Part shown: positions 1 through 64,000 of the stretch, in pieces
Layout of the letters: the number at the start of each line of letters is the position of its first letter
Position numbering within the stretch: the first letter of the stretch is position 1
DNA from: Candidatus Poribacteria bacterium
Lineage (GTDB): Bacteria > Poribacteria > WGA-4E > JAJDTR01
Length of the DNA: 64,000 nt
NCBI GenBank assembly: GCA_965232235.1
Contig: OZ246960.1
Coordinates: forward strand, 3,405,397-3,469,396
Direction of reading: 5' to 3'
Program-made: the position numbers and the translations under genes
The notes under the pieces: model-generated
Databases searched by the model: none
What the model was told of the DNA's origin: nothing
Seen by the model: only the letters and a program-made list of their open reading frames with translations

Positions 1-234
1 TTGAGCGCGTCCGCAAGATCTGGAGAAAACAATTGTAGAACCGTCATCTCCTCGACCGTGGTCCAATTCCGGTCGACAGAGGTGTGTAATGGCCGCTTAA
101 TGCAAATACCGGGATTTTACCGGATAACCGAGAGAGCCGTTGTTTAAAGGGGCGCTTACCAATTTTCTTGACTTGGGCGCAAGTCAACATTATGATATTG
201 ACCGCCCGATCCGCGTTAAACAACATGCTAAACC

Positions 235-429
235 ATGACTGAAAAAACGTCATAACTTGATCTTGGGTAAAGGAATTCATTGCTCTGATTGTCTCGCATC
301 CATTCTACGTCATGTCAACCAAATTGATGGCGTCTTGCAAGTGAATGTCCGCTTAGCAAAAAATTCTCGTGGATCGAACATGATTCATAATACGTCAAGC
401 GGGGCCAGAGCGAACAGCTAGTTGAACAA
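235..429 (+). pseudogene. Degenerate N-terminal heavy-metal-associated (HMA) domain of the downstream P1B ATPase
   Basis: Frame 2 reads GIHCSDCLASILRHVNQIDGVLQVNVRL (GxxCxxC, first Cys codon at 281). Frame 1 continues WIEHDS*YVKRGQSEQLVEQLGY in frame with the ATPase. Frameshift near the A-run at ~358-363 and in-frame TAA at 388-390. Confidence 0.7.
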
Positions 430-2379
430 TTGGGTTATCGCATGGCGGCTGAGAGTGTACGTTCGCGGTGCACAGAGAATCGCGAACTAATGTTTAGCCT
501 ATTGTGTGGATTGTGCCTCTTTGTCGGGTGGATCGGAGAACGTATCCTTGGATTTCCATTCCCCTTTGGAGCAGTTTACCACATAAGCGCCGTAAGTTTA
601 TTCTTCTATTTTGCAGCTTATGTGTTTGGCGGATTTGATATAGTCCGCCACGCAATGGGCACGATAAAGGAACGACAGTTCGATATAGACCTGTTGATGG
701 TGGTGGCGGCGATTGGTGCGGCTCTTTTGGGAGAGTTTAGCGAAGGAGCGCTGTTGCTGTTTCTGTTCGGCATAGGGCATGCATTGGAGGAACGGACACT
801 TGATAAGGCTCGTAATGCGATTCATAGCTTAGCAGAACTTGCGCCAAAAACGGCGATAGTGAAAGATGGGGCTGGGGAATCACAGCAAGATGTTGATGAC
901 CTGAAAATCGGGGCAGTGGTAATCGTGAAGCCTGGTATGCGTATTCCCGTTGATGGTGAAGTGCTCGCTGGCAGCACTACCGTCGATGAGTCCACTATCA
1001 CGGGAGAATCTGTCCCGGTGGATAAAGAACCAGGGTCGCAAATGTTCACAGGGGGAATTAATGGAGATGGGAGCGTGGAAGTTCGCGTATCACGTCTTTC
1101 GGATGACACAATGCTGGCTCGCGTGGAGGCAATGGTTGCAGAAGCGCAAGCCCAAGAATCAAATTCACAGCGGATTACGCAGAAGTTTTCACGAATCTTC
1201 GTCCCCCTGATTCTCATTGGCGACATTTTCATGATTCTGCTCCTTCTTTTTTTCGGCTTTCCGTTTAATGATTCCTTCCTACGGGGCTTGGTACTATTGG
1301 TAGCGGCTTCTCCCTGCGCACTTGCGCTCGGTCCGCCTTCTGCAATTCTTGCAGGGATTGCACAGGCAGCTCGAAACGGCGTACTCATTAAGGGAGGAAT
1401 TCACTTAGAAAATTTAGGAGATGTGAAAGCGGTTGCTTTTGACAAAACCGGCACCTTGACCAGAGGAAAACCCGAAGTTACCGACCTAATCTCGGTTGGC
1501 GAACTGGAGGTAAACCATTGGTTATGCATGGCGGCGGCGGTGGAAAATCGGTCTGCCCACCCGATTGCGCAGGCTATTGTTGATGTTGCCACCGAGAGCG
1601 GGCTCAGAATGCTGGAAGTAGCGGAAGTAGAATCAATGACCGGACGCGGAATCAAAGCGACAGTATCGGGAACAACTGTCTGTATAGGCAACTTAAAATT
1701 GTATCATGATTCACATGTAGATATACAAGCATCGGTACAGACGCACATCACGAATCTCGAAGAACAGGGAAAAACTGTCATGCTGGTTGCTGTTGATCGT
1801 CAGCCCATGGGTATAATTGCAGTTGCAGACGTATTGCGTCCAGAGGCGAAGAGCGTACTTGTACAACTGAAACAGATGAAGATTAGACAAACCGTCATGT
1901 TGACGGGTGACAACGAACGTGTGGCGTCTTATATCGCTCAGCAGGCAAATGTCACGGAATTTAAAGCGAGTCTGCTCCCGGAAGATAAAGTAAAATACAT
2001 CCGGGAACTCGTTGATTCATATCGTAACGTAACAATGGTTGGAGATGGTGTTAATGATGCGCCTGCACTTGCCAACGCGACAACGGGCATTGCTATTGGT
2101 GGCGCCGGAACGGATGTGGCTCTTGAGACGGCTGACGCTGCACTAATGGCTAACGATTTATCTAAACTCCCGTTTGCAATAGGGCTTGGTCGTGCCACAC
2201 GGAGGATTATTTCGCAGAATCTTATGATTGCGCTGGTTGTAATTGGTGGGCTCATTGTTTCTTCGGTTTTTGGTCTAGCAACTATAGGAATTGCCATAAT
2301 TTTTCACGAAGGCAGTACGATTCTCGTCGTTCTAAACTCATTACGCCTGTTACAGGTCCGACACAGATTGAACAACTGA
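430..2379 (+). CDS. Heavy-metal translocating P1B-type ATPase (P1B-4, Zn/Co/Cd type)
   Basis: TGES actuator motif, SPC in the TM helix, DKTGTLT phosphorylation site, GDGVNDAP hinge, HEGST in the last TM. True start uncertain (ATG 442 or 490). Confidence 0.95.
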   Translation: MGYRMAAESVRSRCTENRELMFSLLCGLCLFVGWIGERILGFPFPFGAVYHISAVSLFFYFAAYVFGGFDIVRHAMGTIKERQFDIDLLMVVAAIGAALLGEFSEGALLLFLFGIGHALEERTLDKARNAIHSLAELAPKTAIVKDGAGESQQDVDDLKIGAVVIVKPGMRIPVDGEVLAGSTTVDESTITGESVPVDKEPGSQMFTGGINGDGSVEVRVSRLSDDTMLARVEAMVAEAQAQESNSQRITQKFSRIFVPLILIGDIFMILLLLFFGFPFNDSFLRGLVLLVAASPCALALGPPSAILAGIAQAARNGVLIKGGIHLENLGDVKAVAFDKTGTLTRGKPEVTDLISVGELEVNHWLCMAAAVENRSAHPIAQAIVDVATESGLRMLEVAEVESMTGRGIKATVSGTTVCIGNLKLYHDSHVDIQASVQTHITNLEEQGKTVMLVAVDRQPMGIIAVADVLRPEAKSVLVQLKQMKIRQTVMLTGDNERVASYIAQQANVTEFKASLLPEDKVKYIRELVDSYRNVTMVGDGVNDAPALANATTGIAIGGAGTDVALETADAALMANDLSKLPFAIGLGRATRRIISQNLMIALVVIGGLIVSSVFGLATIGIAIIFHEGSTILVVLNSLRLLQVRHRLNN

Positions 2380-2389
2380 ACACCGCAAT

Positions 2390-3442
2390 TTGATTATGAT
2401 TCTTTTACCATGCGCCATTGTGAAGATTGATAAAAGTATCATCTACATGCTGTTGTTAATAACTCTAACGGGGTGTAGCGTTGAAAGCAAATCTTCACCA
2501 TCAACATCTGGCTTAGCCGTCGTTATCATGCTGACCATGTTTTTCGCGTCCTTGGTGGCTGGGGCTATTCCACTGCTTGGTATAGGCACCCACACTAACC
2601 TCTTACGCTGGGCGACGAGCCTCGCCGCGGGGTTCTTAATCTCGTCCGCGTTATTGGTTGCTTTGCCCGAAGGATTTCACCTTGTATCTAGAGACGGGAG
2701 TGAGGCTCACATATCGCATGCGAATAAAAGTGAATCACACGGAAATTACCAGAACGACGTCGATGCGCATGAACACAACGAGGGACGTTCCTTTCATCGT
2801 TTATTTAGTTTCGGTGCTTACCAAACCGCGGGACTTGCACTGTTAATGGGATTCTTGCTGATGCTAGCGATTGAATCGCTAGGCTTCGGTCATGCTTTGC
2901 ACGAAGAACATCATCCCGAAGGCTCGGGTGAGGACCATATACACCATCCATCCAGCGATTCCTCGCATGGAAAGGGACTGGCAACCTCAATTGTAATCGG
3001 TTTGAGTATCCACGCAATCACGGATGGACTGGCGGTGGGGGCCGCGTTGGCGACAAACTCTATTCCATTGACGGTACCGCTAATGCTGGGGATAGTCATG
3101 CATAAGATGCCTGCCGCATTCAGCCTTTCCGCGTTTAGCCAACATTCCCATGGTGATGTCCGACGTACATGGAAAGAGCTGATTGTCTTTAGTCTAGCGA
3201 CGCCGATAGCCTTGTTAATCGCTTGGCGTGTCTTGGGAGAGTTGGAAGTGTACTGGCTGGGGCTTGCGGTATTGGCATCGGCGGGCACTTTGCTCTACGT
3301 TGCAACTGTCGATGTGCTGCCCAACGTCATTCATGGTGCGAATCGAAAGATGGTGTTTCTACAGGTAGCTATCGGTACGGCCGTTATTCTCGTTTTGTTA
3401 TTGGTTCTTGAATCGCTCGGTTTAGGAGCACATCCCCATTAA
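2390..3442 (+). CDS. ZIP family metal transporter (ZIP9-like) with His-rich loops
   Basis: IHAITDGLAVG and MHKMPAAF metal-site motifs, ALPEG motif, multiple TM helices, two His-rich loops. Confidence 0.9.
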   Translation: MIMILLPCAIVKIDKSIIYMLLLITLTGCSVESKSSPSTSGLAVVIMLTMFFASLVAGAIPLLGIGTHTNLLRWATSLAAGFLISSALLVALPEGFHLVSRDGSEAHISHANKSESHGNYQNDVDAHEHNEGRSFHRLFSFGAYQTAGLALLMGFLLMLAIESLGFGHALHEEHHPEGSGEDHIHHPSSDSSHGKGLATSIVIGLSIHAITDGLAVGAALATNSIPLTVPLMLGIVMHKMPAAFSLSAFSQHSHGDVRRTWKELIVFSLATPIALLIAWRVLGELEVYWLGLAVLASAGTLLYVATVDVLPNVIHGANRKMVFLQVAIGTAVILVLLLVLESLGLGAHPH

Positions 3443-3604
3443 TTGTCGGCAACCAAGCAATCCATTGACGATAAGGTCGCGACTAGCCATGGTTTGAAGG
3501 CACGTTGGATCCAAGCGCATTTCGTGCTTTCCCCGATCGTTTGAAAAAGCGCATGCATCTGTAGGGCATTCATGATCCACTAAAATACCTAAGGGAGAAA
3601 GTCA

Positions 3605-4717
3605 ATGAAAATAGATCGAATAGATGTTTACTATGTCAGTTTGCCATTGGTATATCCTTGGCGAACCGCTTATGGCGAGGATCCGAGCATCCATTCCGTT
3701 CTCGTGCGAATGGAATCGGACGGGCAAGAGGGCTGGGGCGAATCAACGCCGTTGAAAGCCCCTGCATATACCCCTGAATCGGCAATGTCTGTATTTCATA
3801 ACATTGTCGAATATATTGCTCCAGCCTTGGTGGGCAAGTCGTTTGAGACTGCGGAAGACCTATTGGGTGCTTATAGTTGGATGAAGGGGAACCCGTTTGC
3901 GAAGGCGGGACCGGAGATCGCGTGGTGGATGCTGCAAGCGAATAGCCAAAACAAACCCTTGCACGAACTAATCGGTGGGGAGTTCAGAAAAGTTGAAGCG
4001 GGTGCCGACTTCGGGGTACAGGATTCAATCGACATGTTGTTGGATAAGATTCAAGGCGCGGTGAATGACGGCTTCAAACGGGTCAAACTCAAAGTACGCC
4101 CGAACTGGGATTTGGAAATGCTACAGGTAGTCTGTTCGACTTTCCCCCAACAGACTTTCCACATTGATTGTAATTCGGGATATTCGCTGGATGACATTGA
4201 CTTTTTCAAACAGGTTGACAAGCTGGGGTTGGCGATGATTGAACAGCCGCTGTTTCACACCGATTTGCTAGACCATGCGGAATTACAGAGGCAAATTGGG
4301 ACCCCTGTGTGTTTGGACGAATCCATTACATCCGTCCGTACCTTTGAGTGGGCATTGAAGTTGAAGTCCTGTCAGATTCTAAATCTAAAAACCGGTCGGG
4401 TAGGCGGCTTGTCGGTAACAGTCAAACTCCACGACATGGCACTGGACGCCGGCATACCCTGTTGGGTTGGGAGTATGTTGGAGAGCGGCATCGGCGCGGG
4501 CATTTTGGTTGAACTGGGGACGCTCGGCAATTTCACGTATCCCGGCGACTTGTTTCCAAGTCAGTTTTTCTACCGCCAAGATTTGACGGAGCAAGAGTTG
4601 GTTCTTAACGATGACTGCACGTTCACCCCGTCACGAGTGGCCGGAACTCCCTACAAACCGGTGTTGGAGCGCGTGAAGAAGGCGGCATTGCACAATCATA
4701 CAATAGAGACCAAGTGA
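3605..4717 (+). CDS. menC: o-succinylbenzoate synthase / N-succinylamino acid racemase (enolase superfamily)
   Basis: GWGE N-terminal motif, KLK, metal ligands DCN / EQP / DES, GSMLES, PGDLFPS. Confidence 0.85.
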   Translation: MKIDRIDVYYVSLPLVYPWRTAYGEDPSIHSVLVRMESDGQEGWGESTPLKAPAYTPESAMSVFHNIVEYIAPALVGKSFETAEDLLGAYSWMKGNPFAKAGPEIAWWMLQANSQNKPLHELIGGEFRKVEAGADFGVQDSIDMLLDKIQGAVNDGFKRVKLKVRPNWDLEMLQVVCSTFPQQTFHIDCNSGYSLDDIDFFKQVDKLGLAMIEQPLFHTDLLDHAELQRQIGTPVCLDESITSVRTFEWALKLKSCQILNLKTGRVGGLSVTVKLHDMALDAGIPCWVGSMLESGIGAGILVELGTLGNFTYPGDLFPSQFFYRQDLTEQELVLNDDCTFTPSRVAGTPYKPVLERVKKAALHNHTIETK

Positions 4718-4896
4718 CCGAATTGAGTTACGACGAGATTCGGGCACACGTTTGAATGAACTGAAACGGTTTGGTACTCATTCGGTAACACCAATTCTCG
4801 CCGTGTGAGTCGTCGCTGTGGCGAAATGACTGCGCAATTCTCACCACAGTTCGGATCTGTCGTGAAATTGTCAGTTATTCGGCAGCCGCGGATTGA

Positions 4897-6378
4897 TTAA
4901 CGACTGAGAACTCGGGCGGTCTCCGGCGCTGTAGTTGGCAAACGCCGTTTCGCCAATGTGTCCGGAGGAATATAGTTCTTGTGATCGGCTATGCTGCCGT
5001 GCGTTAGTGCGTAGACTACGACATTTGTCATGAATCGATAGACACCGGGAGAGTAGTGTACTGATCGAGTCGGCAGACTGACGGCCTCCATGGCACACAT
5101 ATAATCGCGCCTAACGACTATCACGGACAGTTTATCTCCAATCGATATCCCTTCAAGGAAATTCCGTCTCTGCGGCCTCGTTCCCCACCAGAATATATCG
5201 AACCCGACGGGAGGCCCGCCCATTTCATAGTAGTTGCTGTAAATTTCGTGGTCGTTGGGAATGCGTTCAATCTGATGCTCGGGCATAACGTACCGCATTT
5301 GAGCCAGAAACAGACGAACCATTGCCTGCGCCGGGGCGTTCACGCCGCAGTCGTCAAATACCATGAGACCACCACTCTCAATCAGATATCGACGTAACCC
5401 CGCCGCCTCAGTTGGCGTGAACCGATTGCCTAATCTCCCGCCACCGTACTGACTACCGAGTAGATTGTGAGATCTCACAATCGAAGGATCGTGTCCTGTC
5501 ATGAAGACAAGCGGACTCTTGTGCAGATTGGCATCAGTCAACCTAATTGCCCCTCCTTCTACGTTCATGTCCGCCTTGATTTTCGTGCGTTCGTTCAGCC
5601 ATTTTGTCAAAGCATTAAGTGAAGACGAATCAGCCCACCAATCAGAAAGATTGTGGCGAATTCTAGTGAAACGCAGCACACCGCGAATATCCCTTCCTGC
5701 ACCGACAATCTCACCACCGGGTTCACCTCTAGGTAACGGCGGGACTTCAACATTTCCCAGTCGAATTTTTCCGGTAACATCAGCCAAGAGATCTGATTCG
5801 CGCGCAGCTCCGACGCTTTCTACCATGGAGAGTCCGGGAATTCGCGGCGATCCTACCGTGTGCTGCACGCTAACTCCCGCGAAACCACGACTCGTAGTCC
5901 CATGGGGCGTGCGGAGGCTGCTTTCGACCGGAGCGGAAAACTCTAGCGCCTCGGGAGAATCGGAAGTCAACGATTCTACCTGTGCGACCGGACGTGGTGC
6001 CTGCGCGGTGGCTGTTGCCACCGTAGGGACTTTTGGTTGGATCGGTGCCGCGATTTTAATGACTTGGTGGGTAATCTCTTGTGCAGCTTGCGGTGGTACA
6101 CCGGAACGCAGCGAAGAGGTTATTATATCTCTCTTTGCAGCAGGGACCAGGTCCTCGGTTACGGGACTGTGTTGTCGCACGGTTGATTGAATTGGCGGTT
6201 TGACAATATGCGGCGGCCTAGGCGGCGTTGGTGGTTTGCTCGGTTGGAGAATGTCCACTTCTATTAGATTCTTGAATTCTTGGGTCTGGCTCAGCAAGTA
6301 CAAACCCGCGGCCAATGCGATAATTATGTGAATAACCACCGATGTCACAAACGCGCTGGAAGTTCTCTTGGTACTCAT
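4897..6378 (-). CDS. Membrane-anchored DUF4159-domain protein with Pro-rich linker
   Basis: N-terminal TM helix, Pro-rich spacer, C-terminal domain with PLVFMTGH, LRRYLIESGGLMVFDDC, IPNDHEIY, NVVVYALT. AGGAGA RBS before ATG 6378. Confidence 0.8.
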   Translation of the reverse strand: MSTKRTSSAFVTSVVIHIIIALAAGLYLLSQTQEFKNLIEVDILQPSKPPTPPRPPHIVKPPIQSTVRQHSPVTEDLVPAAKRDIITSSLRSGVPPQAAQEITHQVIKIAAPIQPKVPTVATATAQAPRPVAQVESLTSDSPEALEFSAPVESSLRTPHGTTSRGFAGVSVQHTVGSPRIPGLSMVESVGAARESDLLADVTGKIRLGNVEVPPLPRGEPGGEIVGAGRDIRGVLRFTRIRHNLSDWWADSSSLNALTKWLNERTKIKADMNVEGGAIRLTDANLHKSPLVFMTGHDPSIVRSHNLLGSQYGGGRLGNRFTPTEAAGLRRYLIESGGLMVFDDCGVNAPAQAMVRLFLAQMRYVMPEHQIERIPNDHEIYSNYYEMGGPPVGFDIFWWGTRPQRRNFLEGISIGDKLSVIVVRRDYMCAMEAVSLPTRSVHYSPGVYRFMTNVVVYALTHGSIADHKNYIPPDTLAKRRLPTTAPETARVLSR

Positions 6379-6665
6379 GGCATGTCTCCTCACTTTGTTG
6401 GCTCAATCGTTGGAATGCGGGAATTCGTGGCGCGCTCACCCACCTACGCCTCCTGAGCGAATATCAGGCGGTGAGTTCATGGGTGCAAGATACCGCACTC
6501 GTCGACCTTACGAACACCCGTTGGAATTTGCCGGAAAACGGAACTTTCCAGATTCACGATAACGCTTGAACAGTAGCCCCGTTTTATTGGTACAAACCCG
6601 TAATACGCAGAAGCCAAGACATGTCATTTCGCGCGATAGACATTTAATCAGCAAATGCGATATAT

Positions 6666-6681
6666 AGCAATTTATGTGCCA
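6666..6681 (-). promoter_or_regulatory. Sigma-54 (-24/-12) promoter facing the DUF4159 gene
   Basis: Minus strand reads TGGCAC-ATAAA-TTGCT, a full match to TGGCAC-N5-TTGCW. Palindromic candidate activator sites at 6747-6762 and 6780-6795. Confidence 0.75.
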
Positions 6682-6901
6682 CGCCCTGTAAATCCTTTAA
6701 CCGTGGGATTTTTGAGCCGACATCATTATAGTACATCAACACGCCGTGCCCAGAATTGGGTAGCCTTTCTACACCTCGCTGTACCAGATGGTGCAATTAT
6801 TAGGAATTGTCCTTAACGTCTGGAAATTCCTTCTCAATAGCTGTCCTATATCTCACTTGTACCCCGAAATGCCGATTCTCACGTGTGTCTAGTATTTCAG
6901 A

Positions 6902-8812
6902 ATGGCAAAACAACACCCTCTTTACCCCATTTCAAAGCGAACTGTACTCATTGGCTGCCTGTTGATTGTCATCAACACCTACTGGCTTGCATATGCAGAG
7001 ATGCTTTGGCACACGGCGCATCTCACGACGGTTGCATTATCGATTAATGTACTATTTACGCTGTTGATTATTACATGGTTGAACATGATTATTCGGCGGA
7101 TTCTACCTAGAGCCGAACTCAGTCAGCAGGAGATGCTCGTAATTTTTTCGATGGTCGCCGTTGGGAGCGCTTTCTCGGGCCATGACAACATACCGCGTTT
7201 GATGGGACTGATGCCTTATGCACATCGATTTGCAACCCTCGAAAATGACTGGAGAGCGCTATTTTTCCATCATCTACCTGACTGGCTTATTATCTCCGAT
7301 TCACGGACCGTTCAGAACTTCTATGAGGGGAATCGCAATTTTTTCACAGATGGCTATTTGACGCACTGGATTACGCCGATATTTTTTTGGTCAATTATGG
7401 TATTTCTCCTAATGGTAATTTTCCTATGTTTATCCACAATCATCCGAAGACAGTGGGTCGAGAACGAAAAACTTCCATATCCGATAATCCAAATTCCGTA
7501 CGAGATTACGGCACGGTCTGGCGGGGTGTTTGGAAAGCGTTTGTCAGTTGCCGGTTTTGCGATACCGGTGATAATTGGGCTAATCAATGGATTGCACGGT
7601 GTCATACCAAATCTACCACAGATTATCACCGACTATGACCTCAATGTATACTTCACGCAGAAGCCGTGGAACGCACTGGGAAGTCTACCAGTTCGCTTTA
7701 ATGCGCTGATGATTGGAATAGCGTTTCTTCTACCCTTGGATCTTCTCTTTTCCTGCGTGTTTTTCTACTTTGTCAATAAAGCACAACTCTTAATCGGCAG
7801 TGCAGCCGGCCTTCAAAACGTCCCCGGATATCCATTTTTTGGAGAACAGGGCGCGGGTGCGCTGTTTGCCCTGTTGGTTGTTGCATGTTGGATCGGAAGG
7901 AAGCACATTTCTTACGTGTTTCGTCAAACCGTTCGATCAGAACGGATGCAAGACGCCACCGAACCGATTCCCTATAGATGGTCGGTGATTATATTGTGTG
8001 TCAGTCTTTTATTGTTGATGGGATTTTGCGTTAGGGGTGGGATGTCGATTTGGGCGTGCGCCGTTTTTGTGGGTGTGTATCTATCAGTTGTTCTTGGACT
8101 AGCACGGATGCGTGCCGAGTTGGGACCGCCAGTGCACGGAATCGGTTATGTGACGCCGCAATATCTGATAGTATCATTGTTCGGCACACGACATCTAAGA
8201 ACGCCGAATTTGACGATGCTTTCACTATTAAATTGGCTTAGCGGCGCAAGTTACGCTTCTTTTCGCACACATCCGATGCCAGACCAACTAGAGGCATTCA
8301 AACTCGCGAACCGAGCGGGAATCCGGAATCGAACGATGTTTGTTGTATTACTTATCGCCAGCATCGTCGGCATTGAATCTAGTCTCTTGATTTATCCTTA
8401 CACCATATATAAAACCGGAGTTGCGGCGAATGCGGAACAAATTCACGCGGGTGGGTTGGAGACCTATACTTTCCTTTCTTCTTGGCTGATTAATCCCCGG
8501 ACCACGAATTGGTTGGCGGTGATTGTTCTTGCTGCCGCGTTCCTTTTCAATCTTGGCGTGATGTTCATTCGTATTCGATATATATGGTGTCCACTTCACC
8601 CAGCGGGGTACGTCATCGGATTGGCACCGAATACGCCTGAACTCATTTGGTTTCCCCTGCTAGTTGCCATGGTCGCGAGGTGGTTGATACTCAAGCACGG
8701 CGGCATTAAGGGGTATCGGCGCGCGATTCCATTTTTCGTGGGATTGGCAATTGGAGAAACGTTGATGAGTTGCATCTGGGCTATACACAGCGTTGTCTTC
8801 CACACTACCTAA
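6902..8812 (+). CDS. DUF6785/DUF6784-type polytopic membrane protein (putative peptide transporter-like)
   Basis: 636 aa, many TMs, RRQWVENEKLPYP, RMRAELGPP and PLHPAGY motifs. Confidence 0.75.
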   Translation: MAKQHPLYPISKRTVLIGCLLIVINTYWLAYAEMLWHTAHLTTVALSINVLFTLLIITWLNMIIRRILPRAELSQQEMLVIFSMVAVGSAFSGHDNIPRLMGLMPYAHRFATLENDWRALFFHHLPDWLIISDSRTVQNFYEGNRNFFTDGYLTHWITPIFFWSIMVFLLMVIFLCLSTIIRRQWVENEKLPYPIIQIPYEITARSGGVFGKRLSVAGFAIPVIIGLINGLHGVIPNLPQIITDYDLNVYFTQKPWNALGSLPVRFNALMIGIAFLLPLDLLFSCVFFYFVNKAQLLIGSAAGLQNVPGYPFFGEQGAGALFALLVVACWIGRKHISYVFRQTVRSERMQDATEPIPYRWSVIILCVSLLLLMGFCVRGGMSIWACAVFVGVYLSVVLGLARMRAELGPPVHGIGYVTPQYLIVSLFGTRHLRTPNLTMLSLLNWLSGASYASFRTHPMPDQLEAFKLANRAGIRNRTMFVVLLIASIVGIESSLLIYPYTIYKTGVAANAEQIHAGGLETYTFLSSWLINPRTTNWLAVIVLAAAFLFNLGVMFIRIRYIWCPLHPAGYVIGLAPNTPELIWFPLLVAMVARWLILKHGGIKGYRRAIPFFVGLAIGETLMSCIWAIHSVVFHTT

Positions 8813-9128
8813 CCAAATGGCTCCTGGCAACATTTCTATTGACATTGATCTTGAAAGACGTATAATTTCCTCTCGGTGCATCGCGTATAGATAGCACGGA
8901 AATTAGGCAATACGGCGACATTTAGTTGAGCCAGAAAGTAGGGGTGCGGAAAATGTGGACATCGGAACGGACTCCCTGACGAATTGGTCGAATATCTGAG
9001 GGTCGGTGATGTAATTCCCCATCACGAGCCGTTGCTTTTCCCATACGGTAGTAACATCCCAACTTAGTCGTTCATTCGCTAAGTGTTTAATGCCTACGAG
9101 ACTGGCAAAAGAAACGCGTTCTACCATC

Positions 9129-9364
9129 CCGGTAGGTGCGATTAAGTGACCGAATCGGATCAAACGAGTGAATAGCGAGTGCGATAGAAATCCTAAAACG
9201 AGTGAATAGCGAGTAATCAAGTGAGTGGACAACGAACGCGATAGAAATCCCATAGAGATTCCCCAAACGAGCGGATAGCTCAAGTGAGTGAATAGCGAAT
9301 GCGATGGGGATCCTAGTGCGATAGTAGATTTCGCGCGATAGAGATCCCTTTCTAACCGCGCCGG
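9129..9364. repeat. GTAG-type REP-like hairpin split by a nested stack of ~35-bp micro-elements (9141-9347)
   Basis: Flanks rejoin as CCGGTAGGTGCG|CTTTCTAACCGCGCCGG. Intact units at 9159-9193, 9216-9250 and 9279-9313, plus split halves. Confidence 0.85.
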
Positions 9365-9504
9365 CACCCAACACCAACCATATTTTTTGGAAATAAACCA
9401 CTTATCGAGCGTAATGGAGTGCGAAACACCCTTGCAGAATGTAGGACATATCTAGGAAGGTTGAAGGACAACTCTATGATAGCTTTCAGAGCTTTTAGGA
9501 AAAC

Positions 9505-10497
9505 ATGAGGGACCGTTCTAAAGAAATCAACCTTGTCGTTGACACTCTCGTAGCTGAACCCGGACAGAGATTGGAGGAACATCTATATGTAGGCACGATG
9601 GCGGACGGGACACCAATTCGACTGCCGATCGTGTTGATAAACGGCAGCCAGAACCAGCCCGGAAAGACTCTCTACATTCAATCTATTAGTGATGGCGACG
9701 AACTGAATGGTATCGCCGTCATTCAGGAGCTGTTACGCGAAATCCAACCCGACAGTCTGAGCGGCAAAATAATTGCCGTGCCCATCGTGAATTTTCACGC
9801 CTTCCATGCCCGGCAGGCTTTCAGTCCGATTGACAACATGAAAATGAACCGATGTTTCCCTGGCAATAAGCTTGGCACGTCGAGCGAAAGAATTGCACAT
9901 CGTCTCTTTAGCGCTGCCATCTCTCAGTCAGACTATTGCATCGACCTGCATCAGGGCGGAATTCATCCGATGATTGATGAGGTCCGGGTTCGCGTGGGCA
10001 ACAAACACTCGCAATACAAGGATTGTCTTGAATTAGCACGTGTTTTTGGTATCGGACATATTCTCGATCAGAAGGGACCTGAAGGGCAACTCGCGCAAGC
10101 TGCTCCGCATAAAGGCATTCCAACAATTAATCCGGAACTGGGGGGTTGCATGGGATGGGACGCAGGTAGTATTGCGAAGGGGATACGTGGTGTTCGCAAT
10201 GTCCTGAGACACTACGGTTTCACGGAGGGCGATCCCGAGTTGTCGGAAAGACAGATTGTTGTGAATAGATTGATATCGGTGCTGAGTGACGAGGGCGGCT
10301 TCATTGATTATAAGGTAAATCTTTACGATCATGTTGAATTACATCAGCCTGTTGCCGAAGTCCGAGATGTGTTCGGAAATCTACAAGACGAAATTTGTGC
10401 GCCTGAGACCGGAATATTCTGGTCACACCCGGCATATCCGTTGGCTGTGACCGGAGGCATCATTGGCAAAATCGGAATTCCAGTTGACTATGTTTGA
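9505..10497 (+). CDS. Succinylglutamate desuccinylase/aspartoacylase family protein (M14-like)
   Basis: DGDELNG, NRCFPG, IDLHQG, PELGG motifs and a C-terminal hybrid-barrel segment. Confidence 0.88.
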   Translation: MRDRSKEINLVVDTLVAEPGQRLEEHLYVGTMADGTPIRLPIVLINGSQNQPGKTLYIQSISDGDELNGIAVIQELLREIQPDSLSGKIIAVPIVNFHAFHARQAFSPIDNMKMNRCFPGNKLGTSSERIAHRLFSAAISQSDYCIDLHQGGIHPMIDEVRVRVGNKHSQYKDCLELARVFGIGHILDQKGPEGQLAQAAPHKGIPTINPELGGCMGWDAGSIAKGIRGVRNVLRHYGFTEGDPELSERQIVVNRLISVLSDEGGFIDYKVNLYDHVELHQPVAEVRDVFGNLQDEICAPETGIFWSHPAYPLAVTGGIIGKIGIPVDYV

Positions 10498-10708
10498 AAT
10501 ATCTATTTTGAGTCTTTCTCGATTCATGATTCTCATGTATGGTTGCTGTAATTTGTTCGGGTGGCTAGTTTCCGGCACACACTTCGATGGAGTAATAAGT
10601 CAAAACATACATTAGCACATGAGCGGGTTCTGTAGTAAACTTGATTTGAATTTCAGCGTCTTTAATTACGGCTTCACAACATTCTTGAAACGGGGGAAAA
10701 GAATTCGG

Positions 10709-12934
10709 ATGCAACAGTTTTGTAGAGTCAAACTTGTGATACTTTGCTTAGTCCTTATTTCAACGGCGAATCTCAATGAATCGGATGCTGATTGGCCCGC
10801 ATGGCGAGGGGCAGCTCAAAACGGTGCGTCCTCGGAGACAGGTTTAGTTTCCACATGGTCGCAGGACGGCGAAAACCTAATATGGAAAGCGGATTTCATT
10901 GGTAGGTCTACACCTATCGTTCTTAACAAGCGTGTATACGTCATCGGACGCGTTGGGGAAGAAATTACGGAGCAGGAGAGAGTTGCCTGTTTCGACGCTG
11001 AGACGGGGGGATTGCTTTGGGAACATCGATTCAATGTCTTCCACAGCACGATTCCGTTTAACCGACTCGGTTGGACAAGCCTGGCCGGTGACGCGGAGAC
11101 AGGCAATATATACGCTCACACTATCAGCGGTATATTCGCCTGTTTTGACGGCGACGGCACGATTGTCTGGTCACGCTCCTTAACGGAGGAGTTTGGGCGT
11201 TTCACTGGCTACGGCGGACGTGTTGTCACGCCTGTGGTGGACAAAGACCTTGTAATTCTGAGTTTCCTCAATACGAGTTGGGGCAGCCACGCCGCAATGC
11301 GCCACCGCTATTTTGCTTTTGACAAGCGAACCGGGGATGTTGTATGGACGACAACTCCCGGTGGACGCCCCAAAGACACAACTTATCCCGTGGGCGTGAT
11401 AGCCGAGATCGAGGGGCGCCGTTTGTTGATTGACGGTAATTCGGACGGTCACGTTTATGCAATGGACGCGGCAACGGGTGAAAGAGTGTGGGGCTTCCAG
11501 GTTAGTCAAGGACCGCTCAACGCTTCGGTGGTGGTAGATGGAACGCGGGTCTACGCAAGTCACAATCGGGAGAACACGGACACAACGGTCATTGGACGTG
11601 TCGTCTGTATTGACGGAACGGGTACCGGTGATGTTTCCAAATCGCATGAAGTCTGGCGCGTCGATGGCATTGAGGCGGGTTATAGCTCACCGGCATTTCA
11701 CGATGGACGACTTTATGTTGTGGATAGTGCGGCAAACCTGCACTGTCTGAACGGGGAAACCGGTCAAGTTCACTGGACACACAGTCTCGGCACGGTTGGC
11801 AAGGGGTCTCCTGTGGTGGCGGATGGGAAAATTTACGTCACTGAAGTCAACGGCCATTTCCACATCCTGCAACCGGGTACCAACGAGTGTACGTCACTTG
11901 ACACAGAGCAGATTGAAAGACATTCCGGGCGCTACGCGGAGATTTTCGGGTCACCGGCTATAGCCTACCGTCGAATTTACTTTGCCACCGAGACAGGGCT
12001 CTACTGCTTAGGGAAAAATGAATATAGCGTGGCAGCGCTTTCAGGTACCAAAGCACCTGAGGCCTTGAGATATGGTCGGGGCAAACCTGAAACCGCCAAT
12101 GGGGTAACCGCACCTGCTTCGGTCCGAATCGTTCCTGCTGAACTCTTGAGCACACCGGGGGAAACGGTTCAATTCAACGCCCGTGTCTTTGATGAAATAG
12201 GTAATGCATTAGAAGAGAAAGTTGGTATGTGGTCGATTGACGGGTTGAAGGGTGCAATCGACGACAGCGGAACGTTGAAACTTGAAGCAGGCGACGTAGG
12301 ACAAGCGGGTACGGTCTCTGTCCAAGTTGACGAGGTACGAGATTCCGCGCGTGTCCGCGTCATTCCCGATTTGCCGTGGCACGAAGATTTTGAATCAATC
12401 GCGGAAGGAAAGACTCCCCCACACTGGGTGCGTGCAACGGGGCGATTCGCTGTCCGTGAGATGAACGGGAACAAGGTTCTCGTAAAACCACCTGCGCGTC
12501 GCGGGTTACATCGGTCCAATGTATATATCGGTCGTCCAAACATGAGCGGTTACACGGTTCAGGTCGATTTAATGGGGACCAAGCCCAAGCGGAATCTTCC
12601 TGACATGGGACTTATCGCGAATCGCTATACGTTAGAGATGCAAGGCAATCATCAGCGGCTTCAAGTCCTTTCTTGGCGGTCAGACCTGCGTATGGCAGAG
12701 TCGGTTGACCTCAAATGGGAAGCTAATATTTGGTACACCATGAAAATGACGGTCGAACTCGTTAACGATAAAGCGATTGTGAAAGGGAAGGTTTGGCAAA
12801 AAGACACACCCGAACCCGGCGAATGGACGATTACAGTCGAGGATCCGCTGCCGAACCGTGAAGGAAGTGCGGGCATTTATGGCTATTCACCCGCCGAGAT
12901 TTATTATGATAACCTGAGAGTTTGGGAGAACTGA
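10709..12934 (+). CDS. Secreted PQQ/BamB-like beta-propeller protein with Ig-like and C-terminal beta-sandwich domains
   Basis: Signal peptide then DWPAWRG, repeated DAxTGxxxW and SP-V-DG blades, C-terminal YYDNLRV domain. ATG 10709 preferred over 10619. Confidence 0.85.
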   Translation: MQQFCRVKLVILCLVLISTANLNESDADWPAWRGAAQNGASSETGLVSTWSQDGENLIWKADFIGRSTPIVLNKRVYVIGRVGEEITEQERVACFDAETGGLLWEHRFNVFHSTIPFNRLGWTSLAGDAETGNIYAHTISGIFACFDGDGTIVWSRSLTEEFGRFTGYGGRVVTPVVDKDLVILSFLNTSWGSHAAMRHRYFAFDKRTGDVVWTTTPGGRPKDTTYPVGVIAEIEGRRLLIDGNSDGHVYAMDAATGERVWGFQVSQGPLNASVVVDGTRVYASHNRENTDTTVIGRVVCIDGTGTGDVSKSHEVWRVDGIEAGYSSPAFHDGRLYVVDSAANLHCLNGETGQVHWTHSLGTVGKGSPVVADGKIYVTEVNGHFHILQPGTNECTSLDTEQIERHSGRYAEIFGSPAIAYRRIYFATETGLYCLGKNEYSVAALSGTKAPEALRYGRGKPETANGVTAPASVRIVPAELLSTPGETVQFNARVFDEIGNALEEKVGMWSIDGLKGAIDDSGTLKLEAGDVGQAGTVSVQVDEVRDSARVRVIPDLPWHEDFESIAEGKTPPHWVRATGRFAVREMNGNKVLVKPPARRGLHRSNVYIGRPNMSGYTVQVDLMGTKPKRNLPDMGLIANRYTLEMQGNHQRLQVLSWRSDLRMAESVDLKWEANIWYTMKMTVELVNDKAIVKGKVWQKDTPEPGEWTITVEDPLPNREGSAGIYGYSPAEIYYDNLRVWEN

Positions 12935-13012
12935 CGACACTCTCACTGCCCTAATCTGGAAAGGTTCCGCAAATTTTTTGGATAGTTGTTTTTCACGATA
13001 AAGGAATGATAA

Positions 13013-14470
13013 ATGCTTAAGATACAAAACTCAATTGCCGGAACTGTCGCGCTTATCTTCGTAAGTGCACTTGTGTTTCCGGTCACCGTGTCCTCCGAGC
13101 GTACGGAAGATACAGCAATGTGGGGATTTACGCCATCGCGCAATCTAGTTTCCGACGAGACTAATCTGCCCGAAAAATGGGATACGAAGACCGGGGAGAA
13201 CATCAAATGGAAAACAGAGCTGGGATCACAATCCTATGCGGGACCGGTTATTATAGGTGGAAAAGTTTTTGTAGGAACTAATAATCAAGCACTGCGCAAT
13301 CCCAAACTCACTGGAGATCGCGGTGTCATTATGGCGTTCAATGAGGTTGACGGCGCATTTCTATGGCAATCAACGCACACCAAACTTCCGGCAGGTCGAG
13401 TCAACGATTGGCCGCAACAGGGTATCTGCTCGACACCGTTCATTGAAGGCGATCGTCTGTACTACATCTCAAACCGTTGCGAAGTAGTTTGCATCGATAC
13501 GGAGGGGTTTACGGATGGTGAGAATGACGGTCCGTTTACAGATGAAACCGATGCGACCAAGATTGATGGCGATATTATATGGAAATACGATATGATGGAA
13601 GAGCTTGATGTTTTTCCTCACAATCTTGCCACGTGCTCCCCGGTTGGCGCCGGAGATTTACTTTTCGTCATCACGGCTAATGGCGTTGATGAAGGCCATA
13701 TCCACATTCCGTCGCCGTTTGCCCCGAGCTTCATTGCAGTCAATAAAGACACGGGAGAGCTTGTTTGGGAAAGTGATTTACCCGGGGAAGACATTCTCCA
13801 CGGTCAATGGTCTAATCCAGCGTACGCAGAGATTGACGGAGTGCCTCAAGTCATACTTCCCGGTGGTGACGGTTGGGTGTATTCACTTGAGCCCGAGACC
13901 GGAAATCTCATCTGGAAGTTTGACGGCAATCCCAAAGATTCCGTGTGGGAGTTAGGTGGGAGAGGAACCCGAAACGCTATAATTGCTACTCCTGTAATCT
14001 ACAACAACAAGGTTTTTATCGGTGTTGGCCAAGACCCGGAACATGGGGAGGGAGTCGGACACCTTTGGGCGATTGATGCAACAGGCAGCGGAGATATCAC
14101 CACAACAGGCGCCGTTTGGCATTTTGGGGACAAAAATTACCATCGTACCATATCCACTGTGGCGATTCACGACGGGTTGCTGTACGCGGCGGACTTAACA
14201 GGTTTTGTTTACTGTCTTAATGCAGATACAGGCGAACACTATTGGACATACGACACGTATGCGGCGATATGGGGCTCACCTTTCGTGGCGGACGGAAAGG
14301 TATACATCGGCGACGAAGACGGAGATGTTGCTGTGTTTAGGACAGGTAAAGAAATGGAACTGCTCTACGAGGTGAATATGGGTAGCGCGGTTTACACGAC
14401 CCCTGTGGCGAAGGACAAGGTGTTGTACATTGTGAGTCGAAACACACTTTTTGCGATTGCCGAAGAGTGA
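13013..14470 (+). CDS. Secreted PQQ/BamB-like beta-propeller protein
   Basis: Signal peptide, MWGFTPSRN, repeated xxTGxxxW blades, acidic loops. Confidence 0.85.
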   Translation: MLKIQNSIAGTVALIFVSALVFPVTVSSERTEDTAMWGFTPSRNLVSDETNLPEKWDTKTGENIKWKTELGSQSYAGPVIIGGKVFVGTNNQALRNPKLTGDRGVIMAFNEVDGAFLWQSTHTKLPAGRVNDWPQQGICSTPFIEGDRLYYISNRCEVVCIDTEGFTDGENDGPFTDETDATKIDGDIIWKYDMMEELDVFPHNLATCSPVGAGDLLFVITANGVDEGHIHIPSPFAPSFIAVNKDTGELVWESDLPGEDILHGQWSNPAYAEIDGVPQVILPGGDGWVYSLEPETGNLIWKFDGNPKDSVWELGGRGTRNAIIATPVIYNNKVFIGVGQDPEHGEGVGHLWAIDATGSGDITTTGAVWHFGDKNYHRTISTVAIHDGLLYAADLTGFVYCLNADTGEHYWTYDTYAAIWGSPFVADGKVYIGDEDGDVAVFRTGKEMELLYEVNMGSAVYTTPVAKDKVLYIVSRNTLFAIAEE

Positions 14471-14559
14471 AAAGGAACAACCCGGCGTCGAGTCTTAATG
14501 GATAAAGATCTTATCGAGAGTTGTGTTATTAGAATGTAAGGTGAAGCGTTAAAAAAGTC

Positions 14560-15648
14560 GTGGAATTTTTGAATCAAACTCTATCTCAAAGTATCAAGCT
14601 TGCACGTTGTCAACTGGATGCTCACGTCCGTGAAATAGTTGATTGGCACTTTAGTCCGGAGACGGGGTGTCCGTTTTGGCTAGAGTTTGCAGAAAAACTT
14701 GAATTTGACCCACGGAAAGAGATTGGGGGTTACGACGATTTAAAAATCCTTGGCCATTTTCAGGACGAGTGGTTACGCGGCGGACCAGTTCGGCGTTGGG
14801 TGCCCATAGCGTATGCGGATGAGCCGGTTTATGTATTCGAAACGGGGGGATCTACCGGAATTCCGAAATCTCGTATCAGTATCCGTGACTTTCAGATTGA
14901 CTACGAGGTCTACAGTGAAACGCTTTCCGACTCGAGTTTTCCTCGTGGAAGTGATTGGCTGATGCTTGGACCTACGGGGCCAAGGCGGTTGCGCCTCGCT
15001 GTCGAGCATCTGGCACAGCATCGAGGGGGAATCTGTTTTCTCGTAGATTTGGATCCGCGCTGGGTGAACAAACTCATCAAGTACGGGAAACATCAGGAAT
15101 TAGACGCATACAAAAGCCATGTAATCGATCAAGCGTTAAACATCTTACGAGCGCACGAGACAATCCAGTGCCTTTTCACGACGCCAAAACTGCTTGAGGC
15201 ACTCTGTGAAAAAATTTTTTTGAAGAAGGCAGGAATTCGGGGCATTTTTTGCGGTGGAACCGAAATGAACGCTCAATTTCACCGCTTCGCGCGAGAGGAA
15301 TTAGTTCCCGGGATAGATTTTATTCCCACCTACGGAAATACACTTATGGGGTTGGCGTGCTGTAAACCGTTCGATCTCGAGGACAACTACGCGATTATCT
15401 ATTATCCGCCCCAACCGCGCGCTGTTATTGAATTGGTCAACCCGGAAAACACTGAGGAAACCGTTGACTACGGTGATACAGGGCGAGTCATGTTGACCAC
15501 GCTAACCAAGGAATTCTTTATGCCGCGCTTCCTAGAAAGAGACGAGGCGGAACGAGCAAAGCCAATCGAAGATTATCCTTGGGATGGTGTCGAGAATCTA
15601 AGACTGTTGTCGGAGCTACAAGAGTCGGTTGTCGTAGGTGTGTACTAG
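14560..15648 (+). CDS. GriC/EhpF-like truncated adenylate-forming enzyme (ANL/LuxE-related)
   Basis: WHFSPETGCPFW N-terminus, ETGGSTGIPK P-loop, GGT, YGNTLMG, ERD. About 360 aa, with no C-terminal ANL lid. Confidence 0.7.
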   Translation: MEFLNQTLSQSIKLARCQLDAHVREIVDWHFSPETGCPFWLEFAEKLEFDPRKEIGGYDDLKILGHFQDEWLRGGPVRRWVPIAYADEPVYVFETGGSTGIPKSRISIRDFQIDYEVYSETLSDSSFPRGSDWLMLGPTGPRRLRLAVEHLAQHRGGICFLVDLDPRWVNKLIKYGKHQELDAYKSHVIDQALNILRAHETIQCLFTTPKLLEALCEKIFLKKAGIRGIFCGGTEMNAQFHRFAREELVPGIDFIPTYGNTLMGLACCKPFDLEDNYAIIYYPPQPRAVIELVNPENTEETVDYGDTGRVMLTTLTKEFFMPRFLERDEAERAKPIEDYPWDGVENLRLLSELQESVVVGVY

Positions 15649-15767
15649 CAAGCCACGGTCGCTAGGCATCAGTAGCGCCGAAGGCTTAGGGTTTGATTGG
15701 AAAGTTGGCGTCACGCGAGGTCACTAAAAGCGGAAAATGGTTATGTTGAGAGGACACGGAGGGACAG

Positions 15768-16469
15768 ATGACTAAGAAAATAGAGAAATTGTTCCGGGCG
15801 CCCTACTCTATGCCGAATGGATTGCAGATGACCGACGATGGTCTCTGGGTTGTTGATCAGATAACTGATAGGGTAGCTCTGCTTGAGATGAAAGAGACGT
15901 CTGAATACGGTGTGCCACGAGTCGTTTCAGAGATTACGTCAGAGTCGTCCAACACTAGCGGGATGACTCACGGCGGAGGTTCGCTTTGGCTGGCGGCGAA
16001 CGGTGAAGGGAGTCGATGGCGACCTGCCCGACCAACGGACGCGAAGGCTGGTGAATCGGACATACTTAGAATTAATCCGGATACCGGCAACACTGAGGAT
16101 CGATATCCGATTCCGGGTGGAGGCGGCACACACGGAGTTGAATACGATCACGTCGAAGAAGGCTATCTTTGGGTTCAAACCCTAAAGGATCAAATTCTGC
16201 ACAAGGTAGAAATTTCAGACTGGTCTGTGCAGCACACGATTCCACTACCATATACTCGCGGTCATGGAATGGTGCGATCAGATGATGGAATCTGGGTTGT
16301 GCACACTTCTGATCGCGTCATCGTCAAACTAGACGTGAACGACGGTCAAGAAATGGAGCGAATTGAAGTGCCGGAGCCGCATCCCGAGCCGCATGGACTG
16401 TCGACCTTCAACGGAGGTTTCGTCTATTGCGATGCGACTTCTGGTTGGGTGGCGAAGATTTCACTATGA
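15768..16469 (+). CDS. Small beta-propeller protein (NHL/Vgb-like repeats)
   Basis: Repeats PNGLQ..LWVVD, SGMT..LWLA, THGVE..LWV, GHGM..IWV, PHGLS..VYCD. Confidence 0.65.
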   Translation: MTKKIEKLFRAPYSMPNGLQMTDDGLWVVDQITDRVALLEMKETSEYGVPRVVSEITSESSNTSGMTHGGGSLWLAANGEGSRWRPARPTDAKAGESDILRINPDTGNTEDRYPIPGGGGTHGVEYDHVEEGYLWVQTLKDQILHKVEISDWSVQHTIPLPYTRGHGMVRSDDGIWVVHTSDRVIVKLDVNDGQEMERIEVPEPHPEPHGLSTFNGGFVYCDATSGWVAKISL

Positions 16470-16518
16470 AGGGTAGAATTCAGCGTACCATCCCCACCAA
16501 TGTTAAGAATATTGACCC

Positions 16519-17946
16519 ATGATACACATTCCGATTCTTCGAGCTGGGCGTTCCTACAGAAGTTTAAACACTGTTCGCGTGCCTCATGTTAAGACGGGTG
16601 AACCAGTCGCCATTGTAAGTCAAGCCAACCAAGGATTGATTGCGAAGGATTTGCACGAGGTAGACGAGAGTAGGCGGGCACTGGAGGCCTTTTCCGTTTC
16701 GGAGTTGTTGGCAATCTGTAAAGAGGCGGCACAACTTTTCGCAGAATCGGAACTGCCGGTGGATGGTACACCGCAATCTCCGGACGATTATATTCAGTGT
16801 CTCTCTGCAACCACAGGGATGCCGGAATCGCTTTGCTGGAAAAATATGGCAAAGATTCGATTGATGCTTGAACAACTTGAGGCTGTTCTCGGGGGGTTGA
16901 CACGCGGCTTAGATCTCTCCGTTCTTGATGCAGGTTGGGGCGTTCAAGACGGGCGACACCTGAGCTATGTACCACAAACCGATGCACTAGGCGCTGTGCT
17001 TCCAAACAATTCTCCAGGAGTGCATGCGCTCTGGATTCCGGCAATTCCGCTAAAAACTCCGCTCATACTCAAACCCGGTAGCCTGGAACCGTGGACGCCC
17101 TTTCGAATATCGCAAGCGCTCATTGAGGCGGGTTGTCCTCCGGAAGGGTTTGGGTTTTATCCGACGGATTATTCGGGAAGTAGCGAGATTATGCTTCGAT
17201 GTGGTCGATCGATGCTATTTGGCGGAGGTACTACTGTTGACCCATGGAAAACAGAACTTGGCGTTCAGATTCATGGTCCCGGTCAGAGCAAGATTATTCT
17301 TGCCGAGGATACAATCGCGCTATGGGAAGATTACCTAGATTTGATGGTTACCTCCGTTGCAGAGAATGGCGGCAGGTCATGTATTAACGCTTCGGGAGTG
17401 TGGGTTCCATCAGATGGACGAAATGTAGCAGAAGCATTGGCATCACGTTTGTCGCGAATTGAGGCTAAACCACTCGATGATCCGCAGGCTGGAATCGCCG
17501 CTTTTCCAAATCCCGAAGTCGCCCGTCAGATTTCAAACCTTATCGACAATCACCTCAAAGTACCTGGCGCAACGGACATTACGGCGAGGATTCGAGGGTC
17601 GGAGAGGGTAGCTGAGGTGGATGGATGCACGTTTCTCCTTCCGACGGTCATCTGGTGCGAAGACGCTCGGCACCCGCTGGCGAACACTGAATACCTATTC
17701 CCGTTCGTGAGCGTTGTCGAGATGCCGCAAAGAGCTATGCTAGAACACATTGGCCCCACGTTAGTTGTGACTGCCATCACAGAGGATAGAGCATTTAAGC
17801 GTGACTTGCTAACCTCACCGACGGTAGATCGTTTGAATTTGGGCCCCATTCCCACAAATCAGATTTCTTGGGAGCAACCTCACGAGGGAAATCTATTTGA
17901 GTTTCTGTACCAACAGCGGGCGTTACAGATTTCAGCCGCACCTTGA
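16519..17946 (+). CDS. Aldehyde dehydrogenase-fold protein, GriD/EhpG/LuxC-like putative acyl reductase
   Basis: PNNSP, LKPG, catalytic Cys in NGGRSCINAS, EYLFPF. The usual ELGG glutamate motif is replaced by HGPG. Confidence 0.8.
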   Translation: MIHIPILRAGRSYRSLNTVRVPHVKTGEPVAIVSQANQGLIAKDLHEVDESRRALEAFSVSELLAICKEAAQLFAESELPVDGTPQSPDDYIQCLSATTGMPESLCWKNMAKIRLMLEQLEAVLGGLTRGLDLSVLDAGWGVQDGRHLSYVPQTDALGAVLPNNSPGVHALWIPAIPLKTPLILKPGSLEPWTPFRISQALIEAGCPPEGFGFYPTDYSGSSEIMLRCGRSMLFGGGTTVDPWKTELGVQIHGPGQSKIILAEDTIALWEDYLDLMVTSVAENGGRSCINASGVWVPSDGRNVAEALASRLSRIEAKPLDDPQAGIAAFPNPEVARQISNLIDNHLKVPGATDITARIRGSERVAEVDGCTFLLPTVIWCEDARHPLANTEYLFPFVSVVEMPQRAMLEHIGPTLVVTAITEDRAFKRDLLTSPTVDRLNLGPIPTNQISWEQPHEGNLFEFLYQQRALQISAAP

Positions 17947-17970
17947 GTCAAGCAGATACAGGGTATAGTA

Positions 17971-19080
17971 ATGCACTCCTTCGACTTCCAACCCACGACC
18001 CACGTTGTCTTTGGAGAGCAGGCGTTAAGCAAGCTGGGACATTTGGCAAAGACAATGGGAGCGCATCGTGCCCTAGTTGTTACCGATCCCGGCGTCGCCA
18101 GAGTTGGCATCCTTGAAAAAGCGCTTCATTTTCTCAAACAGGAATCTATCCGCGTTGCTGCGTTCGAGGATGTTGAAGAGAACCCGACAACGAGGCATGT
18201 TGCTAACGGCGTGCAGTTTGCCAAAGATTTTGGACGACTAGATTTCATCGTTGCGATTGGCGGCGGGAGCGCGATGGATTGTGCCAAAGGGATAAACTTT
18301 ATCCATACAAACGGCGGGGAGATGGAGGACTACTGGGGCATGGATAAAGCCACCAAGCCCATGCTGCCTTCAATCGGGATTCCAACGACCGCCGGGACAG
18401 GCAGCGAAGCTCAGTCCTTTGCGTTAATTGCTCAGGAAAAAAGCCATGTTAAGATGGCGTGCGGCGACAAGAAAGCTCGGTTTCGAACGGTAATACTGGA
18501 TCCCGTGTTACCCGTTAGCGCCCCCGAAGGAGTGAAGGCAAGTGCAGGCATCGATGCAATCTCTCATGCCGTGGAAAGCCACGTTACAACACGCAGGAAT
18601 CCGGTTTCACGGCTTTTTTCGAGCGAAGCATGGCGTTTGCTTGAAGCCGGTTATGAAGTTGCGGTTACGGATCCGGCAAACCTTGAGGCTCAGAGTCGGA
18701 TGCTGTTGGGTGCGCATTTCGCGGGCATTGCAATCGAAAATTCAATGCTGGGCGCCGCGCACGCCTGCGCCAATCCGTTGACTGCAAAATACGGCATTAC
18801 TCATGGGATCGCGGTTGGACTGATGCTTCCCCACGTAATCGAATTCAATTCGCAGACCGTGGGCGAGTGTTATCAGGAGTTGCATCCGTCATCACTTTGT
18901 GAACGTATATGTGAATTAAAAACCGCAGCAGATTTGCCTAATGTGCTTCGTGATTTTGAAATTGAGGAGGAAGATTTGCCTGAATTGGCAAAGGAGGCCG
19001 CAAACCAATGGACGGGACAGTTTAACCCGCGGCCCGTTGGTGAAACCGAGTTGCTTCAGCTTTATGAGTCTGCCTACTGA
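17971..19080 (+). CDS. Iron-containing alcohol dehydrogenase
   Basis: GGGSAMDCAK, PTTAGTGSE, DAISHAVE, HACAN and HGIA metal ligands. Confidence 0.93.
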   Translation: MHSFDFQPTTHVVFGEQALSKLGHLAKTMGAHRALVVTDPGVARVGILEKALHFLKQESIRVAAFEDVEENPTTRHVANGVQFAKDFGRLDFIVAIGGGSAMDCAKGINFIHTNGGEMEDYWGMDKATKPMLPSIGIPTTAGTGSEAQSFALIAQEKSHVKMACGDKKARFRTVILDPVLPVSAPEGVKASAGIDAISHAVESHVTTRRNPVSRLFSSEAWRLLEAGYEVAVTDPANLEAQSRMLLGAHFAGIAIENSMLGAAHACANPLTAKYGITHGIAVGLMLPHVIEFNSQTVGECYQELHPSSLCERICELKTAADLPNVLRDFEIEEEDLPELAKEAANQWTGQFNPRPVGETELLQLYESAY

Positions 19081-20215
19081 ATCCCATCACGTATCACGCA
19101 TTGTGAAATGCCTTTTTCTCGGTTGTGTTTTGCTCCATTCGATTGGGTGGAGTGCGGTTTCCTCGGAAGATTGGCGTAGCTTTCGAGGCAATTCGGAATT
19201 GACGGGGGTTGCTACGAGCAAATTGCCCGACAATCTCGAACTTCTATGGACGTATCAAGCCGAGGAAGGGATTGAGTCAACCGCAGCCATCGCGGGCAAA
19301 ACTGCCTATGTGGGTTCGTGGGACGGATATCTATATGCAGTCAACCTGTTAACCGGAGAACTCAGATGGAAATACAAAGCGTCGAACGAGATTAAATCCT
19401 CTCCGTCCGTATTTGGAGAGACGGTCTACTTCGGCGACGAAACGGGCGATTTTCACGCGGTCGATGCCGAGACTGGCGCAGAATTGTGGATTTTCCGGAC
19501 CGAAGCAGGTATTATTTCTTCGGCAAATTTTGCTAGTGGTCGCGTTATCTTCGGCTCCTATGATCAGAATCTTTACTGTTTATCCATTGCGGACGGTTCT
19601 CTAATTTGGAAGTTTCAAACCGAAGGCTACGTGCATGGCTCAGCGGCGGTTTCGGACGGTGTCGCGGTTGTCACCGGATGTGATAGTTATCTTCGCCTTA
19701 TCAATCTGGAAAACGGTCGGGAAGAAAAGAGTATAGAGCTGGGCGACTACGTCGCCGCCAGCCCGGCAACGCTGAATCATCGTGCCTATGCCGGAACGTT
19801 TGGCAATCGCGTTTTGGGTATTGACTTGTCAAACGCGAAAGTACTCTGGCGTTACGAAAATCCGGAAAAGCAGTTTCCGTTCTACGCTTCGGCTGCCATT
19901 ACCGACGATGTACTCATTGTCGGCGGCAGAGACAAGATGATTCATGCCCTCATGCCGGAGACCGGCGATCTGTTATGGACCTACCCCTCCAAGTCGCGAG
20001 TGGATTCGTCCCCAGTGATCGTTGGCAAACGAGTGTTTTTTGGAACCATCGGTGGCGTCCTATACGGGTTGAACATTCATACCGGTGAGCAAATTTGGGA
20101 ATTTGTTACCGGTGCTTCGATTATGGCATCACCAAGTGTTGGAGGTGGCAAGTTGGTGATAGGCACGGACGATGGCGTTTTATACTGTTTCGGCGAAAAG
20201 GCAAACGATGGGTAA
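19064..20215 (+). CDS. Secreted PQQ/BamB-like beta-propeller protein
   Basis: DWRSFRG after a signal-like segment, eight SS(P/A)...GxxDG.LY...TG...W blades. Start moved from 18941 to avoid a long overlap with the ADH. Confidence 0.85.
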   Translation: MSLPTESHHVSRIVKCLFLGCVLLHSIGWSAVSSEDWRSFRGNSELTGVATSKLPDNLELLWTYQAEEGIESTAAIAGKTAYVGSWDGYLYAVNLLTGELRWKYKASNEIKSSPSVFGETVYFGDETGDFHAVDAETGAELWIFRTEAGIISSANFASGRVIFGSYDQNLYCLSIADGSLIWKFQTEGYVHGSAAVSDGVAVVTGCDSYLRLINLENGREEKSIELGDYVAASPATLNHRAYAGTFGNRVLGIDLSNAKVLWRYENPEKQFPFYASAAITDDVLIVGGRDKMIHALMPETGDLLWTYPSKSRVDSSPVIVGKRVFFGTIGGVLYGLNIHTGEQIWEFVTGASIMASPSVGGGKLVIGTDDGVLYCFGEKANDG

Positions 20216-21554
20216 TCAAAACAAAATAGTAAAGTCAGAACCCGCGACAACACGGCTCGATTCCGAGCACACAGAAGTAGGAAGCGTTTTTGTCTCGAAT
20301 TATCCTCCGTATTCCTTCTGGAGCAAAGAAGCTGTATCTGATGCGATGACGGCATTGGAGTCACCTTCTGTGCGAGGAGCACAATTGGGACTCTATTTGC
20401 ATATTCCGTTTTGCCGGAAACGGTGTAAATTTTGCTATTTTCGGGTTTATACCGACAAGAACAGTTCGGAAATCGAGACTTATCTTGATGCACTCGCCCG
20501 GGAGGTTGAGATTTATAGCACTTTACCGGCTATCAAGGACAGACTCCTGTCATTTGTCTACTTTGGCGGAGGGACGCCTTCCTACATTAGCGCCAAGCAT
20601 TTGAAGACGCTGGTTGATCGGCTGAAGAAAGCGATTCCTTGGGATGGCGCAGACGAAATCGCCTTTGAGTGTGAACCTGGTACCCTGACGCAAACCAAGT
20701 TAGAAGCTATCAGAGAAATTGGTGTAACCCGGTTGAGCCTTGGTGTCGAAAACCTCAACGACGAAATCCTGGCGGAAAATGGGAGAGCGCACCTTTCCAA
20801 GGAAGTATATCGCGTGATGCCGTGGATTGAAGCGCTCGATTTCGATCAGGTGAATATCGACCTGATTGCGGGCATGGTTGGCGAGACGTGGGAGAGTTGG
20901 CGCGAAACGGTTAAGCGGACCATTGATTTGAATCCCGATAGTATTACCGTATATCAGATGGAACTTCCGTTTAACGCTACCTATTCACAGGACATTCTTG
21001 GCGGTAAAGCCTTGCCCGTAGCGAATTGGAAAACCAAGCGCGAATGGCACAACTACGCATTTGAACAGTTTGAACTAGCCGGATACGGCAACTCAAGCGC
21101 ATACACAATGATCAGGAAAGACAAACCGGGCAGATTTGTTTACCGCGATGCAGTCTGGCAGGGTAGTGACATGATGGGTACAGGGGTTGCTTCCTTTTCG
21201 CACCTCAGCGGCACACATTATCAGAATGCAACGGGTTGGAAGGACTACATCGGTGCTCTTGAATCTGGCCGGTTGCCGTTGAGCCGCGCGTTTGTCACCA
21301 CCTCATCGGAGCGTCTTACGCGAGAAATGATACTGCAATTGAAACTGGGAAGAATAGAGGCAGCCTATTTTCGTGATAAGTTCAATACCGATATTGTGGC
21401 TGAATATGGTTCAATCTACAAAAAACTGCAGGACGAAGGTATGCTGACGTTCGGCAAAGATGCAATAGAATTGACACGAAAAGGCTTACTTCAGGTGGAT
21501 GGGTTGTTGCCGGAGTTTTACGCCCTCAACTATCGAAACGCTCGATATACATAA
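20208..21554 (+). CDS. HemN-like (class C) radical SAM protein
   Basis: YLHIPFCRKRCKFCYF, YFGGGTPS, RLSLGV, NIDLIAG, HemN C-terminal LTRKG. Overlaps the upstream stop codon. Confidence 0.9.
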   Translation: MGNQNKIVKSEPATTRLDSEHTEVGSVFVSNYPPYSFWSKEAVSDAMTALESPSVRGAQLGLYLHIPFCRKRCKFCYFRVYTDKNSSEIETYLDALAREVEIYSTLPAIKDRLLSFVYFGGGTPSYISAKHLKTLVDRLKKAIPWDGADEIAFECEPGTLTQTKLEAIREIGVTRLSLGVENLNDEILAENGRAHLSKEVYRVMPWIEALDFDQVNIDLIAGMVGETWESWRETVKRTIDLNPDSITVYQMELPFNATYSQDILGGKALPVANWKTKREWHNYAFEQFELAGYGNSSAYTMIRKDKPGRFVYRDAVWQGSDMMGTGVASFSHLSGTHYQNATGWKDYIGALESGRLPLSRAFVTTSSERLTREMILQLKLGRIEAAYFRDKFNTDIVAEYGSIYKKLQDEGMLTFGKDAIELTRKGLLQVDGLLPEFYALNYRNARYT

Positions 21555-21623
21555 GATTTGATTGGAGATTGCGGCATTTTGTCCGCTGAATTTCGTTCTG
21601 CTCTATGTGATAATATCTTCGAT

Positions 21624-22202
21624 ATGGAAAAATCCGAAGAAACTGCTCCTATTTATACTATCGGCTACGGCGGCCGTTCGGTCGATGAATTCATTCAAGT
21701 GCTGCAAGAGCATGATATTGCGTATCTGATTGACGTGCGTTCAGCGCCTTATTCGCGCTATAAACCCGAATTTTCCAGAGAACCGCTGGATGCGGAATTG
21801 GAACGACACGGAATTCGGTATGTTTTCATGGGCGACACACTGGGGGGACACCCCGACGACGACGAATGCTATGATACGAACGGCAAAGTAGACTACGGTA
21901 AGTTGAAGGTCACCGAACGATATCTAAGCGGGATTAAACGTCTCCAAGGCGCCTTTACACAGCAACAGCGCGTCATTCTCATGTGCAGCGAGAGGAAGCC
22001 GGAGAACTGCCATCGAAGCAAACTGATCGGGGAGACTCTGGCAAAACAGGCTATACATGTCTTTCACATTGATGAAGACGACGAACTGCGGTCGCATGAG
22101 GAATTTGTCAAACAGCTTACGGGGGAGCGGACGACGGAGGAATCTGCCCAGCTCGAATTAAATCTGACTCTTGAGAATACATTGCGTTCACTCCATCGAT
22201 AA
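21624..22202 (+). CDS. DUF488 domain protein
   Basis: IYTIGY, LIDVRSAPYSR, LGG, MCSE.....CHR. Confidence 0.9.
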   Translation: MEKSEETAPIYTIGYGGRSVDEFIQVLQEHDIAYLIDVRSAPYSRYKPEFSREPLDAELERHGIRYVFMGDTLGGHPDDDECYDTNGKVDYGKLKVTERYLSGIKRLQGAFTQQQRVILMCSERKPENCHRSKLIGETLAKQAIHVFHIDEDDELRSHEEFVKQLTGERTTEESAQLELNLTLENTLRSLHR

Positions 22203-22372
22203 GAGACATGCCGTAATATCCATAATGGTTAGTTGCGCTCGTGCACGGGTGCATGACAGAAGTATTGAACATTAGATCCGCGAATCTTGGTCTGAAACAG
22301 TTTTGCTAACACGAAACAGGAAGGGATACTAATGAAGAAGATTACAGAGCCGTGGATACACCCACACTCCGA

Positions 22373-22395
22373 AGCCCCGGTGGGGGCGACAAGTG
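22373..22395. repeat. REP-like GC hairpin (AGCCCC..GGGG family)
   Basis: AGCCCCGGTGGGGGCGACAAGTG resembles the reverse complement of the units at 48826-48852, 48877-48937 and 61041-61057. Confidence 0.5.
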
Positions 22396-22639
22396 GAAAG
22401 GTTAAATTCGCACAAAATCATGAGATTCTGACGAGAGGATAGTAGCAAATGAACTTGCACCTGACTGTCCAAAGGGACTCTAATAGATGCTATCACTCGG
22501 CAAATTCAAAATGAGAATTGGTGACATTATTGTGTGTCTCATTTGCGAACTGATGGCGTTTAGAAGATAAACCGGAAGTTGAGGAAAGATGTTTATACAA
22601 CTTTTGGGCTAGTTTCTTTGAATAGGTTAATTTTGTGTA

Positions 22640-23500
22640 ATGAAAGTCTTAATTGTTGCCAAAAGCCGAATGAAAAACGCTGTGGGAGTCATCGCGATTA
22701 CTCAACAGGGGAACTGCATCCGACTCATACAGTCCCAAAAAACCTCATCGTACGGGGAGCATCGAGGATTTGAGGTCGGAGATGTTTGGGAAATTGCAGT
22801 CACTCGCGTGCATCAGATGATTCAGCCACATTTAAGCGACTTCATGGTTTACAAGCGGCATTGGCTGGCCCCGGCGAAAGACTTTATTGGTTCTATCGAA
22901 CGTCTTATGCATCCGAGAAAAGGACACCCACGTGTGATTTATGAAGGACTTTTGAAATCCACGAGCACGAAAAGCGGGGCACTTTACATTGCCGCGAAAA
23001 GCGGTGTTCCTTCCTACAGCACAACGTTTTGGCGTCCAGATCAGCCGCTTGCATGTACTAAAGAAGGAGCGCGTGTGCGGTTCTGTTATCCGTCTTCCAA
23101 CGGCGGATATACACTTCGATTCGTAGGCTTCCAGAGACCGCTTGAATCAATACCAGCGGAATCTCTTCTGTGCGTATCACTAGCTCATTGGTGGCGGCCG
23201 AAATATAAGCTAGGTGTAGAATCACGTTGCTACGCCCAACTCTACGGCTGGGTTCTTGACAGGGAAGAAAATCTCGCACGGCGTTCAAAGTCGTTTGCGA
23301 CAACGGCTCTGCATGATTATAATTCTTACGCGGCGCAGAGTACTAAAAATGGTCGAATGTGGAGCGATGGGTGGACACCTGACTACCATGATTATCAGGG
23401 ATATGAAGAGTACGACGGGGCGGAGGCATCGCTGGTTCATTCACTATTTTCTGACGATGATCCGGCCGACAGTTGGGAGGGGCCAGGAAATTGGGAGTGA
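22640..23500 (+). CDS. Putative dual OB-fold domain protein with acidic C-terminal tail
   Basis: VLIVAKSRM...IRL, FEVGDVWEI, PH, LLCVSLAHWW...CYAQL pattern, and position next to DUF488. Confidence 0.55.
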   Translation: MKVLIVAKSRMKNAVGVIAITQQGNCIRLIQSQKTSSYGEHRGFEVGDVWEIAVTRVHQMIQPHLSDFMVYKRHWLAPAKDFIGSIERLMHPRKGHPRVIYEGLLKSTSTKSGALYIAAKSGVPSYSTTFWRPDQPLACTKEGARVRFCYPSSNGGYTLRFVGFQRPLESIPAESLLCVSLAHWWRPKYKLGVESRCYAQLYGWVLDREENLARRSKSFATTALHDYNSYAAQSTKNGRMWSDGWTPDYHDYQGYEEYDGAEASLVHSLFSDDDPADSWEGPGNWE

Positions 23501-23707
23501 ATCAAGACAGAATGGGTTTCCTGAGACACTGGTCCCGGCGCTACTACCATTGATGTAGGGCACAGAAATCTAAGATTAATCTGATAATCGCATAATCGCA
23601 CAAATTAGATACTGAAGAGCTTCTATTTAATCTGAGGATCACAAAACAACTGCAGTTTTGTTTTCGCTAATAGTTTGAACTGGGTTTCTCAATAAAGTGA
23701 GGTAACA

Positions 23708-24982
23708 ATGAGAAAAATTTTTTGCTTTTTGGTGATGGCGGTGTTATTTTGCAGAATTATTCCAACGTCGGAGGCCTCGGATTGGCCGCAGTGGAGAGGT
23801 CCTGATAAGGATGGGATCTCTCGGGAAACGGGACTTCTCAAAGAGTGGCCCGATGGCGGCCCCCAAGTCCTCTGGCGAGTTCCACTCGGCGAGGGTTTTT
23901 CCGGTATTTCTGTCATTGGCGGGCGTGTCTATACGATGTTCTCGGAAGGGGATGACGAATTTGTCGTTTGTCTCAATGCGGCAAACGGGGAAGAGATTTG
24001 GCGGTTTCGATCAGATGCCAACTACATCGAATCTATGGGTGGCAATGGCCCCCGTGCAACGCCGACGATTGATGGAGAACTCCTGTTCACCGTTACCGCG
24101 CAAGGTAAATTGTACGCTTTGAATACCGAAAATGGTGAGAAGGTGTGGTCACACGATTTGCAAGGCGAGTTCGGAAGCAAAATACCTAGATGGGGGACCT
24201 GCACGTCGCCGTTGGTGGAAGGCGACTTGCTACTGGTTGAGGTCGGCGGCACCGATGGAAAATCTATCGTCGCTTTTGATAAGACAAGTGGTGATGTCGT
24301 CTGGAGTTCCCTCACTGACGTTCTTGGATATTCCTCTCCCATTGCTGTTACAATCGATGGGATTCGACAACTCATCGTCTTCACAGGAACCCGGTTGGTG
24401 TCCGTGTCACCCGATAACGGACAACTCTATTGGACGTACCCTTGGCAGACGGAGTATGATGTCAACGCCGCTACCCCCGTTTATATTCCGCCGGACAAAA
24501 TCTTCATATCTTCGGGGTATGGCAAAGGAGCCGCAGTGGTGCAAGTCAGGCTTAAGGCTTCTCCTGAATCTGGCGCTGAGGAGAATGAAGGAGAGAAAAA
24601 TCGTGTCGAAATAAATGTTGAAGAGATCTGGAAGAATGAGGAAATGAAAAACCATTTTGCCACTTCGGTTTTGCATGGCGATTACGTTTACGGTTTCGAC
24701 AATGCTATATTGAAATGTATTGACGCAAACACCGGCATGGAAAAATGGAAAACACGCGGGTTCGGTAAGGGCACACTCATGCTTGCGGACGCGCATCTAA
24801 TTATTCTCAGTGACCGCGGAAAGTTAGGCTTGGCGGAGGCGACCCCTTCCGGTTATAACGAGGTGGCGAGTGAAGAAATACTGAGTGGATTGTGCTGGAC
24901 CGTGCCGACGCTGGCCAACGGTAACCTCTACGCGCGGAATGAGAAGGAAATGGTCTGTTTAGACATGACGGGTCAGAATTAA
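23708..24982 (+). CDS. Secreted PQQ/BamB-like beta-propeller protein
   Basis: Signal peptide, DWPQWRGP, GPRATP, YSSP, WTVPTLANG.LYAR. Confidence 0.9.
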   Translation: MRKIFCFLVMAVLFCRIIPTSEASDWPQWRGPDKDGISRETGLLKEWPDGGPQVLWRVPLGEGFSGISVIGGRVYTMFSEGDDEFVVCLNAANGEEIWRFRSDANYIESMGGNGPRATPTIDGELLFTVTAQGKLYALNTENGEKVWSHDLQGEFGSKIPRWGTCTSPLVEGDLLLVEVGGTDGKSIVAFDKTSGDVVWSSLTDVLGYSSPIAVTIDGIRQLIVFTGTRLVSVSPDNGQLYWTYPWQTEYDVNAATPVYIPPDKIFISSGYGKGAAVVQVRLKASPESGAEENEGEKNRVEINVEEIWKNEEMKNHFATSVLHGDYVYGFDNAILKCIDANTGMEKWKTRGFGKGTLMLADAHLIILSDRGKLGLAEATPSGYNEVASEEILSGLCWTVPTLANGNLYARNEKEMVCLDMTGQN

Positions 24983-25005
24983 GGAATAATAGCATAACGG
25001 AGAAA

Positions 25006-26031
25006 ATGACTATGAATCGATGTTTATCTTTACTTGCTGTATTGACGGTGGGCCTGCTTTTAATTGCTCCGAGTGCAAGTTTCACACAGGTGGAGCAGTG
25101 GAGTCCGAAGGCGGATATGATGGGGCCGCGGTTGTTTTTCTCCGCTAGCGCGGTAGACGAGCACGTTTATGTGATGGGCGGAATGCTTGCACAAGTTATT
25201 CCGAACTTGCACGCCTACAACCCGTCAGCGGATGAATGGGGGGTACGCGCAGACATGCCGACAGCGCGAGCCGGGATGTCCAGTGCCGTAGTTGAAGGAA
25301 AACTTTATGTCATTGGGGGTTGGACCGACGCCGAACCCGCAATTGCGGCCGTTGAAGAGTACGATCCGGCAACGGATACTTGGACGCAGCGTGCCGATAT
25401 GCCGACGGCAAGAGCGCTGTTTTCAACGGCTGCGGTTAACGGAAAGATTTACGCTATTGGCGGCATTGCGACAAATCTCGGCCCCGTTTTGGGAGCGGTT
25501 GAGGAGTACGATCCCGTCTTTGATACCTGGACACAGAAATCAGATATGCCGAATCCGAGGTCGGGCATGGCGGCTAGGGCGGTCGATGACAAGATTTACG
25601 TCATCGGAGGCGCGCCCGCAGTTCAGGGACCGGTCTTATCTATGGTTGAAGAATACGACCCTGCCACAGACACCTGGACTCCGAAAGCAGACATGCCGAC
25701 GGGAAGAACCGGTTTTACGGCTGAAGTTGTGAATGATAGAATTTATGCCATCGGCGGAACGACATTTGTTCAGGGACCCGGCCTGCAAACGGTAGAGGAA
25801 TTTCACCCGGCGACAGATCAATGGATGGCAAAACTGGATATGCCTACAGGTCGCGTCTTTTTGCAGTCAGGTGTGGTGAGTGGAAAGATTTATGCTTTGG
25901 GTGGTGTTGTGGCAAACATCGGTCCCGATCTCCTCATGACTGTTGAAGAATATGATGCCGGCGTTGTGTCAACCGCTGTTGCACCACTGTACAAACTGGC
26001 TTCACTCTGGGGGAGCATCAAGACAGATTGA
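25006..26031 (+). CDS. Secreted six-bladed Kelch repeat protein with C-terminal WGxIK motif
   Basis: Six IY(A/V)IGG...VEEYDP..DTW...ADMPT.R repeats, signal peptide, C-terminus AVAPLYKLASLWGSIKTD. Confidence 0.92.
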   Translation: MTMNRCLSLLAVLTVGLLLIAPSASFTQVEQWSPKADMMGPRLFFSASAVDEHVYVMGGMLAQVIPNLHAYNPSADEWGVRADMPTARAGMSSAVVEGKLYVIGGWTDAEPAIAAVEEYDPATDTWTQRADMPTARALFSTAAVNGKIYAIGGIATNLGPVLGAVEEYDPVFDTWTQKSDMPNPRSGMAARAVDDKIYVIGGAPAVQGPVLSMVEEYDPATDTWTPKADMPTGRTGFTAEVVNDRIYAIGGTTFVQGPGLQTVEEFHPATDQWMAKLDMPTGRVFLQSGVVSGKIYALGGVVANIGPDLLMTVEEYDAGVVSTAVAPLYKLASLWGSIKTD

Positions 26032-26032
26032 C

Positions 26033-26704
26033 ATGATTAAGGCCGTTATTTTCGATTTCGATGGGCTTATCCTTGACACGGAAAGTCCAGTCTACCAATC
26101 TTGGCAGGAAATATATCAGTTCTACAATTGTTCATTGCCCATATCGGAGTGGTTGAAGTGCGTTGGTACGGCAGATGCCTTTGACCCTTATGACTATCTT
26201 GAAGCACAGCTCGGTCAACCTATCGATCGCGCCGAACTCCATAAGAAACGAAATGCGCTGAAGAGCAGTCTGATAGATGTGGAATCGGTCATGCCCGGCG
26301 TAGAAGATCGAATTGCCGAGGCTCAAACACTGGGACTAAAGCTCGGAGTCGCTTCCAGTTCACCGAGAAGCTGGGTCGTTGACAACTTGTCCAGATTGAA
26401 TCTAGAACACCACTTTAGTACGATTAAGTGCTGCGAGGACGTAGAGCGCGTCAAGCCGGATCCCGCTCTGTATGTAGGCGCTTTACAAGCACTAAAGGTG
26501 AAAGCGAACGAAGCTATAGTATTTGAAGATTCGCTGAACGGTGTGACGGCTGCCAAACGTGCCGGTATATTTTGCGTGGCAGTTCCGAATGCAATTACTC
26601 GACACTCGTCCTTTGAATTGGCGGATTTGCAGTTGTCCTCTTTGGCGGATATGTCGCTTGAGGAGGTTGTAAGTGATGCAAACAGTAGGGTGCCCAAGAG
26701 GTGA
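26033..26704 (+). CDS. HAD-IA family hydrolase/phosphatase
   Basis: VIFDFDGLILDTE, VASSS, KPDP, FEDSLNG. Confidence 0.92.
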   Translation: MIKAVIFDFDGLILDTESPVYQSWQEIYQFYNCSLPISEWLKCVGTADAFDPYDYLEAQLGQPIDRAELHKKRNALKSSLIDVESVMPGVEDRIAEAQTLGLKLGVASSSPRSWVVDNLSRLNLEHHFSTIKCCEDVERVKPDPALYVGALQALKVKANEAIVFEDSLNGVTAAKRAGIFCVAVPNAITRHSSFELADLQLSSLADMSLEEVVSDANSRVPKR

Positions 26705-26717
26705 AGCCATCACGTAC

Positions 26718-28025
26718 ATGAACAAAGTAGACGGGGCATCACACACTGTTAAACCGATCGATCGAACTGGACTCACAACGAGTCAGCTTGGAAAGTTGCA
26801 ACGCCTGATTTCTACTGTGCTGAAAGGAAATCCATTCTATCGGCGAAAATTAAAGACAGCAGGAATCTGTGAAGAAACGCGGTTTAGCTCTCTTGACGAT
26901 TATCGGCAATTGCCGTTCACTACAAAAGAGGAATTATCTACCGATCAGACGTCCAATCCTCCGTATGGCACTAATCACACCTTCTCCCGTGACCAATACG
27001 TCCGCGTTCATCAGACCTCCGGAACTACAGGGGCGCCGTTGCGTTGGCTGGATACGACAGAAAGTTGGAGGTGGTGGGCGCAGTGTTGGAGAACAGTCTA
27101 TGATGCCGCGGGAGTGACATCTGATGACCGCATCTTTTTTGCATTTTCGTTCGGACCCTTTATCGGCTTCTGGAGTGCATATGAAGGGGCAGCACAAATT
27201 GGGGCTTTGTCAATTCCCGGCGGGGGGATGACATCGCTGCAGCGAATGTCGGCAATTCTGTTTAACGACATTTCTGTTCTTGTTTGTACGCCGACGTACG
27301 CACTCCACCTTGCCGAGGTTGCGGAGGCTGAGGGCATAGATATTACAAAATCAAGTGTCCGTGCCACGATTCATGCGGGGGAGCCGGGAGCGAGCATACC
27401 GTCCACGAAGCACCGCATTGAAAGCGCATGGGGCGCTAAGTGTTACGACCACGTTGGAGCGACGGAGGTCGGCGCTTGGGGTTTTGAATGTCAAGCACAA
27501 GACGGCGTTCATCTGAACGAGCGTGAATTCATTTTTGAGGTTGTTGACCCGACCACTGGCAACTACACCAATGAAGGCGAGTTAGTTATCACAAATCTTG
27601 GGCGACTATGTATGCCCGTTATTCGGTACCGAACCGGCGACCGTGTAAAGTTGCATGATGAGGACTGCGAATGTGGACTTTCGTATAGACGTTTCGATGG
27701 CGGTGTAATTGGACGGTTGGACGACGCGCTCATTGTTCGTGGGGTAAACGTCTATCCGACTGCGATTGAGAACATCGTGCGCAATTTCCCGGAAGTGGGG
27801 GAATTTGCGGTAGACGTGTATCGTCGAGAGGCGCTTGATGAAATGGAGATTCGATTGGAATCTAGCACGCCTGAATACTCTGCTCTTGGGGATGAGGTTA
27901 GCAAAGCGATACGAAAAGCCCTCGGCCTTCGCGTAGCCGCCAAGTTGGTCGATTACGGGTCGCTGCCACGATTTGAGTTAAAGGCGCGCCGGTTCACGGA
28001 TCGTCGCCAAGGCGCCCCCGTATGA
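26718..28025 (+). CDS. Phenylacetate-CoA ligase (PaaK)-family protein
   Basis: LPFTTK, TSGTTG, AGEPG, GATE, RYRTGD, GRLDD..IVRGVNVYP, K.RR C-terminus. Confidence 0.9.
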   Translation: MNKVDGASHTVKPIDRTGLTTSQLGKLQRLISTVLKGNPFYRRKLKTAGICEETRFSSLDDYRQLPFTTKEELSTDQTSNPPYGTNHTFSRDQYVRVHQTSGTTGAPLRWLDTTESWRWWAQCWRTVYDAAGVTSDDRIFFAFSFGPFIGFWSAYEGAAQIGALSIPGGGMTSLQRMSAILFNDISVLVCTPTYALHLAEVAEAEGIDITKSSVRATIHAGEPGASIPSTKHRIESAWGAKCYDHVGATEVGAWGFECQAQDGVHLNEREFIFEVVDPTTGNYTNEGELVITNLGRLCMPVIRYRTGDRVKLHDEDCECGLSYRRFDGGVIGRLDDALIVRGVNVYPTAIENIVRNFPEVGEFAVDVYRREALDEMEIRLESSTPEYSALGDEVSKAIRKALGLRVAAKLVDYGSLPRFELKARRFTDRRQGAPV

Positions 28026-29224
28026 CCGATGAATTGGAATATTGCCGAATGAGACGGCGCGATTTTCTTAAGCTCATCCCGATTGGAATTTCCGCTCACT
28101 GGTTCTCCGGTTGTTCCGGAATTGGCTCTCTTCTGGAAGATTCCGCTGATGATGGCAAGTTTGCCTTGGCTGGCTTTCAGGCTGAAACACTTATGTCAGG
28201 GTTAGACATTCCCTGGGAACTCGCATGGGGACCTGACGACATGATTTGGGTGACGGAGCGCGGAGGGAGGATTCTTCGCGTCGATCCCTTCAGTGGCTAT
28301 GCGGAAGAAGTTGAGAAGATTCAGGTAACGGCGATTGGCGAAAGCGGATTGCTGGGCATGGCATTCCACCCCGATTTTGATGCCCAACCATTTGTTTACT
28401 TCGTTCACTCTTTCAGTATCGGCAACGAAATACGAAATCGGCTGGTCAGAATGCGCTTCAACGGAGTTTCGCTTGAAGCCACCGAGGTACTGCTGGACAA
28501 TATACCGGGCGACGGTATACACAACGGATCGCGCCTTGCGATTGGGCGAGATCGATTCCTCTATATGACGACTGGAGATGCCAACCGCCCGCACCTTTCG
28601 CAGGATTTGGACTCCGTTGCCGGAAAAGTACTCCGCTTCACATTGGACGGCCAACCCGCCCCGGGAAACCCGTTTGGCACGACAATATACTCTTACGGAC
28701 ATCGTAATGCGCAGGGATTGGTCTTTCATCCCGAGACGGATGACCTTTACTTAACGGAACACGGCCCAGCCGATAACGATGAAGTCAACCGGGTCGAGAT
28801 TGGGCGGAATTATGGGTGGCCTGAGGTTCACGGTTTTTGCGACAACGACGTACGGCTGGAAGATGATTTTTGCAAACGAAATAGTGTGGTCGAGCCGGTG
28901 GCAGCCTGGACGCCGACTGTCGCTCCTTGCGGTGCGGATTTCTACAACGCCGATCTTATTCCCGAATGGAAGGGTAGTTTTCTCTTCACGACCCTCAGAG
29001 GGGAATCAATCATACGGTTGACCCTCTCGGCAGACGGTAGTCGGGCTGTTGAAGAGGAGTCGCTGTTTGAGGGTGAGTTTGGACGATTACGTGATGTACT
29101 GGTGGGGCCTAACGGGCTGATTTACTTTGCGACAAGTAATCGCGACGGTCGAGGGACGCCAGCCCCGGAAGACGATCGAATCCTGCGTGTTGAGCCGAAA
29201 TTGGTTGTAGTTGAAAATATCTAA
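28022..29224 (+). CDS. PQQ-dependent aldose sugar dehydrogenase (GSDH/YliI family), predicted Tat lipoprotein
   Basis: RRRDFLK...SGC signal, GLLGMAFHPDF, HNGSRL, YGHRNAQG, EHGP, NYGWP, GRLRDV. Confidence 0.9.
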   Translation: MTDELEYCRMRRRDFLKLIPIGISAHWFSGCSGIGSLLEDSADDGKFALAGFQAETLMSGLDIPWELAWGPDDMIWVTERGGRILRVDPFSGYAEEVEKIQVTAIGESGLLGMAFHPDFDAQPFVYFVHSFSIGNEIRNRLVRMRFNGVSLEATEVLLDNIPGDGIHNGSRLAIGRDRFLYMTTGDANRPHLSQDLDSVAGKVLRFTLDGQPAPGNPFGTTIYSYGHRNAQGLVFHPETDDLYLTEHGPADNDEVNRVEIGRNYGWPEVHGFCDNDVRLEDDFCKRNSVVEPVAAWTPTVAPCGADFYNADLIPEWKGSFLFTTLRGESIIRLTLSADGSRAVEEESLFEGEFGRLRDVLVGPNGLIYFATSNRDGRGTPAPEDDRILRVEPKLVVVENI

Positions 29225-29272
29225 TCGGGAAATTTTGCTCAGGTTATAGATTCAACAGTTCCAAGGACGTCA

Positions 29273-30547
29273 ATGAAATCGAACGCTACTCTACGGGGAC
29301 AGTCTTACGACGTGATTGTCATTGGCGGCGGACCTGCAGGAAGTACGGTTGCTACCTTGGTCGCCAAGCAGGGGCATCGCGTACTACTTCTAGAGCGCGA
29401 TCCGGAACCGCGTTTCAAGGTTGGTGAATCTCTGATTCCTGCCAGTTATTGGACGTTTGAACGGCTGGGAATGTTGGAAAAACTGAAAGCGAGTCATTTT
29501 CCAAAAAAATACAGCGTTCAGTTCTATTCGCAGTCCGGTAAGGCCTCGGCACCCTTCTATTTCTATGAAAGCGATTCGCACGAGAGTTCAATGACCTGGC
29601 AGGTTCTCCGTAGCGAATTTGATGAAATGCTGCTCGAAAACGCTCTGGAAAATCGTGTGGATGTTCGACGCGGCATCGGCGTTCACAGCGTGTTGTTTGA
29701 GAAAGATTGGGCAGTTGGGGTTCGGATGAAATCTCCACATGAGGGCAGCTTGGATTTACCTGCAAAAGTAATCGCGGATTCAACAGGTCAAAGCGCGTTG
29801 ATTTCGAGACGGTTGAAAATCAACGACACGGAACCTCAGCTCAAAAAAGCGTCAATATACACTCACTTTGAAGGAGGGATTCGCGACGAAGGAATCGATG
29901 AAGGTGCGACGTTAATTTTGCACACCGAGAACAAAGATTCGTGGTTTTGGTATATTCCGCTTCCGTACGACCGCGTAAGCGTAGGTGTCGTCGGATCAAT
30001 CGATTATCTGCTGCAAGACCGCCGTTCAGATAGTGCGCAACTTGACGCGGAAGCTATCTTTCAGGCGGAGCTAGAGAAATGTCTGGCGTTGAAATGGAGA
30101 ATAGAAAACGCAAAGCAACTGTTTCCGGTCAAAACAACAAAGGATTTTTCTTACCGCGCTCAACAGATTGCCGGAAATGGATGGGTGCTTGTGGGAGACG
30201 CGTTCGGATTCTTGGATCCGGTTTATTCTACAGGACTATTTTTGGCGCTGAAGTCCGGGGAGATGGCGGCTGATGCAATCAATGACGCGCTTGATAGCGG
30301 TGACGTGTCAAGGGAGCGGTTAGGTCAGTTTGGTCTAGAATTCGTAAAAGGAATGGAGTCTTTTCGAAAGTTGGTGTACGCCTTCTACACGAAAGAGTTT
30401 AGTTTTGCTAAATTCTTAAAACATTTTCCCGAGTGTCAACAAGGAATCGTTGATATCTTGAGCGGGAATGTGTTTACCAAAGATGTCGACAGAATCTTTA
30501 CACCAATGGCGCAGATGTGTCCTCTTCCCAAAGAGATTGGGTTATAG
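29273..30547 (+). CDS. FAD-dependent oxidoreductase of the flavin-dependent halogenase family
   Basis: GGGPAG, RFKVGES, FPKK (candidate catalytic Lys), WFWYIP (WxWxIP), GDAFGFLDPVYSTG. Confidence 0.85.
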   Translation: MKSNATLRGQSYDVIVIGGGPAGSTVATLVAKQGHRVLLLERDPEPRFKVGESLIPASYWTFERLGMLEKLKASHFPKKYSVQFYSQSGKASAPFYFYESDSHESSMTWQVLRSEFDEMLLENALENRVDVRRGIGVHSVLFEKDWAVGVRMKSPHEGSLDLPAKVIADSTGQSALISRRLKINDTEPQLKKASIYTHFEGGIRDEGIDEGATLILHTENKDSWFWYIPLPYDRVSVGVVGSIDYLLQDRRSDSAQLDAEAIFQAELEKCLALKWRIENAKQLFPVKTTKDFSYRAQQIAGNGWVLVGDAFGFLDPVYSTGLFLALKSGEMAADAINDALDSGDVSRERLGQFGLEFVKGMESFRKLVYAFYTKEFSFAKFLKHFPECQQGIVDILSGNVFTKDVDRIFTPMAQMCPLPKEIGL

Positions 30548-30602
30548 GGAAGTTACTCGGAAAACCGAGCATCCAAGAAAGGTGCGTTGACAACGGTTCT
30601 TC

Positions 30603-31359
30603 TTGAATCTTACCGTGAAGAGAGTGAAGACCTCGTTTGATTGGATATTCTTTGACTGCTTTAATGCGCTGATTGACGACTTCACTACCGACGGAGATGA
30701 ATCGGGTTTGGGGTCTGTCATGCATCTTCCTGCGAATGCCGGATTCTATGCCACCGGAGCCGAGTTTAAGATAGATTACGATAAATGGAAGCGGGATAGA
30801 TGGTGGTACCGACTGGAGGGAGGTCGAGCTGACACATAGGCTTAAGGAAATTCTGACCAAGAAGGATAAGAGCCGCACAGATGAAGTCGATACGTTCGTA
30901 GATCGGATGATCGAACAGTTTGAGTTGGGATATCAGGCTACGCTAAGACTTACACCGGGCGTACACGAGATGCTTCAGCGGTGGCGTCATAAAGTAAGAA
31001 TGGGTGTCATTTCAAATTTCTACCAGCCGGATTGGCCGCAACGAATGCTAATGAAGTTTGGTCTGGATGGTTTTTTTGATTTCATCATTGACAGCGCCTC
31101 GTTCGGGTTCAAAAAACCCGGACATCCGATCTACATCGGAGCGCTTCAACAAGCAGGGCTTTCCATCAATCAGGCGAGCCGTGTGCTCTTTATTGGAGAC
31201 AACCTCGCGAACGATGTTCTGGCGCCAATGGACTTGGGTATGAAAGCGATCTATTTAGACCGTTCAGACGATCGACCATTTTCAGATCCGGTTCCTGAGA
31301 GCATACCATCAATCAAGCATTGGCATGAATTCAAACCTGAGAATCTTCAGGCTGTTTAA
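30603..31359 (+). pseudogene. Frameshifted HAD-family hydrolase
   Basis: Motif I (IFFDCFNALID) lies in ORF 30603-30839. Motifs II-IV (ISN, KP, IGDNLANDV) lie in ORF 30907-31359, whose frame is open from 30775, so one frameshift at ~30775-30836 joins them. Confidence 0.8.
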
Positions 31360-31405
31360 CTTGGAATCCGACTATCGATTATTCTTTCAACCAAGGAGCG
31401 CTTTA

Positions 31406-32410
31406 ATGAATTCCACTGAACGTTGCCGACACGAGAGACGCATTGTAATCTTAATTCTTGCCATTTTTCTATGCTTTAATTTCTTGACCGAAAAAAGTGC
31501 CTTGGCAGAAAAGACGGGTAAACGCCAGTTTTTCAGCGTAGGTACGGCTCCACCCGGCGGAGCGTTTTTTGTTGTAGGGGGCGCCATTGCCCAAGTCGTC
31601 AGCGACAACGTCGGCGATTTAAGCTGGGAGGTGGCCGCGGAAGCTACGAAAGGCACGCAAGAAAACATCCGGCGTCTCGCAAGGGGTGAGTTGGAGTTTG
31701 CTCTCGCGAATGCCGCCATCTCGTATTTTGCGGTGCGGGGTGAAGGTGCATGGAAGCGAGAACAGCCCATTCGCGCGGTGATGACACTGGCTCCAAACGT
31801 TGCCCTCTTTATCACGCAAAAATCGTCGGAAGTAAAGCGACTTGTGGATTTGAAAGGAAAACGGGTAGTCGTCGGGCCTGCCGGTGCCGGGTTTGAATAC
31901 TTCCTAAGGCCGATTTTAGCCGCGCACGGCGTAACCTATGCAGATTTTACGCCACTAAACAATACGCAGGCTGGCGCGGTGAACATGTTGGCAGATGGCT
32001 CGGCGGTTGCAGCGTTCTTGGGTGGTGCCGTTCCAACAGCTTCAATTACACAAGCCGCCTCTTCCCAAGATATTCTTTTCGTTCCTTTCGATTCGAAGGC
32101 GAAAGAGCGCTTGATTAACGATTATCCGTTTTTTGAATCTGCGACTATTCCTGCGGAGACCTATCGGAACCAAGAGGAACCCTTTGACGGGATGAATGTT
32201 GGCGCGATGCATCTAATAACGTCAGCCAAGGAAACAGAAGAAGATGTCTATCAATTCACCAAGATTCTTTACGAACATCGAGGTGAAGTTGTAAAGAAGC
32301 ACCCTGCAGGAAAAGCAATCAACCCGAAAAATATCGTGAAGGATACGGGGACAACCTTTCATCCTGGCGCAGTTCGTTACTACAAAGAGATTGGCATTTG
32401 GCCCAAATGA
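31406..32410 (+). CDS. TAXI-family TRAP transporter solute-binding subunit
   Basis: GTAPPGGAFF, TKGTQEN, DLKGKRVVVGPAG, FHPGAVRYYKEIG. AAGGAG RBS before ATG 31406. Confidence 0.93.
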   Translation: MNSTERCRHERRIVILILAIFLCFNFLTEKSALAEKTGKRQFFSVGTAPPGGAFFVVGGAIAQVVSDNVGDLSWEVAAEATKGTQENIRRLARGELEFALANAAISYFAVRGEGAWKREQPIRAVMTLAPNVALFITQKSSEVKRLVDLKGKRVVVGPAGAGFEYFLRPILAAHGVTYADFTPLNNTQAGAVNMLADGSAVAAFLGGAVPTASITQAASSQDILFVPFDSKAKERLINDYPFFESATIPAETYRNQEEPFDGMNVGAMHLITSAKETEEDVYQFTKILYEHRGEVVKKHPAGKAINPKNIVKDTGTTFHPGAVRYYKEIGIWPK

Positions 32411-32510
32411 CTGCAAGTACCATTTTGTCTGAATAATGTACGTATAGTATTTTTGAATTATACCATTGTGATGTGACCCGCACCGATCACTAACCTGCAC
32501 ACCAACTCTA

Positions 32511-32575
32511 GTAGGCGGGGGCATCTTTACCCGTATTGAAAATACTTAATAGATGCTATTAATGCACTGCAAATA
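32511..32575. repeat. ~65-bp dispersed intergenic repeat, copy 1
   Basis: GTAGGCGGGGGCATCTTTACCCGTATTGAAAATACTTAAT...GCTATTAATGCACTGC matches 39640-39704. Confidence 0.75.
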
Positions 32576-32617
32576 CGCAAGAATTGAATAACTCTCAATC
32601 TGGAAGGAGACCTCACT

Positions 32618-33367
32618 TTGGCACAAGCAGAAAAACCTAACATCGGTTACGACGATACTCCGTTTATTCCCAATTCGGAGTGGAGAGTTCATGATGGAAG
32701 GCGACCACAGCCACGAGTCATCACGACCGGCACAGAAAGTTCGCTGTCGACAGCGGGAAGCCCGCCGTCAGACGCAGTGGTGCTTTTTGATGGTACGGAT
32801 TTGAATCAGTGGGTAGGTCGCGACGGTCCAGCGCAGTGGAAAGTTGAGAATGGTTACGTAGAAGTTAATAAGACCGGGGACATTGAAACCGTTGAGCATT
32901 TTGGACATTGCCAGTTGCATGTGGAATGGGCGACTCCCTCAAAGGTAGAGGGAGATAGTCAAGGACGCGGTAACAGCGGTGTTTTCCTGCTAAATCTGTA
33001 TGAAATTCAAGTGTTGGATAGCTATGACAACCCGACTTATGCGGATGGCGGAGCGGGTGCTATCTATGGACAATGGCCCCCTCTCGTCAATGCCTCTCGG
33101 AAACCCGGTGAATGGCAAACATACGATATCTTCTTTGTTCCCGCCCAATTCGATGGAGATAAGCTACAAACGCCCTCCTACGCTACGGTCGTGCACAACG
33201 GCGTTTTGGTTCAGCACTATCAGGAGATTCTGGGACCAACGGGCCACGGCGGAGCTCCTTCTTACGATGAGCCGCACCCACCTGAAGGACCAATCAAGCT
33301 TCAAGACCATGGCAATCCTATGCGCTTCCGTAACATCTGGGTACGTAGGCTTGAAAGCCGAGACTAG
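32618..33367 (+). CDS. DUF1080 (3-keto-disaccharide hydrolase) family protein
   Basis: LFDGTDL, GNSGVF, YEIQVLD, GEWQTYDI, LQDHG..MRFRNIW. Confidence 0.92.
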   Translation: MAQAEKPNIGYDDTPFIPNSEWRVHDGRRPQPRVITTGTESSLSTAGSPPSDAVVLFDGTDLNQWVGRDGPAQWKVENGYVEVNKTGDIETVEHFGHCQLHVEWATPSKVEGDSQGRGNSGVFLLNLYEIQVLDSYDNPTYADGGAGAIYGQWPPLVNASRKPGEWQTYDIFFVPAQFDGDKLQTPSYATVVHNGVLVQHYQEILGPTGHGGAPSYDEPHPPEGPIKLQDHGNPMRFRNIWVRRLESRD

Positions 33368-33369
33368 GA

Positions 33370-35319
33370 ATGCACTCCCTCCAACGCCTCCGCCAAAGGC
33401 TCTTTAAGGCGTTAGCCGTTATTTTGAGTTTGTTCGTTCTCGCGGAGGTCAATTATCCGCAACTCTTGCCCCAGTCCCAAGTGGCGCTTTTTGCCATGTT
33501 GGGACTGGTTCTCGTCTTTCTAAAATGCCCCCTTCATTCCAAACTTCAAGCAGGAATCTTCCGTCAAGGACTGGATCTCATCCTAGTTGTCTGTGCCGTT
33601 GCCTGTTTCGGTTATATTGTGGTGCAAACGGAACCTGTGTTCCAACGGTTCTGGATAGAGAGCCAACCCCTTGGAAACCGCGCCGGCGTGGAACAATACG
33701 TTGATTACTCGATTGGTTTGCTTGGGTTAGTTCTAGTTTTGGAAGCCACGCGGCGTGCGATTGGTTTAACTCTTCCACTACTCTCCATTGTTTTTCTGTT
33801 GTATGCCGGCTTTGGACAATCCATCCCGGGATGGCTCTTTCATCGCGGATATTCTTGGGAACGCATTGTCAGCCAAACCTTTTTGCATAGCCAGGGTGTG
33901 TTTGGAATAGCGCTGAAAGTGATGTTTACGTATGTGTTTCTCTTTGTACTGTTCGGTACAGTGCTGGAAAAGACGGGCGCGACTCGGTATATCATCAATT
34001 TTGCAAGACGCCTGTTTCGTTCAAGTGCAGGCGGTCCTGCAAAGGTTGCTGTTATCAGCAGCGGAATGATGGGTTCCCTATCCGGCAGCGCCGTTGCCAA
34101 CACGGCTACTACCGGGACGTTTACCATCCCGATGATGCGAAGTGCTGGGTTTCGGCCGACTACCGCCGCAGGCATTGAAGCCGCGGCTAGCTCGGGCGGG
34201 GCGCTTGTACCGCCGATTATGGGAGCGGGGGCCTATATGATGCTAGAGATTGTTGCTCCCCCTGTGACCTATCTGCAGGTGATAAAAGCTGCCCTTATTC
34301 CCGCCATCCTCTACTATGGGGCACTCCTTCTCATCGTTCATTTCCGCGCTAAGCTTGTTGGCGCAACCGCTGAAATGCCGAGCCAACAACTCGATGAAAA
34401 ACCCTCTGCTGCGCAAGGACTCGTGTTCTGCGCGGGATTCTGCGTGCTCATTCTGTTCTTGGTTCTTGGATACACGCCATTTCGCGCGGTGACGTGGGGC
34501 TTGATTGTCGTACTTGTCGTGAGTGCATTTAGCCGCCACACCCGAATAGGGATTCGCGAGGTATGCGACGCCATGGCGAAAGCTGCTCACGGTGGGGTTT
34601 CACTAATTGCGGCAGCATCATGCGTCGGGTTAATTCTCGGTGTCGTATTGCTGACGGGCATCGGCACAAAGTTGCCCGGTTTACTTGTACCACTCGCCCA
34701 AAACAATCTAATCTTGGCACTGTTACTTTTAATGGTCTCGACCATTGTGCTTGGGATGGGGCTGCCATCGTCAGTATGTTATCTCCTGATGGCGTCTTTG
34801 GTAGGATCCATTTTGACCGACTTGGGATTGGTTCCGCTTGCCGCGCATCTCTTCATTTTTTATTTTGGTATGATGTCGATGGTTACGCCGCCGGTTGCCT
34901 TGGCAGCCTACACGGCAGCAGCAATTGCGAATGCCCACATTATGAGGACGGGGGTCGCCGCTTTCCGATTTGCGTTGATTGGCTTCGCGCTGCCTTATGC
35001 GTTCGTGCTGCGACCGGAATTATTGACCTTATCTTCGGATGGAGGAACGGCGGGCGTTTGGTCGATTGCGGGAAGTCTGGGAATGACTGCGCTTGGCATC
35101 GTGCCGTTGGCCTCAAGCGTTGCCGGTTATCTCTTGGCGCCTTTATGCCTTTGGATGCGTTTGGTTTTCTTTGTTTCCGGGATGGGTTTCATACTCATTC
35201 GTTCCGCGATTTGGCTACACCTACCTGCATTAATCATCGTGTTAGCCATTGGGTTCCTGAACTGGCGCTCAAGTGTGTCTTTGGATGAAAAGCCGCAAAA
35301 TGAGGGAATTGGTTCATGA
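33370..35319 (+). CDS. TRAP transporter fused permease (4TM/12TM)
   Basis: LEATRR, GGPAKVAV, SGSAVAN, EAAASSGG..VPPIMG, LGMGLP, TPPVAL. Confidence 0.95.
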   Translation: MHSLQRLRQRLFKALAVILSLFVLAEVNYPQLLPQSQVALFAMLGLVLVFLKCPLHSKLQAGIFRQGLDLILVVCAVACFGYIVVQTEPVFQRFWIESQPLGNRAGVEQYVDYSIGLLGLVLVLEATRRAIGLTLPLLSIVFLLYAGFGQSIPGWLFHRGYSWERIVSQTFLHSQGVFGIALKVMFTYVFLFVLFGTVLEKTGATRYIINFARRLFRSSAGGPAKVAVISSGMMGSLSGSAVANTATTGTFTIPMMRSAGFRPTTAAGIEAAASSGGALVPPIMGAGAYMMLEIVAPPVTYLQVIKAALIPAILYYGALLLIVHFRAKLVGATAEMPSQQLDEKPSAAQGLVFCAGFCVLILFLVLGYTPFRAVTWGLIVVLVVSAFSRHTRIGIREVCDAMAKAAHGGVSLIAAASCVGLILGVVLLTGIGTKLPGLLVPLAQNNLILALLLLMVSTIVLGMGLPSSVCYLLMASLVGSILTDLGLVPLAAHLFIFYFGMMSMVTPPVALAAYTAAAIANAHIMRTGVAAFRFALIGFALPYAFVLRPELLTLSSDGGTAGVWSIAGSLGMTALGIVPLASSVAGYLLAPLCLWMRLVFFVSGMGFILIRSAIWLHLPALIIVLAIGFLNWRSSVSLDEKPQNEGIGS

Positions 35320-35393
35320 AGGATTGGCGGCTGGATTGACGTGCAACTTAGACATTGTCATGAGGACCATCAAGCGCTGGGAACTTCGATACT

Positions 35394-36107
35394 CTACGCT
35401 CGACCATACACGGGAATGGCGGCGCCGTTGATAACGGCAGCATCATCGGAAGTCAGAAAGAGGATGACTTTTGCAATGTCGGCAGGAGCGACCCAAACGG
35501 AGTGATCTTCGCCCGGCATCGCCTTGCGATTCGCATCAGTATCGATAATGCTTGGCATGACGGCGTTGACGTTAATCCCTAAATCCTGTACCTCTTGGGC
35601 AATCGACTCCGAGAGGAGGCGCACACCGCCTTTGGAAACACAGTAGGCGCTCATACCGGCTACTCCACTTAAACCGGCGCGCGCCGAGACGTTGACAATC
35701 TTTCCGAACTTGCGTGCCTTCATGTGTGGCAAAACAGCTCTGCAGCAAAGAAACGCCGACTTCAGATTGAGATTCATCATTGCATCCCAATCCTCCACTT
35801 CCAGTTCAGAAACCGGAATCCCGCCCTTGAAACCTCCTACGACATTTACCAAGATGTCTACGTGGCCTAACTTGTCCAGAACGGTTTGAAAGAAGGAATC
35901 GACCTCTGCCTCGGATGTAACACTGGCGCGGATAAGCGTTACTCGCGATTTCAAGTCTCCAATCGCTTTTTCGAAGGCTTCAATTTCGTGATCGAATATA
36001 AAGGGAATAGCAACGTGGCACCCCTGGCTCAGGAAGGTCTGGCATACAGCGGTGCCTAATGCACCTGTTCCTCCGGTAATGGCAACGCAACGATCCCGTA
36101 ATTGCAT
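35394..36107 (-). CDS. Short-chain dehydrogenase/reductase
   Basis: TGGTGALG, NVS, YCVSK, VNAVMPSIIDT. Confidence 0.92.
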   Translation of the reverse strand: MQLRDRCVAITGGTGALGTAVCQTFLSQGCHVAIPFIFDHEIEAFEKAIGDLKSRVTLIRASVTSEAEVDSFFQTVLDKLGHVDILVNVVGGFKGGIPVSELEVEDWDAMMNLNLKSAFLCCRAVLPHMKARKFGKIVNVSARAGLSGVAGMSAYCVSKGGVRLLSESIAQEVQDLGINVNAVMPSIIDTDANRKAMPGEDHSVWVAPADIAKVILFLTSDDAAVINGAAIPVYGRA

Positions 36108-36145
36108 CTAATGTCCTTTCTTTCAAGATTCACGTGGTTGTTAAA

Positions 36146-37156
36146 TCAATCGCCTACTCTTTGAATTGCGCCGATGCCCGGCCGGTTTGGAAGCACTAGC
36201 TTGCCATTTTTCAGCGTGACGCCGATGTAGGGGTCGTTGGAAATCAACAGGTGGCTGTCGAGATCGACGTAATCGACGAGAGGGGTCAAGTGTGCTGCCG
36301 CCGTAATACCGAGTGAACTTTCAATCATACAACCCATCATGATCCGCAGCTTGTGCGCACGTGCAACACTTATCATACGCATGGCTTCAACGAGACCTCC
36401 GCACTTTACCAACTTTATATTGACACCGTCCACACAATCGGCGAGCGCAGGAATATCGACTGCACGTTTGACACTCTCGTCGGCAATTATCGGGATATCG
36501 GCGTGTTCGCGAATGAACTTCAGTCCTTCTAAATCGGGCGCCGCTGTCGGCTGTTCAACAAGTTCGACGTCTAGAGAAGTAAGTTCGCGAATCTTTCGAA
36601 CCGCTTCTTTCGGCGACCACGCGGTGTTGGCATCCACATAGATTGGTTTATCCGTAACCTCGCGGAGCGCGCGAATAATCTGAACGTCCTGATGCGTCCC
36701 AAGCTTCACCTTCAGAATTGCGTAATCCCGCGCCTCACGAACTTTCTGTTGCATCACCTCCGGCTCGTCCAGCCCAACGGTATATGACGTCGGCGGCACC
36801 GCGTTCGGATCTAATCCCCAGAGCCGATACAGGGGTACTCCCAATGCTTTGCCGATTCTATCGTGGAGCGCCATATCAATCGCGGACTTGGCAGCATAAT
36901 TGCCGCCCAACACGGACTCAAGTTCCGCCATCACGCTCTGAATCGCGTCCAAATCTCCGTCAAGACCTGAATCCAAAATCTCCAGGGCAACACCCACAGT
37001 TTCGACAGTCTCTCCATAGAAACGAGCGGGCGGCGCCTCTCCCATTCCACCGCCGATTTCGACTGAAACGACTTGACGATAGTCGTCAACGGCTCGACGC
37101 GCAATCTTGAAGGGATGAACCAGTTTGAGGTCGACTACTCTATGGTGGATACGCAT
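36146..37156 (-). CDS. Dipeptide epimerase (L-Ala-D/L-Glu epimerase family)
   Basis: KVK, DAN, EQP, DES, NIKLVKCGG, GCMIES, DLD. Start at ATG 37156, since the longer ORF overlaps fba. Confidence 0.9.
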   Translation of the reverse strand: MRIHHRVVDLKLVHPFKIARRAVDDYRQVVSVEIGGGMGEAPPARFYGETVETVGVALEILDSGLDGDLDAIQSVMAELESVLGGNYAAKSAIDMALHDRIGKALGVPLYRLWGLDPNAVPPTSYTVGLDEPEVMQQKVREARDYAILKVKLGTHQDVQIIRALREVTDKPIYVDANTAWSPKEAVRKIRELTSLDVELVEQPTAAPDLEGLKFIREHADIPIIADESVKRAVDIPALADCVDGVNIKLVKCGGLVEAMRMISVARAHKLRIMMGCMIESSLGITAAAHLTPLVDYVDLDSHLLISNDPYIGVTLKNGKLVLPNRPGIGAIQRVGD

Positions 37157-37250
37157 TGCGTCGAAAGGCGGGGAATTTTTCAAAGGTGGAATATTGAAAA
37201 CTATGGGGTGTACCGCTAACTCAAAACCGAATCTACTCCACTGCCACGGT

Positions 37251-38306
37251 TTAGTTGAGCGCGGCTTCTTCGGCATATCGTTGAGCAACTGCTTCCAAGG
37301 GGATCGGCTCATAATCGACCCTATTCCCGATTTCCCCAAAACTCAACATCCGAGATCTGATTATCTCTTTCATGGCATCGCGAGCTGGCGTCAAATAACT
37401 GCGCGGATCGAATTCTTCAGGATTCTCCGCGAGGAACTTACGAATTGCACCTGTAATCGCTAGGCGGCTATCGGTGTCCACATTGATTTTGCGAACTCCG
37501 TTCTTAATTCCAAGTTGGATCTCTTCGACCGGCACGCCCCATGTGGGTCGAATCTCACCGCCATTGTTGGTGATAATGTCCTGCAAAACCTTGGGAACGC
37601 TTGACGACCCGTGCATCACGAGGTGAGTATTCGGAAGCAATTTATGAATCTCAATGATTCTATCCATAGCAAGCACGTCGCCATCGGGTTTTCGGGTAAA
37701 TTTGTACGCCCCGTGGCTTGTCCCAATCGCCACTGCGAGCGCATCAACGCCTGTTCGCTCAACAAATTCCACTGCCTGTTCCGGATCTGTGAGAAGTTGG
37801 TCGTGCGACAAAACGCCTTCTGCGCCGTGCCCGTCTTCTTTTTCACCCTCACCCGTCTCAAGTGAACCAAGACAACCGAGTTCGCCCTCGACAGTAACGC
37901 CGCGCGCGTGAGCCATCTCCACAACGTGCCGCGTGATCTGAACGTTGTATTCAAAATCCGCGGGTGTCTTCCCATCCGCCATCAACGAGCCGTCCATCAT
38001 TACGCTGGTAAAGCCCATCTCGATCGCCGATATGCACGTTTCCGGGCTATTCCCGTGATCCTGATGGAGCGCGATCATCACGTCCGGATATAGTTCGATG
38101 GCTGCCATCATCAGATGGTACAGGAATCGATCGTTGGTGTACTTTCGCGCGCCTCGACTCGCCTGAATGATTAACGGGAACCCGGTTTCGCGTGCAGCTT
38201 CCATGATGGCTTGAATCTGCTCCATATTATTAACATTAAATGCGCCAACTCCATAGCCGCCTACCGCGGCTTCATCAAGGATTTGTCGCATGGATACTAA
38301 CGGCAT
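37251..38306 (-). CDS. fba: Fructose-bisphosphate aldolase class II
   Basis: [51 protein letters not shown]. Confidence 0.97.
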
Positions 38307-38408
38307 TTCAAACTCTCCATTTTATGAGCATTTGTGCTTGAGCATCTATTGTAGTTTACTCAAGCGAATTCACCCTGTCTTCGTATTGACTCTTCCGATG
38401 TCAATCAA

Positions 38409-39449
38409 TCAATTAGCACGTTCTACGGCGAATTTCACAAGCGGTATAAAGAGGTTCTTCGCTCGATTATGCGGGATATGGGCAAATCGCTGCGCGAATT
38501 GGGCACATGCCTCCTCTACCAGCACTTTGGCTCGTTTCTGTGCATACACAATTGATTGATACTTTTCCATGAGCGACAATACCTCATTGATATCGGCTAG
38601 ACTCTTGTTGTTTCGGCTTTTAGCCATGATATCAACTACGCGGTCCGCCTCGTCAGATGTGCACGAATTGAATAGATGAATCAACACCAACGTGCGTTTG
38701 CCTTCGCTGATGTCACCGGCGATTTCTTTGCCGTATTGGCTTTCTTCCCCGATGAGATTCAGAACATCATCTTGAATTTGAAAAGCGACGCCCAAGTTCT
38801 TGCCAATTTCAAGGAAGTGATTCACGTCAGTCTTTGCGGCTCCCGCCGTAATCGCGCCTAAGCGACACGGTGCGATGGACGTGTACCAGGCAGTCTTTTT
38901 CACACACATCGCCCAGTAGTCATCTTCGGTGAGATTCCACTGATTGTTATCGACCCAGCTAAGCTCAATGTGTTGTCCTTCGACAACCTGATTACTTAGA
39001 CAGGTGAATTCGGCGAGTACCTGAAATGCGACTTCGTGCCCGAGTATCTCGGCGTTTCGGTGGAGCATCTCCCACATTCGGCAATGAAGTGCATCTCCCG
39101 CGTTGAGCGCTAACGGAATGCCATATTTCTGGTTCAGACAGGGCTCCCCGCGTCGAAGGTCTGATCCGTCTTCGATGTCGTCATGGATTAGCAGCCAGTT
39201 TTGAAGCACTTCAAGCGCTGCAGCGGTATTGAATGCATTTTTGGGATTACCTCCGAACGCCTCGCAGATGAGCAAACATAACGCCGGGCGCAGTCGTTTG
39301 CCGGATCTCCGAGGATAATCCCGCATCATGTCGTAGAGGCATTGTACCTCATCTCGATTATGTTTGGACGGAAGAAAATCAAGAATGTACGTATCAATCG
39401 TCGCTTTGACTTCGCCGAGAAACTCTTTCAATGCATTAGCATCTGTCAT
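38409..39449 (-). CDS. Short-chain polyprenyl diphosphate synthase (IdsA/GGPP synthase-like)
   Basis: GKRLRP, HDDIED..RRG, GQ, KT, FQIQDD. Confidence 0.92.
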   Translation of the reverse strand: MTDANALKEFLGEVKATIDTYILDFLPSKHNRDEVQCLYDMMRDYPRRSGKRLRPALCLLICEAFGGNPKNAFNTAAALEVLQNWLLIHDDIEDGSDLRRGEPCLNQKYGIPLALNAGDALHCRMWEMLHRNAEILGHEVAFQVLAEFTCLSNQVVEGQHIELSWVDNNQWNLTEDDYWAMCVKKTAWYTSIAPCRLGAITAGAAKTDVNHFLEIGKNLGVAFQIQDDVLNLIGEESQYGKEIAGDISEGKRTLVLIHLFNSCTSDEADRVVDIMAKSRNNKSLADINEVLSLMEKYQSIVYAQKRAKVLVEEACAQFAQRFAHIPHNRAKNLFIPLVKFAVERAN

Positions 39450-39639
39450 AACTTTGGATTAGACCTTCCACTGTATAATTTCTGGCAAAGATAATAGTTC
39501 CCGATTTTGACGAATCCATTCTTAATATTCCTTGTCGCGTCTACTTATACCATTTCGATTGAACAAGACCGCGTATTCTGTGTCCAGATATATTATAATG
39601 GAAAACCGATAACAGCTATTGCCCTGCGCGCCAATATCG

Positions 39640-39704
39640 GTCGGCGGGGCATCTTTCCCCGCATTGGAAAGACTTGATTCACGCTATTAATGCACTGCGA
39701 ATAT
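39640..39704. repeat. ~65-bp dispersed intergenic repeat, copy 2
   Basis: GTCGGCGGGGCATCTTTCCCCGCATTGGAAAGACTTGAT...GCTATTAATGCACTGC matches 32511-32575. Confidence 0.75.
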
Positions 39705-39788
39705 AGAAAAAACGAGAAACCGGCACTATTCGTTTCCATTGGTTGCTTTGGCAACGTCGAACACAGCATTGTTACACACGTCTAACGT

Positions 39789-40748
39789 CTACGCATCTCC
39801 ATCCGGGTGCATTAGAATCTTCAGAGAAGGTTCTGGACTGCGGGTCAGGTCAAACGCCTCAGGAAATTGGGCGAGTGGGAAATGATGACTGATAATCTCC
39901 GTTAGGTTTACTCTCCTTGATTTAGCAAACTCAACAGCCCGTTCAAACTTGTCGCCAAAGGCGTGCACGCCTACAATCTTCAACTCGCGGAAGAAGATGT
40001 CATATGGTTTGACGGTCATTGTTGCGTCGGGTGCCGCAACGCCGAATAGCAGGAAGCTGCCCCCGGATCGGGTAAAGCCAAGCAGCTGTTCCTGAGCAAT
40101 AGGATTGCCCGTTGCATCAATGGTCAGATCGAACCTCTTGGGGTGCGCGTCCAAGAGCTGTTCCTTAAGATTATGGTTGGCATCAAATACTTCGTCTGCC
40201 CCCAATTCTTTCGCCTTGGTCAGTTTTTCCACTGCGATATCCGCAACCGCAACCGACCGAGCTCCCGCGAGTTTGACCACCTGCATGAGTAGCAACCCGA
40301 TTGGACCGGCGCCCACGACCAAGACTTCATCGCCAAGATTTACCTCAACTGTGTCGATTCCGTTGATAGCGCAGGCTAAAGGCTCAATAAGCGCTCCTTC
40401 GTCGTAAGTGAGATTGCCAATCTTGAAGGCGTTTTCTTCCCGCACTTTCGCGTAGTCCTCGAAACCGCCGGGTGCCCACACGCCGTATCCCGCGCCCGGA
40501 TGAACAGCTACACGGTCTCCCGGAACCAATCTCGTGACATTTTTTCCCACCTCAATAACCTCACCCGAAAATTCGTGCCCGGGAATAACAGGAAAATATC
40601 CGCCGTACTCTCCCTTCAGAATGTGGAGATCGGTGCCGCAAATGCCTGCCGAGCAAACTTTAAGTAGAACTTCGTCGTCATCGTGTTCGGGTATTTCAGT
40701 AGTTCCCACGCGCAGCGTGTCGATTGCATCAAAGAATATTGCTTGCAT
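39789..40748 (-). CDS. Zn-dependent MDR alcohol/polyol dehydrogenase, paralog 1
   Basis: GICGTD, GHE, EPLAC, GAGPIG. Start at ATG 40748. Confidence 0.92.
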   Translation of the reverse strand: MQAIFFDAIDTLRVGTTEIPEHDDDEVLLKVCSAGICGTDLHILKGEYGGYFPVIPGHEFSGEVIEVGKNVTRLVPGDRVAVHPGAGYGVWAPGGFEDYAKVREENAFKIGNLTYDEGALIEPLACAINGIDTVEVNLGDEVLVVGAGPIGLLLMQVVKLAGARSVAVADIAVEKLTKAKELGADEVFDANHNLKEQLLDAHPKRFDLTIDATGNPIAQEQLLGFTRSGGSFLLFGVAAPDATMTVKPYDIFFRELKIVGVHAFGDKFERAVEFAKSRRVNLTEIISHHFPLAQFPEAFDLTRSPEPSLKILMHPDGDA

Positions 40749-40956
40749 ATCGGTTCTTCCGCTCCTGTTGATGATAAACCCAATTGGAAGGCAAGCCAAA
40801 AACCCGACGATCCTCAAATCTTATATTAGTCCAAGCTCGAATAAAAGTCGGGAATCCTGGTGGAATTGCCCTCAGACATGTGAATCCCCATTTGGTTCAC
40901 GACTGCGTGGTGTGTTCGAGCGCACTGTGTCCGACACCCGACATCCTTTCTAAGGA

Positions 40957-41913
40957 TTATGAAGCCTGAGGATGCATTAGGATTTTGAGCGACGGCTCTG
41001 GTCCGCGCGTTGTTTCTATGGCTTTGGCGAATTCGGCAAGGGGGAAATGATGGCTGATGAGGTCCACGAGCTCTACGCGCTTCGCTTTTGCAAGTGCCAA
41101 TGACCTCTCGAATTTGTTGCCGAGTGAGTATGCCCCGATTATCTTTAGTTCACGCCGGAAAATATCATAAGGCTCGACTCCCATGATGGCACCAGGCGAA
41201 GCGAATCCAAACACTAATACCGTACCTCGCTCAGCGGTGAAACCCAGGAGCCGTTCTTGGGCTTTGGGATTCCCTGTGGCGTCAATTGTCAAATGAAATC
41301 CGTCGGGATGCGTGGCAAGAAGCTGTTCCTTGAGATCTTTGCCTACGATAATGGTCTCGTCCGCACCAAGTTCTTTGGCTTTGGCAAGTTTTTCTTCCAC
41401 GACATCCGTGACTGTAACCGAGAGCGCTCCAGATAGTTTTGCCACTTGTAACATTAACAAACCGATGGGGCCCGCACCGGCTACAAGCACCTCATCGCCC
41501 AAAGTAACCCTTGCGCTGTCAATAGCGTGGACGATACAGCCAAGAGTTTCTATCAGCGCACCTTCATCGTAGGTGAGATCGCCCAAGGGGTGAGCCCGTG
41601 ATGCGAGAACTGCAACGTAATCTTCAAATCCACCGGCGGTCAGAGTCCCATATCCAACTCCCGACGGATTGACCGTCACGCGGTCGCCCAGGCTGTGAGT
41701 GGAGACATTCTTCCCAATTTCAACGACATCTCCGCAAAATTCATGACCGGGAATGACCGGAAGCACACCAAACTCCCCTTTGAGGATGTGAATGTCGCTC
41801 CCACAGATTCCAGCCGATCGAACATTTAGCAAGATTTCATCGTCACGGAGTTTCGGGATTTCTCTGGTACCGACTCGTATAGTCTCAATATCGTCAATGT
41901 AAACGGCTTGCAT
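40957..41913 (-). CDS. Zn-dependent MDR alcohol/polyol dehydrogenase, paralog 2
   Basis: GICGSD, GHE, ETLGC, GAGPIG. Collinear with paralog 1. Start at 41913 by alignment. Confidence 0.92.
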   Translation of the reverse strand: MQAVYIDDIETIRVGTREIPKLRDDEILLNVRSAGICGSDIHILKGEFGVLPVIPGHEFCGDVVEIGKNVSTHSLGDRVTVNPSGVGYGTLTAGGFEDYVAVLASRAHPLGDLTYDEGALIETLGCIVHAIDSARVTLGDEVLVAGAGPIGLLMLQVAKLSGALSVTVTDVVEEKLAKAKELGADETIIVGKDLKEQLLATHPDGFHLTIDATGNPKAQERLLGFTAERGTVLVFGFASPGAIMGVEPYDIFRRELKIIGAYSLGNKFERSLALAKAKRVELVDLISHHFPLAEFAKAIETTRGPEPSLKILMHPQAS

Positions 41914-42234
41914 TCTGTCACCTTTCATGTGCGACAGCCACGGGTGATTAGTCAAAAAAATAATGCTGCTTTTTGGAATGTTCTGCGGGCAACATATCTA
42001 GAAGTTCCATATCTTCAATAGGGAAACGCCCGGATATTTTCTCCGAAACAAGCTTGAAATCACCGGTGGTGTTGAAGTTTTTTTCGTTTCGTCGTCCGTC
42101 CTGTCCATCGTTTTCGTACGCTTCTGAATCGGCAAAAAAATTCATCAACCATACAGTTTTCAGTTGCTCGGTTCGAATATTTCTCCGTTCCCGATTTTCT
42201 TAGATCCTGGTGAAAAGTACATTTGTCGGGTGCG

Positions 42235-42386
42235 ATCAAAGGAGCGAAAAGCAATCGACCGAATGATTAGGGAGGGATCAAGTGAGTGAATAACGAACGA
42301 TCAAACGAGCGGATCGCGCGTGCTATAGAAATCCCGATAGAGCTCCCATAGAAAATCCCCTGCGATAGAGTTCCCATAGAGATTCC
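42235..42386 (+). mobile_element. Nested stack of ~35-bp micro-elements (at least four deep)
   Basis: Left halves start at 42235, 42254 and 42277. An intact unit spans 42300-42334. Right halves follow at 42335, 42347, 42359 and 42375. Confidence 0.8.
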
Positions 42387-42738
42387 ACAGGTATATATCA
42401 GACAACACTAAATACATGACGAAACTTCCCACAAATGATTAAATATGATTTTGCTGCCGACTATTCAAACAGCCTCTTAAGGGGATTGAAATGTAGTTGC
42501 ATTTTTATTTAAATTCGATTAGGTAATTGAGCCAAATGCCTTGCAACTTTGCCAAGCCTGCTTGTTGAACATTGTCCAGTCAATCAACGTTCAGAATACG
42601 CGATAATGATAGCATTGTCAAGATATTTCATCTTGTATTACGCTCAAAGTCGTGTATAATAAAATTGGAGGGTTAAGGGGCATTTACCACACCCCGTGCA
42701 GAACTATCGTTCGTTCATTGAAGAAAAAGAGGGGCATC

Positions 42739-45501
42739 ATGAATAGTTGGCGAGGCTTAAAAATTGAGGTTGAGGGCACTGGCATTACGACGTCTTTGAG
42801 CGAGCAGGTGCATCTGTTGGGATTGCTTCTCGGTCATGCCATCCGGCAGCAGGCGGGAGATGAAATCGTGGGATTAGCCGAACAGCTGCGAGTCCTCTGC
42901 AAAGATGCGGCAACCACGGGAAACGAGCAGCTTCGAGACCGGGCGGGCGAAATCATCCAATCACTGTCGAGTGAACAGATTGTCTGGTTGCTTCGAGCGT
43001 ACACCGGTTTTTTCTATCTCGTCAACAAAGCGGAACAGCGCGAAATCGTGCGTATCAACCGCGAGCGGCAGAGAAACGCGACAACCGAGACTCCACGGGT
43101 GGAATCAATCGCGGAAGCCATCCACTACCTCAAACAGGCAGGTGTCCCCTTCAAGGATGTAATGATGTGGATAGAACGTTTGGATATTCAACCGACGTTC
43201 ACGGCGCACCCCACCGAAGTCCGCCGAAGAAGTATAGCACGCAAACAGCAACAGGTTGCCGATCAGCTTAAAATGCTTCAGACACAAATCCTCCTTCCCT
43301 CGGAGCGCGATATCGTCATTAGGGATATCTATTCTCAGATTGCACTGCTGCTCGCAACTGACGAGATCCGGATTGAACGTCCCTCTGTGATTGATGAAGT
43401 GGAACATGCTCTCCATTTCTTGAGTACCTGTGTTTGGCAGACCGTACCTCAGTTGTACGGGGATTTGCGGGAGGCGCTCAAGGTATATTACGAGCGTGAT
43501 GTGGAATTACCCACATTTCTGCGCTTCCGTTCATGGGTCGGCGGGGACCGTGACGGCAATCCCAATGTAACCGCGGAAATCACTCGCGCTGCACTTCGAC
43601 TCAACCGGGAAACAGTCATCGACCTTTACATAGACGAATTACGCCTCCTTTGGCATGACTTGAGCATCTCCAGTCACATTAATCCTGTACCGGACGAGCT
43701 TATGGAGTCCTTGCAGGAGGACTCAAAAAGCGGATTATTAACGGAAGATGAGATTCATCCGTTCTCGAATGAACCGTACCGAATCAAGGTCAGCCATGTC
43801 ATGGCGCGACTAAGAAAGATGCGGGATGGGACGAACGTAGCGACCGAAAGGAAATACGGCCCCGCGAGTTTCGTTAGTGATCTGGAATTGATTCAACGCT
43901 GCCTAAAGGACGGTAATATGTCAGAACTTGCCGAAACGGGACATCTTGCGGACTTGGTAGTCCGTGCACGGACGTTTGGATTCCATCTAACGGCGCTTGA
44001 TATTCGCCAACACAGCAAGATTCACGAGGAAGCGGTTGGTCAATTGCTGGCTACCGGAGGGGTATGTAGGAACTATTCGTCTCTTGCCGAGGAGGAGCGC
44101 CTTCAAATCCTCGAACGTGAACTGAAAAACAGACGACCATTGTTGCCTCCCAAAACGGAAACCACAGGCGAAGCACAATTGATGCTTGAGATAATGGAGT
44201 TGGTTGCGGAGGCTGTTGAGCATGACAGCGACTCGATCGGCAGCTACATCATCAGCATGACAGACGCCGTCAGTGATCTCCTCGAAGTGATGCTTTTGCT
44301 TAAAGAGGTTGGGTTGTGGCACTACGATGAAGGAATGGTACATAGCGTGATTGATGTAGTTCCGCTCCTAGAGACCATTGACGATCTTGAACGAGCGGAG
44401 TCCTTGATGGCGTCTCTCTTCACGAATCCCGTTTACCGCCTTCATCTCAAAGCGCGTAACGACTTTCAAGAAATCATGCTGGGCTATTCCGACAGCAATA
44501 AAGACGGCGGTTACTGGATGGCAAACTGGTCGCTGCACAAGGCGCAAGCTGTGTTAGCCCGCGTTTGCCAGCAATTTCAGGTAGAGATGCGTCTGTTTCA
44601 CGGAAGGGGCGGAACCATAGGACGCGGAGGCGGCAGAGCAAATCGCGCAATCTTCGCCATGGCACAGGAGACTTACAACGGGCGTATCCGTTTCACTGAG
44701 CAAGGCGAAGTAATTTCTTTTCGTTACTCTCTGCCGGGTATCGCCCATAGGCATTTAGAGCAGATAGTCAACGCCATGCTAAAAACAATGCACCCTGAAT
44801 CTTCAAATTTGGGACAAGACTCGAACCAGCTGATGGAAATCCTTGCTGGCGAATCAATGAAGGCTTATCGCAATCTGATTGATGACGACGACTTCTGGCC
44901 GTGGTACGTGCAAGTAACGCCAATCGAACAAATTAGCCATCTTCCGATTGCCTCACGTCCGGCATCGCGCAAAGCTGGCAGCGAAGTCGATTTTGAGGAT
45001 TTACGTGCTATCCCTTGGAATTTCTCGTGGATTCAAACACGTTACAATGTACCGGGATGGTATGGAATGGGTAGTGCGCTGAATAAGTACGTGGATGAGC
45101 ATCAAAGCGGCTCCGATGATTTACAGGAATACTATCGCAACTGGCCCTTTTTCCGCGCAGTAGTCGACAATGCCCAAGCGGAAATGGCTAGGGCACGTCT
45201 TGATATGGCTAAGCGGTATGCTTCTCTGTCAGATGGTACATTCCACGAACGGATACGGCACGATTTTGAACTCGCACAACGTGCCATCCTACATATCACG
45301 GGTCAGTCAGAGCTATTGGACAACAACCCCGTCATCCAAAAATCGATCAGACTTCGTAATCCTTACACCGATGTATTGAACTTGCTCCAAACCGAGCTGC
45401 TGAGGCGTTGGAGGGAGTTGCCCGAAGACAACTCGGAACTGCGTCAATCCATGTTCTTGGCAATCAATGGCATTGCCGCGGCGATGCACAGTACAGGATA
45501 A
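42739..45501 (+). CDS. ppc: Phosphoenolpyruvate carboxylase
   Basis: FTAHPTE, GGDRDGNP, MLGYSDSNKDGG, FHGRGGTIGRGGG, LRAIPW, LRNPY, C-terminal MHSTG. Confidence 0.98.
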   Translation: MNSWRGLKIEVEGTGITTSLSEQVHLLGLLLGHAIRQQAGDEIVGLAEQLRVLCKDAATTGNEQLRDRAGEIIQSLSSEQIVWLLRAYTGFFYLVNKAEQREIVRINRERQRNATTETPRVESIAEAIHYLKQAGVPFKDVMMWIERLDIQPTFTAHPTEVRRRSIARKQQQVADQLKMLQTQILLPSERDIVIRDIYSQIALLLATDEIRIERPSVIDEVEHALHFLSTCVWQTVPQLYGDLREALKVYYERDVELPTFLRFRSWVGGDRDGNPNVTAEITRAALRLNRETVIDLYIDELRLLWHDLSISSHINPVPDELMESLQEDSKSGLLTEDEIHPFSNEPYRIKVSHVMARLRKMRDGTNVATERKYGPASFVSDLELIQRCLKDGNMSELAETGHLADLVVRARTFGFHLTALDIRQHSKIHEEAVGQLLATGGVCRNYSSLAEEERLQILERELKNRRPLLPPKTETTGEAQLMLEIMELVAEAVEHDSDSIGSYIISMTDAVSDLLEVMLLLKEVGLWHYDEGMVHSVIDVVPLLETIDDLERAESLMASLFTNPVYRLHLKARNDFQEIMLGYSDSNKDGGYWMANWSLHKAQAVLARVCQQFQVEMRLFHGRGGTIGRGGGRANRAIFAMAQETYNGRIRFTEQGEVISFRYSLPGIAHRHLEQIVNAMLKTMHPESSNLGQDSNQLMEILAGESMKAYRNLIDDDDFWPWYVQVTPIEQISHLPIASRPASRKAGSEVDFEDLRAIPWNFSWIQTRYNVPGWYGMGSALNKYVDEHQSGSDDLQEYYRNWPFFRAVVDNAQAEMARARLDMAKRYASLSDGTFHERIRHDFELAQRAILHITGQSELLDNNPVIQKSIRLRNPYTDVLNLLQTELLRRWRELPEDNSELRQSMFLAINGIAAAMHSTG

Positions 45502-45542
45502 TCGTCTAAAAAAGAGTATTCTTATAGATTGAGGAGACACAC

Positions 45543-46916
45543 ATGATTGAGAAGAGACTATACCAAGAAACGTATCGCCCCCAGTTCCACTTTACCGCGA
45601 AAAAGAACTGGCTGAACGATCCCAACGGTCTGATTTATTACAATGGTGAATATCATCTGTTCTTCCAGCACAATCCTTCGGGAATCGACTGGGGAAATAT
45701 GACATGGGGGCACGCTGTTAGCCCGGACATGGTGCACTGGGAACAGTTGCCTCATGCTATTGAGCCGGATGAGCTAGGGACAATTTTTTCCGGTTCGGGA
45801 GTTGTCGATTGGGACAATACATCGGGATTCCAGACGGGCGAAGAAAGTGTGTTGGTTGTTATCTACACGTCCGCGGGAGAGTTTGCACCAAAGAAAACAA
45901 CCTATACACAGAGCATCGCCTACAGCAACGATAGGGGAAGAACATGGACGAAGTACGAAAACAACCCGGTACTTTCCAATCTTGCCAAAGGGAACCGAGA
46001 TCCAAAGGTTGTTTGGCATAGTCCTACGAAGAAATGGGTGATGGCGCTCTATTTAGAAAACAGCGACTTCGCGCTTTTCGGATCGTCGGATCTGAAATCT
46101 TGGGCGAAACTGTCCGATGTTCATCTGCCCGGTGCCAGCGAATGCCCGGATCTCTTTGAACTGCCGGTGGATGGGAACCCCGACCACACGAAGTGGGTGT
46201 TCTGGGGAGCAAACGGGCGGCATTTCATCGGAACGTTTGACGGGGAACATTTTACCACGGAAAGCGATGTTCTGCGTACCGAACATGGCGCAAACTGTTA
46301 TGCCGCGCAAACGTGGTGTGATATTCCTTCGTCTGACAATCGGAGGCTGCAGATTGCTTGGATGAATGGAGGGAAGTACCCCGATATGCCTTTTAACCAA
46401 CAGATGGCTTTTCCTTGCGAATTGACGTTGAAAACCACCGCTGATGGTATAAGGATGTTTCGCAAACCGGTGAGGGAGATAGAAACTATTCACGATCAGC
46501 GGCATTCATGGAATAATCAATCGTTGGCATTTACAAATAACTTGCTTGATAATATCGAAGGCGAACTGTTCGATATTCGCGCGGAGATTAAACTTGGAGA
46601 TGCGAGCGCGGTGGGGTTTACCGTAAGAGGAGAGGACATTCATTATGATATTGACGTACAGACGTTGACCTGCCTCGAAAAGTCTGCGTCACTCCAACCC
46701 ATTGACGGGCGGATTGAGTTACAGATCTTGGTGGATCGGTCTTCGATTGAAGTATTCGGGAACGACGGTCGATTGTCGATGTGTTCCTGTTTTCTTCCCG
46801 ACACGACGAACAGAAGTCTGCGAATCTTTTCCTCCGGCGGAGAAGCCCGAATCATCTCTTTGGACGTCTACGAACTCCGATCAGCTTGGTCTGCGGACGA
46901 CCTTACAAATAATTGA
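45543..46916 (+). CDS. Glycoside hydrolase family 32 (levanase/beta-fructosidase)
   Basis: WLNDPNG, WGHAVS, FSGS, RDP, ECP, DRSSIEVF. No signal peptide. Confidence 0.95.
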   Translation: MIEKRLYQETYRPQFHFTAKKNWLNDPNGLIYYNGEYHLFFQHNPSGIDWGNMTWGHAVSPDMVHWEQLPHAIEPDELGTIFSGSGVVDWDNTSGFQTGEESVLVVIYTSAGEFAPKKTTYTQSIAYSNDRGRTWTKYENNPVLSNLAKGNRDPKVVWHSPTKKWVMALYLENSDFALFGSSDLKSWAKLSDVHLPGASECPDLFELPVDGNPDHTKWVFWGANGRHFIGTFDGEHFTTESDVLRTEHGANCYAAQTWCDIPSSDNRRLQIAWMNGGKYPDMPFNQQMAFPCELTLKTTADGIRMFRKPVREIETIHDQRHSWNNQSLAFTNNLLDNIEGELFDIRAEIKLGDASAVGFTVRGEDIHYDIDVQTLTCLEKSASLQPIDGRIELQILVDRSSIEVFGNDGRLSMCSCFLPDTTNRSLRIFSSGGEARIISLDVYELRSAWSADDLTNN

Positions 46917-47334
46917 CGAATCTTCATAGCCTGGGCATCGAAAATCAACATCTCCTGTTGGAATCACCCATGTCAATCGTTCCTCTAACCAAAACACTGG
47001 AATCAATCTAAGAGGGGAACATGAATGGCGAGTGTTGAATCCACTCATCGCGAGGTTCGTGCGCGCGATGGCAGTAGGTTTCGCATTTAAAGGAGTGTTC
47101 CGACCCGATTCGCAGGCAGTTGCTCGGCGCAAATACCGGTGGGATAGGGACTTCACCCACGCGTAAAGGGGGTGTGCTACTGAAGATTTCGGCGGTGGAA
47201 CACTTCGGTGGAAGATCTGTTACAGACTGGTACGCGAGCGTCGTGGGCGCCCGGTGGTTTCTTTGGGACGCAACCACTCTGAGCCACGAAAATCTGATTC
47301 CAATGATTGAAACCCGCCAGTCACTGACACAATC

Positions 47335-47745
47335 CTACGAATAAACTGTCAGCACCAACTTTCTGTTGCCGCCGCGATTTCTGAATTCGCACAGATAGAT
47401 TCCTTGCCAGATCCCCAGATTCAACCGATGGTCGGTAATCGGTACGCTCACGGAAGATCCGACCAGCGCCGATTTTATGTGCGCAGGCATGTCGTCGCTG
47501 CCTTCTACCGTATGAACGTAATGGTTGGCATCTTCGGGAATTAAGAGGTTGAAGCTGGTTTCAAAATCGTCCCTTACCGTAACATCCGCGTTCTCGTTGA
47601 TGGTTAATCCAGCCGACGGGTGCTTGATGAAAACGTGGAGGATTCCACTCTCCGGCAGCGGATCCAACTGCTTAAGAATTTCCTGTGTAATTAAATGGAA
47701 ACCGCGGGGATACTCGTTCAGAGTAACTTCGATTTGGTGGGCCAT
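47335..47745 (-). CDS. yjbQ: YjbQ/UPF0047 family protein
   Basis: HPSAGLTINEN, DDMPAHIKS, LGIWQGIYLCE. Confidence 0.92.
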   Translation of the reverse strand: MAHQIEVTLNEYPRGFHLITQEILKQLDPLPESGILHVFIKHPSAGLTINENADVTVRDDFETSFNLLIPEDANHYVHTVEGSDDMPAHIKSALVGSSVSVPITDHRLNLGIWQGIYLCEFRNRGGNRKLVLTVYS

Positions 47746-47859
47746 ACCACGATGGGAACGATGTGTTGCAGCGAGTGATGACCGCGAAGATCAGAGTAAC
47801 GCGGCCATCACTTACGGTTCAACTACAATACCATTTTGTATAGCGGTAATTGCGAACTG

Positions 47860-48609
47860 TTAGCTAACGACGCTGTTTTGCAAGATACCAATGCCTTCGA
47901 TTTCTACCTCAACCGTATCCCCTGCCGCCAACGCTTTCGTCGTGCCCGGAGTACCCGTGAATATGGCATCGCCCGGTTCGAGTGTCATCACCTGCGAGAC
48001 GAAGCTTACAATGGTTGGCACGGGGAAAATGAGGTCGGCGGTGGTCTGGGATTGAATAGTATTGCCGTTGATTCGTGTCTCCAGTTGGAGATTGCCGTAG
48101 TCTACGTCGGTAGCGATTGCTGGTCCCATAGGACCAAATGTGTCGCAGGCTTTCCCGCGCCACCATTGCATATCGTTATGCTGCCACGTACGCGCACTTA
48201 CATCGTTGCCGCATGTGACTCCCAAGATATTGTCAACCGCTTCCTTCGGTGTTACATTGCGTGTGCGGTCCTTAATGACGACGACCAACTCACCCTCGGC
48301 GTGAACATCATCATCACCCACCGGCAGTTCTATTTCGCCATTCGGATCGTTAATACACGAGGGCGTTTTGATGAACATCTCCGGGTTCGCGGGTTCTGGT
48401 TCGTCTCCCAAGTGGCTGCGGTAGTTTAGCCCAACAGCCAAGATTTTTGACGGGACTGTTGGCGCAAGCAGCTTTACATCGGCCAGCGCGACAGTCCTAC
48501 CGCTTTCTTCGCACTCTTCGAAGATATCGCCGTTAAGTTCAGCAATTGTGTCACCGGAAAGGATTCCGTATGAAACACTACCATTCACTTCATACCGAAC
48601 ATATTTCAT
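47860..48609 (-). CDS. Fumarylacetoacetate hydrolase family protein
   Basis: GLNYRSH, EGEL, NDVSAR, K.CDTFGP, TGTPG. Confidence 0.93.
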   Translation of the reverse strand: MKYVRYEVNGSVSYGILSGDTIAELNGDIFEECEESGRTVALADVKLLAPTVPSKILAVGLNYRSHLGDEPEPANPEMFIKTPSCINDPNGEIELPVGDDDVHAEGELVVVIKDRTRNVTPKEAVDNILGVTCGNDVSARTWQHNDMQWWRGKACDTFGPMGPAIATDVDYGNLQLETRINGNTIQSQTTADLIFPVPTIVSFVSQVMTLEPGDAIFTGTPGTTKALAAGDTVEVEIEGIGILQNSVVS

Positions 48610-48745
48610 ATGTCAAATTCCTCCTATTGTTGAAAATACCAATGTTGTAGTTTTGTTGATCTTCCACCTATTTCTATCGTCGATGTTATCTTGATTGACT
48701 CCTTAAACAGAATCAAACGAACATCCTTCTGCCTTCAACCTATAC

Positions 48746-48994
48746 TTAAAACCTGTTTGAATAATCAATGGGAAAGCCACTGTTGGTCAGTTGTAGGAAT
48801 TTTTTCAGGTTTTTATTCTTATATGCTACATACCTGATGCCCCGCTGGGGCTTAGGTGCACGGGGTTCTGGTGTTTCTATACACCTTCAAGATTTCTATC
48901 GCACTCGCTATTCACTCGTTTGATCCCCTCTGGGGCTTTTAGAGGCTGGTGAGCAGTGCGCCCCCTACGAATGTCCTTTTCAAACAGGTTCTTA
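48746..48994. mobile_element. MITE-like element with terminal inverted repeats enclosing two REP-like hairpins
   Basis: TTAAAACCTGTTTGAA (48746-48761) and TTCAAACAGGTTCTTA (48979-48994) match 14/16 as an inverted repeat. No ORF. Internal units at 48826-48852 and 48877-48937. Confidence 0.6.
48890..48924 (-). mobile_element. Single 35-bp micro-element inserted in a REP-like unit
   Basis: Reverse complement ATCAAACGAGTGAATAGCGAGTGCGATAGAAATCT is 34/35 identical to 9159-9193. Removing it restores CTATACACCTTCACCCCTCTGGGGCT. Confidence 0.85.
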
Positions 48995-49128
48995 GTCAAA
49001 CCTACGATGACATGATGCTGATTTTTGTCCGTATCCCGGCTTGTAGGGCTTATGTGCAGGCAAACTGCTAACGCGAACGCAGAAGCAACACGGCTAAAAT
49101 CTTAAGGAAAGGTCGCAGGTTCCGTTGC

Positions 49129-49563
49129 CTATTCGCTGGACTTAGAACGCAGCAGGTGGACACCCAATGCACCGTTCAGCAACGGAAGCACGGCATCAAA
49201 GAGAATCCATATCATCGTTCGAGGATCGGCGCCTACCGGTTTAAAGTCCGCGCCGACATCACTGATGCCGAACCAGTTCCACAAGAAGATTATGGCTGCG
49301 AACATGAACCCGTAGAACTGCGTATTCGCTGCCAAGAACTCTTGAACACTCGAATTCGCGCCAGCGCGGCTCATACGGCTGTAGCTAAAAATCACCCCAA
49401 GTATTATGGAAATGAGAGAGAGCAGGTTGATGATGTCCCAAGCGGAACTATAGGGACTTTCATCGGTGGAGGTATGATAAACCGGCTCAATCACTGTGTG
49501 GATTGCGACTATCGCCGCAATTATAATCAAGACAATTCCTATGAGTCGCTTGAGGCCTTCCAT
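49129..49563 (-). CDS. Hypothetical four-TM membrane protein
   Basis: Four hydrophobic segments. AAGGAG RBS before ATG 49563. Confidence 0.75.
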   Translation of the reverse strand: MEGLKRLIGIVLIIIAAIVAIHTVIEPVYHTSTDESPYSSAWDIINLLSLISIILGVIFSYSRMSRAGANSSVQEFLAANTQFYGFMFAAIIFLWNWFGISDVGADFKPVGADPRTMIWILFDAVLPLLNGALGVHLLRSKSSE

Positions 49564-49912
49564 CGAATTATTCTCCTTTTCCTTTAGGGTAGAGTTAAAT
49601 CCCGGTCGCAAACTGATGTCGCAATTATACTTTCGCCTAGGGACGAATACTCAACGCTAATGATGTGCAACACAGCACCGCAATCGTGGAGTGTCTGGTA
49701 GGCTACTGACGTGGTTGCTAGATTCCGTGAATCCTCTCGCCATTTCCGGTTCACAGTTCTAACGGTGGCAATTTAGATGCCGATAGAAACGCAGCATCAC
49801 TCTAGCATAGAGTCGTAGGAATGTCAAGCCGATATTTACTCTGATTGACAGGGATAATTGGGGTAAATCTTGGACCGGAGGTGCCGATAGTTCATGCGAT
49901 AGTGTCGGCAGC

Positions 49913-52117
49913 TTATCGTATTACCGCCATCTTTCCAAACTCATGGACATGCTGCTCATTGCGGGAAGCGGAGAGGACGTAGAGATACACTCCGGTTGCA
50001 ACTGAGCGGTTTCGATTGGATTCAAGATCCCAAACGAAGCGACCGGAGCCTATCACATCACGCAGCAGGTCTGAGTGAACCACATCGCCGGCAGGTGTAA
50101 ACACGTCCAGTTCTATTTCGTCGACAAGTTGAAAGTCCGGAATTGTGAAATCGAACGTTATTTGCGTTTCTCCAAGCGGAAGCGGGTTTGGGAAGACGCG
50201 AACTCGAGAGACTTGTAGTTCGCCGGATCCTATCTTCCCTTCACGAACGGTCAGATGATAGGAGTCTAGGGCGTTGAATCCAACTCGTGATTCGACAAGA
50301 ATGAACAACGGTTCGGCTTTGACCGGGCGGAACACGATGTGCTGGTTGGTAAGCTCCGTGGTTACTCCATCAATGATCTTTCGTCCTGACGAGTCGAGCA
50401 GAGACAGTCGATATTCGACATCATGAGGAATGTCGGTCAGCGTAATGATGATAGCGTTTCCGATGGCCGCATCAAGACGGTAAAAATCGCGCCTATCGTC
50501 CACATTGAACAGGAAGGACTCGTACCGTTGGTTGAGTTCGATAGGATATGCGATTTCAGGATAGTCGTTAGGTTCGTATGTGTCTCCGAATGAGACCAAT
50601 AGCGGGATTAATGGTCCTTCTGCACCTATGTTGGTTATTGAAATCCCGGTGGGCGTTCCATCGTTCGCGTTGCTGTTTGGACGGCTCGCAGGGGTGAAGG
50701 ATATCTGGTTGTCATTTACGGAGTATGCGGCTCCATCGGTAATAAATCGGATATCGATCTGATCCGGATTCTTTGGATTTACGCCGCGGTGATTCGGGTC
50801 GTTCGGATCTTCCAGCGAGATTTGCCCGGCTGCATCGAAGTGGGCTGTCTGCGGACGGAACACAGTTTCGTCAATATGCCAGATCAGAATCCCGGATTCA
50901 GGCAGGTGTGTATCATACATGGCGCCGGATACCCGATTTCGGTTCTCAATAAGGAAGAATTCGGTGATTTTACCCGATCTGTCCACGTTACCAGGAATGT
51001 CGATTTTGAAAAGCACATTATGGGCTGGCGGCAATTCAAAACTCGGAATGGACAATTGCGCCCCAGTTTCCTCGACCTCCACCGGTTCGATCCAACCGCG
51101 CCGCCCGTTTTCCGGACGAGCGTCGAAGTCCCATTTGAGATAACCAATAATGTGACTGGGATTCAACCCGTTTCCGATACCGTCGGTCAAATCGCCCTGA
51201 TAAGGACCAGCAAAGCCCATTAATCCCCATTTGTGATCGTTGGCATCGGTGAAAGGTGTACCGTATACATCGGGCGCGCCGAAATCGTGGAAGAATTCGT
51301 GAAAATATATTCCCAGGTGGGGTTTGGTGAAACTCGGTTCTTCTGCTACGATCGCGGCGCTTTCAATTCGTACGCCATCAAGAACGGTGTTGACATCTCG
51401 CACGAGTATTGACCAGATGTCGCCCGGCTTCAAGGTCGAGGCTTCATCGTCTCCGGCGTGGATGATGAAAACGTGGTCGACAACGCCGTCATTATCCCGG
51501 TCATATTGAGAGAAATCGACGATAGCATCGACCGCAATGCACGCTTCACGTGTAAGCTCTCTGCACTGCACCTCGCTTATTCGTCCCTCTCCGTAATACG
51601 TCATCGGCTTTGCCGCGCGAACCCAGCTGTCACCTGTCGGAATGACTCCGCCCGCGGGTCCAGGCTGAATGTTCATCTGTCCGTAGGAGACTTCGTCATA
51701 GTAGGTTTTTAGAGAGACCTCGTCCTCGCCCAAAAGGAAGCCGTTTATCTCGGCACCAGTGCGACTTCCCGGCCGATCAGAGAAATCTACCTTTATACCG
51801 AGAACGTACTCGACACCGTCCGCCTGCGGCGCTGCACGTTCACGGACAAAACAACAACCTTCAAGAGCGCGTCGAAACTCCCTCTCACTTTCCGGCAACT
51901 TCGATCTAAACTCTCCGGTAACGGGATTCATGTCGAAAAAGAGATGTGGATTGGGCGGGGCGGCATGGCAGATGGCGATGAGACCTAAAGAGAGCGGTAT
52001 GTACAGGAAGAACGAAAAGGGCAAATAAATAGTGCGCGTTCGCCAACACGGGCACGATTGGCTCTTGGGTCGTCCAGCGTGTGCACCTTTCAATATGCTT
52101 ATGCTCCAGCCTTCCAA
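49913..52117 (-). CDS. M6 (immune inhibitor A) family metalloprotease with PPC-like and C-terminal FlgD/CTD-like domain
   Basis: YYDEVSYG, DFSQYD.D.DG.VD, HAG, HEFFHDFGAPD, WGLM, FLIENR, GILIWHID, DTYEPND, and C-terminal VFPNP...WD...ATGVYLY. True start probably downstream of 52117. Confidence 0.88.
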   Translation of the reverse strand: MEGWSISILKGAHAGRPKSQSCPCWRTRTIYLPFSFFLYIPLSLGLIAICHAAPPNPHLFFDMNPVTGEFRSKLPESEREFRRALEGCCFVRERAAPQADGVEYVLGIKVDFSDRPGSRTGAEINGFLLGEDEVSLKTYYDEVSYGQMNIQPGPAGGVIPTGDSWVRAAKPMTYYGEGRISEVQCRELTREACIAVDAIVDFSQYDRDNDGVVDHVFIIHAGDDEASTLKPGDIWSILVRDVNTVLDGVRIESAAIVAEEPSFTKPHLGIYFHEFFHDFGAPDVYGTPFTDANDHKWGLMGFAGPYQGDLTDGIGNGLNPSHIIGYLKWDFDARPENGRRGWIEPVEVEETGAQLSIPSFELPPAHNVLFKIDIPGNVDRSGKITEFFLIENRNRVSGAMYDTHLPESGILIWHIDETVFRPQTAHFDAAGQISLEDPNDPNHRGVNPKNPDQIDIRFITDGAAYSVNDNQISFTPASRPNSNANDGTPTGISITNIGAEGPLIPLLVSFGDTYEPNDYPEIAYPIELNQRYESFLFNVDDRRDFYRLDAAIGNAIIITLTDIPHDVEYRLSLLDSSGRKIIDGVTTELTNQHIVFRPVKAEPLFILVESRVGFNALDSYHLTVREGKIGSGELQVSRVRVFPNPLPLGETQITFDFTIPDFQLVDEIELDVFTPAGDVVHSDLLRDVIGSGRFVWDLESNRNRSVATGVYLYVLSASRNEQHVHEFGKMAVIR

Positions 52118-52503
52118 GTATTTACCCTCGCTAGGGGAATTTTTTAATTGGCGCGTAAAATCGAAAACTTCAACGTAAATTGAGGACTCAATGATGACAG
52201 GTCATCCTGCATGGCTTTTCAAATGCCGGTTAGACACGCCGGTTGCAGGTTTCAATTCATTCTAATCAGTTACCGGTTCTGTGTCAATATGATAGTTTTC
52301 ATCTGATGCGGAGTGTAAACGAAATCCTGACGGTGCGGTAAATCGTTTCAGTTTAACCGACGCACAAGCGAATGATAAGTTCTCATTTTGCTTGCAATCG
52401 CATCTCGCATTCTGCAATAATTACGCGACTTTCGTACAATAACACAGTTGCACTCGTATTGATCCCGGTTTTTTGAAAGGTTGTCTCTCCGAAAGAGTAG
52501 ATC

Positions 52504-53274
52504 ATGTTCACTTACGACTATCACATTCACACCAGACTTTCCCCGCACACTGATAAGCATCTTAGCATTGACAAGATTATCCAGATTCAACAAAACCGCG
52601 GGATGGAAGAAATTGGGATTACCGATCACGACTTCAGCTATGGCTCGCGAACCAAAAACATTGATCGGGCGCGCAATGCCATTGATGAGTGTGAGTCGTC
52701 AATCTCCGTCCGATTGGGGGCAGAATCGCACATGCTCGAATACCGGGTGCCGTCAATCGATATTCGCTTCGCGGCGTACTTCGATTATATCTTGATGGCG
52801 CCAAATCATTACCATTTTCGCGGTGTGGCGCGTCCGACTCATCTGCTGGACCCAAAGAAGGTTGCCGTGCACGAGCTATATATGTTTGAAGCGGCGATTG
52901 CGTGTCCGATAACTGATGTCGTAGTGCATCCGTTTGTCCTGTCGCCCGAGGTTTTTGGCTTTTCCAAAGAAGAATTCTCAGCCTTCGGGAACGAAATGAT
53001 GGAGCAAATCGAGCAGAAGCGACTGATAAACTTACTCGATATGGCATCACAGCGCGGGATTGGTATTGAGATTAGCCCGAGGTTCATCAAATACAATCAG
53101 CGGCATCTCGTCGAGTTCTACCAGATGTGTTTGGAACGGGAAGTGAAGTTGATGATCGGCAGCGATGCGCACAACGCCGAGCAGTTGGAGGAGTTAACGT
53201 TGCTTGAACCCGTGCTTGAGGCGTTGGGGGTTGTGGAGGAGCAGTTGTGGCGACCGAGGGAATGGCAGTGGTAA
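52504..53274 (+). CDS. PHP-domain phosphoesterase
   Basis: DYHIHT, ITDH, HP, GSDAH. Confidence 0.9.
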   Translation: MFTYDYHIHTRLSPHTDKHLSIDKIIQIQQNRGMEEIGITDHDFSYGSRTKNIDRARNAIDECESSISVRLGAESHMLEYRVPSIDIRFAAYFDYILMAPNHYHFRGVARPTHLLDPKKVAVHELYMFEAAIACPITDVVVHPFVLSPEVFGFSKEEFSAFGNEMMEQIEQKRLINLLDMASQRGIGIEISPRFIKYNQRHLVEFYQMCLEREVKLMIGSDAHNAEQLEELTLLEPVLEALGVVEEQLWRPREWQW

Positions 53275-53397
53275 AGGTATAACCCGGAAGGTAGAGGTGA
53301 ACGAAATTCGCCGACTTGTAAAATATCGTCGAAAGCCTTTAAACGAACCACGGAACCCATCGTCAAATTTGATTGTAACTGCGCACCTAGGAAAAAT

Positions 53398-54507
53398 ATG
53401 GCTATTAATGAAGACATATATTCACTGAAGCACTTTCGAGACCAATTGAAACCACACGGGATTGAAGTTTGGAATTCCTCTGAATCGTTACCAGAGGAAG
53501 TCCTTCAGCAACTTGTCCTAAGCGATGAAGATTTCGTTTCCGATCAACCGCGTGCTGAGGAATTACATCCTTCTAGACAGATTAGCGACCAATGTAAGTT
53601 GCCCGAGGGAACTCCTGAAATCCGAATCTCCCATTTTGTTGACGGTTCACCACGCACTGTCAATACCGGTTTTCTCTTGGGAGCAGATGGTATCTCTTAT
53701 CCTGTCGCATTAGCACACGTCGGAGCGGCGTCAGTCACTTTTGACAATAGGCGATGGCGTGAAACAGGTTTTGAAGAGAAACATCTAATATTGTTAGCTT
53801 ACAAAGGCATGGGAATTGATATCCAAGTCAGCGGAAAATGGAATCTTGAAGATCCCACCGACCAACGTGGTGGACGGACAATTAATGTCACGGATACCGT
53901 TGAAATGCGTGGTGCCGCAGTCAGAAGGACACGGCGAAGAATGAGAAACTGTGAGAAACAATTGGTCAACGCATTAGCGGAGGATTTTGCTGAGGAATGG
54001 ATTGCAATTGATGGAACTCTTTTTGAAATTGAAGGATATTCAGATTTAAAGAATTTTAGAGTCATTGGGATTAGCAAATCTTTTACGCTCGATCCTATCG
54101 TAATGAAGCGGGCCATCCCAGAACGCGTAGGTCATCTTATTAAAATCTTGACTGATATACCAGTAGGGTCACGTAGTCCCGTCTATCAACTTACGCCGGA
54201 AATAAACCGTCCGGAAAAGTATACTTACATGTGGTTTGTGAGAATTCACGACGCTAGGCAAAATCCTATAAGTGGAATTGTCAAAATAGAATTACCTCCC
54301 TCCGAATGCTATTTAGACTTTGACCGAAGGGAGCGCACCATAGACGCGATAAGTCACAAATTGTTTCGGCTTCGTTACCCTTATCTGTATGATAATAGGC
54401 GGGGCGAATCATTCCTCTATCCAATTTACGTTGCCGAATCGCTGATGAAAAGTAAGTTGAATTCCGTAGAAAAAATAAGAGGTATTTGGGAATCGAGCCA
54501 ATATTGA
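53398..54507 (+). CDS. nurA: NurA-like nuclease (RNase H fold)
   Basis: FVDGS, IAIDGTL, IGISKS, WFVRI, PIYVAE..MKS. Directly upstream of a HerA-like ATPase. Confidence 0.75.
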   Translation: MAINEDIYSLKHFRDQLKPHGIEVWNSSESLPEEVLQQLVLSDEDFVSDQPRAEELHPSRQISDQCKLPEGTPEIRISHFVDGSPRTVNTGFLLGADGISYPVALAHVGAASVTFDNRRWRETGFEEKHLILLAYKGMGIDIQVSGKWNLEDPTDQRGGRTINVTDTVEMRGAAVRRTRRRMRNCEKQLVNALAEDFAEEWIAIDGTLFEIEGYSDLKNFRVIGISKSFTLDPIVMKRAIPERVGHLIKILTDIPVGSRSPVYQLTPEINRPEKYTYMWFVRIHDARQNPISGIVKIELPPSECYLDFDRRERTIDAISHKLFRLRYPYLYDNRRGESFLYPIYVAESLMKSKLNSVEKIRGIWESSQY

Positions 54508-54518
54508 GGAGGAATAGG

Positions 54519-56243
54519 GTGAATCAATCAGTAATTGGAAGAGTCGCCGCTACGAAATTGCAAGGCAACAACAGCCGTGAATTCTACTTTTGGATTGAGC
54601 CTGAGACACAAATCAACCCTTTAGATTTGATTGTGGTTAGAGAGGAGATTACGGTAGGACAACCTGAATCTATTCCACGAGATGTTTATGCCCAGATTTT
54701 GGATATCACAAGTTACACTGATGCCGAGAGCTTCCTAGAGGTATTCGCCTCGACAGACTTTGGGAACGTCAATGTTGAGAGCGATATGGACCGCATTGCA
54801 TACAATGTCGCAAAGGCGCAGGTACTCGGTACATCAGGTAGTGTCCGAATGCCCGTCCAGTTCAACAGTTCTGTTTTCCTTGCCGACGAAGCTGCGATAA
54901 TGAGACTGTTGAAGGTAGAGGAATTAGATGTAACATACAGGTTACCGATAGGATATATTGAGCAATCGGACGGTGTTAAAGTGCCTGTCTGTATGGATGC
55001 GAGGTGGTTGACAGGCCCTGATGGGGCACACCTAAATGTATCCGGCAAGACGCGTTTAGCGGCAAAGACTTCCTATGTGCTGTTTCTCGTTTCGTCAATC
55101 CTTCAAACACAGAATGATACGGCAGTTATCATTTTCAACGTTAAAGGAAGTGATTTGCTACAGATTCATCAACCCAATAATCTACTTGCCGCAGATGTTT
55201 CTCCAGATGCTTTGGATAGTGGGCGAAAACAAAAGCTAGACGAACTAATACAGGCATGGGAGTCCATGGACTTGAAGGCCATGCCATTTGATGAAAACAA
55301 GGTGCGCTACTTTCTTCCGGCCCATAGGCATAGCGTAGAGAGAATCAACGCAGATCGCATAAATCTTCCAACGGACTCAGATGTCATTACATCGCTACCC
55401 GATAACTACTATGTCTATCGCTACGGTCTTGATAACGTAAGAAGACGGATACGATTGTTACTGTCGAGTTTCAATTTAAGTGATGCTCAAGAGCAGTTCA
55501 TAAGTGCACTTGACAACGAAGATAATTCATACGCATTGACGGCTCGCAACTTTCGCACTCTCAGTCAACAACTTGGTAACATAGGACAGAACGGAACATA
55601 CCTCAATGCCTTTTCCTCAACCGTCCGAGTCGTGAAGCGTTATATCGACACTGTTGCGAACAATAGGACAACTGGAGTGTTTGATTATGAAGCACACACC
55701 TTTGCAAGTGCTAAGTGGAGGCTCCCTTCAGACTTTATACAGAATTCGCTGGAAGCAGGGCAAACCTTGGTAGTTGACATTGCGCGTGTCAACGAGGCTG
55801 AACAGCAGTGGGTTTTTGGCGATGTCCTTACTGCTGTTGAGCGGTTGATGGAAGGTGATAGGGACAATAAGCCTAGGAAAGTTGCTATCTTCGTGGATGA
55901 ATTAAACAAATATGCCCCTTCAGGAGCGCATTCGCCGCTTACCATGGACCTGATTGATATTACGGGTAGGGGCGGTGGATTGGGCGTCATATTGTTCGGC
56001 GCAGAGCAATTTGCCTCAAGAATCCACCCGCAGGTCTACGGTAGTTGTGCGAACAAAGCTTTTGGTTTGACTGATGCGACGGAAGCAGGAACCGAGCCTT
56101 ACCGTGCATTCCCAAAAGAAATAAGAGATAGGCTCTCTGAACTGGAGCGTGGTGAGTTGTTAGTCAGCTCCGACTTCTTCGGACAGCCATTGCGAATTAA
56201 GTTTCCCCGTCCTGCCTGTCGCAAACAGGAAGACGCTGATTAG
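54519..56243 (+). CDS. herA: HerA-like ATPase with N-terminal HAS-barrel
   Basis: IGRV..T..F.FW barrel, HLNVSG....AKTSY variant Walker A, IFNVKG.DL, IFVDELNKYAP Walker B, GAEQ, L..GE. GAGGAGG RBS before GTG 54519. Confidence 0.85.
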   Translation: MNQSVIGRVAATKLQGNNSREFYFWIEPETQINPLDLIVVREEITVGQPESIPRDVYAQILDITSYTDAESFLEVFASTDFGNVNVESDMDRIAYNVAKAQVLGTSGSVRMPVQFNSSVFLADEAAIMRLLKVEELDVTYRLPIGYIEQSDGVKVPVCMDARWLTGPDGAHLNVSGKTRLAAKTSYVLFLVSSILQTQNDTAVIIFNVKGSDLLQIHQPNNLLAADVSPDALDSGRKQKLDELIQAWESMDLKAMPFDENKVRYFLPAHRHSVERINADRINLPTDSDVITSLPDNYYVYRYGLDNVRRRIRLLLSSFNLSDAQEQFISALDNEDNSYALTARNFRTLSQQLGNIGQNGTYLNAFSSTVRVVKRYIDTVANNRTTGVFDYEAHTFASAKWRLPSDFIQNSLEAGQTLVVDIARVNEAEQQWVFGDVLTAVERLMEGDRDNKPRKVAIFVDELNKYAPSGAHSPLTMDLIDITGRGGGLGVILFGAEQFASRIHPQVYGSCANKAFGLTDATEAGTEPYRAFPKEIRDRLSELERGELLVSSDFFGQPLRIKFPRPACRKQEDAD

Positions 56244-56303
56244 GAAGTTTATCTAGGTTTTATCAGGTGCATCCTATCCGACACAATTTATGAGAGGAAA
56301 GTT

Positions 56304-57455
56304 ATGCAAGAAGATAGCCTTGAAACTGATAAACAGAAGATGCTAGTATGCCGCTTAGAGGCCCGGTACTACGAAAAGTTTCTTCCGCTTGTATATTCAA
56401 GAAGCTACGCGAAACAATTTCTAAATCACAATTTAGACGATTTGCGGCTTTGGGAAAGTAGCAAGGATAAAATTGTCATATCTCTTCCGCCCCCGCCAAC
56501 AATCAAAGAAAATCCAGAAGCGAAACCTGAGCGTCTTGGCAGAGTCATTAAACGGCTGGCATGGTGCTATCAACAGCCGTTAAGCGGGAAGACAGCGATA
56601 GCGAAGGGAGTATTTAGGACGCTGTTATCGGCCACGGACAAAGTTGCTGTTGCGTTTAGTGGTGGTCAAGATAGTTTGGTCGCTCTGCACTTGGCTTTAC
56701 AAATCAAGCCGGATATACCTGTGATGCTTGTCAATACTGGAATCGAATTTCCGGAAACATTATCGTATGTTCGACAATTGGCCCAGGAGTGGGGGTTAAA
56801 CTTTTACGAAGCCAATGCACAAGTAAACTTTTGGAGACTCACTGAGGAACAAGGAATCCCAGTTGCGGGACGCGGCAATACAACGTTTATGCGAGAGTTG
56901 TCCGAGAAGGCCGGAGTGAAGTTGTCTAACTCATGTTGCCGACGGATGAAAGAAACGCCTGCGCGCCAGTTCTACACCGAACACAACATTGAAGGTACCG
57001 TGACAGGGCTACGTGTGTCCGAAAGTTTGATGCGAAAAATGAATTTCGCCGACTACGGTGCCTTGCGATATAGCAGCACCTACAAGACTCTTATCAGTTG
57101 GCCACTGTATGCTTGGAGAGACGAAGACATCGCTAACTATGTCAAGAAAAACAATCTTCCTTTAAACCCAATTTATGATATGGGGTATCAACGCGTAGGT
57201 TGTTGGCCATGCATGCAAGACATGTTCTACAAAGACTCTCGCTTGTTCACACTGCAAAAAGAACATCCGAACATGTATAAAACATTACGTAAGAAGTTCG
57301 GCAAACAGATGATGGATTTATTAAAGGTCTGGGCAGGGTTAGAGGAACGCAATCTCACGGAAAAGCACCTTGATGGACTTTATAGAGCTTGCGAGTTTGA
57401 GCGATTAGATGAGTATCGAAGAGAAAAACAGAAAGCCAAAAAAGTCACGTCATGA
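56304..57455 (+). CDS. PAPS reductase-family PP-loop protein
   Basis: VAFSGGQDS, NTGIEFPET, CC, GLRVSES..R, PL..W, NPIY..GY.RVGCWPC, and an N-terminal extension of about 90 aa. Confidence 0.88.
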   Translation: MQEDSLETDKQKMLVCRLEARYYEKFLPLVYSRSYAKQFLNHNLDDLRLWESSKDKIVISLPPPPTIKENPEAKPERLGRVIKRLAWCYQQPLSGKTAIAKGVFRTLLSATDKVAVAFSGGQDSLVALHLALQIKPDIPVMLVNTGIEFPETLSYVRQLAQEWGLNFYEANAQVNFWRLTEEQGIPVAGRGNTTFMRELSEKAGVKLSNSCCRRMKETPARQFYTEHNIEGTVTGLRVSESLMRKMNFADYGALRYSSTYKTLISWPLYAWRDEDIANYVKKNNLPLNPIYDMGYQRVGCWPCMQDMFYKDSRLFTLQKEHPNMYKTLRKKFGKQMMDLLKVWAGLEERNLTEKHLDGLYRACEFERLDEYRREKQKAKKVTS

Positions 57456-57673
57456 TTCGCTGTTACTTACGCAATCGGTTGACCGAAGCGCACCACAATA
57501 GATATTCAAGACCTTTCTCAGTGTCAAATATCCAAGTCCTATGATACCGTGCCGTTGTGATTTGAGGACATGTATTTTGACGGACAAAGGTCATCCACTA
57601 AAACACATGTATGGACTCTTCGTCGTAGCAAAAAGACTCAGACATATGATGTCGGATTATTCCCCAACAGACG

Positions 57674-58588
57674 TCAATAACTCCAAACGTCGTGAAGTAT
57701 GAACGCATCAAAGGTCTTTATTTTCTGATGAAACCTTGGTTCATTGGCTACAATAGGCGGATCGAGGTAATATAGTGGCAGATCGCCAAATACATGACAA
57801 AAGACCAGATAGACGTCGGGTGAAAACGTTGAACTGATCCCGTGCGTTCCTTTTCGTTGAATGTCATTATGGTAAAGAGCAACATACTTAACTTGATGAA
57901 CCTCAAGAATCTTTGCCAGCACAAAACGGTCAACAAAAATAAGTTTCATTCTGTCCTTGCTTGAGGTTTTAATGGATAACAACGTATCTCTTGAATCTAT
58001 CTGAGAGCGGGAGGAGTGAAGCGATCCCGCCGTGCTCATAATAGCATCTAAGGGAACATTATAAGAGACGTTAATAGAAGGAGTTTTCATACTAAAGATA
58101 AAAGCATCATTAGCAATACCTAAGTCAGAGAGAAGGGATTTGACAAAATCCTCAAATCGCTGACCGAAGTTTTTTCTCGCTGCCTGCGAATCGGGAGACA
58201 AATCTAGAACACAACCTATTGACTGAACCACAGTATAGAGAAGTTTGACAATTGAATCTCCTTCGGCAAACTGTCTTAATTTTTGAGACAAAGAATCCAA
58301 ATCACCATGGGACTCCCGGAGTACGCTGACTAAATCCTCAAATTGATTCTTATATGAAATCAACTCACTAACGTCCTGTACAAAGAGGGTTTCGTTAATA
58401 GGTCGTAAATAACGAGACATTTGCCGCGAAAAGGGGAGAATATAATGCTGATATCGAGCACTACTTACGGGAATAGATTCAGTAGTTGACAAAATAGGTC
58501 GAAGACAGGCCATCCCCAGTTCAAGAAAATCCTTGAGAGACAGGATCTGCTGACACGCACGATCAATCAACTCATTCGTTTCTTTCAT
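57674..58588 (-). CDS. Putative type II restriction endonuclease (PD-(D/E)xK fold)
   Basis: G.RFE, PLD...LSIKTSSKDR. Overlaps the MTase end. AT-rich. Confidence 0.65.
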   Translation of the reverse strand: MKETNELIDRACQQILSLKDFLELGMACLRPILSTTESIPVSSARYQHYILPFSRQMSRYLRPINETLFVQDVSELISYKNQFEDLVSVLRESHGDLDSLSQKLRQFAEGDSIVKLLYTVVQSIGCVLDLSPDSQAARKNFGQRFEDFVKSLLSDLGIANDAFIFSMKTPSINVSYNVPLDAIMSTAGSLHSSRSQIDSRDTLLSIKTSSKDRMKLIFVDRFVLAKILEVHQVKYVALYHNDIQRKGTHGISSTFSPDVYLVFCHVFGDLPLYYLDPPIVANEPRFHQKIKTFDAFILHDVWSY

Positions 58589-59525
58589 GAATAAATGCTA
58601 ACTGTTCTTCAACTCCTTCCTCGTCATCTATACTGGTGGCGTTTCGCAGTTTTTCACGCCGCTGCGTAAGTTCTTTCTCATTCATAGTCACTCTATCTGA
58701 AGTAAACTGCTCAGGATGTTCTAGCCGTTCCTTAATGATACTGCAATAGTTCTCATCAATTTCACTGCCAAGCCATCTGCGGTTATATTTCTCACAAATT
58801 ACATATGTTGTTCCTGACCCACCAAACGGGTCTATGACCAAATCACCATCATTACTTGAGGCTAAGATGTATTTTCGGATTAGCTCTAGCGGCTTTTGAG
58901 TAGGGTGGGTGGTTTTTTCATTGGTTGTGTTACAAAGAGTTGGCATCTCAATGACATCTCTAGGTTTCGCACCCAGAGGATTTGGGGTCCAAATATATTT
59001 CTTACCATTTCCATATTGGGATGTTAGTGCTTGTGGATGTTCACGATATTTTAACGTATGATTGTTATAAGGGATACGAACAGCATCAATGTTAAAAGTG
59101 AATTCCCGGTTTTTACGCAGATGCAGAATACTTTCGTGGGAGCGCCCCCAATCTTTGCCTAGGTTGGCTTTATTACGATAAAACCAAGTCAACCATTTGC
59201 AGCCTGCAAACATTGGAGATACTGCTACTTTAATGTGGGCAAGTATCTCGGGGAATCCCATTATATACATCGTCCCTCTATCAGACAAAACTCTATGAGC
59301 TTCCTGAATCCACTCCATACACCAGTGTACATAGCACTGCTGAGACTCAAAAGTGTCCCATTCAGCTTTTTTGATGTTGTAGGGCGGATCAGCGAATAAC
59401 ATCTCAGCTTCACCACTCGGACAAGTTTTGAGCCATGAGGTGCAATCTTCTTGGTATAGCCTCCCAAGCTTCGTTTCAAAGAAACATTCTGTCCTTAACA
59501 TATTTTTCGGTCCCACTCTACTCAA
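58572..59525 (-). CDS. DNA amino-methyltransferase (N6A/N4C, beta class)
   Basis: ADPPYN precedes HPTQKP and DPFGGSGTT. Confidence 0.95.
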   Translation of the reverse strand: MSRVGPKNMLRTECFFETKLGRLYQEDCTSWLKTCPSGEAEMLFADPPYNIKKAEWDTFESQQCYVHWCMEWIQEAHRVLSDRGTMYIMGFPEILAHIKVAVSPMFAGCKWLTWFYRNKANLGKDWGRSHESILHLRKNREFTFNIDAVRIPYNNHTLKYREHPQALTSQYGNGKKYIWTPNPLGAKPRDVIEMPTLCNTTNEKTTHPTQKPLELIRKYILASSNDGDLVIDPFGGSGTTYVICEKYNRRWLGSEIDENYCSIIKERLEHPEQFTSDRVTMNEKELTQRREKLRNATSIDDEEGVEEQLAFIHERNE

Positions 59526-60088
59526 TTAGGTTATCTAGTCAAGAATCGTTGTTGTTAATCAACCCAAAGTGGTATTTCGCGTTCTCAACTTCCCTGGTTA
59601 TGTTTTCTAAACCATTTGGTCTACCATTTTTTATTGGCGTTTACCAAGATTTTTTCTTGAGAATGATTCGTCCTTTAGGACTCATGGCGCATCTTTGCCA
59701 TGTTTTCGTACCGGAATCAAATAACTTGCTGCAGCGACTAGAATTTTACCTCACATTGGCAGAAGTGTCAACATTCACGATTAATTGATTACGTAAGGTT
59801 TCGCAGAAAAAGTAAACTCCGGGCATTACCCATCCTAAATTTCATTGTGCTGAATAACTTGACTCACATGATGTGCTATTGAGCGTGACACAAAACGGCG
59901 GCATTTACCCCAACGCTGTCAACGAACGCGACATCTCGAAAATGACTTCCATCCTGACCCAAACAGTGGGGGCGATTCAGTGAGGCCCTATGTGAATTCC
60001 CCCCAATCCATCGGTAGCTCCTGCATCTAATTTCTTGCATTGCATTGCCCTTATTTCTCGCAATCGCGAGCGATGTGACAAGCCTATC

Positions 60089-60778
60089 TCAGACTATTTT
60101 TTCTCGAGTCCCAAAGCAAAGGTTTAAGAATTTATCCTCAATTCTTACGCGGATTCCACGACTCTTGACCGAACCATTTTCATGCACGTGCATCTTTAAA
60201 TCAATAACAATCATGCCTTTGCGAATCAAGTCTAAGAAAACATACGCATCTGGATTTGAAAGAACATACGCCTCGTTAAACCAAAACTCATCCTTCAAAT
60301 CAGAATTGAGACGGGTATCGGCTTGGACGAGAACCAACGCAGGCATTTTCTTCTTAAACGTCTCAATCACAGCATCCTCTGTCCATTGGGCAACGAAAGT
60401 CTTATCTACATGATTTAGCCTGACTGTGTTTCCCGATACTTTCAAGAAAAGGCCGTGATAATTTGGTGTCTTGCTCACTGTGCAATACAGAGTAGGGTTG
60501 CCGAGTGTATCGACATAGCCGTACTCTTCAATCAAGCACTTCTGCTTTAGTTTCCAAACGCCGCGATTAAGGGTAAACATGGTAACTCGATTCGAGACTC
60601 CATTCCTTTGAGACTTTATTTCTATTTCGCCGAGATTGGGTGAATTCAATTTGTTTTCCTTTAACTCAAGGAGAGACTCCAGTGTGTATCCGATGCCAGT
60701 GTTGCCTTTTCTTAATGAAACGACGTACCCCACCTGTTTAATTTCAGACAGCTTTTCCGTTAACTCAGCTAGATTCAT
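60089..60778 (-). CDS. MvaI/BcnI-family restriction endonuclease-like protein, possibly inactive
   Basis: R.GNTGIGYTLE.LL...EN, EIKS.R, TMFT, KKK, E.FWF. PN in place of the catalytic PD. Confidence 0.85.
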   Translation of the reverse strand: MNLAELTEKLSEIKQVGYVVSLRKGNTGIGYTLESLLELKENKLNSPNLGEIEIKSQRNGVSNRVTMFTLNRGVWKLKQKCLIEEYGYVDTLGNPTLYCTVSKTPNYHGLFLKVSGNTVRLNHVDKTFVAQWTEDAVIETFKKKMPALVLVQADTRLNSDLKDEFWFNEAYVLSNPDAYVFLDLIRKGMIVIDLKMHVHENGSVKSRGIRVRIEDKFLNLCFGTREKIV

Positions 60779-61142
60779 TCAGCAACACCTTGATACAGAG
60801 ACTTGGCTGGACGATCGGCAAATCCAGAATTTAGGCTCAATAGACGATGAGTAAGCCTCCATGAATCATTGTGTGGCAGAGGTTGATTCAGGTCAATCGA
60901 TCTAGCTTGACGTCGTATCAGTTTCGTGCTATGCTCTGCAAAAAGTAATATGATCTTCCCCCAAGATAGATTATACACAACTACGAGAACGATGTCAAAC
61001 ATTACTTAACGCAACAGTAGTAAAATTTCTCAGGTATCTTACCGCCCCTTAGGGGCTGATCTGCTTAATTTCTCGGAATCTCTGTTAATAGTTGGGTGTG
61101 GTGAGCGTCGCAGAAGATTCTATGAAAAGGAGCGAAAAACTC

Positions 61143-61730
61143 ATGAAATATCAACCTCAACACAACACATTTTTTAGGCACATGCTCGTTTTTGTTGTTC
61201 TGAGCATGTGCACACTTTTCGTCTCTTGTGATGAGAAAGTAACGTTAGACCTTGTAGATCCGGAGCCTATGGAAGACACCGTGGACGATTCGGGTGAGGA
61301 AATGATGCCGGTGGAACCGGTTGCCCTGATGCCGGGGCTTCCAGCCGACATCGCCGGATACAACCAATGGCTGAAGCTGAATGCCGAACCGATTCCGCCG
61401 GTAGCGGGAGGCGATCCGCACCGCGGCACCAAGGATGTGTACGTAAATCAAGAACGTGATGTGATTGCTCCGGGTGGACGTCAGCGATACCCTTACCCGG
61501 ATGGATCCATTGTCGTGAAGGAGTCTCGTGCTGACGCGGGTTTTATCCGGCTTGTTGCCATCATGCGGAAGAAGGCGGGTTCCAATCCGGGTGGGAATGA
61601 TTGGGAGTATGAGGAGTACATACGCCGCGACGCGGATTCCCCTTTCCCCAATCCGCTGACGGGTGCATTCTGTCAAGGCTGTCACTCGGACGCATCGAAC
61701 CGCGACTATGTTTTCACGGTGCTTGAATAG
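61143..61730 (+). CDS. Cytochrome P460/c'-beta family lipoprotein
   Basis: LFVSC lipobox, VYVN, YPDGSIVVKE, MRK, DWEY, C-terminal CQGCH...DYVFT. Start uncertain. Confidence 0.85.
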   Translation: MKYQPQHNTFFRHMLVFVVLSMCTLFVSCDEKVTLDLVDPEPMEDTVDDSGEEMMPVEPVALMPGLPADIAGYNQWLKLNAEPIPPVAGGDPHRGTKDVYVNQERDVIAPGGRQRYPYPDGSIVVKESRADAGFIRLVAIMRKKAGSNPGGNDWEYEEYIRRDADSPFPNPLTGAFCQGCHSDASNRDYVFTVLE

Positions 61731-61830
61731 GTCGGAACCTCAGACTGCAATTTTGGCGGATATCGGGACACTTTTAGGATTGCGGTAACATCCACAAGGA
61801 TGCCCTTTAACTCAATGGAGAGGCGAATAG

Positions 61831-62616
61831 ATGGCGGAGGCGCTCCGGCTTATTCCCCATCCGGACTTAGCAAGTCGCGTGAAGGCAATTCAAGACGACG
61901 GCTTTGTGTTTTTTCCAAGCGTGGTTGGCTCTGATGAAGTTGCAGAACTCCGCTCGGCGATGGATCGCCTAGAAGAGATTCCCGAATACATGGATAGGGC
62001 ACAAGAGTCTTGGTCGAGGCACCTAAACAATGCCTTCAATCGTGACCAGGTTTTCATTCAGTGTCTTGACAAGCAGGGAATCATAGAGTTGGCGGAAGAG
62101 ATTCATGGCGAGGATTGCCACATCATTGGGATGACCGCGTGGATTACGGGGCTAGGACGTCCGGAGCAATCACTGCATGTCGATTACCTGCCGATTAGCC
62201 TACCGGAAGATATCTTGGCAGATCCGCGGGTCAACATCCCCGTCTTTATTACCACTGTTCATTACAATCTTGATGATATGTATGAAGAGCTAGGTCCAAC
62301 GAAAATTGTGCCGGGCAGCCATCGCTCGGGCCGTGGACCGAATGGTGATTCGAAATGGAAAGGGGTTGAGGAACAAAGCATTCTGTGTAACGCGGGTGAT
62401 GTCGTGATGTTCCGCAGCGAGGTGTGGCACCGTGGGTCAGCGAATACCAGCAATCAGAAACGATACTTGCTTCAGGTTCACTATGCCCAGCGAATGATTA
62501 CGCAGAAGTTTCCGCCGTATCTAAACAGGTTTCAGTTTGACGAGGGGATATTGGCACGACTAACTCCACGGCAGCGGCGTTTGCTGGGTGAACACCGCTC
62601 CAGCAACTATGATTGA
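61831..62616 (+). CDS. Phytanoyl-CoA dioxygenase (PhyH) family 2OG/Fe(II) enzyme
   Basis: DGF, HVD, GPT.IVPGSH, GDV.MF...WHRG..N.S...R. Confidence 0.92.
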   Translation: MAEALRLIPHPDLASRVKAIQDDGFVFFPSVVGSDEVAELRSAMDRLEEIPEYMDRAQESWSRHLNNAFNRDQVFIQCLDKQGIIELAEEIHGEDCHIIGMTAWITGLGRPEQSLHVDYLPISLPEDILADPRVNIPVFITTVHYNLDDMYEELGPTKIVPGSHRSGRGPNGDSKWKGVEEQSILCNAGDVVMFRSEVWHRGSANTSNQKRYLLQVHYAQRMITQKFPPYLNRFQFDEGILARLTPRQRRLLGEHRSSNYD

Positions 62617-62736
62617 GAGAAAACTAATGCGTAATTCGTAATGGCGCAGATTCTACGTTTTGCAGGGAAATAAATACAGAAAGCTGATGGGATTGTTGAT
62701 TAGATTGGCTGATTCTATCCTACAAAGATGAAGATT

Positions 62737-62772
62737 GTAGAAACCGAGTTTTGAGGAAAAAACTCGGTTTCT
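62737..62772. repeat. GTAG-type REP-like hairpin
   Basis: GT-AGAAACCGAGTTTT-GAGGAA-AAAACTCGGTTTCT, a perfect 14-bp stem. Confidence 0.65.
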
Positions 62773-62800
62773 TTGTTTTGGTTCTTGATGACATCTTAAC

Positions 62801-63988
62801 ATGACAAATAACACGTATCCTCTTTCTCGTTTTACCGTACTGGATTTGACTCGCGTTCGGGCAGGTCCGACGGCTGTGCGCCAACTGGCCGATTGGGGAG
62901 CAAACGTCATAAAAATTGAACTGCCCGTGGCGCCGGATAAGCTTGATGATGCCAATTGCGGACGGCACGACTCCGACTTTCAGAACCTTCAGCGAAACAA
63001 ACGGAGTATGACGCTGAACCTGAAAGAGGAAGCGGGACGCTCGGCATTCATGCGGATGGTCAAACGCGCAGATGTAGTTGTAGAGAATTTCCGTCCGAAT
63101 GTGAAGACACGGCTCAAGGTTGATTACGAGGCGTGCAAAGCGGAAAATCCGCGAATTGTCTACGCAAGCGTTTCGGGCTATGGACAGGATGGTCCTTACG
63201 GAAACCGTCCGTGTTACGATCAGATTGCCCAGGGAATGGGCGGTCTGATGTGGATTACCGGTTTTGAAGGTCAGGGACCTTTGCGAGTGGGGGTGCCCAT
63301 TGCCGATCTTGCCTCGGGCATGTATGCCGCGCTCGGAATACTTACCGCGCTGCTTCAGCGGGAGGAAACCGGCGACGGGCAGTGGGTGCATACTTCGTTG
63401 CTTGAAGCCCAAATTGCCATGCTCGATTTTCAGGGCGCGCGATGGCTTATTGGAAACGAAGTGCCACCGCAAGCGGGAAACGATCATCCGACAGGCATAC
63501 CCACCGGCACGTTCGAGACTACGGACGGTTACATCAACATCGCAGCCGCTGGAAACGAGATGTGGGGACGGCTATGTGATGCCCTTTCGGCGGAAGAACT
63601 TCGAAATAATCCTGAATACACGAATGATGCCTCACGTTCACGAAACCGGGTTGCGTTGAATGAGGCACTACAAGCCTATTTCGCTGCCAAGAGCAGCGGC
63701 GAATGGATTGACCTGCTCAACGCTGCCGGCGTCCCGTGCGGTCCAATTTATCACATGGACGAAATGTGGAGTGACCCACAGGTGGAACATCTCGAAATGT
63801 CTCGACCCGTAGAGCATCCAGTGCTTGGCAGGTTAAACCTGATGCGCCATGCGACGAGCCTGAGCGACACGCCGAAGATGCCGTATCGTCCGGCTCCGGA
63901 ATTGGGCGAACACACCGATGAAATCCTGCGCGAGTTTGAATTTTCCGAAGATGAAATCGAAGACTTGCGAAGAGAGGGCGCCGTATGA
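62801..63988 (+). CDS. Family III CoA-transferase (CaiB/BaiF)
   Basis: VLDLTRVRAGP, LADWGANVIKIE, RNKRS, ENFRP, SGYG..GP, YD, APELGEHT. Confidence 0.96.
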   Translation: MTNNTYPLSRFTVLDLTRVRAGPTAVRQLADWGANVIKIELPVAPDKLDDANCGRHDSDFQNLQRNKRSMTLNLKEEAGRSAFMRMVKRADVVVENFRPNVKTRLKVDYEACKAENPRIVYASVSGYGQDGPYGNRPCYDQIAQGMGGLMWITGFEGQGPLRVGVPIADLASGMYAALGILTALLQREETGDGQWVHTSLLEAQIAMLDFQGARWLIGNEVPPQAGNDHPTGIPTGTFETTDGYINIAAAGNEMWGRLCDALSAEELRNNPEYTNDASRSRNRVALNEALQAYFAAKSSGEWIDLLNAAGVPCGPIYHMDEMWSDPQVEHLEMSRPVEHPVLGRLNLMRHATSLSDTPKMPYRPAPELGEHTDEILREFEFSEDEIEDLRREGAV

Positions 63989-64000
63989 GCGCAGGTAGCA

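Follow-up and report, generated by a model that had tools for sequence, protein, structure and literature searches.

A spacer in the genome of a Candidatus Poribacteria bacterium houses a stack of nested copies of a 36-nt, hairpin-forming repeat, and the joints, targets and distribution of this repeat make it very probable that it is mobile DNA that spreads by insertion. The stack occupies positions 9141-9348 of the window (the whole stretch of DNA that was analysed, 64,000 nt long) and lies in a 692-bp spacer between the genes at 6902-8812 and 9505-10497. Reading of the sequence resolves six copies of a 35-37-nt element, three of them intact and three split, to a nesting depth of three. The outermost, split unit surrounds a run of three units, two of which are split in turn by an intact unit.

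All parts of the stack are on the plus strand. The outermost unit begins with a left part at 9141-9158 (positions 0-17 of the unit, numbering from 0) and resumes with a right part at 9333-9348 (positions 20-35, positions 18-19 being missing). Directly behind the left part stands intact unit 1 (9159-9193; weight-matrix score 61.5), an exact match to the 35-mer of the preliminary description. The left part of the second split unit follows at 9194-9215 (about positions 1-22) and is broken after position 22 by intact unit 2 (9216-9250; score 47.7), which is nested in it; its right part (CATAGAGATTCC) lies at 9251-9262 and has the form typical for nests of the 35-nt type. The third split unit, broken after position 16, has its left part (positions 1-16) at 9263-9278 and its right part at 9314-9332, and is interrupted by intact unit 3 (9279-9313; score 38.7), whose first base is C instead of A and whose tail is GATGGGGATCC. 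Intact copies at 9159, 9216 and 9279 with split copies bracketing them are what the preliminary description had proposed. Its boundaries for the left part of the outermost copy also stand, but the right part that it placed at 9332-9347 is better read one base further on. Likewise, its unit of 35 bp is correct for the intact copies here, but the effective unit is 36 nt, with 34 fixed positions and two variable ones. With up to three mismatches, the 35-mer has two matches in the window and none in 100 shuffles. The early remark that no transposase is nearby holds for the seven ORFs scanned between 3605 and 15648, none of which has a transposase domain.

The repeat that hosts the stack, here called the carrier, is about 132 bp long and has inverted ends, and the host hairpin is its centre. 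The left arm (9066-9140, plus strand) opens with the end motif AGTCGTT (9066-9072) and contains a GTAG at 9132-9135, and the target G (9140) is the last base of the 5′ arm of the hairpin. In the right arm (9349-9404, plus strand), what is left of the loop comes together with the 3′ hairpin arm (AACCGCGCC), and AACCACT (9396-9402) is the end motif. Among the carrier copies listed, the ends AGTGGTT and AACCACT are 7-bp inverted repeats. Matches to the left arm number 34 in the genome and matches to the right arm 26, and 21 left arms are paired with a right arm. These 21 carriers comprise ten that are empty, one with a single intact unit and ten with stacks or partial units, the stack in the window being the largest. 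When the stack is removed, GGTAGGTGCG rejoins (C)TTTCTAACCGCGCC, and ten paralogous copies read through uninterrupted as ...GGTAGGTGCGGTTTCTAACCGCACC...; each of the ten empty carriers has a perfect 9-bp hairpin behind its GTAG. The earlier proposal that removal of the stack restores a REP hairpin thus finds an intact counterpart in ten empty paralogues, and is refined in that a 132-bp repeat has this hairpin at its centre.

Part of the stacking spreads through the copying of loaded carriers as units. In all loaded carrier copies the stack ends with ...GATCC(C) immediately before TTTCTAACC. At least five other carrier copies likewise have the left part of the outermost unit behind GTGCG, and in one copy this unit is uninterrupted. 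Some loaded carriers share the outermost unit of the window carrier and one shares an inner nest, which indicates that loaded carriers were copied as units and then hit again; the carrier copy at genome positions 5252689-5252979 repeats intact unit 2 together with its outer right part. None of the nine genus relatives in which the orthologous spacer was recovered (loci L002-L010) has the block 9066-9404 there, which makes the loaded carrier itself a presence/absence difference. The carrier has on its left the 3′ remnant of a gene, of which four of the nine relatives keep an intact version.

The host genome is a single contig of 5.63 Mb and contains 271 matches to the 35-mer at six or fewer mismatches. 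A weight matrix built from these 271 matches detects 880 gap-free copies in the genome, distributed evenly over both strands, and none in 2 Mb of shuffled genome. The unit has a constant anatomy. It begins with ATCAA, each of these five bases being present in at least 262 of the 271 copies, carries an invariant GCGATAG at positions 22-28, and closes with a short run rich in purines that terminates in GATC, after which two positions vary and are mostly pyrimidines; the tail of one sub-type is a base longer. Of the target, for which the preliminary description had proposed deriving a logo, only the G at position -1 is strongly conserved (219 of 271 copies). The 880 copies include 786 distinct 35-mers and 301 stem combinations, which argues against a simple recent burst. 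Most copies (766) are intergenic, meaning between ORFs, and 82 of the 114 "genic" ones fall in ORFs shorter than 600 nt, while the units make up no more than about 3% of spacer DNA. In a test for polar copying, close copies share 3′ flanks in 128 pairs versus 5′ flanks in 157, a comparison confounded by the repetitive nature of these flanks. The two half-matrices used to count orphan left and right halves differ in sensitivity. Searches of Rfam 15 returned no match at gathering scores for the whole window, and for 8000-10500 a single chance-level snoRNA match (E = 9).

The unit carries a hairpin whose covariation is specific to one strand. Among 865 distinct copies, the strongest mutual information is found between positions 9-17, 6-20, 5-21 and 10-16, and all four pairs covary through GC, CG, AT and TA. 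Between them, positions 7-8 and 18-19 are an invariant GA, giving a tandem G.A/A.G mismatch, and the loop has the form G-NNN-A. A second covariation test used 150 rows (149 of them distinct), two from the window and 148 from other Poribacteria genomes, out of 173 candidates. Paired cells amounted to 93.6% versus 63.9% in shuffles, a value reached by none of 500 shuffles; double changes numbered 208 versus 41.6 in shuffles; and the covariation score was 0.949 versus at most 0.198 for slid partners, the slid controls being at most 60.6% paired. Wobbles are one-sided, with 367 G.T on the given strand versus 63 of the mirror A.C among those listed, and in 722 of the 880 copies the fold of the given strand is better than that of its complement. 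Predicted hairpin energies are weak and barely or no better than those of shuffles (a mean of -4.2 versus -4.0 kcal/mol with RNA parameters, and of -1.5 versus -1.75 with DNA parameters), and the case for the hairpin therefore rests on covariation. We take the hairpin to be a recognition shape rather than a structure that is stable by itself.

Comparison of empty with filled sites defines the joints to the base. The REP family GTAGGGTGGG-CACT-GCCCACC is represented by 90 empty and seven filled copies; the 38-nt filling adds 34 nt net, with two loop bases replaced. The fillings begin with ATCAA directly behind the last G of GTAGGGTGGG (two of those listed have TTCAA or ATTAA) and end with ...GATC and two bases. 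In four further target families the pattern is similar and the net gain is 32 to 35 nt. A second family with the same CACT loop has the same joints as the first, a third target family lost three bases at insertion and the carrier one, and in the GTAGGAG... family two Gs serve as insertion points, one of which is that of GCG|ATC. Across targets, the 5′ end of the unit abuts a G, nothing is duplicated, and zero to four target bases are lost at the 3′ joint. Spread by ligation of GATC ends was also considered and was dropped, since most empty targets are without GATC.

The same joint rules apply at orthologous positions. We compared 1.2 Mb of the closest relative, a sister species, spacer by spacer, the presences and absences being unpolarised. 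Five clean single events have net sizes of 34, 36, 33, 35 and 52 nt, the last corresponding to one and a half units. All five lie behind a G, replace one to three target bases and lack a duplication, in agreement with the earlier statement that there is no clear target duplication. The comparison also revealed a 36-nt copy in frame within one member of a gene family, and the larger differences between the two species are blocks bearing units inside REPs or carriers. Turnover between the species is fast, as syntenic spacers share 12 of 84 units counted in this genome and 12 of 221 in the sister species. Empty sites, for which the preliminary description had suggested searching close relatives, were thus found both as ten paralogous carriers and as orthologous positions in the sister species.

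The targets are hairpin-forming repeats, among them the element itself, and they are entered in a preferred orientation. Nested copies number 279 of 880, of which 252 have the same orientation as the resident unit and 27 are inverted. The commonest nesting bond, after position 22, accounts for 125 cases (101 same-orientation and 24 inverted), the second commonest, after position 16, for 50, and the bond after positions 18/19 for 18. Lone, un-nested copies (335 in total) have a GTAG 5-12 nt upstream of the joint in 120 cases, starting exactly 10 nt before the joint in 63, versus six with the mirrored arrangement; the unit therefore sits on the GTAG strand of REP hairpins, near the tip. Hairpin repeats flanking Y1 genes are other recurrent hosts, an example being the window copy at 48890-48924. 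The original conception of a tiny non-autonomous element that targets hairpins including itself is supported by these figures, with 279 of 880 copies nested at fixed bonds and about 120 of 335 placed behind a REP GTAG. The joined flanks of lone copies fold at -4.8 kcal/mol versus -3.8 for random spacer DNA. A raw count, made without a control and not used as evidence here, has the joined flanks "enclosed by a helix" in 231 of the 335 lone copies. Units also form head-to-tail runs with a period of 35-36 nt, in which later units begin with C, G or T instead of the first A. There is no replication-strand bias when genome halves are defined by cumulative GC skew (213 versus 213 and 237 versus 217 copies per orientation).

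The distribution of the element is patchy. We surveyed 31 genomes with a degenerate pattern, the reversed control pattern giving zero matches everywhere. The pattern matches 679-1393 times in each of ten genomes of the genus and 219-227 times in all four genomes of one genus of another family, four times in the sister genus, and not at all in 16 other genomes of the order. In the second element-bearing genus the core (positions 0-28) is the same and the tail is different, and tail-to-tail doublets occur there (locus L159). When one genome per species of bacteria and archaea was searched, at least 110 stretches were obtained, and all 80 among the matches listed belong to Candidatus Poribacteria. 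In the literature searched, we found no publication on this repeat family, or on such repeats in Poribacteria.

Presence of the element was then compared with that of candidate mobilisers, a correlation that the preliminary description had recommended. Genes for Y1 HUH proteins (PF01797, Y1_Tnp) occur in 25 of the 31 genomes: none of the 14 element-bearing genomes is without them, and 11 of the other 17 have them too. The sister genus genome with only four copies has no Y1 gene. Two other suggested mobilisers failed, as neither was found in this genome: reverse transcriptase (RVT_1, E <= 1e-8) is absent from it and from nine of the ten genus genomes and is found in three of the 14 element-bearing genomes, and IS110 is absent from it and detected in seven of the 14. 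A search for Y2_Tnp gave no match in the 31 genomes, and the control genomes were likewise without a match. Y1 is thus the sole family among those tested that stays in play, and the evidence for it as the mobiliser is permissive and not positive. Of the four Y1 genes in this genome, two are IS200-like and two RAYT-like, and each has at most one full copy of the element within 1.5 kb. The upstream flank of IS200-like Y1 genes carries other hairpin repeats, as judged from 22 inspected loci. One inverted unit located 13-17 nt downstream of an IS200-like Y1 gene is kept in four genomes, and could be an old insertion. A Y1 HUH enzyme may move the element, with odds well below even, and the best candidate would be one of the four IS200/RAYT-type proteins of this genome.

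The model that we favor, by a modest degree, is that of a hairpin micro-element of about 36 nt that is mobilised in trans through recognition of its folded strand and is joined exactly, at its 5′ end, behind a G, with a Y1 HUH protein as the candidate enzyme. The unit hairpin would form on one strand only and provide a recognition handle for an enzyme supplied in trans. The 5′ A of a new copy, probably passing through a single-stranded DNA intermediate, would be joined directly behind a G near the apex of another hairpin-forming repeat, which may be a GTAG-tagged REP, the central hairpin of the 132-bp carrier, a repeat flanking a Y1 gene or the element itself. The 3′ end would be sealed less exactly, with zero to four target bases lost and nothing duplicated. 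Each insertion would recreate the G|ATCAA joint, such that the same spot could be hit again, and repeated hits at one G may produce head-to-tail runs in which the older units lack their first base or bases. This would explain both the runs with a period of 35-36 nt and the three-unit run inside the outermost unit of the stack. Hits on three favored G bonds within a resident unit would generate nests resembling Russian dolls, and the copying of whole loaded carriers would spread stacks that are ready-made.

Several observations count against the participation of a Y1 enzyme. Transposition of the IS200/IS605 type, which proceeds through single strands, shows a replication-strand bias, and no such bias is seen here; we know of no HUH enzyme that gives an inexact 3′ joint with loss of target bases; and of the 17 genomes lacking the element, 11 nonetheless possess Y1 genes. 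It is possible, with a probability clearly below that of the favored model, that the element is a self-targeting micro-transposon with an insertion chemistry new to description, recognised as a folded single strand by way of its G.A-braced mini-hairpin and served by an enzyme that is neither a reverse transcriptase nor of IS110 type, and that the hundreds of stem variants are competing lineages. If so, it would be the smallest structured mobile DNA known, and Poribacteria would offer a natural system for hairpin-repeat parasitism among repeats.

Comparison with known systems suggests, as the best reading, that the element is related in kind to REPs and to the small dispersed repeats (SDRs) of cyanobacteria. 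It resembles REPs, BIMEs and REPINs in its size class of about 35 nt, its high copy number and mostly extragenic location, its conserved unpaired tag beside the stem, its covarying and imperfect stem with G.T pairs, and the occasional presence of copies in frame inside genes. As in REP/RAYT systems, Y1 genes are present in every element-bearing genome. In two studies (PMC3733652, PMC3116915), REPs of the GTAG superfamily are described as imperfect hairpins with compensating stem changes and G.T pairs, some REP families as inserted within other palindromes, and REP dimers as predominantly head-to-head and tail-to-tail, with head-to-tail rare. In this genome, by contrast, the element occurs mostly in head-to-tail runs and same-orientation nests (252 versus 27), and single units differ between species, although the second element-bearing genus does have tail-to-tail doublets. 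Its stem has just 2+2 base pairs around the invariant tandem G.A, and it has neither a GTAG nor a CGTC tag, its own tags being ATCAA at the 5′ side and GCGATAG at the 3′ side; the GTAG at 9132-9135 is part of the host hairpin, copies of which are found free of the element. Moreover, the element uses GTAG REPs as landing sites and thus behaves as a parasite of REPs. Unlike in the REPtron arrangement of REP and RAYT, the Y1 genes of its genome are flanked by other repeats and not by the element.

The SDRs of Nostocaceae, reportedly described by Elhai and colleagues in 2008, are said to measure 21-27 nt and to nest in one another and in miniature transposons. SDRs are very small mobile repeats without coding capacity (PMC4390886, PMC5861425, PMC13756078), SDR5 inserts precisely between the third and fourth bases of GCGATCGC, known as HIP1 (PMC4390886), and SDR-like repeats were not found outside Nostocaceae (PMC5861425). 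An exact insertion into one bond is likewise found here, where the target class GTAGGAGCG|ATC... presents the same kind of bond; each host repeat family receives the 5′ end of the unit behind a fixed G, and resident units receive it after position 22, 16 or 18. Nevertheless, the element is 36 nt long, it belongs to a different phylum, and HIP1 is not enriched in this genome (123 copies versus about 86 expected). By description, the likeness to SDRs is apt as an analogy.

Similarities to larger mobile elements are partial. Members of the IS200/IS605 group have a hairpin at each end, recognise a tetra- or pentanucleotide target, transpose by single-strand peel-and-paste and show a lagging-strand orientation bias. 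The element shares with them the lack of target duplication, a strand-specific hairpin and insertion directly 3′ of the target base or bases, but it has one hairpin, a single-G target, no lagging-strand bias and an inexact 3′ joint. Insertion sequences that target REP hairpins are said to include IS1397, members of the IS110/IS1111 group and those treated by Tobes and Pareja in 2006. For these, too, REP hairpins are the preferred landing sites and the orientation is fixed, but they are kilobase-sized and have their own transposase, and IS110 is missing from this genome and from seven of the 14 element-bearing ones. IS91 elements and Helitrons, which are kilobases long and move by a rolling-circle process with a Y2 or Rep-helicase protein, also generate no duplication, start exactly beside a fixed host base, have a hairpin some twelve bases ahead of a leaky 3′ end and occasionally read through into donor flanks. 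They encode that protein within kilobases of DNA, whereas the element is tiny and non-coding. The 36-nt unit also differs from a MITE in having no target duplication at the five orthologous events, while the 132-bp carrier has 7-bp inverted ends. Recombination of the integron attC type was dropped from consideration, as neither the size nor the conserved boxes that we recall for attC sites fit.

The multiplication of REP-sized repeats is still largely inferred even in model bacteria, and this family is unusually readable. Its hundreds of nests and its empty and filled pairs fix the joints to the base, it carries a strand-specific structural signature, and its hierarchy is clear, with the element inside a REP or carrier inside the genome. 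Its scattered occurrence, in two genera of a single phylum, makes a search for the mobiliser attractive. With about 1000 copies per genome, such elements shape spacers, create spurious ORFs, occasionally add 12 codons to genes and break short-read assemblies.

The favored model does not account for the lack of strand bias, for the ragged 3′ joint or for the very great diversity of stems, and for this reason an origin by template switching is the main rival still alive. In such an enzyme-free process, a stalled nascent end in G would jump to a copy of the element, copy about 36 nt and return at a small homology, the new unit being a by-product of replication or repair. We regard this as improbable, if deserving of serious attention. 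Hairpin repeats would be natural places for switching, and an inexact 3′ joint with zero to four target bases lost and no duplication would be expected, although most insertions finish within two bases of one point. The G that precedes donors (219 of 271) and targets would supply a homology of 1 nt, but so short a homology explains only weakly why the same 5′ start base is used in five unrelated target families and in every orthologous event. The orthologous event of 52 nt looks as if copying had continued into the surroundings of the donor, and the unpaired half units present in stacks are similarly consistent with switching; the strand-specific covariation of the stem, however, points to recognition of a folded strand. 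Finally, the lack of a clean mobiliser correlation fits a process without an enzyme, but such a process does not account for the absence of the element from 16 related REP-bearing genomes and its mere four copies in a 17th.

A further alternative, which we find doubtful, is that the repeat is a functional motif selected by the host, acting either in untranslated regions as an RNA hairpin or as a DNA hairpin that binds protein, with its spread being secondary. Pairing is kept in about 94% of cells despite very high sequence diversity, and wobbles of the G.U type occur on one strand only; in this connection, REPs with G.T pairs have been argued to act as RNA (PMC3733652). Copies also show an excess in the sense orientation between co-directional genes (300 versus 204), but this excess is modest and nested copies are not independent counts. 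A selected function is difficult to reconcile with the finding that the sister species has just 12 of 84 copies at matching places, with the use of both orientations, and with pile-ups that destroy the hairpin of the outer unit. In addition, there is no Rfam match and the motif is absent from most related genera. Mobilisation in trans of a folded strand remains the reading that we prefer over both of these alternatives.

Target-primed reverse transcription leaves one exact and one ragged joint and causes small target losses. The joints of the element resemble this pattern, as if an RNA copy had been reverse-transcribed at a nick behind the target G, but RVT_1 (E <= 1e-8) is absent here and in nine of the ten genus genomes even though all ten carry 679-1393 matches, and an origin as a retro-element product is largely refuted and very improbable. 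Least probable of all, to the point of being negligible, is an artefact in the form of a tandem slippage array or a repeat-driven assembly collapse, because the six units are unlike one another and nested rather than tandem, similar architecture exists in other carrier copies and in ten separately assembled genomes, and independent contigs agree with both edges of the stack even though they break inside it.

The preliminary description had named both of these artefacts as outcomes that would overturn it. Tandem slippage is rejected, as Tandem Repeats Finder returned no rows for 8500-10000, the units differ mutually and split halves bracket intact units. With regard to assembly collapse, short-read contigs from three studies match both flanks and both stack edges with 0-7 differences, but all of them break within 9186-9233 and none spans the stack. 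No empty allele at the stack locus was found among the contigs of three population samples. RNA contigs from one metatranscriptome that cover single units have loose ends, and hence derive from other copies; they may also reflect DNA carry-over and carry no weight for expression. One RNA contig from the metatranscriptome covers 9468-9645 only.

A second nest, in which units of the hairpin-forming repeat are inserted inside other units, occupies positions 42233-42388 of the window and is preceded by a REP-like head, GTCGGGTGCG. The nest opens with three left parts, continues with a single intact unit (42300-42334) and closes with four right parts, one more than the left parts call for. A lone unit on the minus strand, at 48890-48924, lies in the tip of a hairpin repeat, GCCCCAGAGGGG, and replaces two bases of its target, as units do at other sites. 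The GCCCCAGAGGGG family is the one that flanks the IS200-like Y1 genes in the genus.

Candidate mobilisers in this genome are four Y1 HUH genes (PF01797), located at genome positions 763598-764083, 1114529-1115071 and 5101454-5102140 on the plus strand and at 5104139-5104636 on the minus strand. Two of the four are IS200-like, and in relatives paired hairpin repeats belonging to families other than that of the unit, AGCCCCAGAGGGGCGACAGGTG and CGCTCCAGAGGAGCGATATGTC.ATAG, lie upstream of these two; the repeats are probably the genes' own REPs.

The main stack of units is housed in a 132-bp carrier repeat (window 9066-9404) that is present at approximately 34 further places in the genome. The carrier has 7-bp inverted ends, AGTGGTT and AACCACT, with a GTAG-tagged hairpin in its centre, and at two or more sites this genome and its closest relative differ in whether they carry it. 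Immediately to its left, at about 8960-9065, is what remains of the 3′ end of a gene. Four genus relatives (L006, L007, L009 and L010) retain the intact gene between the same two neighbours, in a spacer of about 1.2-1.5 kb that carries a long ORF. The gene has been lost in this genome and in a further four relatives (L002-L005), and the corresponding spacer of a fifth, L008, is only 262 bp.

Units are distributed unevenly along the chromosome, being about four times as dense in the first 1.6 Mb of the genome as in the rest (83-180 versus 30-45 per 400 kb), the exception being a 400-kb bin, close to the opposite end of the record, that holds 71. The minimum of the cumulative GC skew falls within the unit-dense region.

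In the compared stretches of the sister species, one member of a gene family contains a degenerate 36-nt unit in frame, and this unit is missing from the family's three paralogues in this genome. Units at L159, a locus in the other element-bearing genus, differ in their tail, where TCTT.. comes after GCGATAG. They form tail-to-tail doublets with a spacing of about 13 nt, which resembles the organisation of REPINs.

Follow-up and report, generated by a model that had tools for sequence, protein, structure and literature searches.

The locus lies in a sponge-associated Poribacteria genome, within a 64,000-nucleotide stretch of DNA that was analysed as a whole (the window). A preliminary description of this DNA had placed seven co-oriented genes, overlapping at the 3' end, at positions 10709..21554, and an ORF check found all seven there on the forward strand, with the genes for an iron-containing alcohol dehydrogenase (Fe-ADH), a propeller (prop424a) and a HemN-like enzyme as the overlapping last three. 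One extra forward-strand gene (15768..16469) lies between the adenylase and ALDH genes and encodes a 233 aa partial propeller, SGL/Vgb-lyase-like by weak Pfam matches to Vgb_lyase and SGL. This insertion occurs in Poribacteria only, in 32 of their 45 loci as against 0 of 35 loci from elsewhere. The seven genes are the front half of a larger conserved cluster of about 13 genes in the window and 17-20 in other phyla. The conserved unit also includes a fourth propeller, a PaaK-like ligase, a flavin halogenase and a TAXI-TRAP transporter (31325-35319), all of which the preliminary description had missed.

Pfam scans of 53 window ORFs detected no phenazine, AHBA, PKS or NRPS core genes, in agreement with the preliminary description; the scanned set covers 50 of the 58 window ORFs of at least 150 aa, the other eight being shorter frames that cross or lie within genes already scanned. 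PF01959, the GriH family, has no match in the whole genome, the control search being positive in three genomes. Evidence for transcription of the cluster is weak and consists of short contigs in one metatranscriptome, for which DNA carry-over is possible.

The acid reductase pair and the alcohol dehydrogenase

The first enzyme of the cluster (14560..15648, forward strand; 362 aa) is an EhpF/GriC-type adenylating enzyme, the adenylation subunit of an arylcarboxylate reductase, and matches EhpF (PDB 3l2k/3hgu) over its full length with an E-value of 1.1e-45. Only the N-terminal AMP-binding domain is detected by Pfam and AMP-binding_C is absent. As residues 21-362 align with the 366-aa EhpF structure, the enzyme is lid-less like EhpF, as had been proposed. 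It is encoded by one copy in the genome, contains the invariant motif F93-ETGGSTG-x-PK103 and is 74-80% identical across phyla. Its partner (16519..17946, forward strand; 475 aa, Pfam Aldedh) is an EhpG/GriD-type ALDH-fold thioester reductase subunit that aligns over its full length with the ALDH encoded beside an EhpF homologue in an ehp-like phenazine cluster (25% identity, E 9e-40). C288 in GGRSC(I)NAS, N164 and H252 are invariant. His252 occupies the general-base Glu position of ALDHs, which bears out the earlier reading of an ALDH-fold protein with the Cys and without the Glu.

The complex model of the two proteins reached an ipSAE of 0.76 in three of three runs (best of three controls, 0.00), with a partner pLDDT of 92 and at least 71% of contacts shared. 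Solved complexes reach the mark used in 58 of 80 cases and mismatched pairs in 2 of 110, counts that are approximate with own alignments. Invariant residues of both proteins form part of the predicted interface (Q239, F240, R242 and F243 of the EhpF-like protein; S15, A36, N37 and G39 of the ALDH-like protein). The model supports binding of the two proteins to each other and, together with the EhpF and EhpG-like matches, the initial assignment of a GriC/GriD-like pair.

EhpF/EhpG and GriC/GriD are two-protein arylcarboxylate reductases, the former acting in the synthesis of the phenazine D-alanylgriseoluteic acid in Pantoea agglomerans and the latter in Streptomyces griseus grixazone biosynthesis. 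In these systems, as here, an ANL adenylase of about 365 aa that lacks the lid is followed by an ALDH-fold protein that keeps the catalytic Cys but not the general-base Glu, and the expected chemistry is likewise acid to acyl-AMP to aldehyde: passages in PMC10179220, citing Suzuki et al. 2007, state that GriC adenylates 3,4-AHBA and GriD reduces the product to the aldehyde. Plasmid genes related to the pair carry the annotation arylcarboxylate reductase or phenazine biosynthesis protein. Identity to the known pairs is only 31-37% for the adenylase and 25-29% for the reductase, and the cluster adenylases form a distinct, very tight clade. In a quick tree a very long branch of 4.6 changes per site sets this clade apart from EhpF/GriC-type outgroups, and an aryl substrate is consequently an extrapolation. 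Unlike in the known systems, there are no phenazine or 3,4-AHBA genes here and the pair is set among exported propellers, followed by the Fe-ADH and the HemN-like enzyme. In contrast to their strain-specific antibiotic clusters, the present cluster is widespread and near-core in whole lineages.

A similar logic is found in LuxE/LuxC (acyl-protein synthetase and acyl-CoA reductase), proteins of similar sizes in which the adenylating enzyme passes an acyl group to the Cys of an ALDH-fold reductase, yielding an aldehyde. Unlike LuxE/LuxC, the pair described here has no LuxD thioesterase partner and no fatty-acid context, and the LuxE and LuxC Pfam families have no match among the scanned ORFs at E up to 0.01.

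The Fe-ADH (17971..19080, forward strand) is recognized by Pfam Fe-ADH (160 bits) and ADH_Fe_C (117 bits). It is intact and was correctly named at the outset, with metal ligands D195, H199, H264 and H278 and the GGGS motif invariant in 20 sequences. It scores under all NCBIfam equivalog cut-offs, the top family being ErcA (274 vs 550).

Exported propellers and a HemN-like radical SAM enzyme

The three secreted BamB/PQQ-like propellers of the preliminary description were found and are of the BamB/PQQ_2 type; the fourth, at 23708-24982, had escaped it. All are encoded on the forward strand and, by eye, each starts with a hydrophobic leader, after which comes a DWPxWRG-type motif. The first gene in the conserved order encodes prop771 (10709..12934; Pfam PQQ_2, 105 bits), a PQQ_2/BamB-like propeller that is extended at its C-terminus by about 270 aa and shows 45-76% identity in other loci. 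Its ORF opens at 10619 and the likely start is M31 at 10709, giving a leader MQQFCRVKLVILCLVLISTANL followed by DWPAWRG. Prop424a (19064..20215; Pfam Beta-prop_ACSF4, 206 bits, cut-off 133) is encoded by an ORF that opens at 18941, the start probably being M42 near 19064. It matches PQQ_3-type repeat proteins, BamB and tetrathionate hydrolase, the last an example of a cofactor-free enzymatic propeller, and its position between the Fe-ADH and radical SAM genes is conserved. The gene for prop424b (23708..24982; Pfam PQQ_2, 120 bits) is found directly 3' of the HemN-like gene in other phyla (46-59% identity, 17 loci outside Poribacteria).

Prop485 (13013..14470) is the most conserved of the four, with 63-78% identity across phyla. 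Its AF2 model (pLDDT 80.9, pTM 0.85) is an 8-bladed propeller with a BamB-like fold (TMt ~0.8). Invariant positions are concentrated in the D-A and B-C loops (80 of 170) compared with the other face (19 of 78), and one face, rich in invariant His, Asp and Glu residues, represents a candidate metal or ligand site. The six invariant histidines are H203, H229, H263, H344, H350 and H370.

The propellers share with BamB and PQQ_2/PQQ_3 proteins an eight-bladed architecture, repeat-level sequence likeness and export. However, NCBIfam BamB scores are 56-132 (cut-off 285), four distinct old propeller families are fixed in one operon, and prop485 carries on one face many invariant acidic residues besides its six invariant histidines, which a scaffold role such as that of BamB does not call for. 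Three of the four have few invariant polar residues and all four resemble BamB, a non-catalytic scaffold, so that the propellers may only bind something. Assignment as quinoprotein dehydrogenases was rejected, based on scores of 39-90 bits against a cut-off of 480 and on the BamB/PQQ_2-type sequence and fold.

The enzyme encoded at 20172..21554 (forward strand) contains Radical_SAM and HemN_C domains, as expected from its earlier description as a HemN-like class C radical SAM enzyme. It resembles HemN, ChuW/HutW and class C radical SAM methyltransferases in its CxxxCxxC and GGGTP motifs (C81, C85, C88 and GGGTP invariant), HemN_C domain and full-length HemN architecture. It scores equally for HemN and HutW/ChuW, so that any chemistry assigned to it is tentative. 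We consider it very improbable that this is a housekeeping hemN gene with an incidental place in the operon, even though it is similar to E. coli HemN over its full length (1olt, E 2.4e-34) and keeps an N-terminal YPP-type motif, presumably a HemN motif. The HemF family also has no match in the genome and the only other HemN-family gene, 29% identical, contains an internal TAG. However, the enzyme stays under all NCBIfam cut-offs (hemN 191 bits vs an equivalog cut-off of 325; HutW 189 vs 400). The fourth Cys of the HemN motif (CxxxCxxCxC) is replaced by Y89/F90, both invariant. The operon is unrelated to haem synthesis or uptake, the gene keeps its fixed place with a propeller gene on either side in 20 of the 35 non-Poribacteria loci, and it is lost with the cluster in five of five genomes. 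A ChdC/HemQ-family gene (64 bits, above cut-off, partial match) makes a HemN-independent haem route plausible.

Downstream genes and distribution across phyla

Genes conserved downstream in other phyla encode the PaaK-like ligase, the halogenase, a TonB receptor, a GT4 glycosyltransferase, a 4HBT thioesterase, an ABC ATPase, a 1100-aa FtsX permease and TAXI-TRAP. GT4, thioesterase and the LolD/FtsX exporter are syntenic in five of five clusters of other phyla; in this genome the corresponding GT4/thioesterase/ABC module is intact at 16.6-23.2 kb, 3.4 Mb away and unlinked. The PaaK-like aryl/arylacetate adenylating ligase (26673..28025, forward strand) possesses a C-terminal domain (AMP-binding and AMP-binding_C_2). 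Its NCBIfam scores are 259 for PaaK (cut-off 700), 172 for FlxY and 107 for BagE/FevW, and orthologues are located downstream in other loci (59-68% identity).

The flavoprotein encoded at 29273..30547 (forward strand) is a flavin-dependent halogenase of the CndH/PltA/Bmp2 type. Halogenases are the 14 best of its 17 PDB matches (8zop, E 6e-62; CndH 3e1t, E 3e-52), GGGPxG, K79 and W224-F-W-x-I-P229 are invariant, and an orthologue is present in five of five genomes of other phyla. Such variant-B halogenases usually act on carrier-bound substrates; a comparison of one Latescibacterota cluster with five other genomes revealed no small conserved ORF that could encode an ACP or a precursor peptide. 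In QHNDH clusters a propeller subunit is encoded along with a radical SAM enzyme and a flavoprotein. A similar composition here, the scores of the flavoprotein on QhpG (120 bits) and LodB (103 bits) and the invariant polar face of prop485 could point to a protein-derived cofactor, with a QhpG/LodB-like flavoprotein and the radical SAM enzyme modifying a propeller residue ahead of its export, as happens in quinohemoprotein amine dehydrogenase or LodA. We regard this as highly unlikely: both scores lie under the cut-offs (240 and 400) and under the halogenase matches of the protein (172 bits for CmlS), the Lys and WxWxIP motif of halogenases are invariant, and the acid reductase, ADH, ligase, GT4 and exporter would be left without a role.

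The TAXI-family TRAP solute-binding subunit (31325..32410; TIGR02122, 259 bits, cut-off 84) and fused permease (33370..35319; TIGR02123, 542 bits, cut-off 321), both on the forward strand, are 71-76% and 63-67% identical, respectively, to cluster-end genes in one Latescibacterota and one Gemmatimonadota-labelled genome. Clusters of other phyla also encode a siderophore-type TonB receptor (TIGR01783, 249 bits, cut-off 223.5). Using tblastn, no orthologue of this receptor was found in the present genome (best E 1e-4) and an uptake loop therefore cannot be general.

Genomes of Poribacteria, Latescibacterota, Calditrichota and Acidobacteriota, and genomes labelled Gemmatimonadota, share the gene order propeller-propeller-EhpF-ALDH-FeADH-propeller-HemN-like-propeller with 45-80% identity. 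ORF clustering of 80 loci from genome_contigs, many of which stop at a contig end or 10-kb flank, recovered the adenylase (76 loci), cluster propellers (74), the ALDH (64), the Fe-ADH (37), prop424a (30) and the HemN-like enzyme (28). In the 35 loci outside Poribacteria the counts are 27 (ALDH), 23 (Fe-ADH), 20 (prop424a) and 20 (HemN-like). The adenylase is present in 115 of 121 sampled Poribacteria and in 19 of 61 sampled genomes of the Latescibacterota phylum. Five Poribacteria genomes lacking it (91-97% complete) contain no ALDH, prop485, halogenase or HemN-like orthologue (0 of 5 each; one 28% HemN-like paralogue). The cluster genes are lost together. Co-occurrence across phyla, which the preliminary description had set as its own test, is borne out by the shared order. 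Against four genomes of other phyla, the proteins of this genome show identities of 59-65% for RecA and 56-57% for GyrB, compared with 74-80% for the adenylase and 67-78% for prop485. Judged by such identities, most cluster proteins are conserved as much as, or more than, RecA and GyrB. Record titles place the cluster also in MAGs of non-sponge origin.

Antibiotic clusters are usually patchy and variable. This cluster is single-copy in 115 of 121 Poribacteria, the operon positions of its four propellers are fixed, and its conservation and presence in non-sponge MAGs likewise make it quite unlikely that it is an ordinary 'Halo_AMP' secondary-metabolite cluster with a halogenated antibiotic-like product, in which the propellers would serve for resistance or as accessory proteins and would have neither a cofactor nor a ligand relation to the product. 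The Halo_AMP pseudoclass of sponge microbiomes does share the halogenase and AMP-binding, PQQ-like, rSAM, TE, GT, ABC and TonB genes. In the relevant parts of the preprint (10.64898/2026.08.03.742642), it is defined by Trp_halogenase and AMP-binding within 20 kb, a combination the window contains, PQQ-like domains are frequent alongside rSAM, TE, GT and TonB genes, and origins include Latescibacterota (9% of families), Acidobacteriota and Poribacteria (8%). Those parts are generic and give no product, EhpF/EhpG pair or cross-phylum operon order.

A proposed route and its product

TRAP systems import carboxylates, and these phyla typically have PUL-like loci that include TonB receptors. The locus could accordingly serve catabolism or salvage: an external aromatic, possibly halogenated, acid would be imported and bound or pre-processed by the propellers in the periplasm, and its cytoplasmic breakdown would fall to the ligase, flavoprotein, reductase pair and ADH, the last two possibly running oxidatively. 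TRAP genes in the cluster everywhere, the TonB receptor in other phyla, a sodium:solute symporter adjoining a haloarchaeal plasmid EhpF-like/ALDH pair, an SSF symporter in two clusters of other phyla and near-universal presence in Poribacteria, as for a nutritional trait, are consistent with salvage. We nevertheless consider it unlikely, since a lid-less adenylase and Glu-less ALDH-fold protein suit reduction, not oxidation, the flavoprotein retains the halogenase Lys and WxWxIP motif, the glycosyltransferase, thioesterase and exporter are syntenic in other phyla, and ring-cleavage or beta-oxidation genes are not among the conserved cluster genes.

In the biosynthetic route that we propose, the substrate of the lid-less EhpF-like enzyme would be a carboxylate, with an aryl or arylacetic acid as the most likely candidate. 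Once adenylated, it would pass its acyl group to Cys288 of the bound EhpG-like protein, from which the group would be released as the aldehyde by NAD(P)H, without CoA or a carrier protein; with His replacing the general-base Glu, acyl hydrolysis would be avoided. The Fe-ADH would reduce the aldehyde to the alcohol. The same scaffold may be tailored by the PaaK-like ligase, the CndH-type halogenase and the HemN-like enzyme, the last through methylation or related C-C chemistry, before GT4, thioesterase and the LolD/FtsX ABC machine glycosylate and export it. In the periplasm, the four 8-bladed propellers would bind or transform the product, prop485 with its His/Asp/Glu face being the likely catalytic or metal-binding member, and TAXI-TRAP, with the TonB receptor in other phyla, would retrieve the carboxylate form.

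Passages of PMC8140971 describe a fungal redox cycle of aryl-alcohol oxidase (AAO) and aryl-alcohol dehydrogenase with (chloro)anisyl alcohols, in which aryl aldehydes are reduced to alcohols by intracellular NADPH-dependent enzymes and re-oxidised by extracellular oxidases, and a Bjerkandera AAO that prefers chlorinated anisyl alcohols. With its intracellular acid and aldehyde reduction, its halogenase and possible methylase, its exporter and carboxylate importer and its exported propellers, the present system is similar by analogy only, as a GMC oxidase is absent here and propeller oxidation is not part of the likeness.

Our best reading of the product is an aryl alcohol or aldehyde that is modified, probably by halogenation, and that the cell handles in its envelope. 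As the preliminary description proposed, it may be a small molecule or cofactor serving the propellers. Overall, there is in our view about an even chance that a single explanation accounts for the cluster, namely a conserved envelope-linked small-molecule system that would join reductase chemistry, tailoring, export, periplasmic propellers and re-uptake.

Gene content and distribution of the cluster

Open reading frame (ORF) calls and Pfam assignments place a co-oriented, tightly packed gene run on the plus strand between 10.6 and 21.6 kb of the window. The run starts with two exported propellers, prop771, which carries a C-terminal extension (10619/10709-12934), and prop485 (13013-14470), and continues with a 362 amino acid AMP-binding protein without C-terminal lid (adenylase; 14560-15648), a 233 amino acid SGL/Vgb-lyase-like protein (15768-16469), a 475 amino acid aldehyde dehydrogenase-fold protein (ALDH-like; 16519-17946) and an iron alcohol dehydrogenase (Fe-ADH; 17971-19080). 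It ends with a third exported propeller, prop424a (18941/19064-20215), and a HemN-like protein with Radical_SAM and HemN_C domains (20172-21554); the Fe-ADH, prop424a and HemN-like genes overlap. This content confirms the preliminary description of an orphan pathway core at 10709-21554, every listed gene being present, with three small corrections: the 233 amino acid gene and a fourth propeller had been missed and prop424a probably starts later. The absence of phenazine genes from the window, also noted there, holds as well. The window covers positions 3,405,397-3,469,396 of the genome, which is a single contig of 5.63 Mb.

Upstream of the cluster, a 636 amino acid polytopic membrane protein with DUF6785 and DUF6784 is encoded at 6902-8812. 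A 23-24% identical homologue lies on the opposite strand directly upstream in five Latescibacterota loci (L079, L080, L081, L084 and L090), and the protein may be a further, loosely linked membrane component of the cluster. Elsewhere in the window, a P-type ATPase is directly followed by a ZIP-family metal transporter (430-3442), and a small cytochrome P460-family protein adjoins a PhyH-type dioxygenase (61092-61730). The stretch 53400-60800, probably an acquired islet for restriction-modification or defence, has a low GC content (0.42-0.44 versus ca. 0.49 elsewhere). Its genes encode a DNA N6/N4 methylase, an MvaI/BcnI-type restriction endonuclease, a PAPS-reductase-domain protein and two proteins to which Pfam assigns no family.

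To map the distribution of the cluster, we scanned one genome per species and obtained at least 599 pattern matches, at least 588 of them encoding a relative, from which the best 80 loci were kept. These 80 are distributed over Poribacteria, Latescibacterota, Calditrichota, Acidobacteriota and two MAGs labelled Gemmatimonadota. All five groups share one gene order (propeller, propeller, EhpF-like, ALDH-like, Fe-ADH, propeller, HemN-like, propeller), and the co-occurrence across phyla proposed as a test in the preliminary description is borne out. ORF clustering of these best 80 of at least 588 loci recovered the adenylase in 76, cluster propellers in 74, an ALDH-fold gene downstream of the adenylase in 64, Fe-ADH in 37, prop424a in 30 and the HemN-like gene in 28. 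Outside Poribacteria (35 loci), the counts are 27 for ALDH-like, 23 for Fe-ADH and 20 each for prop424a and the HemN-like gene. All of these counts are lower bounds because many loci are cut off by a contig end or the 10-kb flank and because insertions in Poribacteria push partners outwards.

Identity to the window proteins across phyla is 74-80% for the adenylase, 63-78% for prop485, 56-69% for ALDH-like, 50-63% for Fe-ADH, 59-67% for the HemN-like enzyme and 45-61% for prop771 and prop424a. RecA and GyrB are 59-65% and 56-57% identical, respectively, between this genome and four of the compared genomes. A single adenylase copy occurs in 115 of the 121 Poribacteria sampled, and 19 of 61 genomes sampled from the Latescibacterota phylum also encode the enzyme. 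Five Poribacteria without it (91-97% complete) contain no orthologue of ALDH-like, prop485, the halogenase encoded downstream or the HemN-like enzyme, using queries that do recover orthologues in other genomes; one of the five has a 28% identical paralogue of the HemN-like enzyme. Against this conservation, it appears quite unlikely that the locus is an ordinary antibiotic-type cluster.

In a quick maximum-likelihood tree, 4.6 changes per site separate the adenylase clade from three EhpF/GriC-type outgroups. Within this clade sequences mostly group by phylum; the two Gemmatimonadota-labelled MAGs fall inside Latescibacterota. In the sets L068/L070 and L097/L087/L094, their adenylases are nearly identical to those of Latescibacterota MAGs, with end branches of 0.012-0.05, which could reflect mis-binning, mislabelling or recent transfer.

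The conserved unit extends further downstream. Directly after the HemN-like gene, other phyla encode prop424b, the fourth exported propeller, which in the window lies at 23708-24982 behind two inserted genes (DUF488; DuOB/Tet-like). In other phyla, a TonB-dependent receptor, a PaaK-like ligase and a flavoprotein follow; the ligase and flavoprotein have window counterparts at 26673-28025 and 29273-30547, with a Kelch protein, a HAD hydrolase and a GSDH-type propeller as insertions around them. The TonB receptor is encoded in 16 of 86 loci scanned, none of these 16 from Poribacteria, and this genome lacks an orthologue. The receptor passes the siderophore-receptor model TIGR01783 (249 bits, cut-off 223.5), and no NRPS or NIS synthetase that would indicate a siderophore or metallophore is present in the cluster. 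Further downstream, five clusters of other phyla encode a GT4 glycosyltransferase (5/5), an FtsX/MacB-type permease of 1034-1137 amino acids (5/5), a LolD-like ABC ATPase (4/5) and a 4HBT thioesterase (3/5). This GT4/thioesterase/ABC module is intact 3.4 Mb away at 16.6-23.2 kb of this genome, with 52-65% identity, and includes a 158 amino acid protein without significant Pfam family. Beside the displaced module, the contig encodes a second ABC ATPase, an 855 amino acid FtsX/MacB permease and a CrtC-like double-lipocalin protein (11840-16620). Two of the five clusters end with another propeller and a TAXI-TRAP transporter, to which the TAXI binding protein at 31325-32410 (71-76% identity) and the TRAP fused permease at 33370-35319 (63-67%) of the window correspond. 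With such transporters present, catabolism or salvage has to be weighed as the role of the locus, and we judge it unlikely.

Lineage-specific insertions between conserved genes occupy 21558-23500, 25006-26704, 28022-29224 and 32618-33367 of the window. They encode DUF488, a DuOB/Tet-like 2OG-oxygenase-like protein, a secreted Kelch propeller, a HAD phosphatase, a GSDH-type propeller resembling soluble PQQ sugar dehydrogenase and a 3-keto-disaccharide-hydrolase-like protein; the Kelch and HAD insertions also occur in one sister-genus locus (L016/L060).

One metatranscriptome contains short contigs 93-100% alike on prop485, ALDH-like, Fe-ADH, HemN-like and prop424b, together with two 40-base fragments (85-90%) on prop485 and the PaaK-like gene; depth and strand of these contigs are uninformative, DNA carry-over is possible and uncovered parts carry no meaning.

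The putative reductase pair and associated enzymes

The adenylase and the ALDH-like protein belong to an already known family, the EhpF/EhpG- and GriC/GriD-type pairs. Residues 21-362 of the adenylase align with residues 22-366 of the EhpF structure 3l2k (also 3hgu; E 1.1e-45), and EhpF is the sole PDB protein matching it at E up to 1. Pfam AMP-binding covers the N-terminal domain only and AMP-binding_C is absent, so that the protein shows the features of EhpF/GriC-type enzymes: full-length likeness to EhpF, a length of ca. 365 residues and no ANL lid domain. The segments F93-ETGGSTG-x-PK103 and T257-YGNT261, which correspond to the phosphate-binding loop (T/S)GG(S/T)TGxPK and the YGxT motif, respectively, show no variation among 16 sequences from five phyla. 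Plasmid-encoded relatives (29 records, 31-37% identity) are annotated as arylcarboxylate reductase, phenazine biosynthesis protein or AMP-binding protein.

The same pairing occurs on plasmids. An aldehyde dehydrogenase family gene comes after the EhpF homologue in an ehp-like phenazine cluster of an E. coli plasmid, and its product aligns end-to-end with ALDH-like (25% identity, E 9e-40), as does the neighbour of an EhpF homologue on a haloarchaeal Halalkalicoccus plasmid (29%, E 2e-36). Across 16 orthologues from five phyla, the ALDH-like residues N164, H252 and C288 (in GGRSC-x-NAS) do not vary. H252 sits in GPGxSK, at the place of the water-activating Glu in aldehyde dehydrogenases (ELGGK motif), giving the EhpG/GriD-type pattern of a kept catalytic Cys and an absent general-base Glu. 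From its residues, the Cys288 and His252 pattern would look like that of a thioester reductase that must avoid hydrolysing its acyl-enzyme.

Structure prediction joins the two proteins in a complex. The ipSAE was 0.76 in three of three runs and 0.00 for the best of three controls, with a partner pLDDT of 92 and at least 71% of contacts common to the runs; the mark applied is reached by 58 of 80 solved complexes and 2 of 110 mismatched pairs, counts that are only rough with our own alignments used here. Adenylase residues 176-182, 210-217, 237-248 and 276-277 are predicted to face ALDH-like residues 15-17, 35-46, 222-226 and 242-246, an interface including invariant residues on both proteins. 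The PDB sequence matches of either protein include no solved complex of such a pair. EhpF-ALDH, one EhpF-ALDH-FeADH and propeller-EhpF fusion proteins were also found and are treated as possible run-through or assembly artefacts because every one is a single-member cluster. Together, these observations support, as a putative function of the pair, carrier-free reduction of carboxylic acids by two proteins. Fe-ADH retains its GGGS loop and its four metal ligands in 20 sequences, making further reduction to the alcohol plausible.

As for the substrate, passages of PMC10179220, citing Suzuki et al. 2007, describe adenylation of 3-amino-4-hydroxybenzoate by GriC and its reduction to the aldehyde by GriD. 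Among the literature matches listed for EhpF/EhpG, all mentions concern phenazine clusters. The putative substrate of the adenylase is probably an aryl carboxylate, in a clade that a long branch sets far from the EhpF/GriC-type outgroups. The specific acid 3,4-AHBA was rejected since the GriH family has no match in the whole genome and the window contains no phenazine genes. A LuxE/LuxC identity was likewise rejected, neither Pfam family being listed for the adenylase or ALDH-like at E up to 0.01.

The downstream flavoprotein resembles flavin-dependent halogenases, which make up the 14 best of its 17 PDB matches (8zop, E 6e-62; CndH 3e1t, E 3e-52; then Mpy16, PltA, Bmp2 and CmlS). Its FAD loop G18-G-G-P-x-G23, K79 and W224-F-W-x-I-P229 are invariant in 11 sequences. 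K79, counted on the printed alignment, aligns with K76 of CndH, which we take to be the catalytic Lys of these enzymes. GxGxxG, WxWxIP, the Lys and the halogenase relatives together characterize the protein as a variant B (CndH/PltA/Bmp2-like) halogenase; its score lies below the CmlS equivalog cut-off (172 versus 900).

The HemN-like enzyme has the full HemN architecture, with an invariant N-terminal SNYPP-type motif, CxxxCxxC and GGGTP. All of its NCBIfam scores are sub-threshold, with equal standing for hemN (190.9 versus 324.95), HutW/ChuW (188.6 versus 400) and STM4012 (179 versus 380), and NocN aligns over the radical SAM core only (residues 69-274). The cluster motif reads C81-x3-C85-x2-C88-Y-F with Y89 and F90 invariant, replacing the fourth Cys of the HemN motif CxxxCxxCxC. 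With this Cys missing and the score below the equivalog cut-off, identity as HemN, the oxygen-independent coproporphyrinogen III dehydrogenase, was rejected. No HemF family match was found in the genome, and a ChdC/HemQ-family match above its cut-off makes haem synthesis without HemN probable. The sole other HemN-family gene (contig positions 4368264-4369394, 29% identical, one in-frame TAG in the match) is probably HemW-like. Fixed operon position and co-loss with the cluster make a dedicated role likelier than a housekeeping one, and an incidental hemN is a very improbable explanation. A comparison of one Latescibacterota cluster with five other genomes, using ORFs of at least 30 amino acids, revealed no conserved small ORF for a carrier protein or precursor peptide. 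As an overall explanation of the locus, maturation of a protein-derived cofactor carries hardly any weight.

The exported propellers

By sequence, all four cluster propellers fall into the PQQ_2/PQQ_3 repeat class. In the PDB they match designed 'Cake' propellers, 3hxj, a PknD-like sensor domain and BamB best, with tetrathionate hydrolase added for prop424a, and quinoprotein dehydrogenases match as weak partial repeats only. The PQQ dehydrogenase model TIGR03075 gives 39-90 bits for the four propellers (cut-off 480) and BamB ranks above quinoproteins by fold, on which grounds identity as PQQ-dependent alcohol or sugar dehydrogenases, which have an architecture of roughly 600 amino acids, was rejected. 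BamB identity was rejected on TIGR03300 scores of 56-132 bits (cut-off 285), though the fold is alike; BamB is a single lipoprotein of the BAM complex, whereas here four paralogous families share one operon with cytoplasmic enzymes. A pqqC family search, with targets and controls equally silent, is uninformative on a PQQ link. The C-terminal 292 residues of prop771 match no significant Pfam family.

Among the four, prop485 stands out. Its model (pLDDT 80.9, pTM 0.85) adopts an eight-bladed BamB-like fold with a TMt of ca. 0.8. Invariant across five phyla are six histidines (H203, H229, H263, H344, H350 and H370) and the acidic residues D226, E227, D341, E343, E346, D434, E435 and D436. With strands taken from the model, the D-A and B-C loops, which share one face in a propeller of four-stranded blades, contain 80 invariant residues in 170 positions, compared with 19 in 78 for the A-B and C-D loops and 37 in 171 for the strands. 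The other three propellers of the run, prop771, prop424a and prop424b, have far fewer invariant polar residues. We infer from this pattern that the D-A/B-C face of prop485 is a candidate ligand, metal or catalytic site. A Foldseek search with the model returned BamB, designed propellers, PQQ dehydrogenases and tetrathionate hydrolase, with no His-rich metallo-propeller among the best 50 matches listed, and an ESM Atlas look-up returned unnamed PQQ_2 clusters only.

Proposed function and significance

The operon is a union of known enzyme families with exported propellers that is conserved and, with Halo_AMP clusters compared by text passages, unprecedented. All cluster proteins score below the NCBIfam equivalog cut-offs; the TonB receptor and the TRAP subunits alone pass a model, in each case one for a subfamily. 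The one paper that a full-text search linked to at least three of PQQ-like, radical SAM, halogenase and TonB-dependent is a 2026 preprint (10.64898/2026.08.03.742642), which defines the 'Halo_AMP' clusters of sponge metagenomes. According to its passages on them, these clusters frequently contain PQQ-like domains and rSAM, TE, GT and TonB genes, their families are 9% Latescibacterota and 8% Poribacteria, and no product is given. The preprint's figure and supplementary tables may show exactly this architecture.

In our estimate there is an even chance that the cluster encodes a conserved small-molecule system comprising acid reduction, tailoring, glycosylation and export, periplasmic propellers and re-uptake. 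A carboxylate, probably aromatic, would be converted to the aldehyde and then the alcohol by the EhpF/EhpG-type pair and Fe-ADH, tailored by the halogenase, PaaK-like ligase and HemN-like enzyme, and glycosylated and exported by the GT4/ABC module. In the periplasm, the exported product would meet the four propellers, among them one that appears to be catalytic or metal-binding, and TRAP, elsewhere also TonB, would take it up again.

A more speculative proposal, drawn by analogy and decidedly a long shot, is a redox or cofactor cycle between periplasm and cytoplasm on a diffusible halogenated aryl alcohol, aldehyde and acid. The His/Asp/Glu-rich propeller would serve as a periplasmic oxidoreductase of a new kind, dependent on a cofactor or metal, and would either oxidise the exported alcohol or employ it as organic cofactor; TAXI-TRAP would return the acid to the cell, where the EhpF/EhpG-type reductase and Fe-ADH would re-reduce it with ATP and NAD(P)H. 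Such a system would parallel, in bacteria, the fungal (chloro)anisyl alcohol cycle, as described in passages of PMC8140971, or would be a PQQ-like cofactor system for propellers without PQQ. If true, the cycle would explain why a pair from specialised metabolism is more conserved than RecA, near-universal in a phylum and under housekeeping-level constraint.

For biocatalysis, the putative reductase pair is attractive as a compact substitute for the large single-chain carboxylic acid reductases. Major uncultured phyla, namely Poribacteria, Latescibacterota, Calditrichota and parts of Acidobacteriota, keep the cluster under purifying selection that for most of its proteins equals or exceeds that on RecA and GyrB. 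The putative two-protein, carrier-free reductase would offer a tractable entry to a conserved envelope function of sponge symbionts and of sediment and soil bacteria, and the cluster may help to explain what the many PQQ-like propellers without a known bound cofactor do.

What the first reader, a model, noticed from the sequence alone, without database searches (positions are those of the whole stretch)
42235..42386. Four-deep nesting with compensatory base pairs shows a conserved single-stranded hairpin
Seen: the order is left-left-left-[intact]-right-right-right-right. Rejoining halves from the inside out gives units in which positions 6-7 pair with 21-22 as AC/GT (42300), GT/AC (42277), CC/GG (42254) and AG/CT (42235). 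Positions 10-11/17-18 vary as GC/GC, GT/AC, GT/GC and, at 9141, CC/GG (the 42254 unit mismatches here). Mostly conserved GA/GA mismatches sit between the two stems and ATC/GAT closes the base. The innermost insertion splits G^CGAT with no duplication. Inference: selection on an ssDNA or RNA fold with tandem G.A pairs recognised by a mobilising enzyme. The stacks record insertion order.
Basis: partly seen in the sequence, partly recalled or inferred. Interest (0 to 1): 0.85.

Follow-up and report, generated by a model that had tools for sequence, protein, structure and literature searches.

The report
Self-nesting 36-base hairpin repeat, Poribacteria
The stack is real: four copies of a 36-base hairpin-forming repeat sit one inside another, and this repeat behaves like one of the smallest mobile DNA elements known, found here in sponge-symbiont bacteria rather than in the cyanobacteria where such elements were first described.

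Summary
Observation confirmed. Window 42235-42386 holds four units of one repeat nested inside each other, plus one orphan tail.

The unit has three parts:
- a 23-nt head (ATCAA NN GA NN GRATA NN GA NN G);
- a CG;
- a 10-11-nt tail (ATAGARATCC[C]).

The genome is a Candidatus Poribacteria MAG and carries 1365 heads. Four base pairs (6:22, 7:21, 10:18, 11:17) covary strongly, and the GA/GA between them is about 95% conserved. G:T wobbles and the GA/GA show that the fold exists on one strand only.

Paralogous sites are either empty (G-CG-A) or filled by exactly 36 nt in place of the CG, with no duplication. Each unit recreates G-CG-A at its own centre, which explains the self-nesting. Outer units are more decayed than inner ones, so the stacks do record insertion order.

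The whole stack lies inside a roughly 274-nt TIR-bounded MITE that six congeners lack. A strain in another host has the same stack with point differences only.

The mobilising enzyme is not identified. IS200-like Y1 genes lie near units but do not co-distribute with them.

The closest known analogues are the cyanobacterial SDRs and REPs. I class it as a new variant of a known kind. This scan has already noted the family several times.

The parts
42204..42234 (+). Left arm of a roughly 274-nt MITE (degenerate TIR, then ...GTACATTTGTCGGGTGCG), ending at the G after which the stack begins
   Evidence: G005 lacks window 42202-42474 between conserved flanks. Family copies share the TIR GCCTGTTTGAA / TTCAAACAGGC.
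42235..42253 (+). Unit 1 (outermost with a head), head positions 1-19, split here by unit 2
   Evidence: The uninterrupted haplotype ATCAAAGGAGCGAAAAGCGACTGCGAT occurs 5 times in the genome. 42253 reads G in strain X7, giving the consensus G19.
42254..42276 (+). Unit 2 head (23 nt). Pair 10:18 is broken (A.G) in this genome.
   Evidence: In strain X7, 42263 reads C, which restores C10:G18.
42277..42299 (+). Unit 3 head (23 nt; pairs GT/AC and GT/AC)
42300..42334 (+). Unit 4, innermost and uninterrupted: head 42300-42322, CT (consensus CG) 42323-42324, 10-nt tail 42325-42334. It is inserted between G42299 and C42335.
   Evidence: 42324 reads G in X7 and in other contigs.
42335..42347 (+). Unit 3 CG plus 11-nt tail (ATAGAGCTCCC)
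   Evidence: Tail grammar.
42348..42358 (+). Unit 2 tail (ATAGAAAATCC). It follows unit 3's tail directly with no CG of its own, as in the majority type of tail-tail junction.
   Evidence: 139 of 241 tail-tail junctions have 11-nt spacing.
42359..42375 (+). Unit 1 remainder: head positions 20-23 (CCTG), CG, and 11-nt tail ATAGAGTTCCC
   Evidence: CT at 21-22 pairs with AG at 6-7 of 42235-42253.
42376..42386 (+). Orphan tail (ATAGAGATTCC) abutting ACAGGTA. This is the tail of the unit that canonical MITE copies carry at that site. Its head and the MITE segment before it are missing here (inferred deletion).
   Evidence: Canonical copies read ...CAGCGGGG-[head-CG-tail]-ACAGGTA.
42387..42477 (+). 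Right arm of the MITE, ending in the TIR ...TTCAAACAGCCTCT. It is multicopy in all 10 genomes of the genus.
   Evidence: 26 copies of at least 75 nt in G000
9141..9340 (+). Second stack of the same family: 4 PWM heads at 9159, 9193, 9216 and 9279, plus a split head at 9141
48889..48924 (-). Single unit of the family inside another copy of the same MITE (window about 48744-49000)

Best explanation
Window 42235-42386 is a pile of four copies of a 36-nt non-coding, non-autonomous insertion element of Candidatus Poribacteria. Each copy sits inside the previous one.

Shown:
- The unit is head (23 nt), CG, tail (10-11 nt).
- The head carries a one-strand fold of 2 bp, tandem G.A/A.G, 2 bp and a GRATA loop. 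The four pairs vary freely but stay complementary.
- The same site in paralogous repeats is either empty (G-CG-A) or filled with exactly 36 nt in place of the CG. There is no target duplication.
- The unit recreates G-CG-A at its own positions 23-26 (and at 17-20 in GC haplotypes). It is therefore its own preferred target, and copies pile up as head-head-...-tail-tail.
- Outer copies are more decayed than inner ones.

Inferred:
- The element moves as, or is recognised in, single-stranded nucleic acid of the sense strand. Only copies that keep the fold get copied, which is why pairing is kept while stem letters drift.
- The most likely agent is a trans-acting single-strand DNA (HUH/Y1, IS200/RAYT-like) transposase. 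I put about one chance in three on this class.
- The stack was built inside a MITE after this species split from its congeners and before its strains diverged.
For: Covariation:
- On 499 strict copies, 457, 475, 484 and 465 are paired, against shuffle means of 259, 308, 238 and 404.
- On 60 units, mostly from other MAGs, 96.6% of cells pair and 62 cells change on both sides. No shuffle of 500 reaches the observed values.
- On 1365 unforced heads, G8, A9, G19 and A20 are kept in 1292, 1316, 1287 and 1275.

One strand only:
- G:T is frequent at 6:22 (223) and T:G at 11:17 (272), while the pairs next to the GA are almost purely Watson-Crick.
- The reverse strand does not fold alike.
- With RNA parameters the minimum-energy fold is exactly the covarying structure.

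Insertion:
- Context A has 9 empty sites (8 CG, 1 TG) and 9 filled with 36 nt, carrying at least 6 head haplotypes. Context B has 7 empty and 3 filled.
- Replicated in loci of other MAGs: 16 empty CG sites and 4 filled in context A; 8 and 5 in context B.
- Replacing a unit by CG restores a host unit in 134 of 825 cases, against 5-7 in the controls run (those for the four 9- and 10-nt-tail rule variants). Host positions are 23 (66), 17 (43) and 10 (9).
- Tail number follows head number: two abutting heads are followed by two tails in 75 of 137 cases. A random-position control finds no tail in 1943 of 2000.
- The base before the unit is G in 752 of 1023 outermost heads.

Order of insertion: outer heads decay more than inner heads in 61 stacks, less in 35, p = 0.01.

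Dynamics:
- Six congeners have the locus empty and two carry other repeats there.
- The element is abundant only in two genera (10 of 10 and 4 of 4 genomes). The other 162 Poribacteria genomes searched hold 0-14 copies.

Intergenic: only 96 of 1365 heads lie inside crude ORFs that cover 80% of the genome.

Candidate enzyme: both strong Y1 genes of G000 have units within 250 nt on both sides. Across the genus, 10 of 13 Y1 loci have a unit within 350 nt.
Against: - No enzyme is tied to the element. Homologues of the Y1 protein occur in genera without the element (g6 7 of 7, g3 5 of 10). They were not found at E <= 1e-20 in 2 of 4 genomes of the second element-rich genus.
- Unit positions and orientations beside Y1 genes are not conserved.
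- The Y1 proteins score as IS200-type (70 bits, cut-off 55), not as RAYT (35 and 27 bits, cut-off 80).
- No head...gene...tail autonomous copy was found.
- There is no replichore orientation bias (p = 0.12), unlike what I recall for IS200/IS605.
- Folding energies are not better than shuffles. With DNA parameters the fold is not predicted at all.
- No insertion polymorphism was seen. The one other strain with a bridging contig has the same stack with 0 gaps.
- The right junction is not uniform, with spacings of 11, 12 and 13 nt.
- Many stacks are unbalanced, for example three heads with one tail.
- The stack could have arrived partly pre-built with the MITE.
Confidence: 0.7

Rival explanations
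1. The unit is a resident functional RNA or DNA motif, such as a terminator, a processing or stability site, or a protein-binding site of the BIME/BOX kind. Selection keeps it at each locus, and it spreads with larger repeats and by tandem duplication rather than moving by itself.
For: In intergenic regions between co-directional genes, units lie in the gene's orientation 326 times and against it 209 times. With RNA parameters the covarying fold is the minimum-energy structure. G:U-type wobbles are common. Some arrays are plain tandem duplications of identical 35-nt units. Units travel inside MITEs.
Against: 39% of units are antisense to the neighbouring genes. The same MITE site is empty or filled, and carries at least 6 different head haplotypes. 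Units interrupt one another, which destroys the host copy's head-to-tail continuity. Outer copies decay. No Rfam family matches. The element is confined to two genera in the phylum.
Confidence: 0.12
2. Heads and tails are two separate repeats that expand side by side through replication slippage or unequal recombination. On this view the head-run-then-tail-run order is not nesting.
For: Unbalanced stacks are frequent: two heads are followed by 0, 1 or 3 tails in 21, 25 and 15 of 137 cases. One MITE copy has three heads and a single tail. Heads and tails are direct repeats, which are prone to slippage.
Against: Unit 1 of the window is split inside its head, and its missing four bases plus CG and tail reappear exactly after three inner tails. 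43 host heads split at position 17 and 9 split at position 10 are restored by removing one whole unit. Neighbouring heads differ in their stem letters, so they are not slippage copies. No half-filled site (head only or tail only) is seen among the MITE-context sites.
Confidence: 0.06
3. The element moves through an RNA copy (reverse transcription at a nicked target), or through a tyrosine recombinase acting on folded single strands as in integron attC sites. It would not then move through an HUH transposase.
For: The fold is the minimum-energy structure with RNA parameters and not with DNA parameters. There is an orientation bias with transcription. The left junction is precise and the right junction variable. 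There is no replichore bias. Y1 genes do not co-distribute with the element.
Against: No candidate reverse transcriptase or integrase was examined here. The unit has no poly-A or other priming feature. Units lie beside Y1 genes in 10 of 13 loci in the genus.
Confidence: 0.12

Closest known systems
Small dispersed repeats SDR1-8 of Nostoc punctiforme and relatives (Elhai et al. 2008, Genome Res 18:1484). The paper is not held in the library. I saw only what citing papers say; the rest is recalled from its abstract.
   Same: Both are very small (tens of nt) dispersed intergenic repeats with a conserved predicted hairpin kept by compensatory changes. Both insert into other repeats and into copies of themselves without target duplication, and both have an unknown mobilising enzyme. 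SDR5 inserts at a fixed place inside a short CG-containing palindrome (passage seen in PMC4390886).
   Different: This family is in another phylum (Poribacteria). HIP1 is not enriched in this genome: 123 copies in 5.6 Mb. The unit is 36 nt, against 21-27 nt as recalled for SDRs. It has a head-CG-tail build, a tandem G.A motif, and a target that is replaced and recreated. Sequence relatedness to SDR1-8 could not be tested.
REP / REPIN elements with RAYT (Y1) transposases; the GTAG- and CGTC-tagged REP superfamilies (PMC3733652 and PMC3116915; abstracts and found passages read)
   Same: Both are short extragenic hairpin repeats in hundreds to thousands of copies, with sub-families that carry complementary stem changes and G:T pairs. 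They are clustered, species- or genus-specific in abundance, and Y1 genes lie nearby. This genome also holds classical GTAG-tagged palindromes, and the unit often sits inside them.
   Different: The unit has no GTAG or CGTC tag at its 5' foot. It begins ATCAA and has ATAG 3' of the hairpin. The stem is only 2+2 bp around a conserved G.A tandem. Units nest head-in-head instead of forming inverted doublets. Y1 homologues also occur where the element is absent.
IS200/IS605-family elements and their gene-less derivatives (single-strand 'peel and paste' transposition; recalled knowledge)
   Same: Recognition would be of a hairpin on one strand only. Insertion occurs next to a short specific target without duplication. 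IS200-type Y1 genes are present.
   Different: There is one hairpin rather than one at each end, and the target dinucleotide is usually lost. There is no replichore bias. No autonomous copy was found with the gene between head and tail.
Mosaic repeats: BIME of E. coli and BOX of pneumococci (recalled)
   Same: Intergenic repeats built from modules in variable number, sitting inside larger composite elements.
   Different: Here the module order is a bracket structure (heads, then tails in reverse order) produced by insertion into the centre of a previous copy. It is not a linear array.

Membership tests
Cyanobacterial SDR families (Elhai 2008) | Sequence matches one of the SDR1-8 consensus sequences | not testable with these tools
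   The paper is not held, and no cyanobacterial genome handle was available.
Cyanobacterial SDR families (Elhai 2008) | Tiny dispersed repeat with a conserved hairpin supported by compensatory changes | tested here: met
Cyanobacterial SDR families (Elhai 2008) | Copies found nested within copies of themselves | tested here: met
Cyanobacterial SDR families (Elhai 2008) | Length 21-27 nt and occurrence in Nostocales-type cyanobacteria (recalled from the abstract) | tested here: not met
   The unit is 36 nt and the host is Candidatus Poribacteria.
REP with RAYT (REPtron) | Conserved unpaired GTAG (or CGTC) tetranucleotide at the 5' foot of the palindrome (PMC3733652) | tested here: not met
   The unit starts ATCAA, usually preceded by G. 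ATAG lies 3' of the hairpin.
REP with RAYT (REPtron) | A RAYT gene flanked by the repeats, and co-occurrence of gene and repeat | tested here: inconclusive
   Units lie within 350 nt of 10 of 13 Y1 loci in the genus, at varying places and orientations, and beside 0 of 15 loci outside the two element-rich genera. Homologues are present in genera that lack the element. The proteins fall below the RAYT model cut-off and above the IS200 cut-off.
REP with RAYT (REPtron) | REPIN organisation: two inverted REPs forming a larger hairpin | not tested
   Only same-strand runs were analysed.
IS200/IS605-derived gene-less element | Insertion at a fixed short target without target duplication | tested here: met
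   The unit lands after G, at G-CG-A, with no duplication. The target CG is usually not retained, which differs from the family.
IS200/IS605-derived gene-less element | Orientation bias with respect to replication direction (recalled) | tested here: not met
   823 clusters split 204/194 and 241/184 by replichore and strand, Fisher p = 0.12.
IS200/IS605-derived gene-less element | A full-length parent with the transposase gene between the same ends | tested here: not met
   The 138 orphan head-to-tail pairs show no distance peak.
MITE (TIR plus target duplication) | Terminal inverted repeats and flanking direct duplication | tested here: not met
   The 36-nt unit has neither. The surrounding roughly 274-nt element does have TIRs.
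Known RNA families (Rfam 15) | Match at gathering score | tested here: not met
   0 matches in the 64-kb window

The most novel reading that the evidence does not exclude
This would be a 36-nt element near the lower size limit for site-specific mobile DNA. Its whole recognition signal would be a one-strand mini-hairpin with a tandem sheared G.A. It would integrate by swapping itself for a CG dinucleotide and rebuilding the same target at its own centre. That chemistry (precise left joint, loss of two target bases, no duplication) fits none of the described transposition schemes. It would point to an undescribed enzyme, or to an undescribed activity of Y1 proteins.
Probability: 0.3. Interest if true: 0.8.

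Novelty: new variant of a known kind. Interest (0 to 1): 0.55.

Why it matters
How repeats of only a few dozen bases multiply has, as far as I know, been open since the cyanobacterial SDRs were described. This family offers an unusually clean case for that question:
- over a thousand copies per genome;
- a four-pair covariation signal;
- an invariant G.A tandem that marks the active strand;
- empty and filled versions of the same sites;
- a simple target rule that explains the 'Russian-doll' stacks.

Together these give concrete oligonucleotides and candidate proteins for in vitro tests.

There is also a practical side. These units fill intergenic space and break short-read assemblies of Poribacteria genomes. 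In one search, contigs stop inside the stack in three of the four runs laid.

Tried and rejected
- Cyanobacterial origin. My first guess was a cyanobacterium, from the GATC/CGAT letters. It was rejected: HIP1 occurs 0 times in the window and 123 times in the genome, and record titles name Candidatus Poribacteria.
- Removing a fixed 35 nt per unit restored only 12 hosts. The boundary had to be redefined as 36 nt in place of CG.
- An autonomous parent (head...gene...tail) was not found.
- Replichore bias was not found.
- Viral contigs gave 0 matches.
- Rfam gave nothing.
- A literature search for Poribacteria plus repeat plus palindromic found 31 papers. The 15 listed are about CRISPR or general genomics (listing and abstract starts only). 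The Elhai 2008 paper could not be opened.
- Joints in laid contigs that skip 35, 63 or 122 nt have sides of at most 22 nt at 88% likeness. I take them to be paralogous units, not polymorphism.
- A hairpin ending exactly at the insertion point is enriched only modestly in upstream flanks: 84 at offset 0 against about 20-40 at neighbouring offsets, of 1023.

Full report
**What is at the coordinates**

One search shows, from 42235, four heads in a row followed by five tails.
- Heads: ATCAAAGGAGCGAAAAGCA (19 nt, cut short) at 42235, then three complete 23-nt heads at 42254, 42277 and 42300.
- Tails: CT-ATAGAAATCC, CG-ATAGAGCTCCC, ATAGAAAATCC, CCTG-CG-ATAGAGTTCCC and ATAGAGATTCC.

Read from the inside out:
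- Unit 4 (42300-42334) lies between G42299 and CG 42335-36.
- Unit 3 is 42277-42299 plus 42335-42347.
- Unit 2 is 42254-42276 plus 42348-42358.
- Unit 1 is 42235-42253 plus 42359-42375. Its missing head bases CCTG reappear exactly where nesting predicts, and CT pairs with AG at its positions 6-7.
- The last tail (42376-42386) has no head.

A head motif occurs 7 times in the window against 0.52 expected.

**The family**

The window lies in a 5.63-Mb single-contig genome with 50.4% G+C. Record titles of matching loci name Candidatus Poribacteria MAGs.

- A strict 27-mer pattern that leaves the stem letters free finds 499 copies (259 plus, 240 minus), of which 284 are distinct.
- A position-weight model finds 1365 heads at a threshold that admits 5 hits in the reversed genome.
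- These heads fall in 912 clusters of 1 to 8.
- Directly abutting heads occur as 1033 singles, 137 doubles, 18 triples and one quadruple, which is this window's.
- Only 96 of 1365 heads lie in crude ORFs that cover 80% of the genome.

**The fold**

On the 499 strict copies, pairs 6:22, 7:21, 10:18 and 11:17 are standard in 457, 475, 484 and 465 cases. Shuffle means are 259, 308, 238 and 404, and no shuffle reaches the observed values.

On the 1365 heads found without forcing any letter:
- the pairs are standard in 1125, 1130, 1231 and 1234;
- G8, A9, G19 and A20 are kept in 1292, 1316, 1287 and 1275.

An independent sample of 60 units was taken as 57 of the pattern matches listed (from loci L001-L040) plus 3 from the window.
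- 96.6% of cells pair against 80.2% in shuffles.
- 62 cells change on both sides against 12.8 in shuffles.
- The covariation score is 0.563 against 0.213 (0 of 500 shuffles as high).
- Slid partners give at most 48% paired.
- Caveat: the three ATC/GAT pairs were fixed by the search pattern and carry no information.

G:T at 6:22 (223) and T:G at 11:17 (272) are common, whereas the pairs that touch the GA are nearly pure Watson-Crick. Together with GA opposite GA, this means the structure exists only on the unit's sense strand. Double-stranded palindrome recognition cannot explain it.

The neighbours of the GA favour pyrimidine-GA-purine: 1203, 976, 988 and 1116 of 1365. From recalled NMR literature, this is the context in which tandem sheared G.A pairs form.

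Against a self-sufficient hairpin:
- With RNA parameters the minimum-energy fold is exactly this structure, but at -3.4 kcal/mol it is no better than shuffles.
- With DNA parameters the fold is not predicted.

The two stems assort almost freely (mutual information 0.27 bit against 0.06 for the null). There are 1029 distinct heads among 1365.

**How units sit in their targets**

Heads are followed by CG in 762 of 837 parsed cases. Tails come in two forms:
- a short form, ATAG-AR-ATCC, 446 cases;
- a long form, ATAG-NNN-ATCC, 185 cases.

The clearest evidence comes from paralogous copies of larger repeats.
- Between ...CAGNGGGG and ACAGGT there is either just CG (8, plus 1 TG) or exactly 36 nt of head-CG-tail (9, with at least 6 head haplotypes).
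- Between ...GGGG and GAAGGTGT there is CG (7) or 36 nt (3).
- The same holds in 0.9 Mb of loci from other Poribacteria MAGs: 16 CG against 4 filled, and 8 against 5. Those loci were chosen for holding at least one unit.

So the unit lands after a G and stands in place of the CG, for a net gain of 34 nt, with no duplication.

Applied to stacks, swapping a unit back to CG restores an intact host unit in 134 of 825 cases. The controls that were run, for the four 9- and 10-nt-tail rule variants, gave 5-7. The joint lies at host position 23 (66), 17 (43) or 10 (9); 15 more are tandem joins. Cutting out a fixed 35 nt restores only 12. Positions 23-26 of every unit read G-CG-A, and positions 17-20 do so in GC haplotypes. 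The unit is therefore its own target.

Upstream flanks of 1023 outermost heads end in G in 752. The commonest contexts are:
- GTAG-tagged palindromes;
- the 3' foot of a CCCC...GGGG hairpin;
- host heads;
- opposite-strand units.

The right joint is not uniform. Tail-to-tail spacing is 11 nt in 139, 13 nt in 86, 12 nt in 14 and 10 nt in 2 of 241 junctions. The window's unit 4 is of the rare 12-nt type.

**Nesting versus side-by-side arrays**

Tail number follows head number. One head is followed by one tail in 609 of 1033 cases, two heads by two tails in 75 of 137, and three heads by three in 6 of 18. Random positions give no tail in 1943 of 2000.

Unbalanced stacks are frequent, however. One MITE copy has three heads and one tail. 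I attribute these to later loss between direct repeats, which is an inference.

Outermost heads deviate from the constant positions more than innermost heads: mean 0.92 against 0.65, with 61 stacks against 35 of 156 (p = 0.01). Their stems are also unpaired somewhat more often, 44 against 27 (p = 0.057). This fits outside-older.

**Setting of this stack**

It lies between a minus-strand ORF ending near 41955-42148 and a plus-strand ORF starting at 42652.

- G005 runs from window 42202 straight to 42475.
- Five further congeners are likewise short and empty at this locus.
- G003 and G001 carry other repeats there.

The inserted block is a roughly 274-nt element with terminal inverted repeats, GCCTGTTTGAA / TTCAAACAGGC in canonical copies. 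At least 26 copies are in this genome, and it is multicopy in all ten genomes of the genus. A second copy with one unit is at about 48744-49000 and is also absent from the orthologous sites of the congeners.

Canonical copies carry one unit just before ACAGGTA. Here only that unit's tail remains (42376-42386), and the stack follows the left arm directly. A deletion has probably joined two unit-bearing sites (inference).

**Strains**

- The contig of run X1 matches 41500-42428 with 0 differences. X1 is probably the source sample.
- Run X7 comes from a different host label. It has a 4219-nt contig covering 41500-42429 with 12 substitutions and no gaps, so it holds the same four-deep stack.
- Four of the 12 substitutions lie in the stack: 42253 A>G, 42263 A>C, 42324 T>G and 42335 C>A.
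- The first three of these return the family consensus.

It is met only at about 1.3% divergence. Across species the locus differs completely.

**Distribution**

The strict pattern occurs 339-830 times in each of the 10 genomes of the genus and 119-142 times in each of 4 genomes of one genus of another family. It occurs 0-14 times in the other 162 Poribacteria genomes searched. The reversed-pattern control is 0 everywhere. It does not occur in IMG/VR.

**The enzyme**

G000 has four Y1_Tnp matches.
- The two strong ones, about 157 aa with a DHIHIL motif, have units within 250 nt on both sides.
- They score as IS200/IS605 transposases (70 bits, cut-off 55). They fall below the RAYT model cut-off.
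- In the genus, 10 of 13 such loci have a unit within 350 nt, at varying places and orientations.
- In the second element-rich genus, one of two loci has a unit, at +674.
- In 15 loci of other genera, none does.
- Homologues at 65-79% identity occur in genera that lack the element. None was found at E <= 1e-20 in two genomes that have it.

One Y1 gene is also flanked by inverted copies of a different repeat. Units may therefore simply have landed in the hairpin-rich surroundings of these genes.

No head...gene...tail parent exists. There is no replichore bias. Between co-directional genes, units lie with the genes 326 times and against them 209 times.

**Comparison with what is known**

The kind is known. 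From what I recall of the abstract, Elhai et al. 2008 described 21-27-nt SDRs in Nostoc with a shared, compensated secondary structure and self-nesting. A passage in PMC4390886 confirms that SDR5 inserts at a fixed place inside HIP1. REPs show complementary stem sub-families, G:T pairs and Y1 partners (PMC3733652 and PMC3116915; abstracts and passages).

What I did not find in print for Poribacteria is any such repeat (15 of 31 listed papers seen as titles and abstract starts). I could not read the SDR sequences.

Earlier notes of this scan on this genome and on other Poribacteria genomes describe the same family in similar terms. They are not independent evidence.

**Verdict**

Mobility is supported by empty and filled sites, but no insertion in progress was seen. 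The enzyme is open. I class this as a new variant of the SDR/REP kind.

Noticed in passing
window 42204-42477 and about 48744-49000: A roughly 250-274-nt TIR-bounded MITE family (TIR GCCTGTTTGAA / TTCAAACAGGC) is multicopy in all ten genomes of the genus. Both window copies are absent from the orthologous sites of congeners. The flanks at the first copy read TTAG / TAAG.
   Followed up: partly
window 9141-9340: A second, more scrambled stack of the same units. It has a head split after position 18, two complete units, and a head beginning CTAAA / CTCAA after a tail. It sits inside another repeat that ends CTTTCTAACCGCGCCGGCACC. G003 carries a similar composite at the 42.2-kb locus instead.
   Followed up: partly
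G000:C1 about 5103990-5104790 (locus L135): An IS200-like Y1 gene (P0002) is flanked by inverted copies of a different hairpin repeat (CACTCCAGMGGAGTGA...ATGTCAATAG). Units of the 36-nt family are often found inserted into that repeat elsewhere, after ...CCAGCGGAG.
   Followed up: partly
G000, many sites, e.g. C1 about 1009965-1012600 and 1029066: At least three GTAG-tagged palindromes of the classical REP type occur often as hosts or neighbours of the units: GTAGGGTGCGCACYGCGCACC, GTAGGGGCGCGGTTCCCGCGCCC and GTAGGAGCGACCTCCCGGTCGCGA.
   Followed up: no
G000:C1 about 1.6477 Mb, minus strand (entry -3978259): A plain tandem array of three near-identical 35-nt units plus a fourth, more diverged head. 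Later copies begin CTCAA instead of ATCAA. This shows that tandem duplication also contributes to clusters.
   Followed up: no
window 42263 and 42324 in run X7: A sister strain from another host label carries C at 42263 and G at 42324. This restores a stem pair and the CG of two units that are degenerate in this genome.
   Followed up: yes
genome G066 (another genus) and G146: These are isolated genomes with 14 and 5 strict copies, in genera whose other members have 0-1. This could reflect recent transfer or bin contamination.
   Followed up: no

Follow-up and report, generated by a model that had tools for sequence, protein, structure and literature searches.

What is the role of a NurA nuclease gene and a HerA translocase gene that are followed, in a Candidatus Poribacteria genome, by a gene for a PAPS-reductase-like enzyme? 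The first-pass annotation of the window, which is the whole 64,000-nucleotide stretch of DNA that was analysed, had proposed a possibly undescribed defence or modification module beside a type II restriction-modification (R-M) pair. The three genes are co-oriented and closely spaced, as it had described, and the features of the locus are listed here.

53398-54507, + strand: nurA, 369 aa; NurA-family nuclease, Deinococcus-type, with a predicted TdpB-like role
54519-56243, + strand: herA, 574 aa; HerA ATPase/translocase of the D. radiodurans type
56304-57455, + strand: PAPS-fold gene, 383 aa; PAPS/APS-reductase-fold PP-loop enzyme, predicted DNA modifier
52504-53274, + strand: PHP-domain gene; core flank of the defence slot, outside the cassette
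53275-61091, no strand: variable slot for defence genes, flanked by the core PHP and cytochrome P460 genes
57674-59525, - strand: type II R-M pair; neighbour in the slot, outside the cassette
57674-58588, - strand: type II REase-like gene (PADLOC REase_II, E 8e-17)
58572-59525, - strand: N6/N4 MTase (PF01555, E 8e-49)
60089-60778: MvaI/BcnI REase; further restriction gene in the slot, beyond the R-M pair

The nurA-herA gap is 11 bp (54508-54518) and the gap between herA and the PAPS-fold gene is 60 bp (56244-56303). The likely start of herA is the GTG at 54519, behind GAGGAGG, and the mechanical open reading frame begins at TTG 54486. Contigs from three of four sequencing runs, which may include the source sample, span the stretch without listed substitutions or indels. 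The converging type II pair was also confirmed, as an REase-like gene and an N6/N4 MTase.

The trio occupies a defence hotspot of its genus. The slot holds the trio, the R-M pair and the MvaI-type REase here, and among the eight genus genomes without the trio it was empty in three, contained type I/III R-M, REase-TIR, PDC-S37/Hhe-like, TIR or MORC-MTase genes in four and held one gene without an assigned function in one. The PHP gene, which had been suggested to take part, is present in all 10 genus genomes with a GC content (50.3%) matching the genome, and outside the genus the trio was found without it. It was therefore rejected as a component of the cassette and is a core flanking gene. The R-M pair was rejected as well, since there is another MTase at the G009 locus and the pair is absent at the G029 locus; the R-M neighbours of the trio vary and are incidental to it.

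A search for the three-gene synteny showed that the trio recurs elsewhere. Linkage was counted over 14 loci whose HerA is close (58-77% identity); they are not independent because several are near-identical pairs. The PAPS gene lies directly downstream of herA in 11 of the 11 loci with room for it (three contigs end too early), and nurA lies directly upstream in 13/14; the count covers close-HerA loci, and the PAPS clade also has archaeal and ~50%-identity members. A possible exception is P0288, a 75%-identity PAPS protein that may lie on one contig with only a distant, canonical HerA (P0207). The flanks of the trio vary among the close loci (groEL, btuF-like, IS3, DUF433-like). All three genes occur in the same three Poribacteria genomes (PAPS gene, 3/176; full-length nurA, 3/176; herA, 3/41), the trio is found in only two of the 10 genus genomes, and its GC content is 45.0% compared to 50.4% for the genome. 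Single-protein scans found no viral copies of the trio: the seven viral HerA loci are distant and all lack the PAPS gene. In plasmid and phage records, nothing matched the PAPS protein over 80% of its length, the only five HerA matches in plasmid records were distant, and neither a DndC-like Deinococcus plasmid match nor a Caminibacter plasmid match had an annotated herA or nurA. Samples of 401 genomes from each of two phyla (G176 and G177) contained no close PAPS orthologue, which, as the searches had no positive control, indicates rarity at most. The trio is thus a conserved, sporadically distributed unit that moves between unrelated microbes, and to this extent the module reading stood.

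The third protein is, as proposed, a PP-loop enzyme for which an Fe-S site is predicted. It matches PF01507 (E 1.5e-35), carries an SGGxDS PP-loop at residues 119-124 and has APS-reductase-type CC and CxxC cysteines (C211, C212, C300 and C303) as predicted 4Fe-4S ligands, with C363 as a C-terminal fifth. The PP-loop and C211/C212/C300/C303/C363 are kept in 73, 73, 72, 73 and 72 of the 73 clade members (as listed). There is a clade-specific, well-predicted N-terminal extension of ~90 aa, along with helical C-terminal additions. The best PADLOC matches were the phosphorothioate (PT) proteins BrxP (E 1e-17) and SspD (E 1e-6), which do not single out PT chemistry because they are comparable to what the PAPS family scores in general; CysH-type NCBIfam models reach E 1e-27 and stay below the family cut-off. 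DndC models in PADLOC and NCBIfam gave no match, and proteins of two other loci, L038 and L092, score E 1e-55 to 1e-61 with them. In a quick tree and in the Atlas, the protein groups with phage PAPS-like proteins, apart from DndC-like proteins; in the tree, its clade is far from CysH and CysD. The tree does not prove a phage donor because it is rich in phage rows chosen by similarity. These viral homologues are phage proteins of putative function, and HerA or NurA was nearby in none of the best 80 of 189 viral PAPS-like loci. The genome search with PF01507 gave four matches, namely the window gene, one CysH and two partial matches treated as CysD-like, with no second full-length candidate. The separate CysH has an ECGLH tail and adjoins a cysteine synthase gene; the ECG(L/I)H motif is absent from the window protein and its clade. 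Together with the tree, these findings indicate that the third gene is not the housekeeping reductase.

HerA matched D. radiodurans HerA (7f6d_B, E 9e-30; family profile, E 2e-110) but no Pfam or NCBIfam model. Walker A K183, Walker B D460/E461 and sensor Q497 are invariant. The P-loop is SGKTRLAAKTS, in which R179 has been gained, and 45 of 46 close HerA proteins share this gain. The position of the trans arginine finger (drHerA R513) is G486 in the window protein; it is Gly in 44/46 close HerA (two were not parsed) and Arg in 73/74 distant HerA. Equivalents of the drHerA pore arginines R495 and R552 are also missing in the alignment. The gained P-loop Arg could replace the arginine finger in cis, and HerA may be an active ATPase despite the missing finger.

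No Pfam model matched NurA and a single-sequence search only reached E 0.56, but a profile search found drNurA (7f6d_H, E 1.8e-12). Foldseek with the predicted model found drNurA (E 5e-14) and the TdpAB chains 8wfd_G (E 1.5e-5, 14% identity) and 8wet_G (E 5.9e-4, 11% identity); judged by the model, the window NurA is far closer to drNurA. The protein has the RNase H-like fold and catalytic Asp, Lys and Arg of a NurA nuclease, with D82, E186, D205 and K227 invariant and R335 at least 90% conserved among 26 aligned homologues. In comparison with drNurA-HerA (PDB 7f6d; PMC9960219), the window pair belongs to the same HerA and NurA subfamilies and keeps the equivalents of the Walker A Lys, Walker B, K217 and NurA K201/R309, the NurA mapping taking the PDB chain to be offset by a 20-residue tag and the D53 equivalence being by motif. 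It differs in the lost equivalents of R513, R495 and R552, in the P-loop Gly to Arg change and in having a fixed PAPS-fold partner and a sporadic, hotspot-located distribution.

In TdpABC, TdpA is a HerA hexamer and TdpC has a PAPS-reductase domain. The architecture is not undescribed, and this part of the first-pass annotation fell: the layout matches tdpABC, a three-gene PT defence system published in 2025 (An et al., PMID 39820821), for which GpsATC is reported as the PT in host DNA and in which tdpC alone suffices for PT synthesis (PMC12914056). Both are three-gene units of a nuclease, an ATPase and a (here putative) PT-synthesis enzyme, and the small chain of TdpAB (8wet/8wfd) shares the NurA fold with the window protein at 11-14% identity. 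In contrast, the window NurA and HerA are Deinococcus-type, the HerA P-loop is altered and the arginine finger is missing; no TdpAB entry was among the matches listed by PDB sequence searches with three HerA profiles or queries, up to E 10. The trio has the Tdp layout but, in a comparison of NurA and HerA, apparently different protein lineages. A PAPS-reductase-domain enzyme beside a P-loop NTPase is the criterion for PT systems in section 6 of PMC12914056, and the trio shares this pairing with Dnd, Ssp and BREX type 4 (DndC, SspD, BrxP). It differs in that the NTPase is HerA, DndC gives no match and SspD and BrxP give weak, domain-level ones. The partners dndD/E, sspB/C and brxC/Z/L were not found in the cassette, and no ssp or brx partner was among seven window proteins scanned.

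We interpret the trio as a Tdp-like, modify-and-restrict defence cassette whose mark is probably phosphorothioate, a reading to which we assign a probability of roughly 0.58. The PAPS-fold enzyme would mark host DNA, likely by phosphorothioation, and HerA and NurA, as motor and nuclease, would break down incoming DNA that lacks the mark. The PP-loop would spend ATP to adenylate the DNA backbone, and sulfur from a housekeeping cysteine desulfurase would then take the place of the adenyl group, with the predicted 4Fe-4S centre and C363 as intermediaries. The HerA ring would thread DNA into NurA, leading to degradation unless the mark stalls translocation. Elsewhere in the genome, aminotransferase class V (cysteine-desulfurase family) has four strong matches, but none of the cassette genes is a cysteine desulfurase, which counts against this reading. 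So does the possibility that the motor is weak or inactive because the equivalents of R513, R495 and R552 are missing, residues that drHerA needs for translocation (PMC9960219).

The same self/non-self logic could operate with another mark, such as backbone adenylation without sulfur, base thiolation or another base modification, as a phage-derived DNA modifier might make; we consider this unlikely. The clustering with phage proteins rather than DndC-like ones is consistent with it, as are the DNA methylases near 4/31 and the terminases near 4/31 of the phage PAPS-like loci scanned. Sulfur is not a fixed companion of the nuclease module, since in 10 loci the partner of a sister NurA-HerA pair is DruA-like. 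However, the five conserved cysteines fit sulfur handling, and the characterised defence-linked PAPS-domain proteins named in PMC12914056 (DndC, SspD and BrxP) make phosphorothioate.

Defence without a mark is improbable. Here, the PAPS-fold protein would be a regulator, sensor or antitoxin that restrains HerA-NurA, or supplies its arginine finger, until infection triggers abortive infection. Loss of the finger coincides with the clade carrying the PAPS partner, that partner has its own N-terminal extension, and other HerA defence systems among the papers listed are effector-HerA complexes. Nevertheless, the full catalytic apparatus of the enzyme is conserved and the P-loop Arg could stand in for the finger.

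A similarly low probability applies to a module that processes DNA for repair (end resection) or donation, in which the third gene would play an accessory part. Among solved structures, drHerA and drNurA are the nearest relatives, and distant members adjoin sbcD-sbcC on plasmids. Thermus ICEth1 has a nurA-tdtA-methylase operon that promotes DNA donation, or transjugation, and the order of NurA, HerA-family ATPase and predicted DNA-modifying enzyme beside a restriction enzyme is the same (PMC5365140). In that source, however, the third gene is an N4/N6 methylase, the element has an integrase and att sites, and the tested role is DNA donation. In the close loci, no sbcCD or integrase adjoins the trio, and its sporadic presence in a slot that unrelated defence systems also occupy argues against DNA processing. 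Finally, the idea that the third gene is a metabolic APS/PAPS reductase or FAD synthetase and neighbours nurA-herA by chance is very improbable and largely refuted. Structurally, the protein matches APS reductases (Z 17.1) and FAD synthase (Z 15.5) best, and CysH shares the fold, the PP-loop and the four-cysteine CC...CxxC motif, which is that of APS reductases, but the 11/11 linkage across distant hosts, the separate CysH, the tree and the missing tail all stand against it; the N- and C-terminal additions are a further difference from CysH.

Returning to the Tdp-like cassette, sister NurA-HerA pairs carry DruA-like, DndC-like or MORC partners. A DndC-like gene (PADLOC E 6e-58) lies upstream of HerA in L038, L039 and L092, which ties this HerA family to a PT-type enzyme for a second time. 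Our tentative and rather doubtful extension is that the trio arose independently as a fifth route to defence by DNA phosphorothioation, in which a Deinococcus-type NurA-HerA with a rewired motor (P-loop Arg for the trans finger) captured a phage-derived sulfur enzyme, and that the NurA-HerA family is a plug-in restriction platform reading the marks of interchangeable writers (this enzyme, DndC-like, DruA-like and MORC/radical-SAM modules). The literature searched contained no paper joining HerA, NurA and PAPS reductase, although supplements and the Tdp paper, outside the search, may list such loci, and none with at least four of NurA, HerA, phosphoadenosine phosphosulfate, DndC and defense together. 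None of the matches listed for NurA, HerA, DruA, DUF4338 and MORC was on topic by title. NurA is absent from the main texts of PMC12839542 and PMC10853773, whose supplements, or that of PMC12914056, may list loci.

Such cassettes would be missed by PADLOC 2.0 because it lacks a model for this NurA and matches the HerA only weakly. If confirmed, minimal one-gene phosphorothioation defence would extend beyond extremophile Tdp to sponge-associated Poribacteria, cyanobacteria and possibly archaea, and the apparently different protein lineages would mean convergent assembly. A large family of PAPS-reductase-like phage proteins that share these cysteines would then, for the first time, have a function that can be tested. 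The locus provides a natural HerA variant that has lost the arginine finger and gained a P-loop arginine, and it suggests that many bacterial NurA-HerA pairs annotated as repair proteins are restriction modules.

Taking GTG at 54519 as the herA start, the three co-oriented open reading frames of the first-pass annotation, with gaps of 11 and 60 bp, were confirmed:

53398-54507, plus strand, gene 1, nurA
54519-56243, plus strand, gene 2, herA
56304-57455, plus strand, gene 3, PAPS-reductase-fold gene

Gene 1 had no match in Pfam, NCBIfam or PADLOC. By profile it matched Deinococcus radiodurans NurA (drNurA; E 1.8e-12), and Foldseek ranked its predicted structure (pLDDT 83) with drNurA, TM1739 and SsoNurA, then TdpAB chain 8wfd_G; judged from profile and model, gene 1 is a NurA. 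Sequence and profile searches showed gene 2 to be an ATPase of the D. radiodurans HerA (drHerA) type. Gene 3 is PAPS-reductase-like as had been proposed, with PF01507 (E 1.5e-35) and a predicted APS/PAPS reductase fold (pLDDT 93, Z 17.1).

The PP-loop motif SGGxDS and C211, C212, C300, C303 and C363 were kept in 72-73 of 73 aligned members of the gene 3 clade, each at least 330 aa long. The first four cysteines fit the pattern by which APS reductases bind their 4Fe-4S cluster, and C363 may carry sulfur. The alternative that gene 3 is simply an APS/PAPS reductase was not borne out, since its protein lacks the ECGLH tail of CysH, the source genome has a separate, proper CysH adjoining cysteine synthase, and the clade has its own tree branch. 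Several cysteine-desulfurase-family genes are also present in this genome. In a quick tree of 71 rows, the clade formed a single branch (SH-aLRT 99) that lay with phage PAPS-like proteins and away from the CysH, CysD and DndC-like rows. Cyanobacteriota were commonest in its 54-member Atlas cluster, and the next clusters were mostly viral. The CC/CxxC cysteines recur in a large family of PAPS-reductase-like phage proteins, encoded on viral contigs L103-L182. Neither HerA nor NurA was found near phage PAPS-like genes in the 80 loci examined of 189 viral loci. Across 31 loci (65 of 111 listed neighbours), these phage genes adjoined methylases in at least four and terminases in at least four.

The three genes form a unit. 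Of 176 genomes from the phylum, three carry a close PAPS orthologue; the same three hold full-length nurA (one further hit was a 36-residue fragment) and, among 41 relatives, herA. A HerA-profile scan yielded 17 loci from genomes, 54 from metagenomes and 7 from viruses. Close HerA (58-77% identity) occurred in 14 of these, including several near-identical pairs and thus fewer independent cases. Absence of linkage elsewhere was to count against the module, and gene 3 is linked: the PAPS gene lies directly 3' of close herA in all 11 loci with room, the other three contigs stopping earlier. Directly 5' lies nurA in 13 of 14, the remaining contig beginning within herA. In one locus, L050, herA is split. 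The flanking genes vary from host to host. Protein searches gave 46 close HerA clusters and about 80 PAPS-clade clusters, the latter with archaeal members; Microcoleus sp. FACHB-672 is present in both sets. By an indirect criterion, equal length of the longest contig, 13 of the 46 match a PAPS-clade protein; these include two other Poribacteria, G009 from the same genus and G029 from the same order. A possible exception is PAPS-clade cluster P0288, apparently paired with distant HerA P0207. Locus L042 has a herA start near-identical to those of L050 and L045 and a visibly different PAPS-gene allele, hinting at module exchange inside the cassette.

The upstream PHP gene (52504-53274), suggested as a participant, was rejected because it occurs in 10 of 10 genus genomes and its GC here equals the genome average. 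The R-M pair was likewise rejected: in G009, the trio sits in the same slot followed by a different MTase and an MvaI-type REase, and in G029 it lies elsewhere, with an IS3-like element before and a TIGR02391 gene after.

49913-52117, minus strand, protein with an M6 peptidase domain of the Immune inhibitor A type and a FlgD/CHU-like domain at the C-terminus; synteny is shared with G009
60089-60778, minus strand, MvaI/BcnI-type REase, lacking the MTase found next to it in G009

That MTase has no full-length homologue in the source genome, which makes the REase an orphan that may be inactive or silenced.

The slot between the PHP and cytochrome P460 genes (53275..61091) is a defence hotspot. 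It spans only 144-184 bp in three genus genomes, carries defence genes in four others and holds a single gene without assignment in one; in G007, the P460 gene lies outside the 15.6 kb examined. The trio has 45.0% GC against 50.4% for the genome.

One genome: type I-like R-M and REase-TIR protein
One genome: PDC-S37/Hhe-like helicase-nuclease, interrupted by IS1595
One genome: MvaI REase, MTase and TIR effector
One genome: type III R-M, MORC-like protein and C5 MTase

Slot genes at L200:1246-1998 (G001) and L206:13699-14727 and 11269-11784 (G004) had no Pfam or PADLOC match and are candidate unknown defence genes.

In drHerA, R513 is trans-acting and R495 and R552 are required for translocation (PMC9960219); the window HerA instead has G486, Ser and Thr. 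At the arginine-finger position, 44 of 46 close homologues have Gly, and 73 of 74 distant homologues have Arg. The third P-loop position is Arg in 45 of 46 close and Gly in 74 of 74 distant homologues. The simplest inference from these alignments is that the P-loop Arg would replace the trans finger in cis; alternatively, the motor might be inactive, or activated by a partner.

Tests of membership rejected Dnd, Ssp, BREX-4 and CysH. Tdp, the TdpABC phosphorothioate (PT) defence, reportedly uses an adenylated intermediate, and its PT is said to block translocation and nuclease. The cassette resembles Tdp in anatomy; however, its NurA shares 11-14% identity with the TdpAB chain, and no TdpAB entry was among the matches listed for the HerA searches. 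One article describes four PT systems (dnd, ssp, tdp, brx) and PT at GpsATC made by tdpC alone (PMC12914056). Judged by anatomy, the cassette would work like Tdp and is a candidate member. No description of the trio was found in the open main texts searched; the proposed novelty is not supported for its anatomy, which Tdp already shows. The cassette is real, conserved, rare and of defence type. The mechanism is most likely one of modification and restriction in which phosphorothioate is the mark (probability roughly 0.6); the same scheme with another mark is unlikely.

HerA of this family also occurs in other settings at distant loci:

L038:6950-11043, L039:3205-7298, L092:1947-6054, DndC-like, HerA and possible NurA-like (428-431 aa) genes, Dehalococcoidia and metagenomes
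L027, L029, L030, L033, L055-L059, L064, DruA/DUF4338, NurA and HerA, Chloroflexota, Gammaproteobacteria and metagenomes
L096-L102 (IMG/VR contigs), NurA, HerA, MORC-like ATPase and large unknown gene, with radical SAM in L102
L034:7908-10931, L083:7920-10979, drHerA-type HerA fused to C-terminal FHA domain

The PAPS clade of gene 3 was absent from 64 distant-HerA loci. In three, the DndC-like gene lies 5' of herA and the 428-431 aa gene follows, a second PAPS-domain/HerA pairing whose modifier is perhaps closer to Tdp. The HerA ends at L090 and L091 belong with this type. In a scan of 59 of 121 listed neighbours, DruA/DUF4338 lies directly 5' of nurA in at least 10 distant loci, a conserved trio outside the Druantia context and a candidate separate modify-and-restrict system. 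The same scan showed a MORC-like ATPase gene directly after herA in at least six viral loci, one of which also carries a radical SAM gene. On three plasmids, sbcD-sbcC-type genes follow herA. No NurA was detected 5' of the FHA-fused HerA in L034 or L083. The DndC-like, DruA, MORC and sbcD-sbcC neighbours indicate that NurA-HerA partners are exchangeable, and it is plausible that several of them are DNA modifiers.
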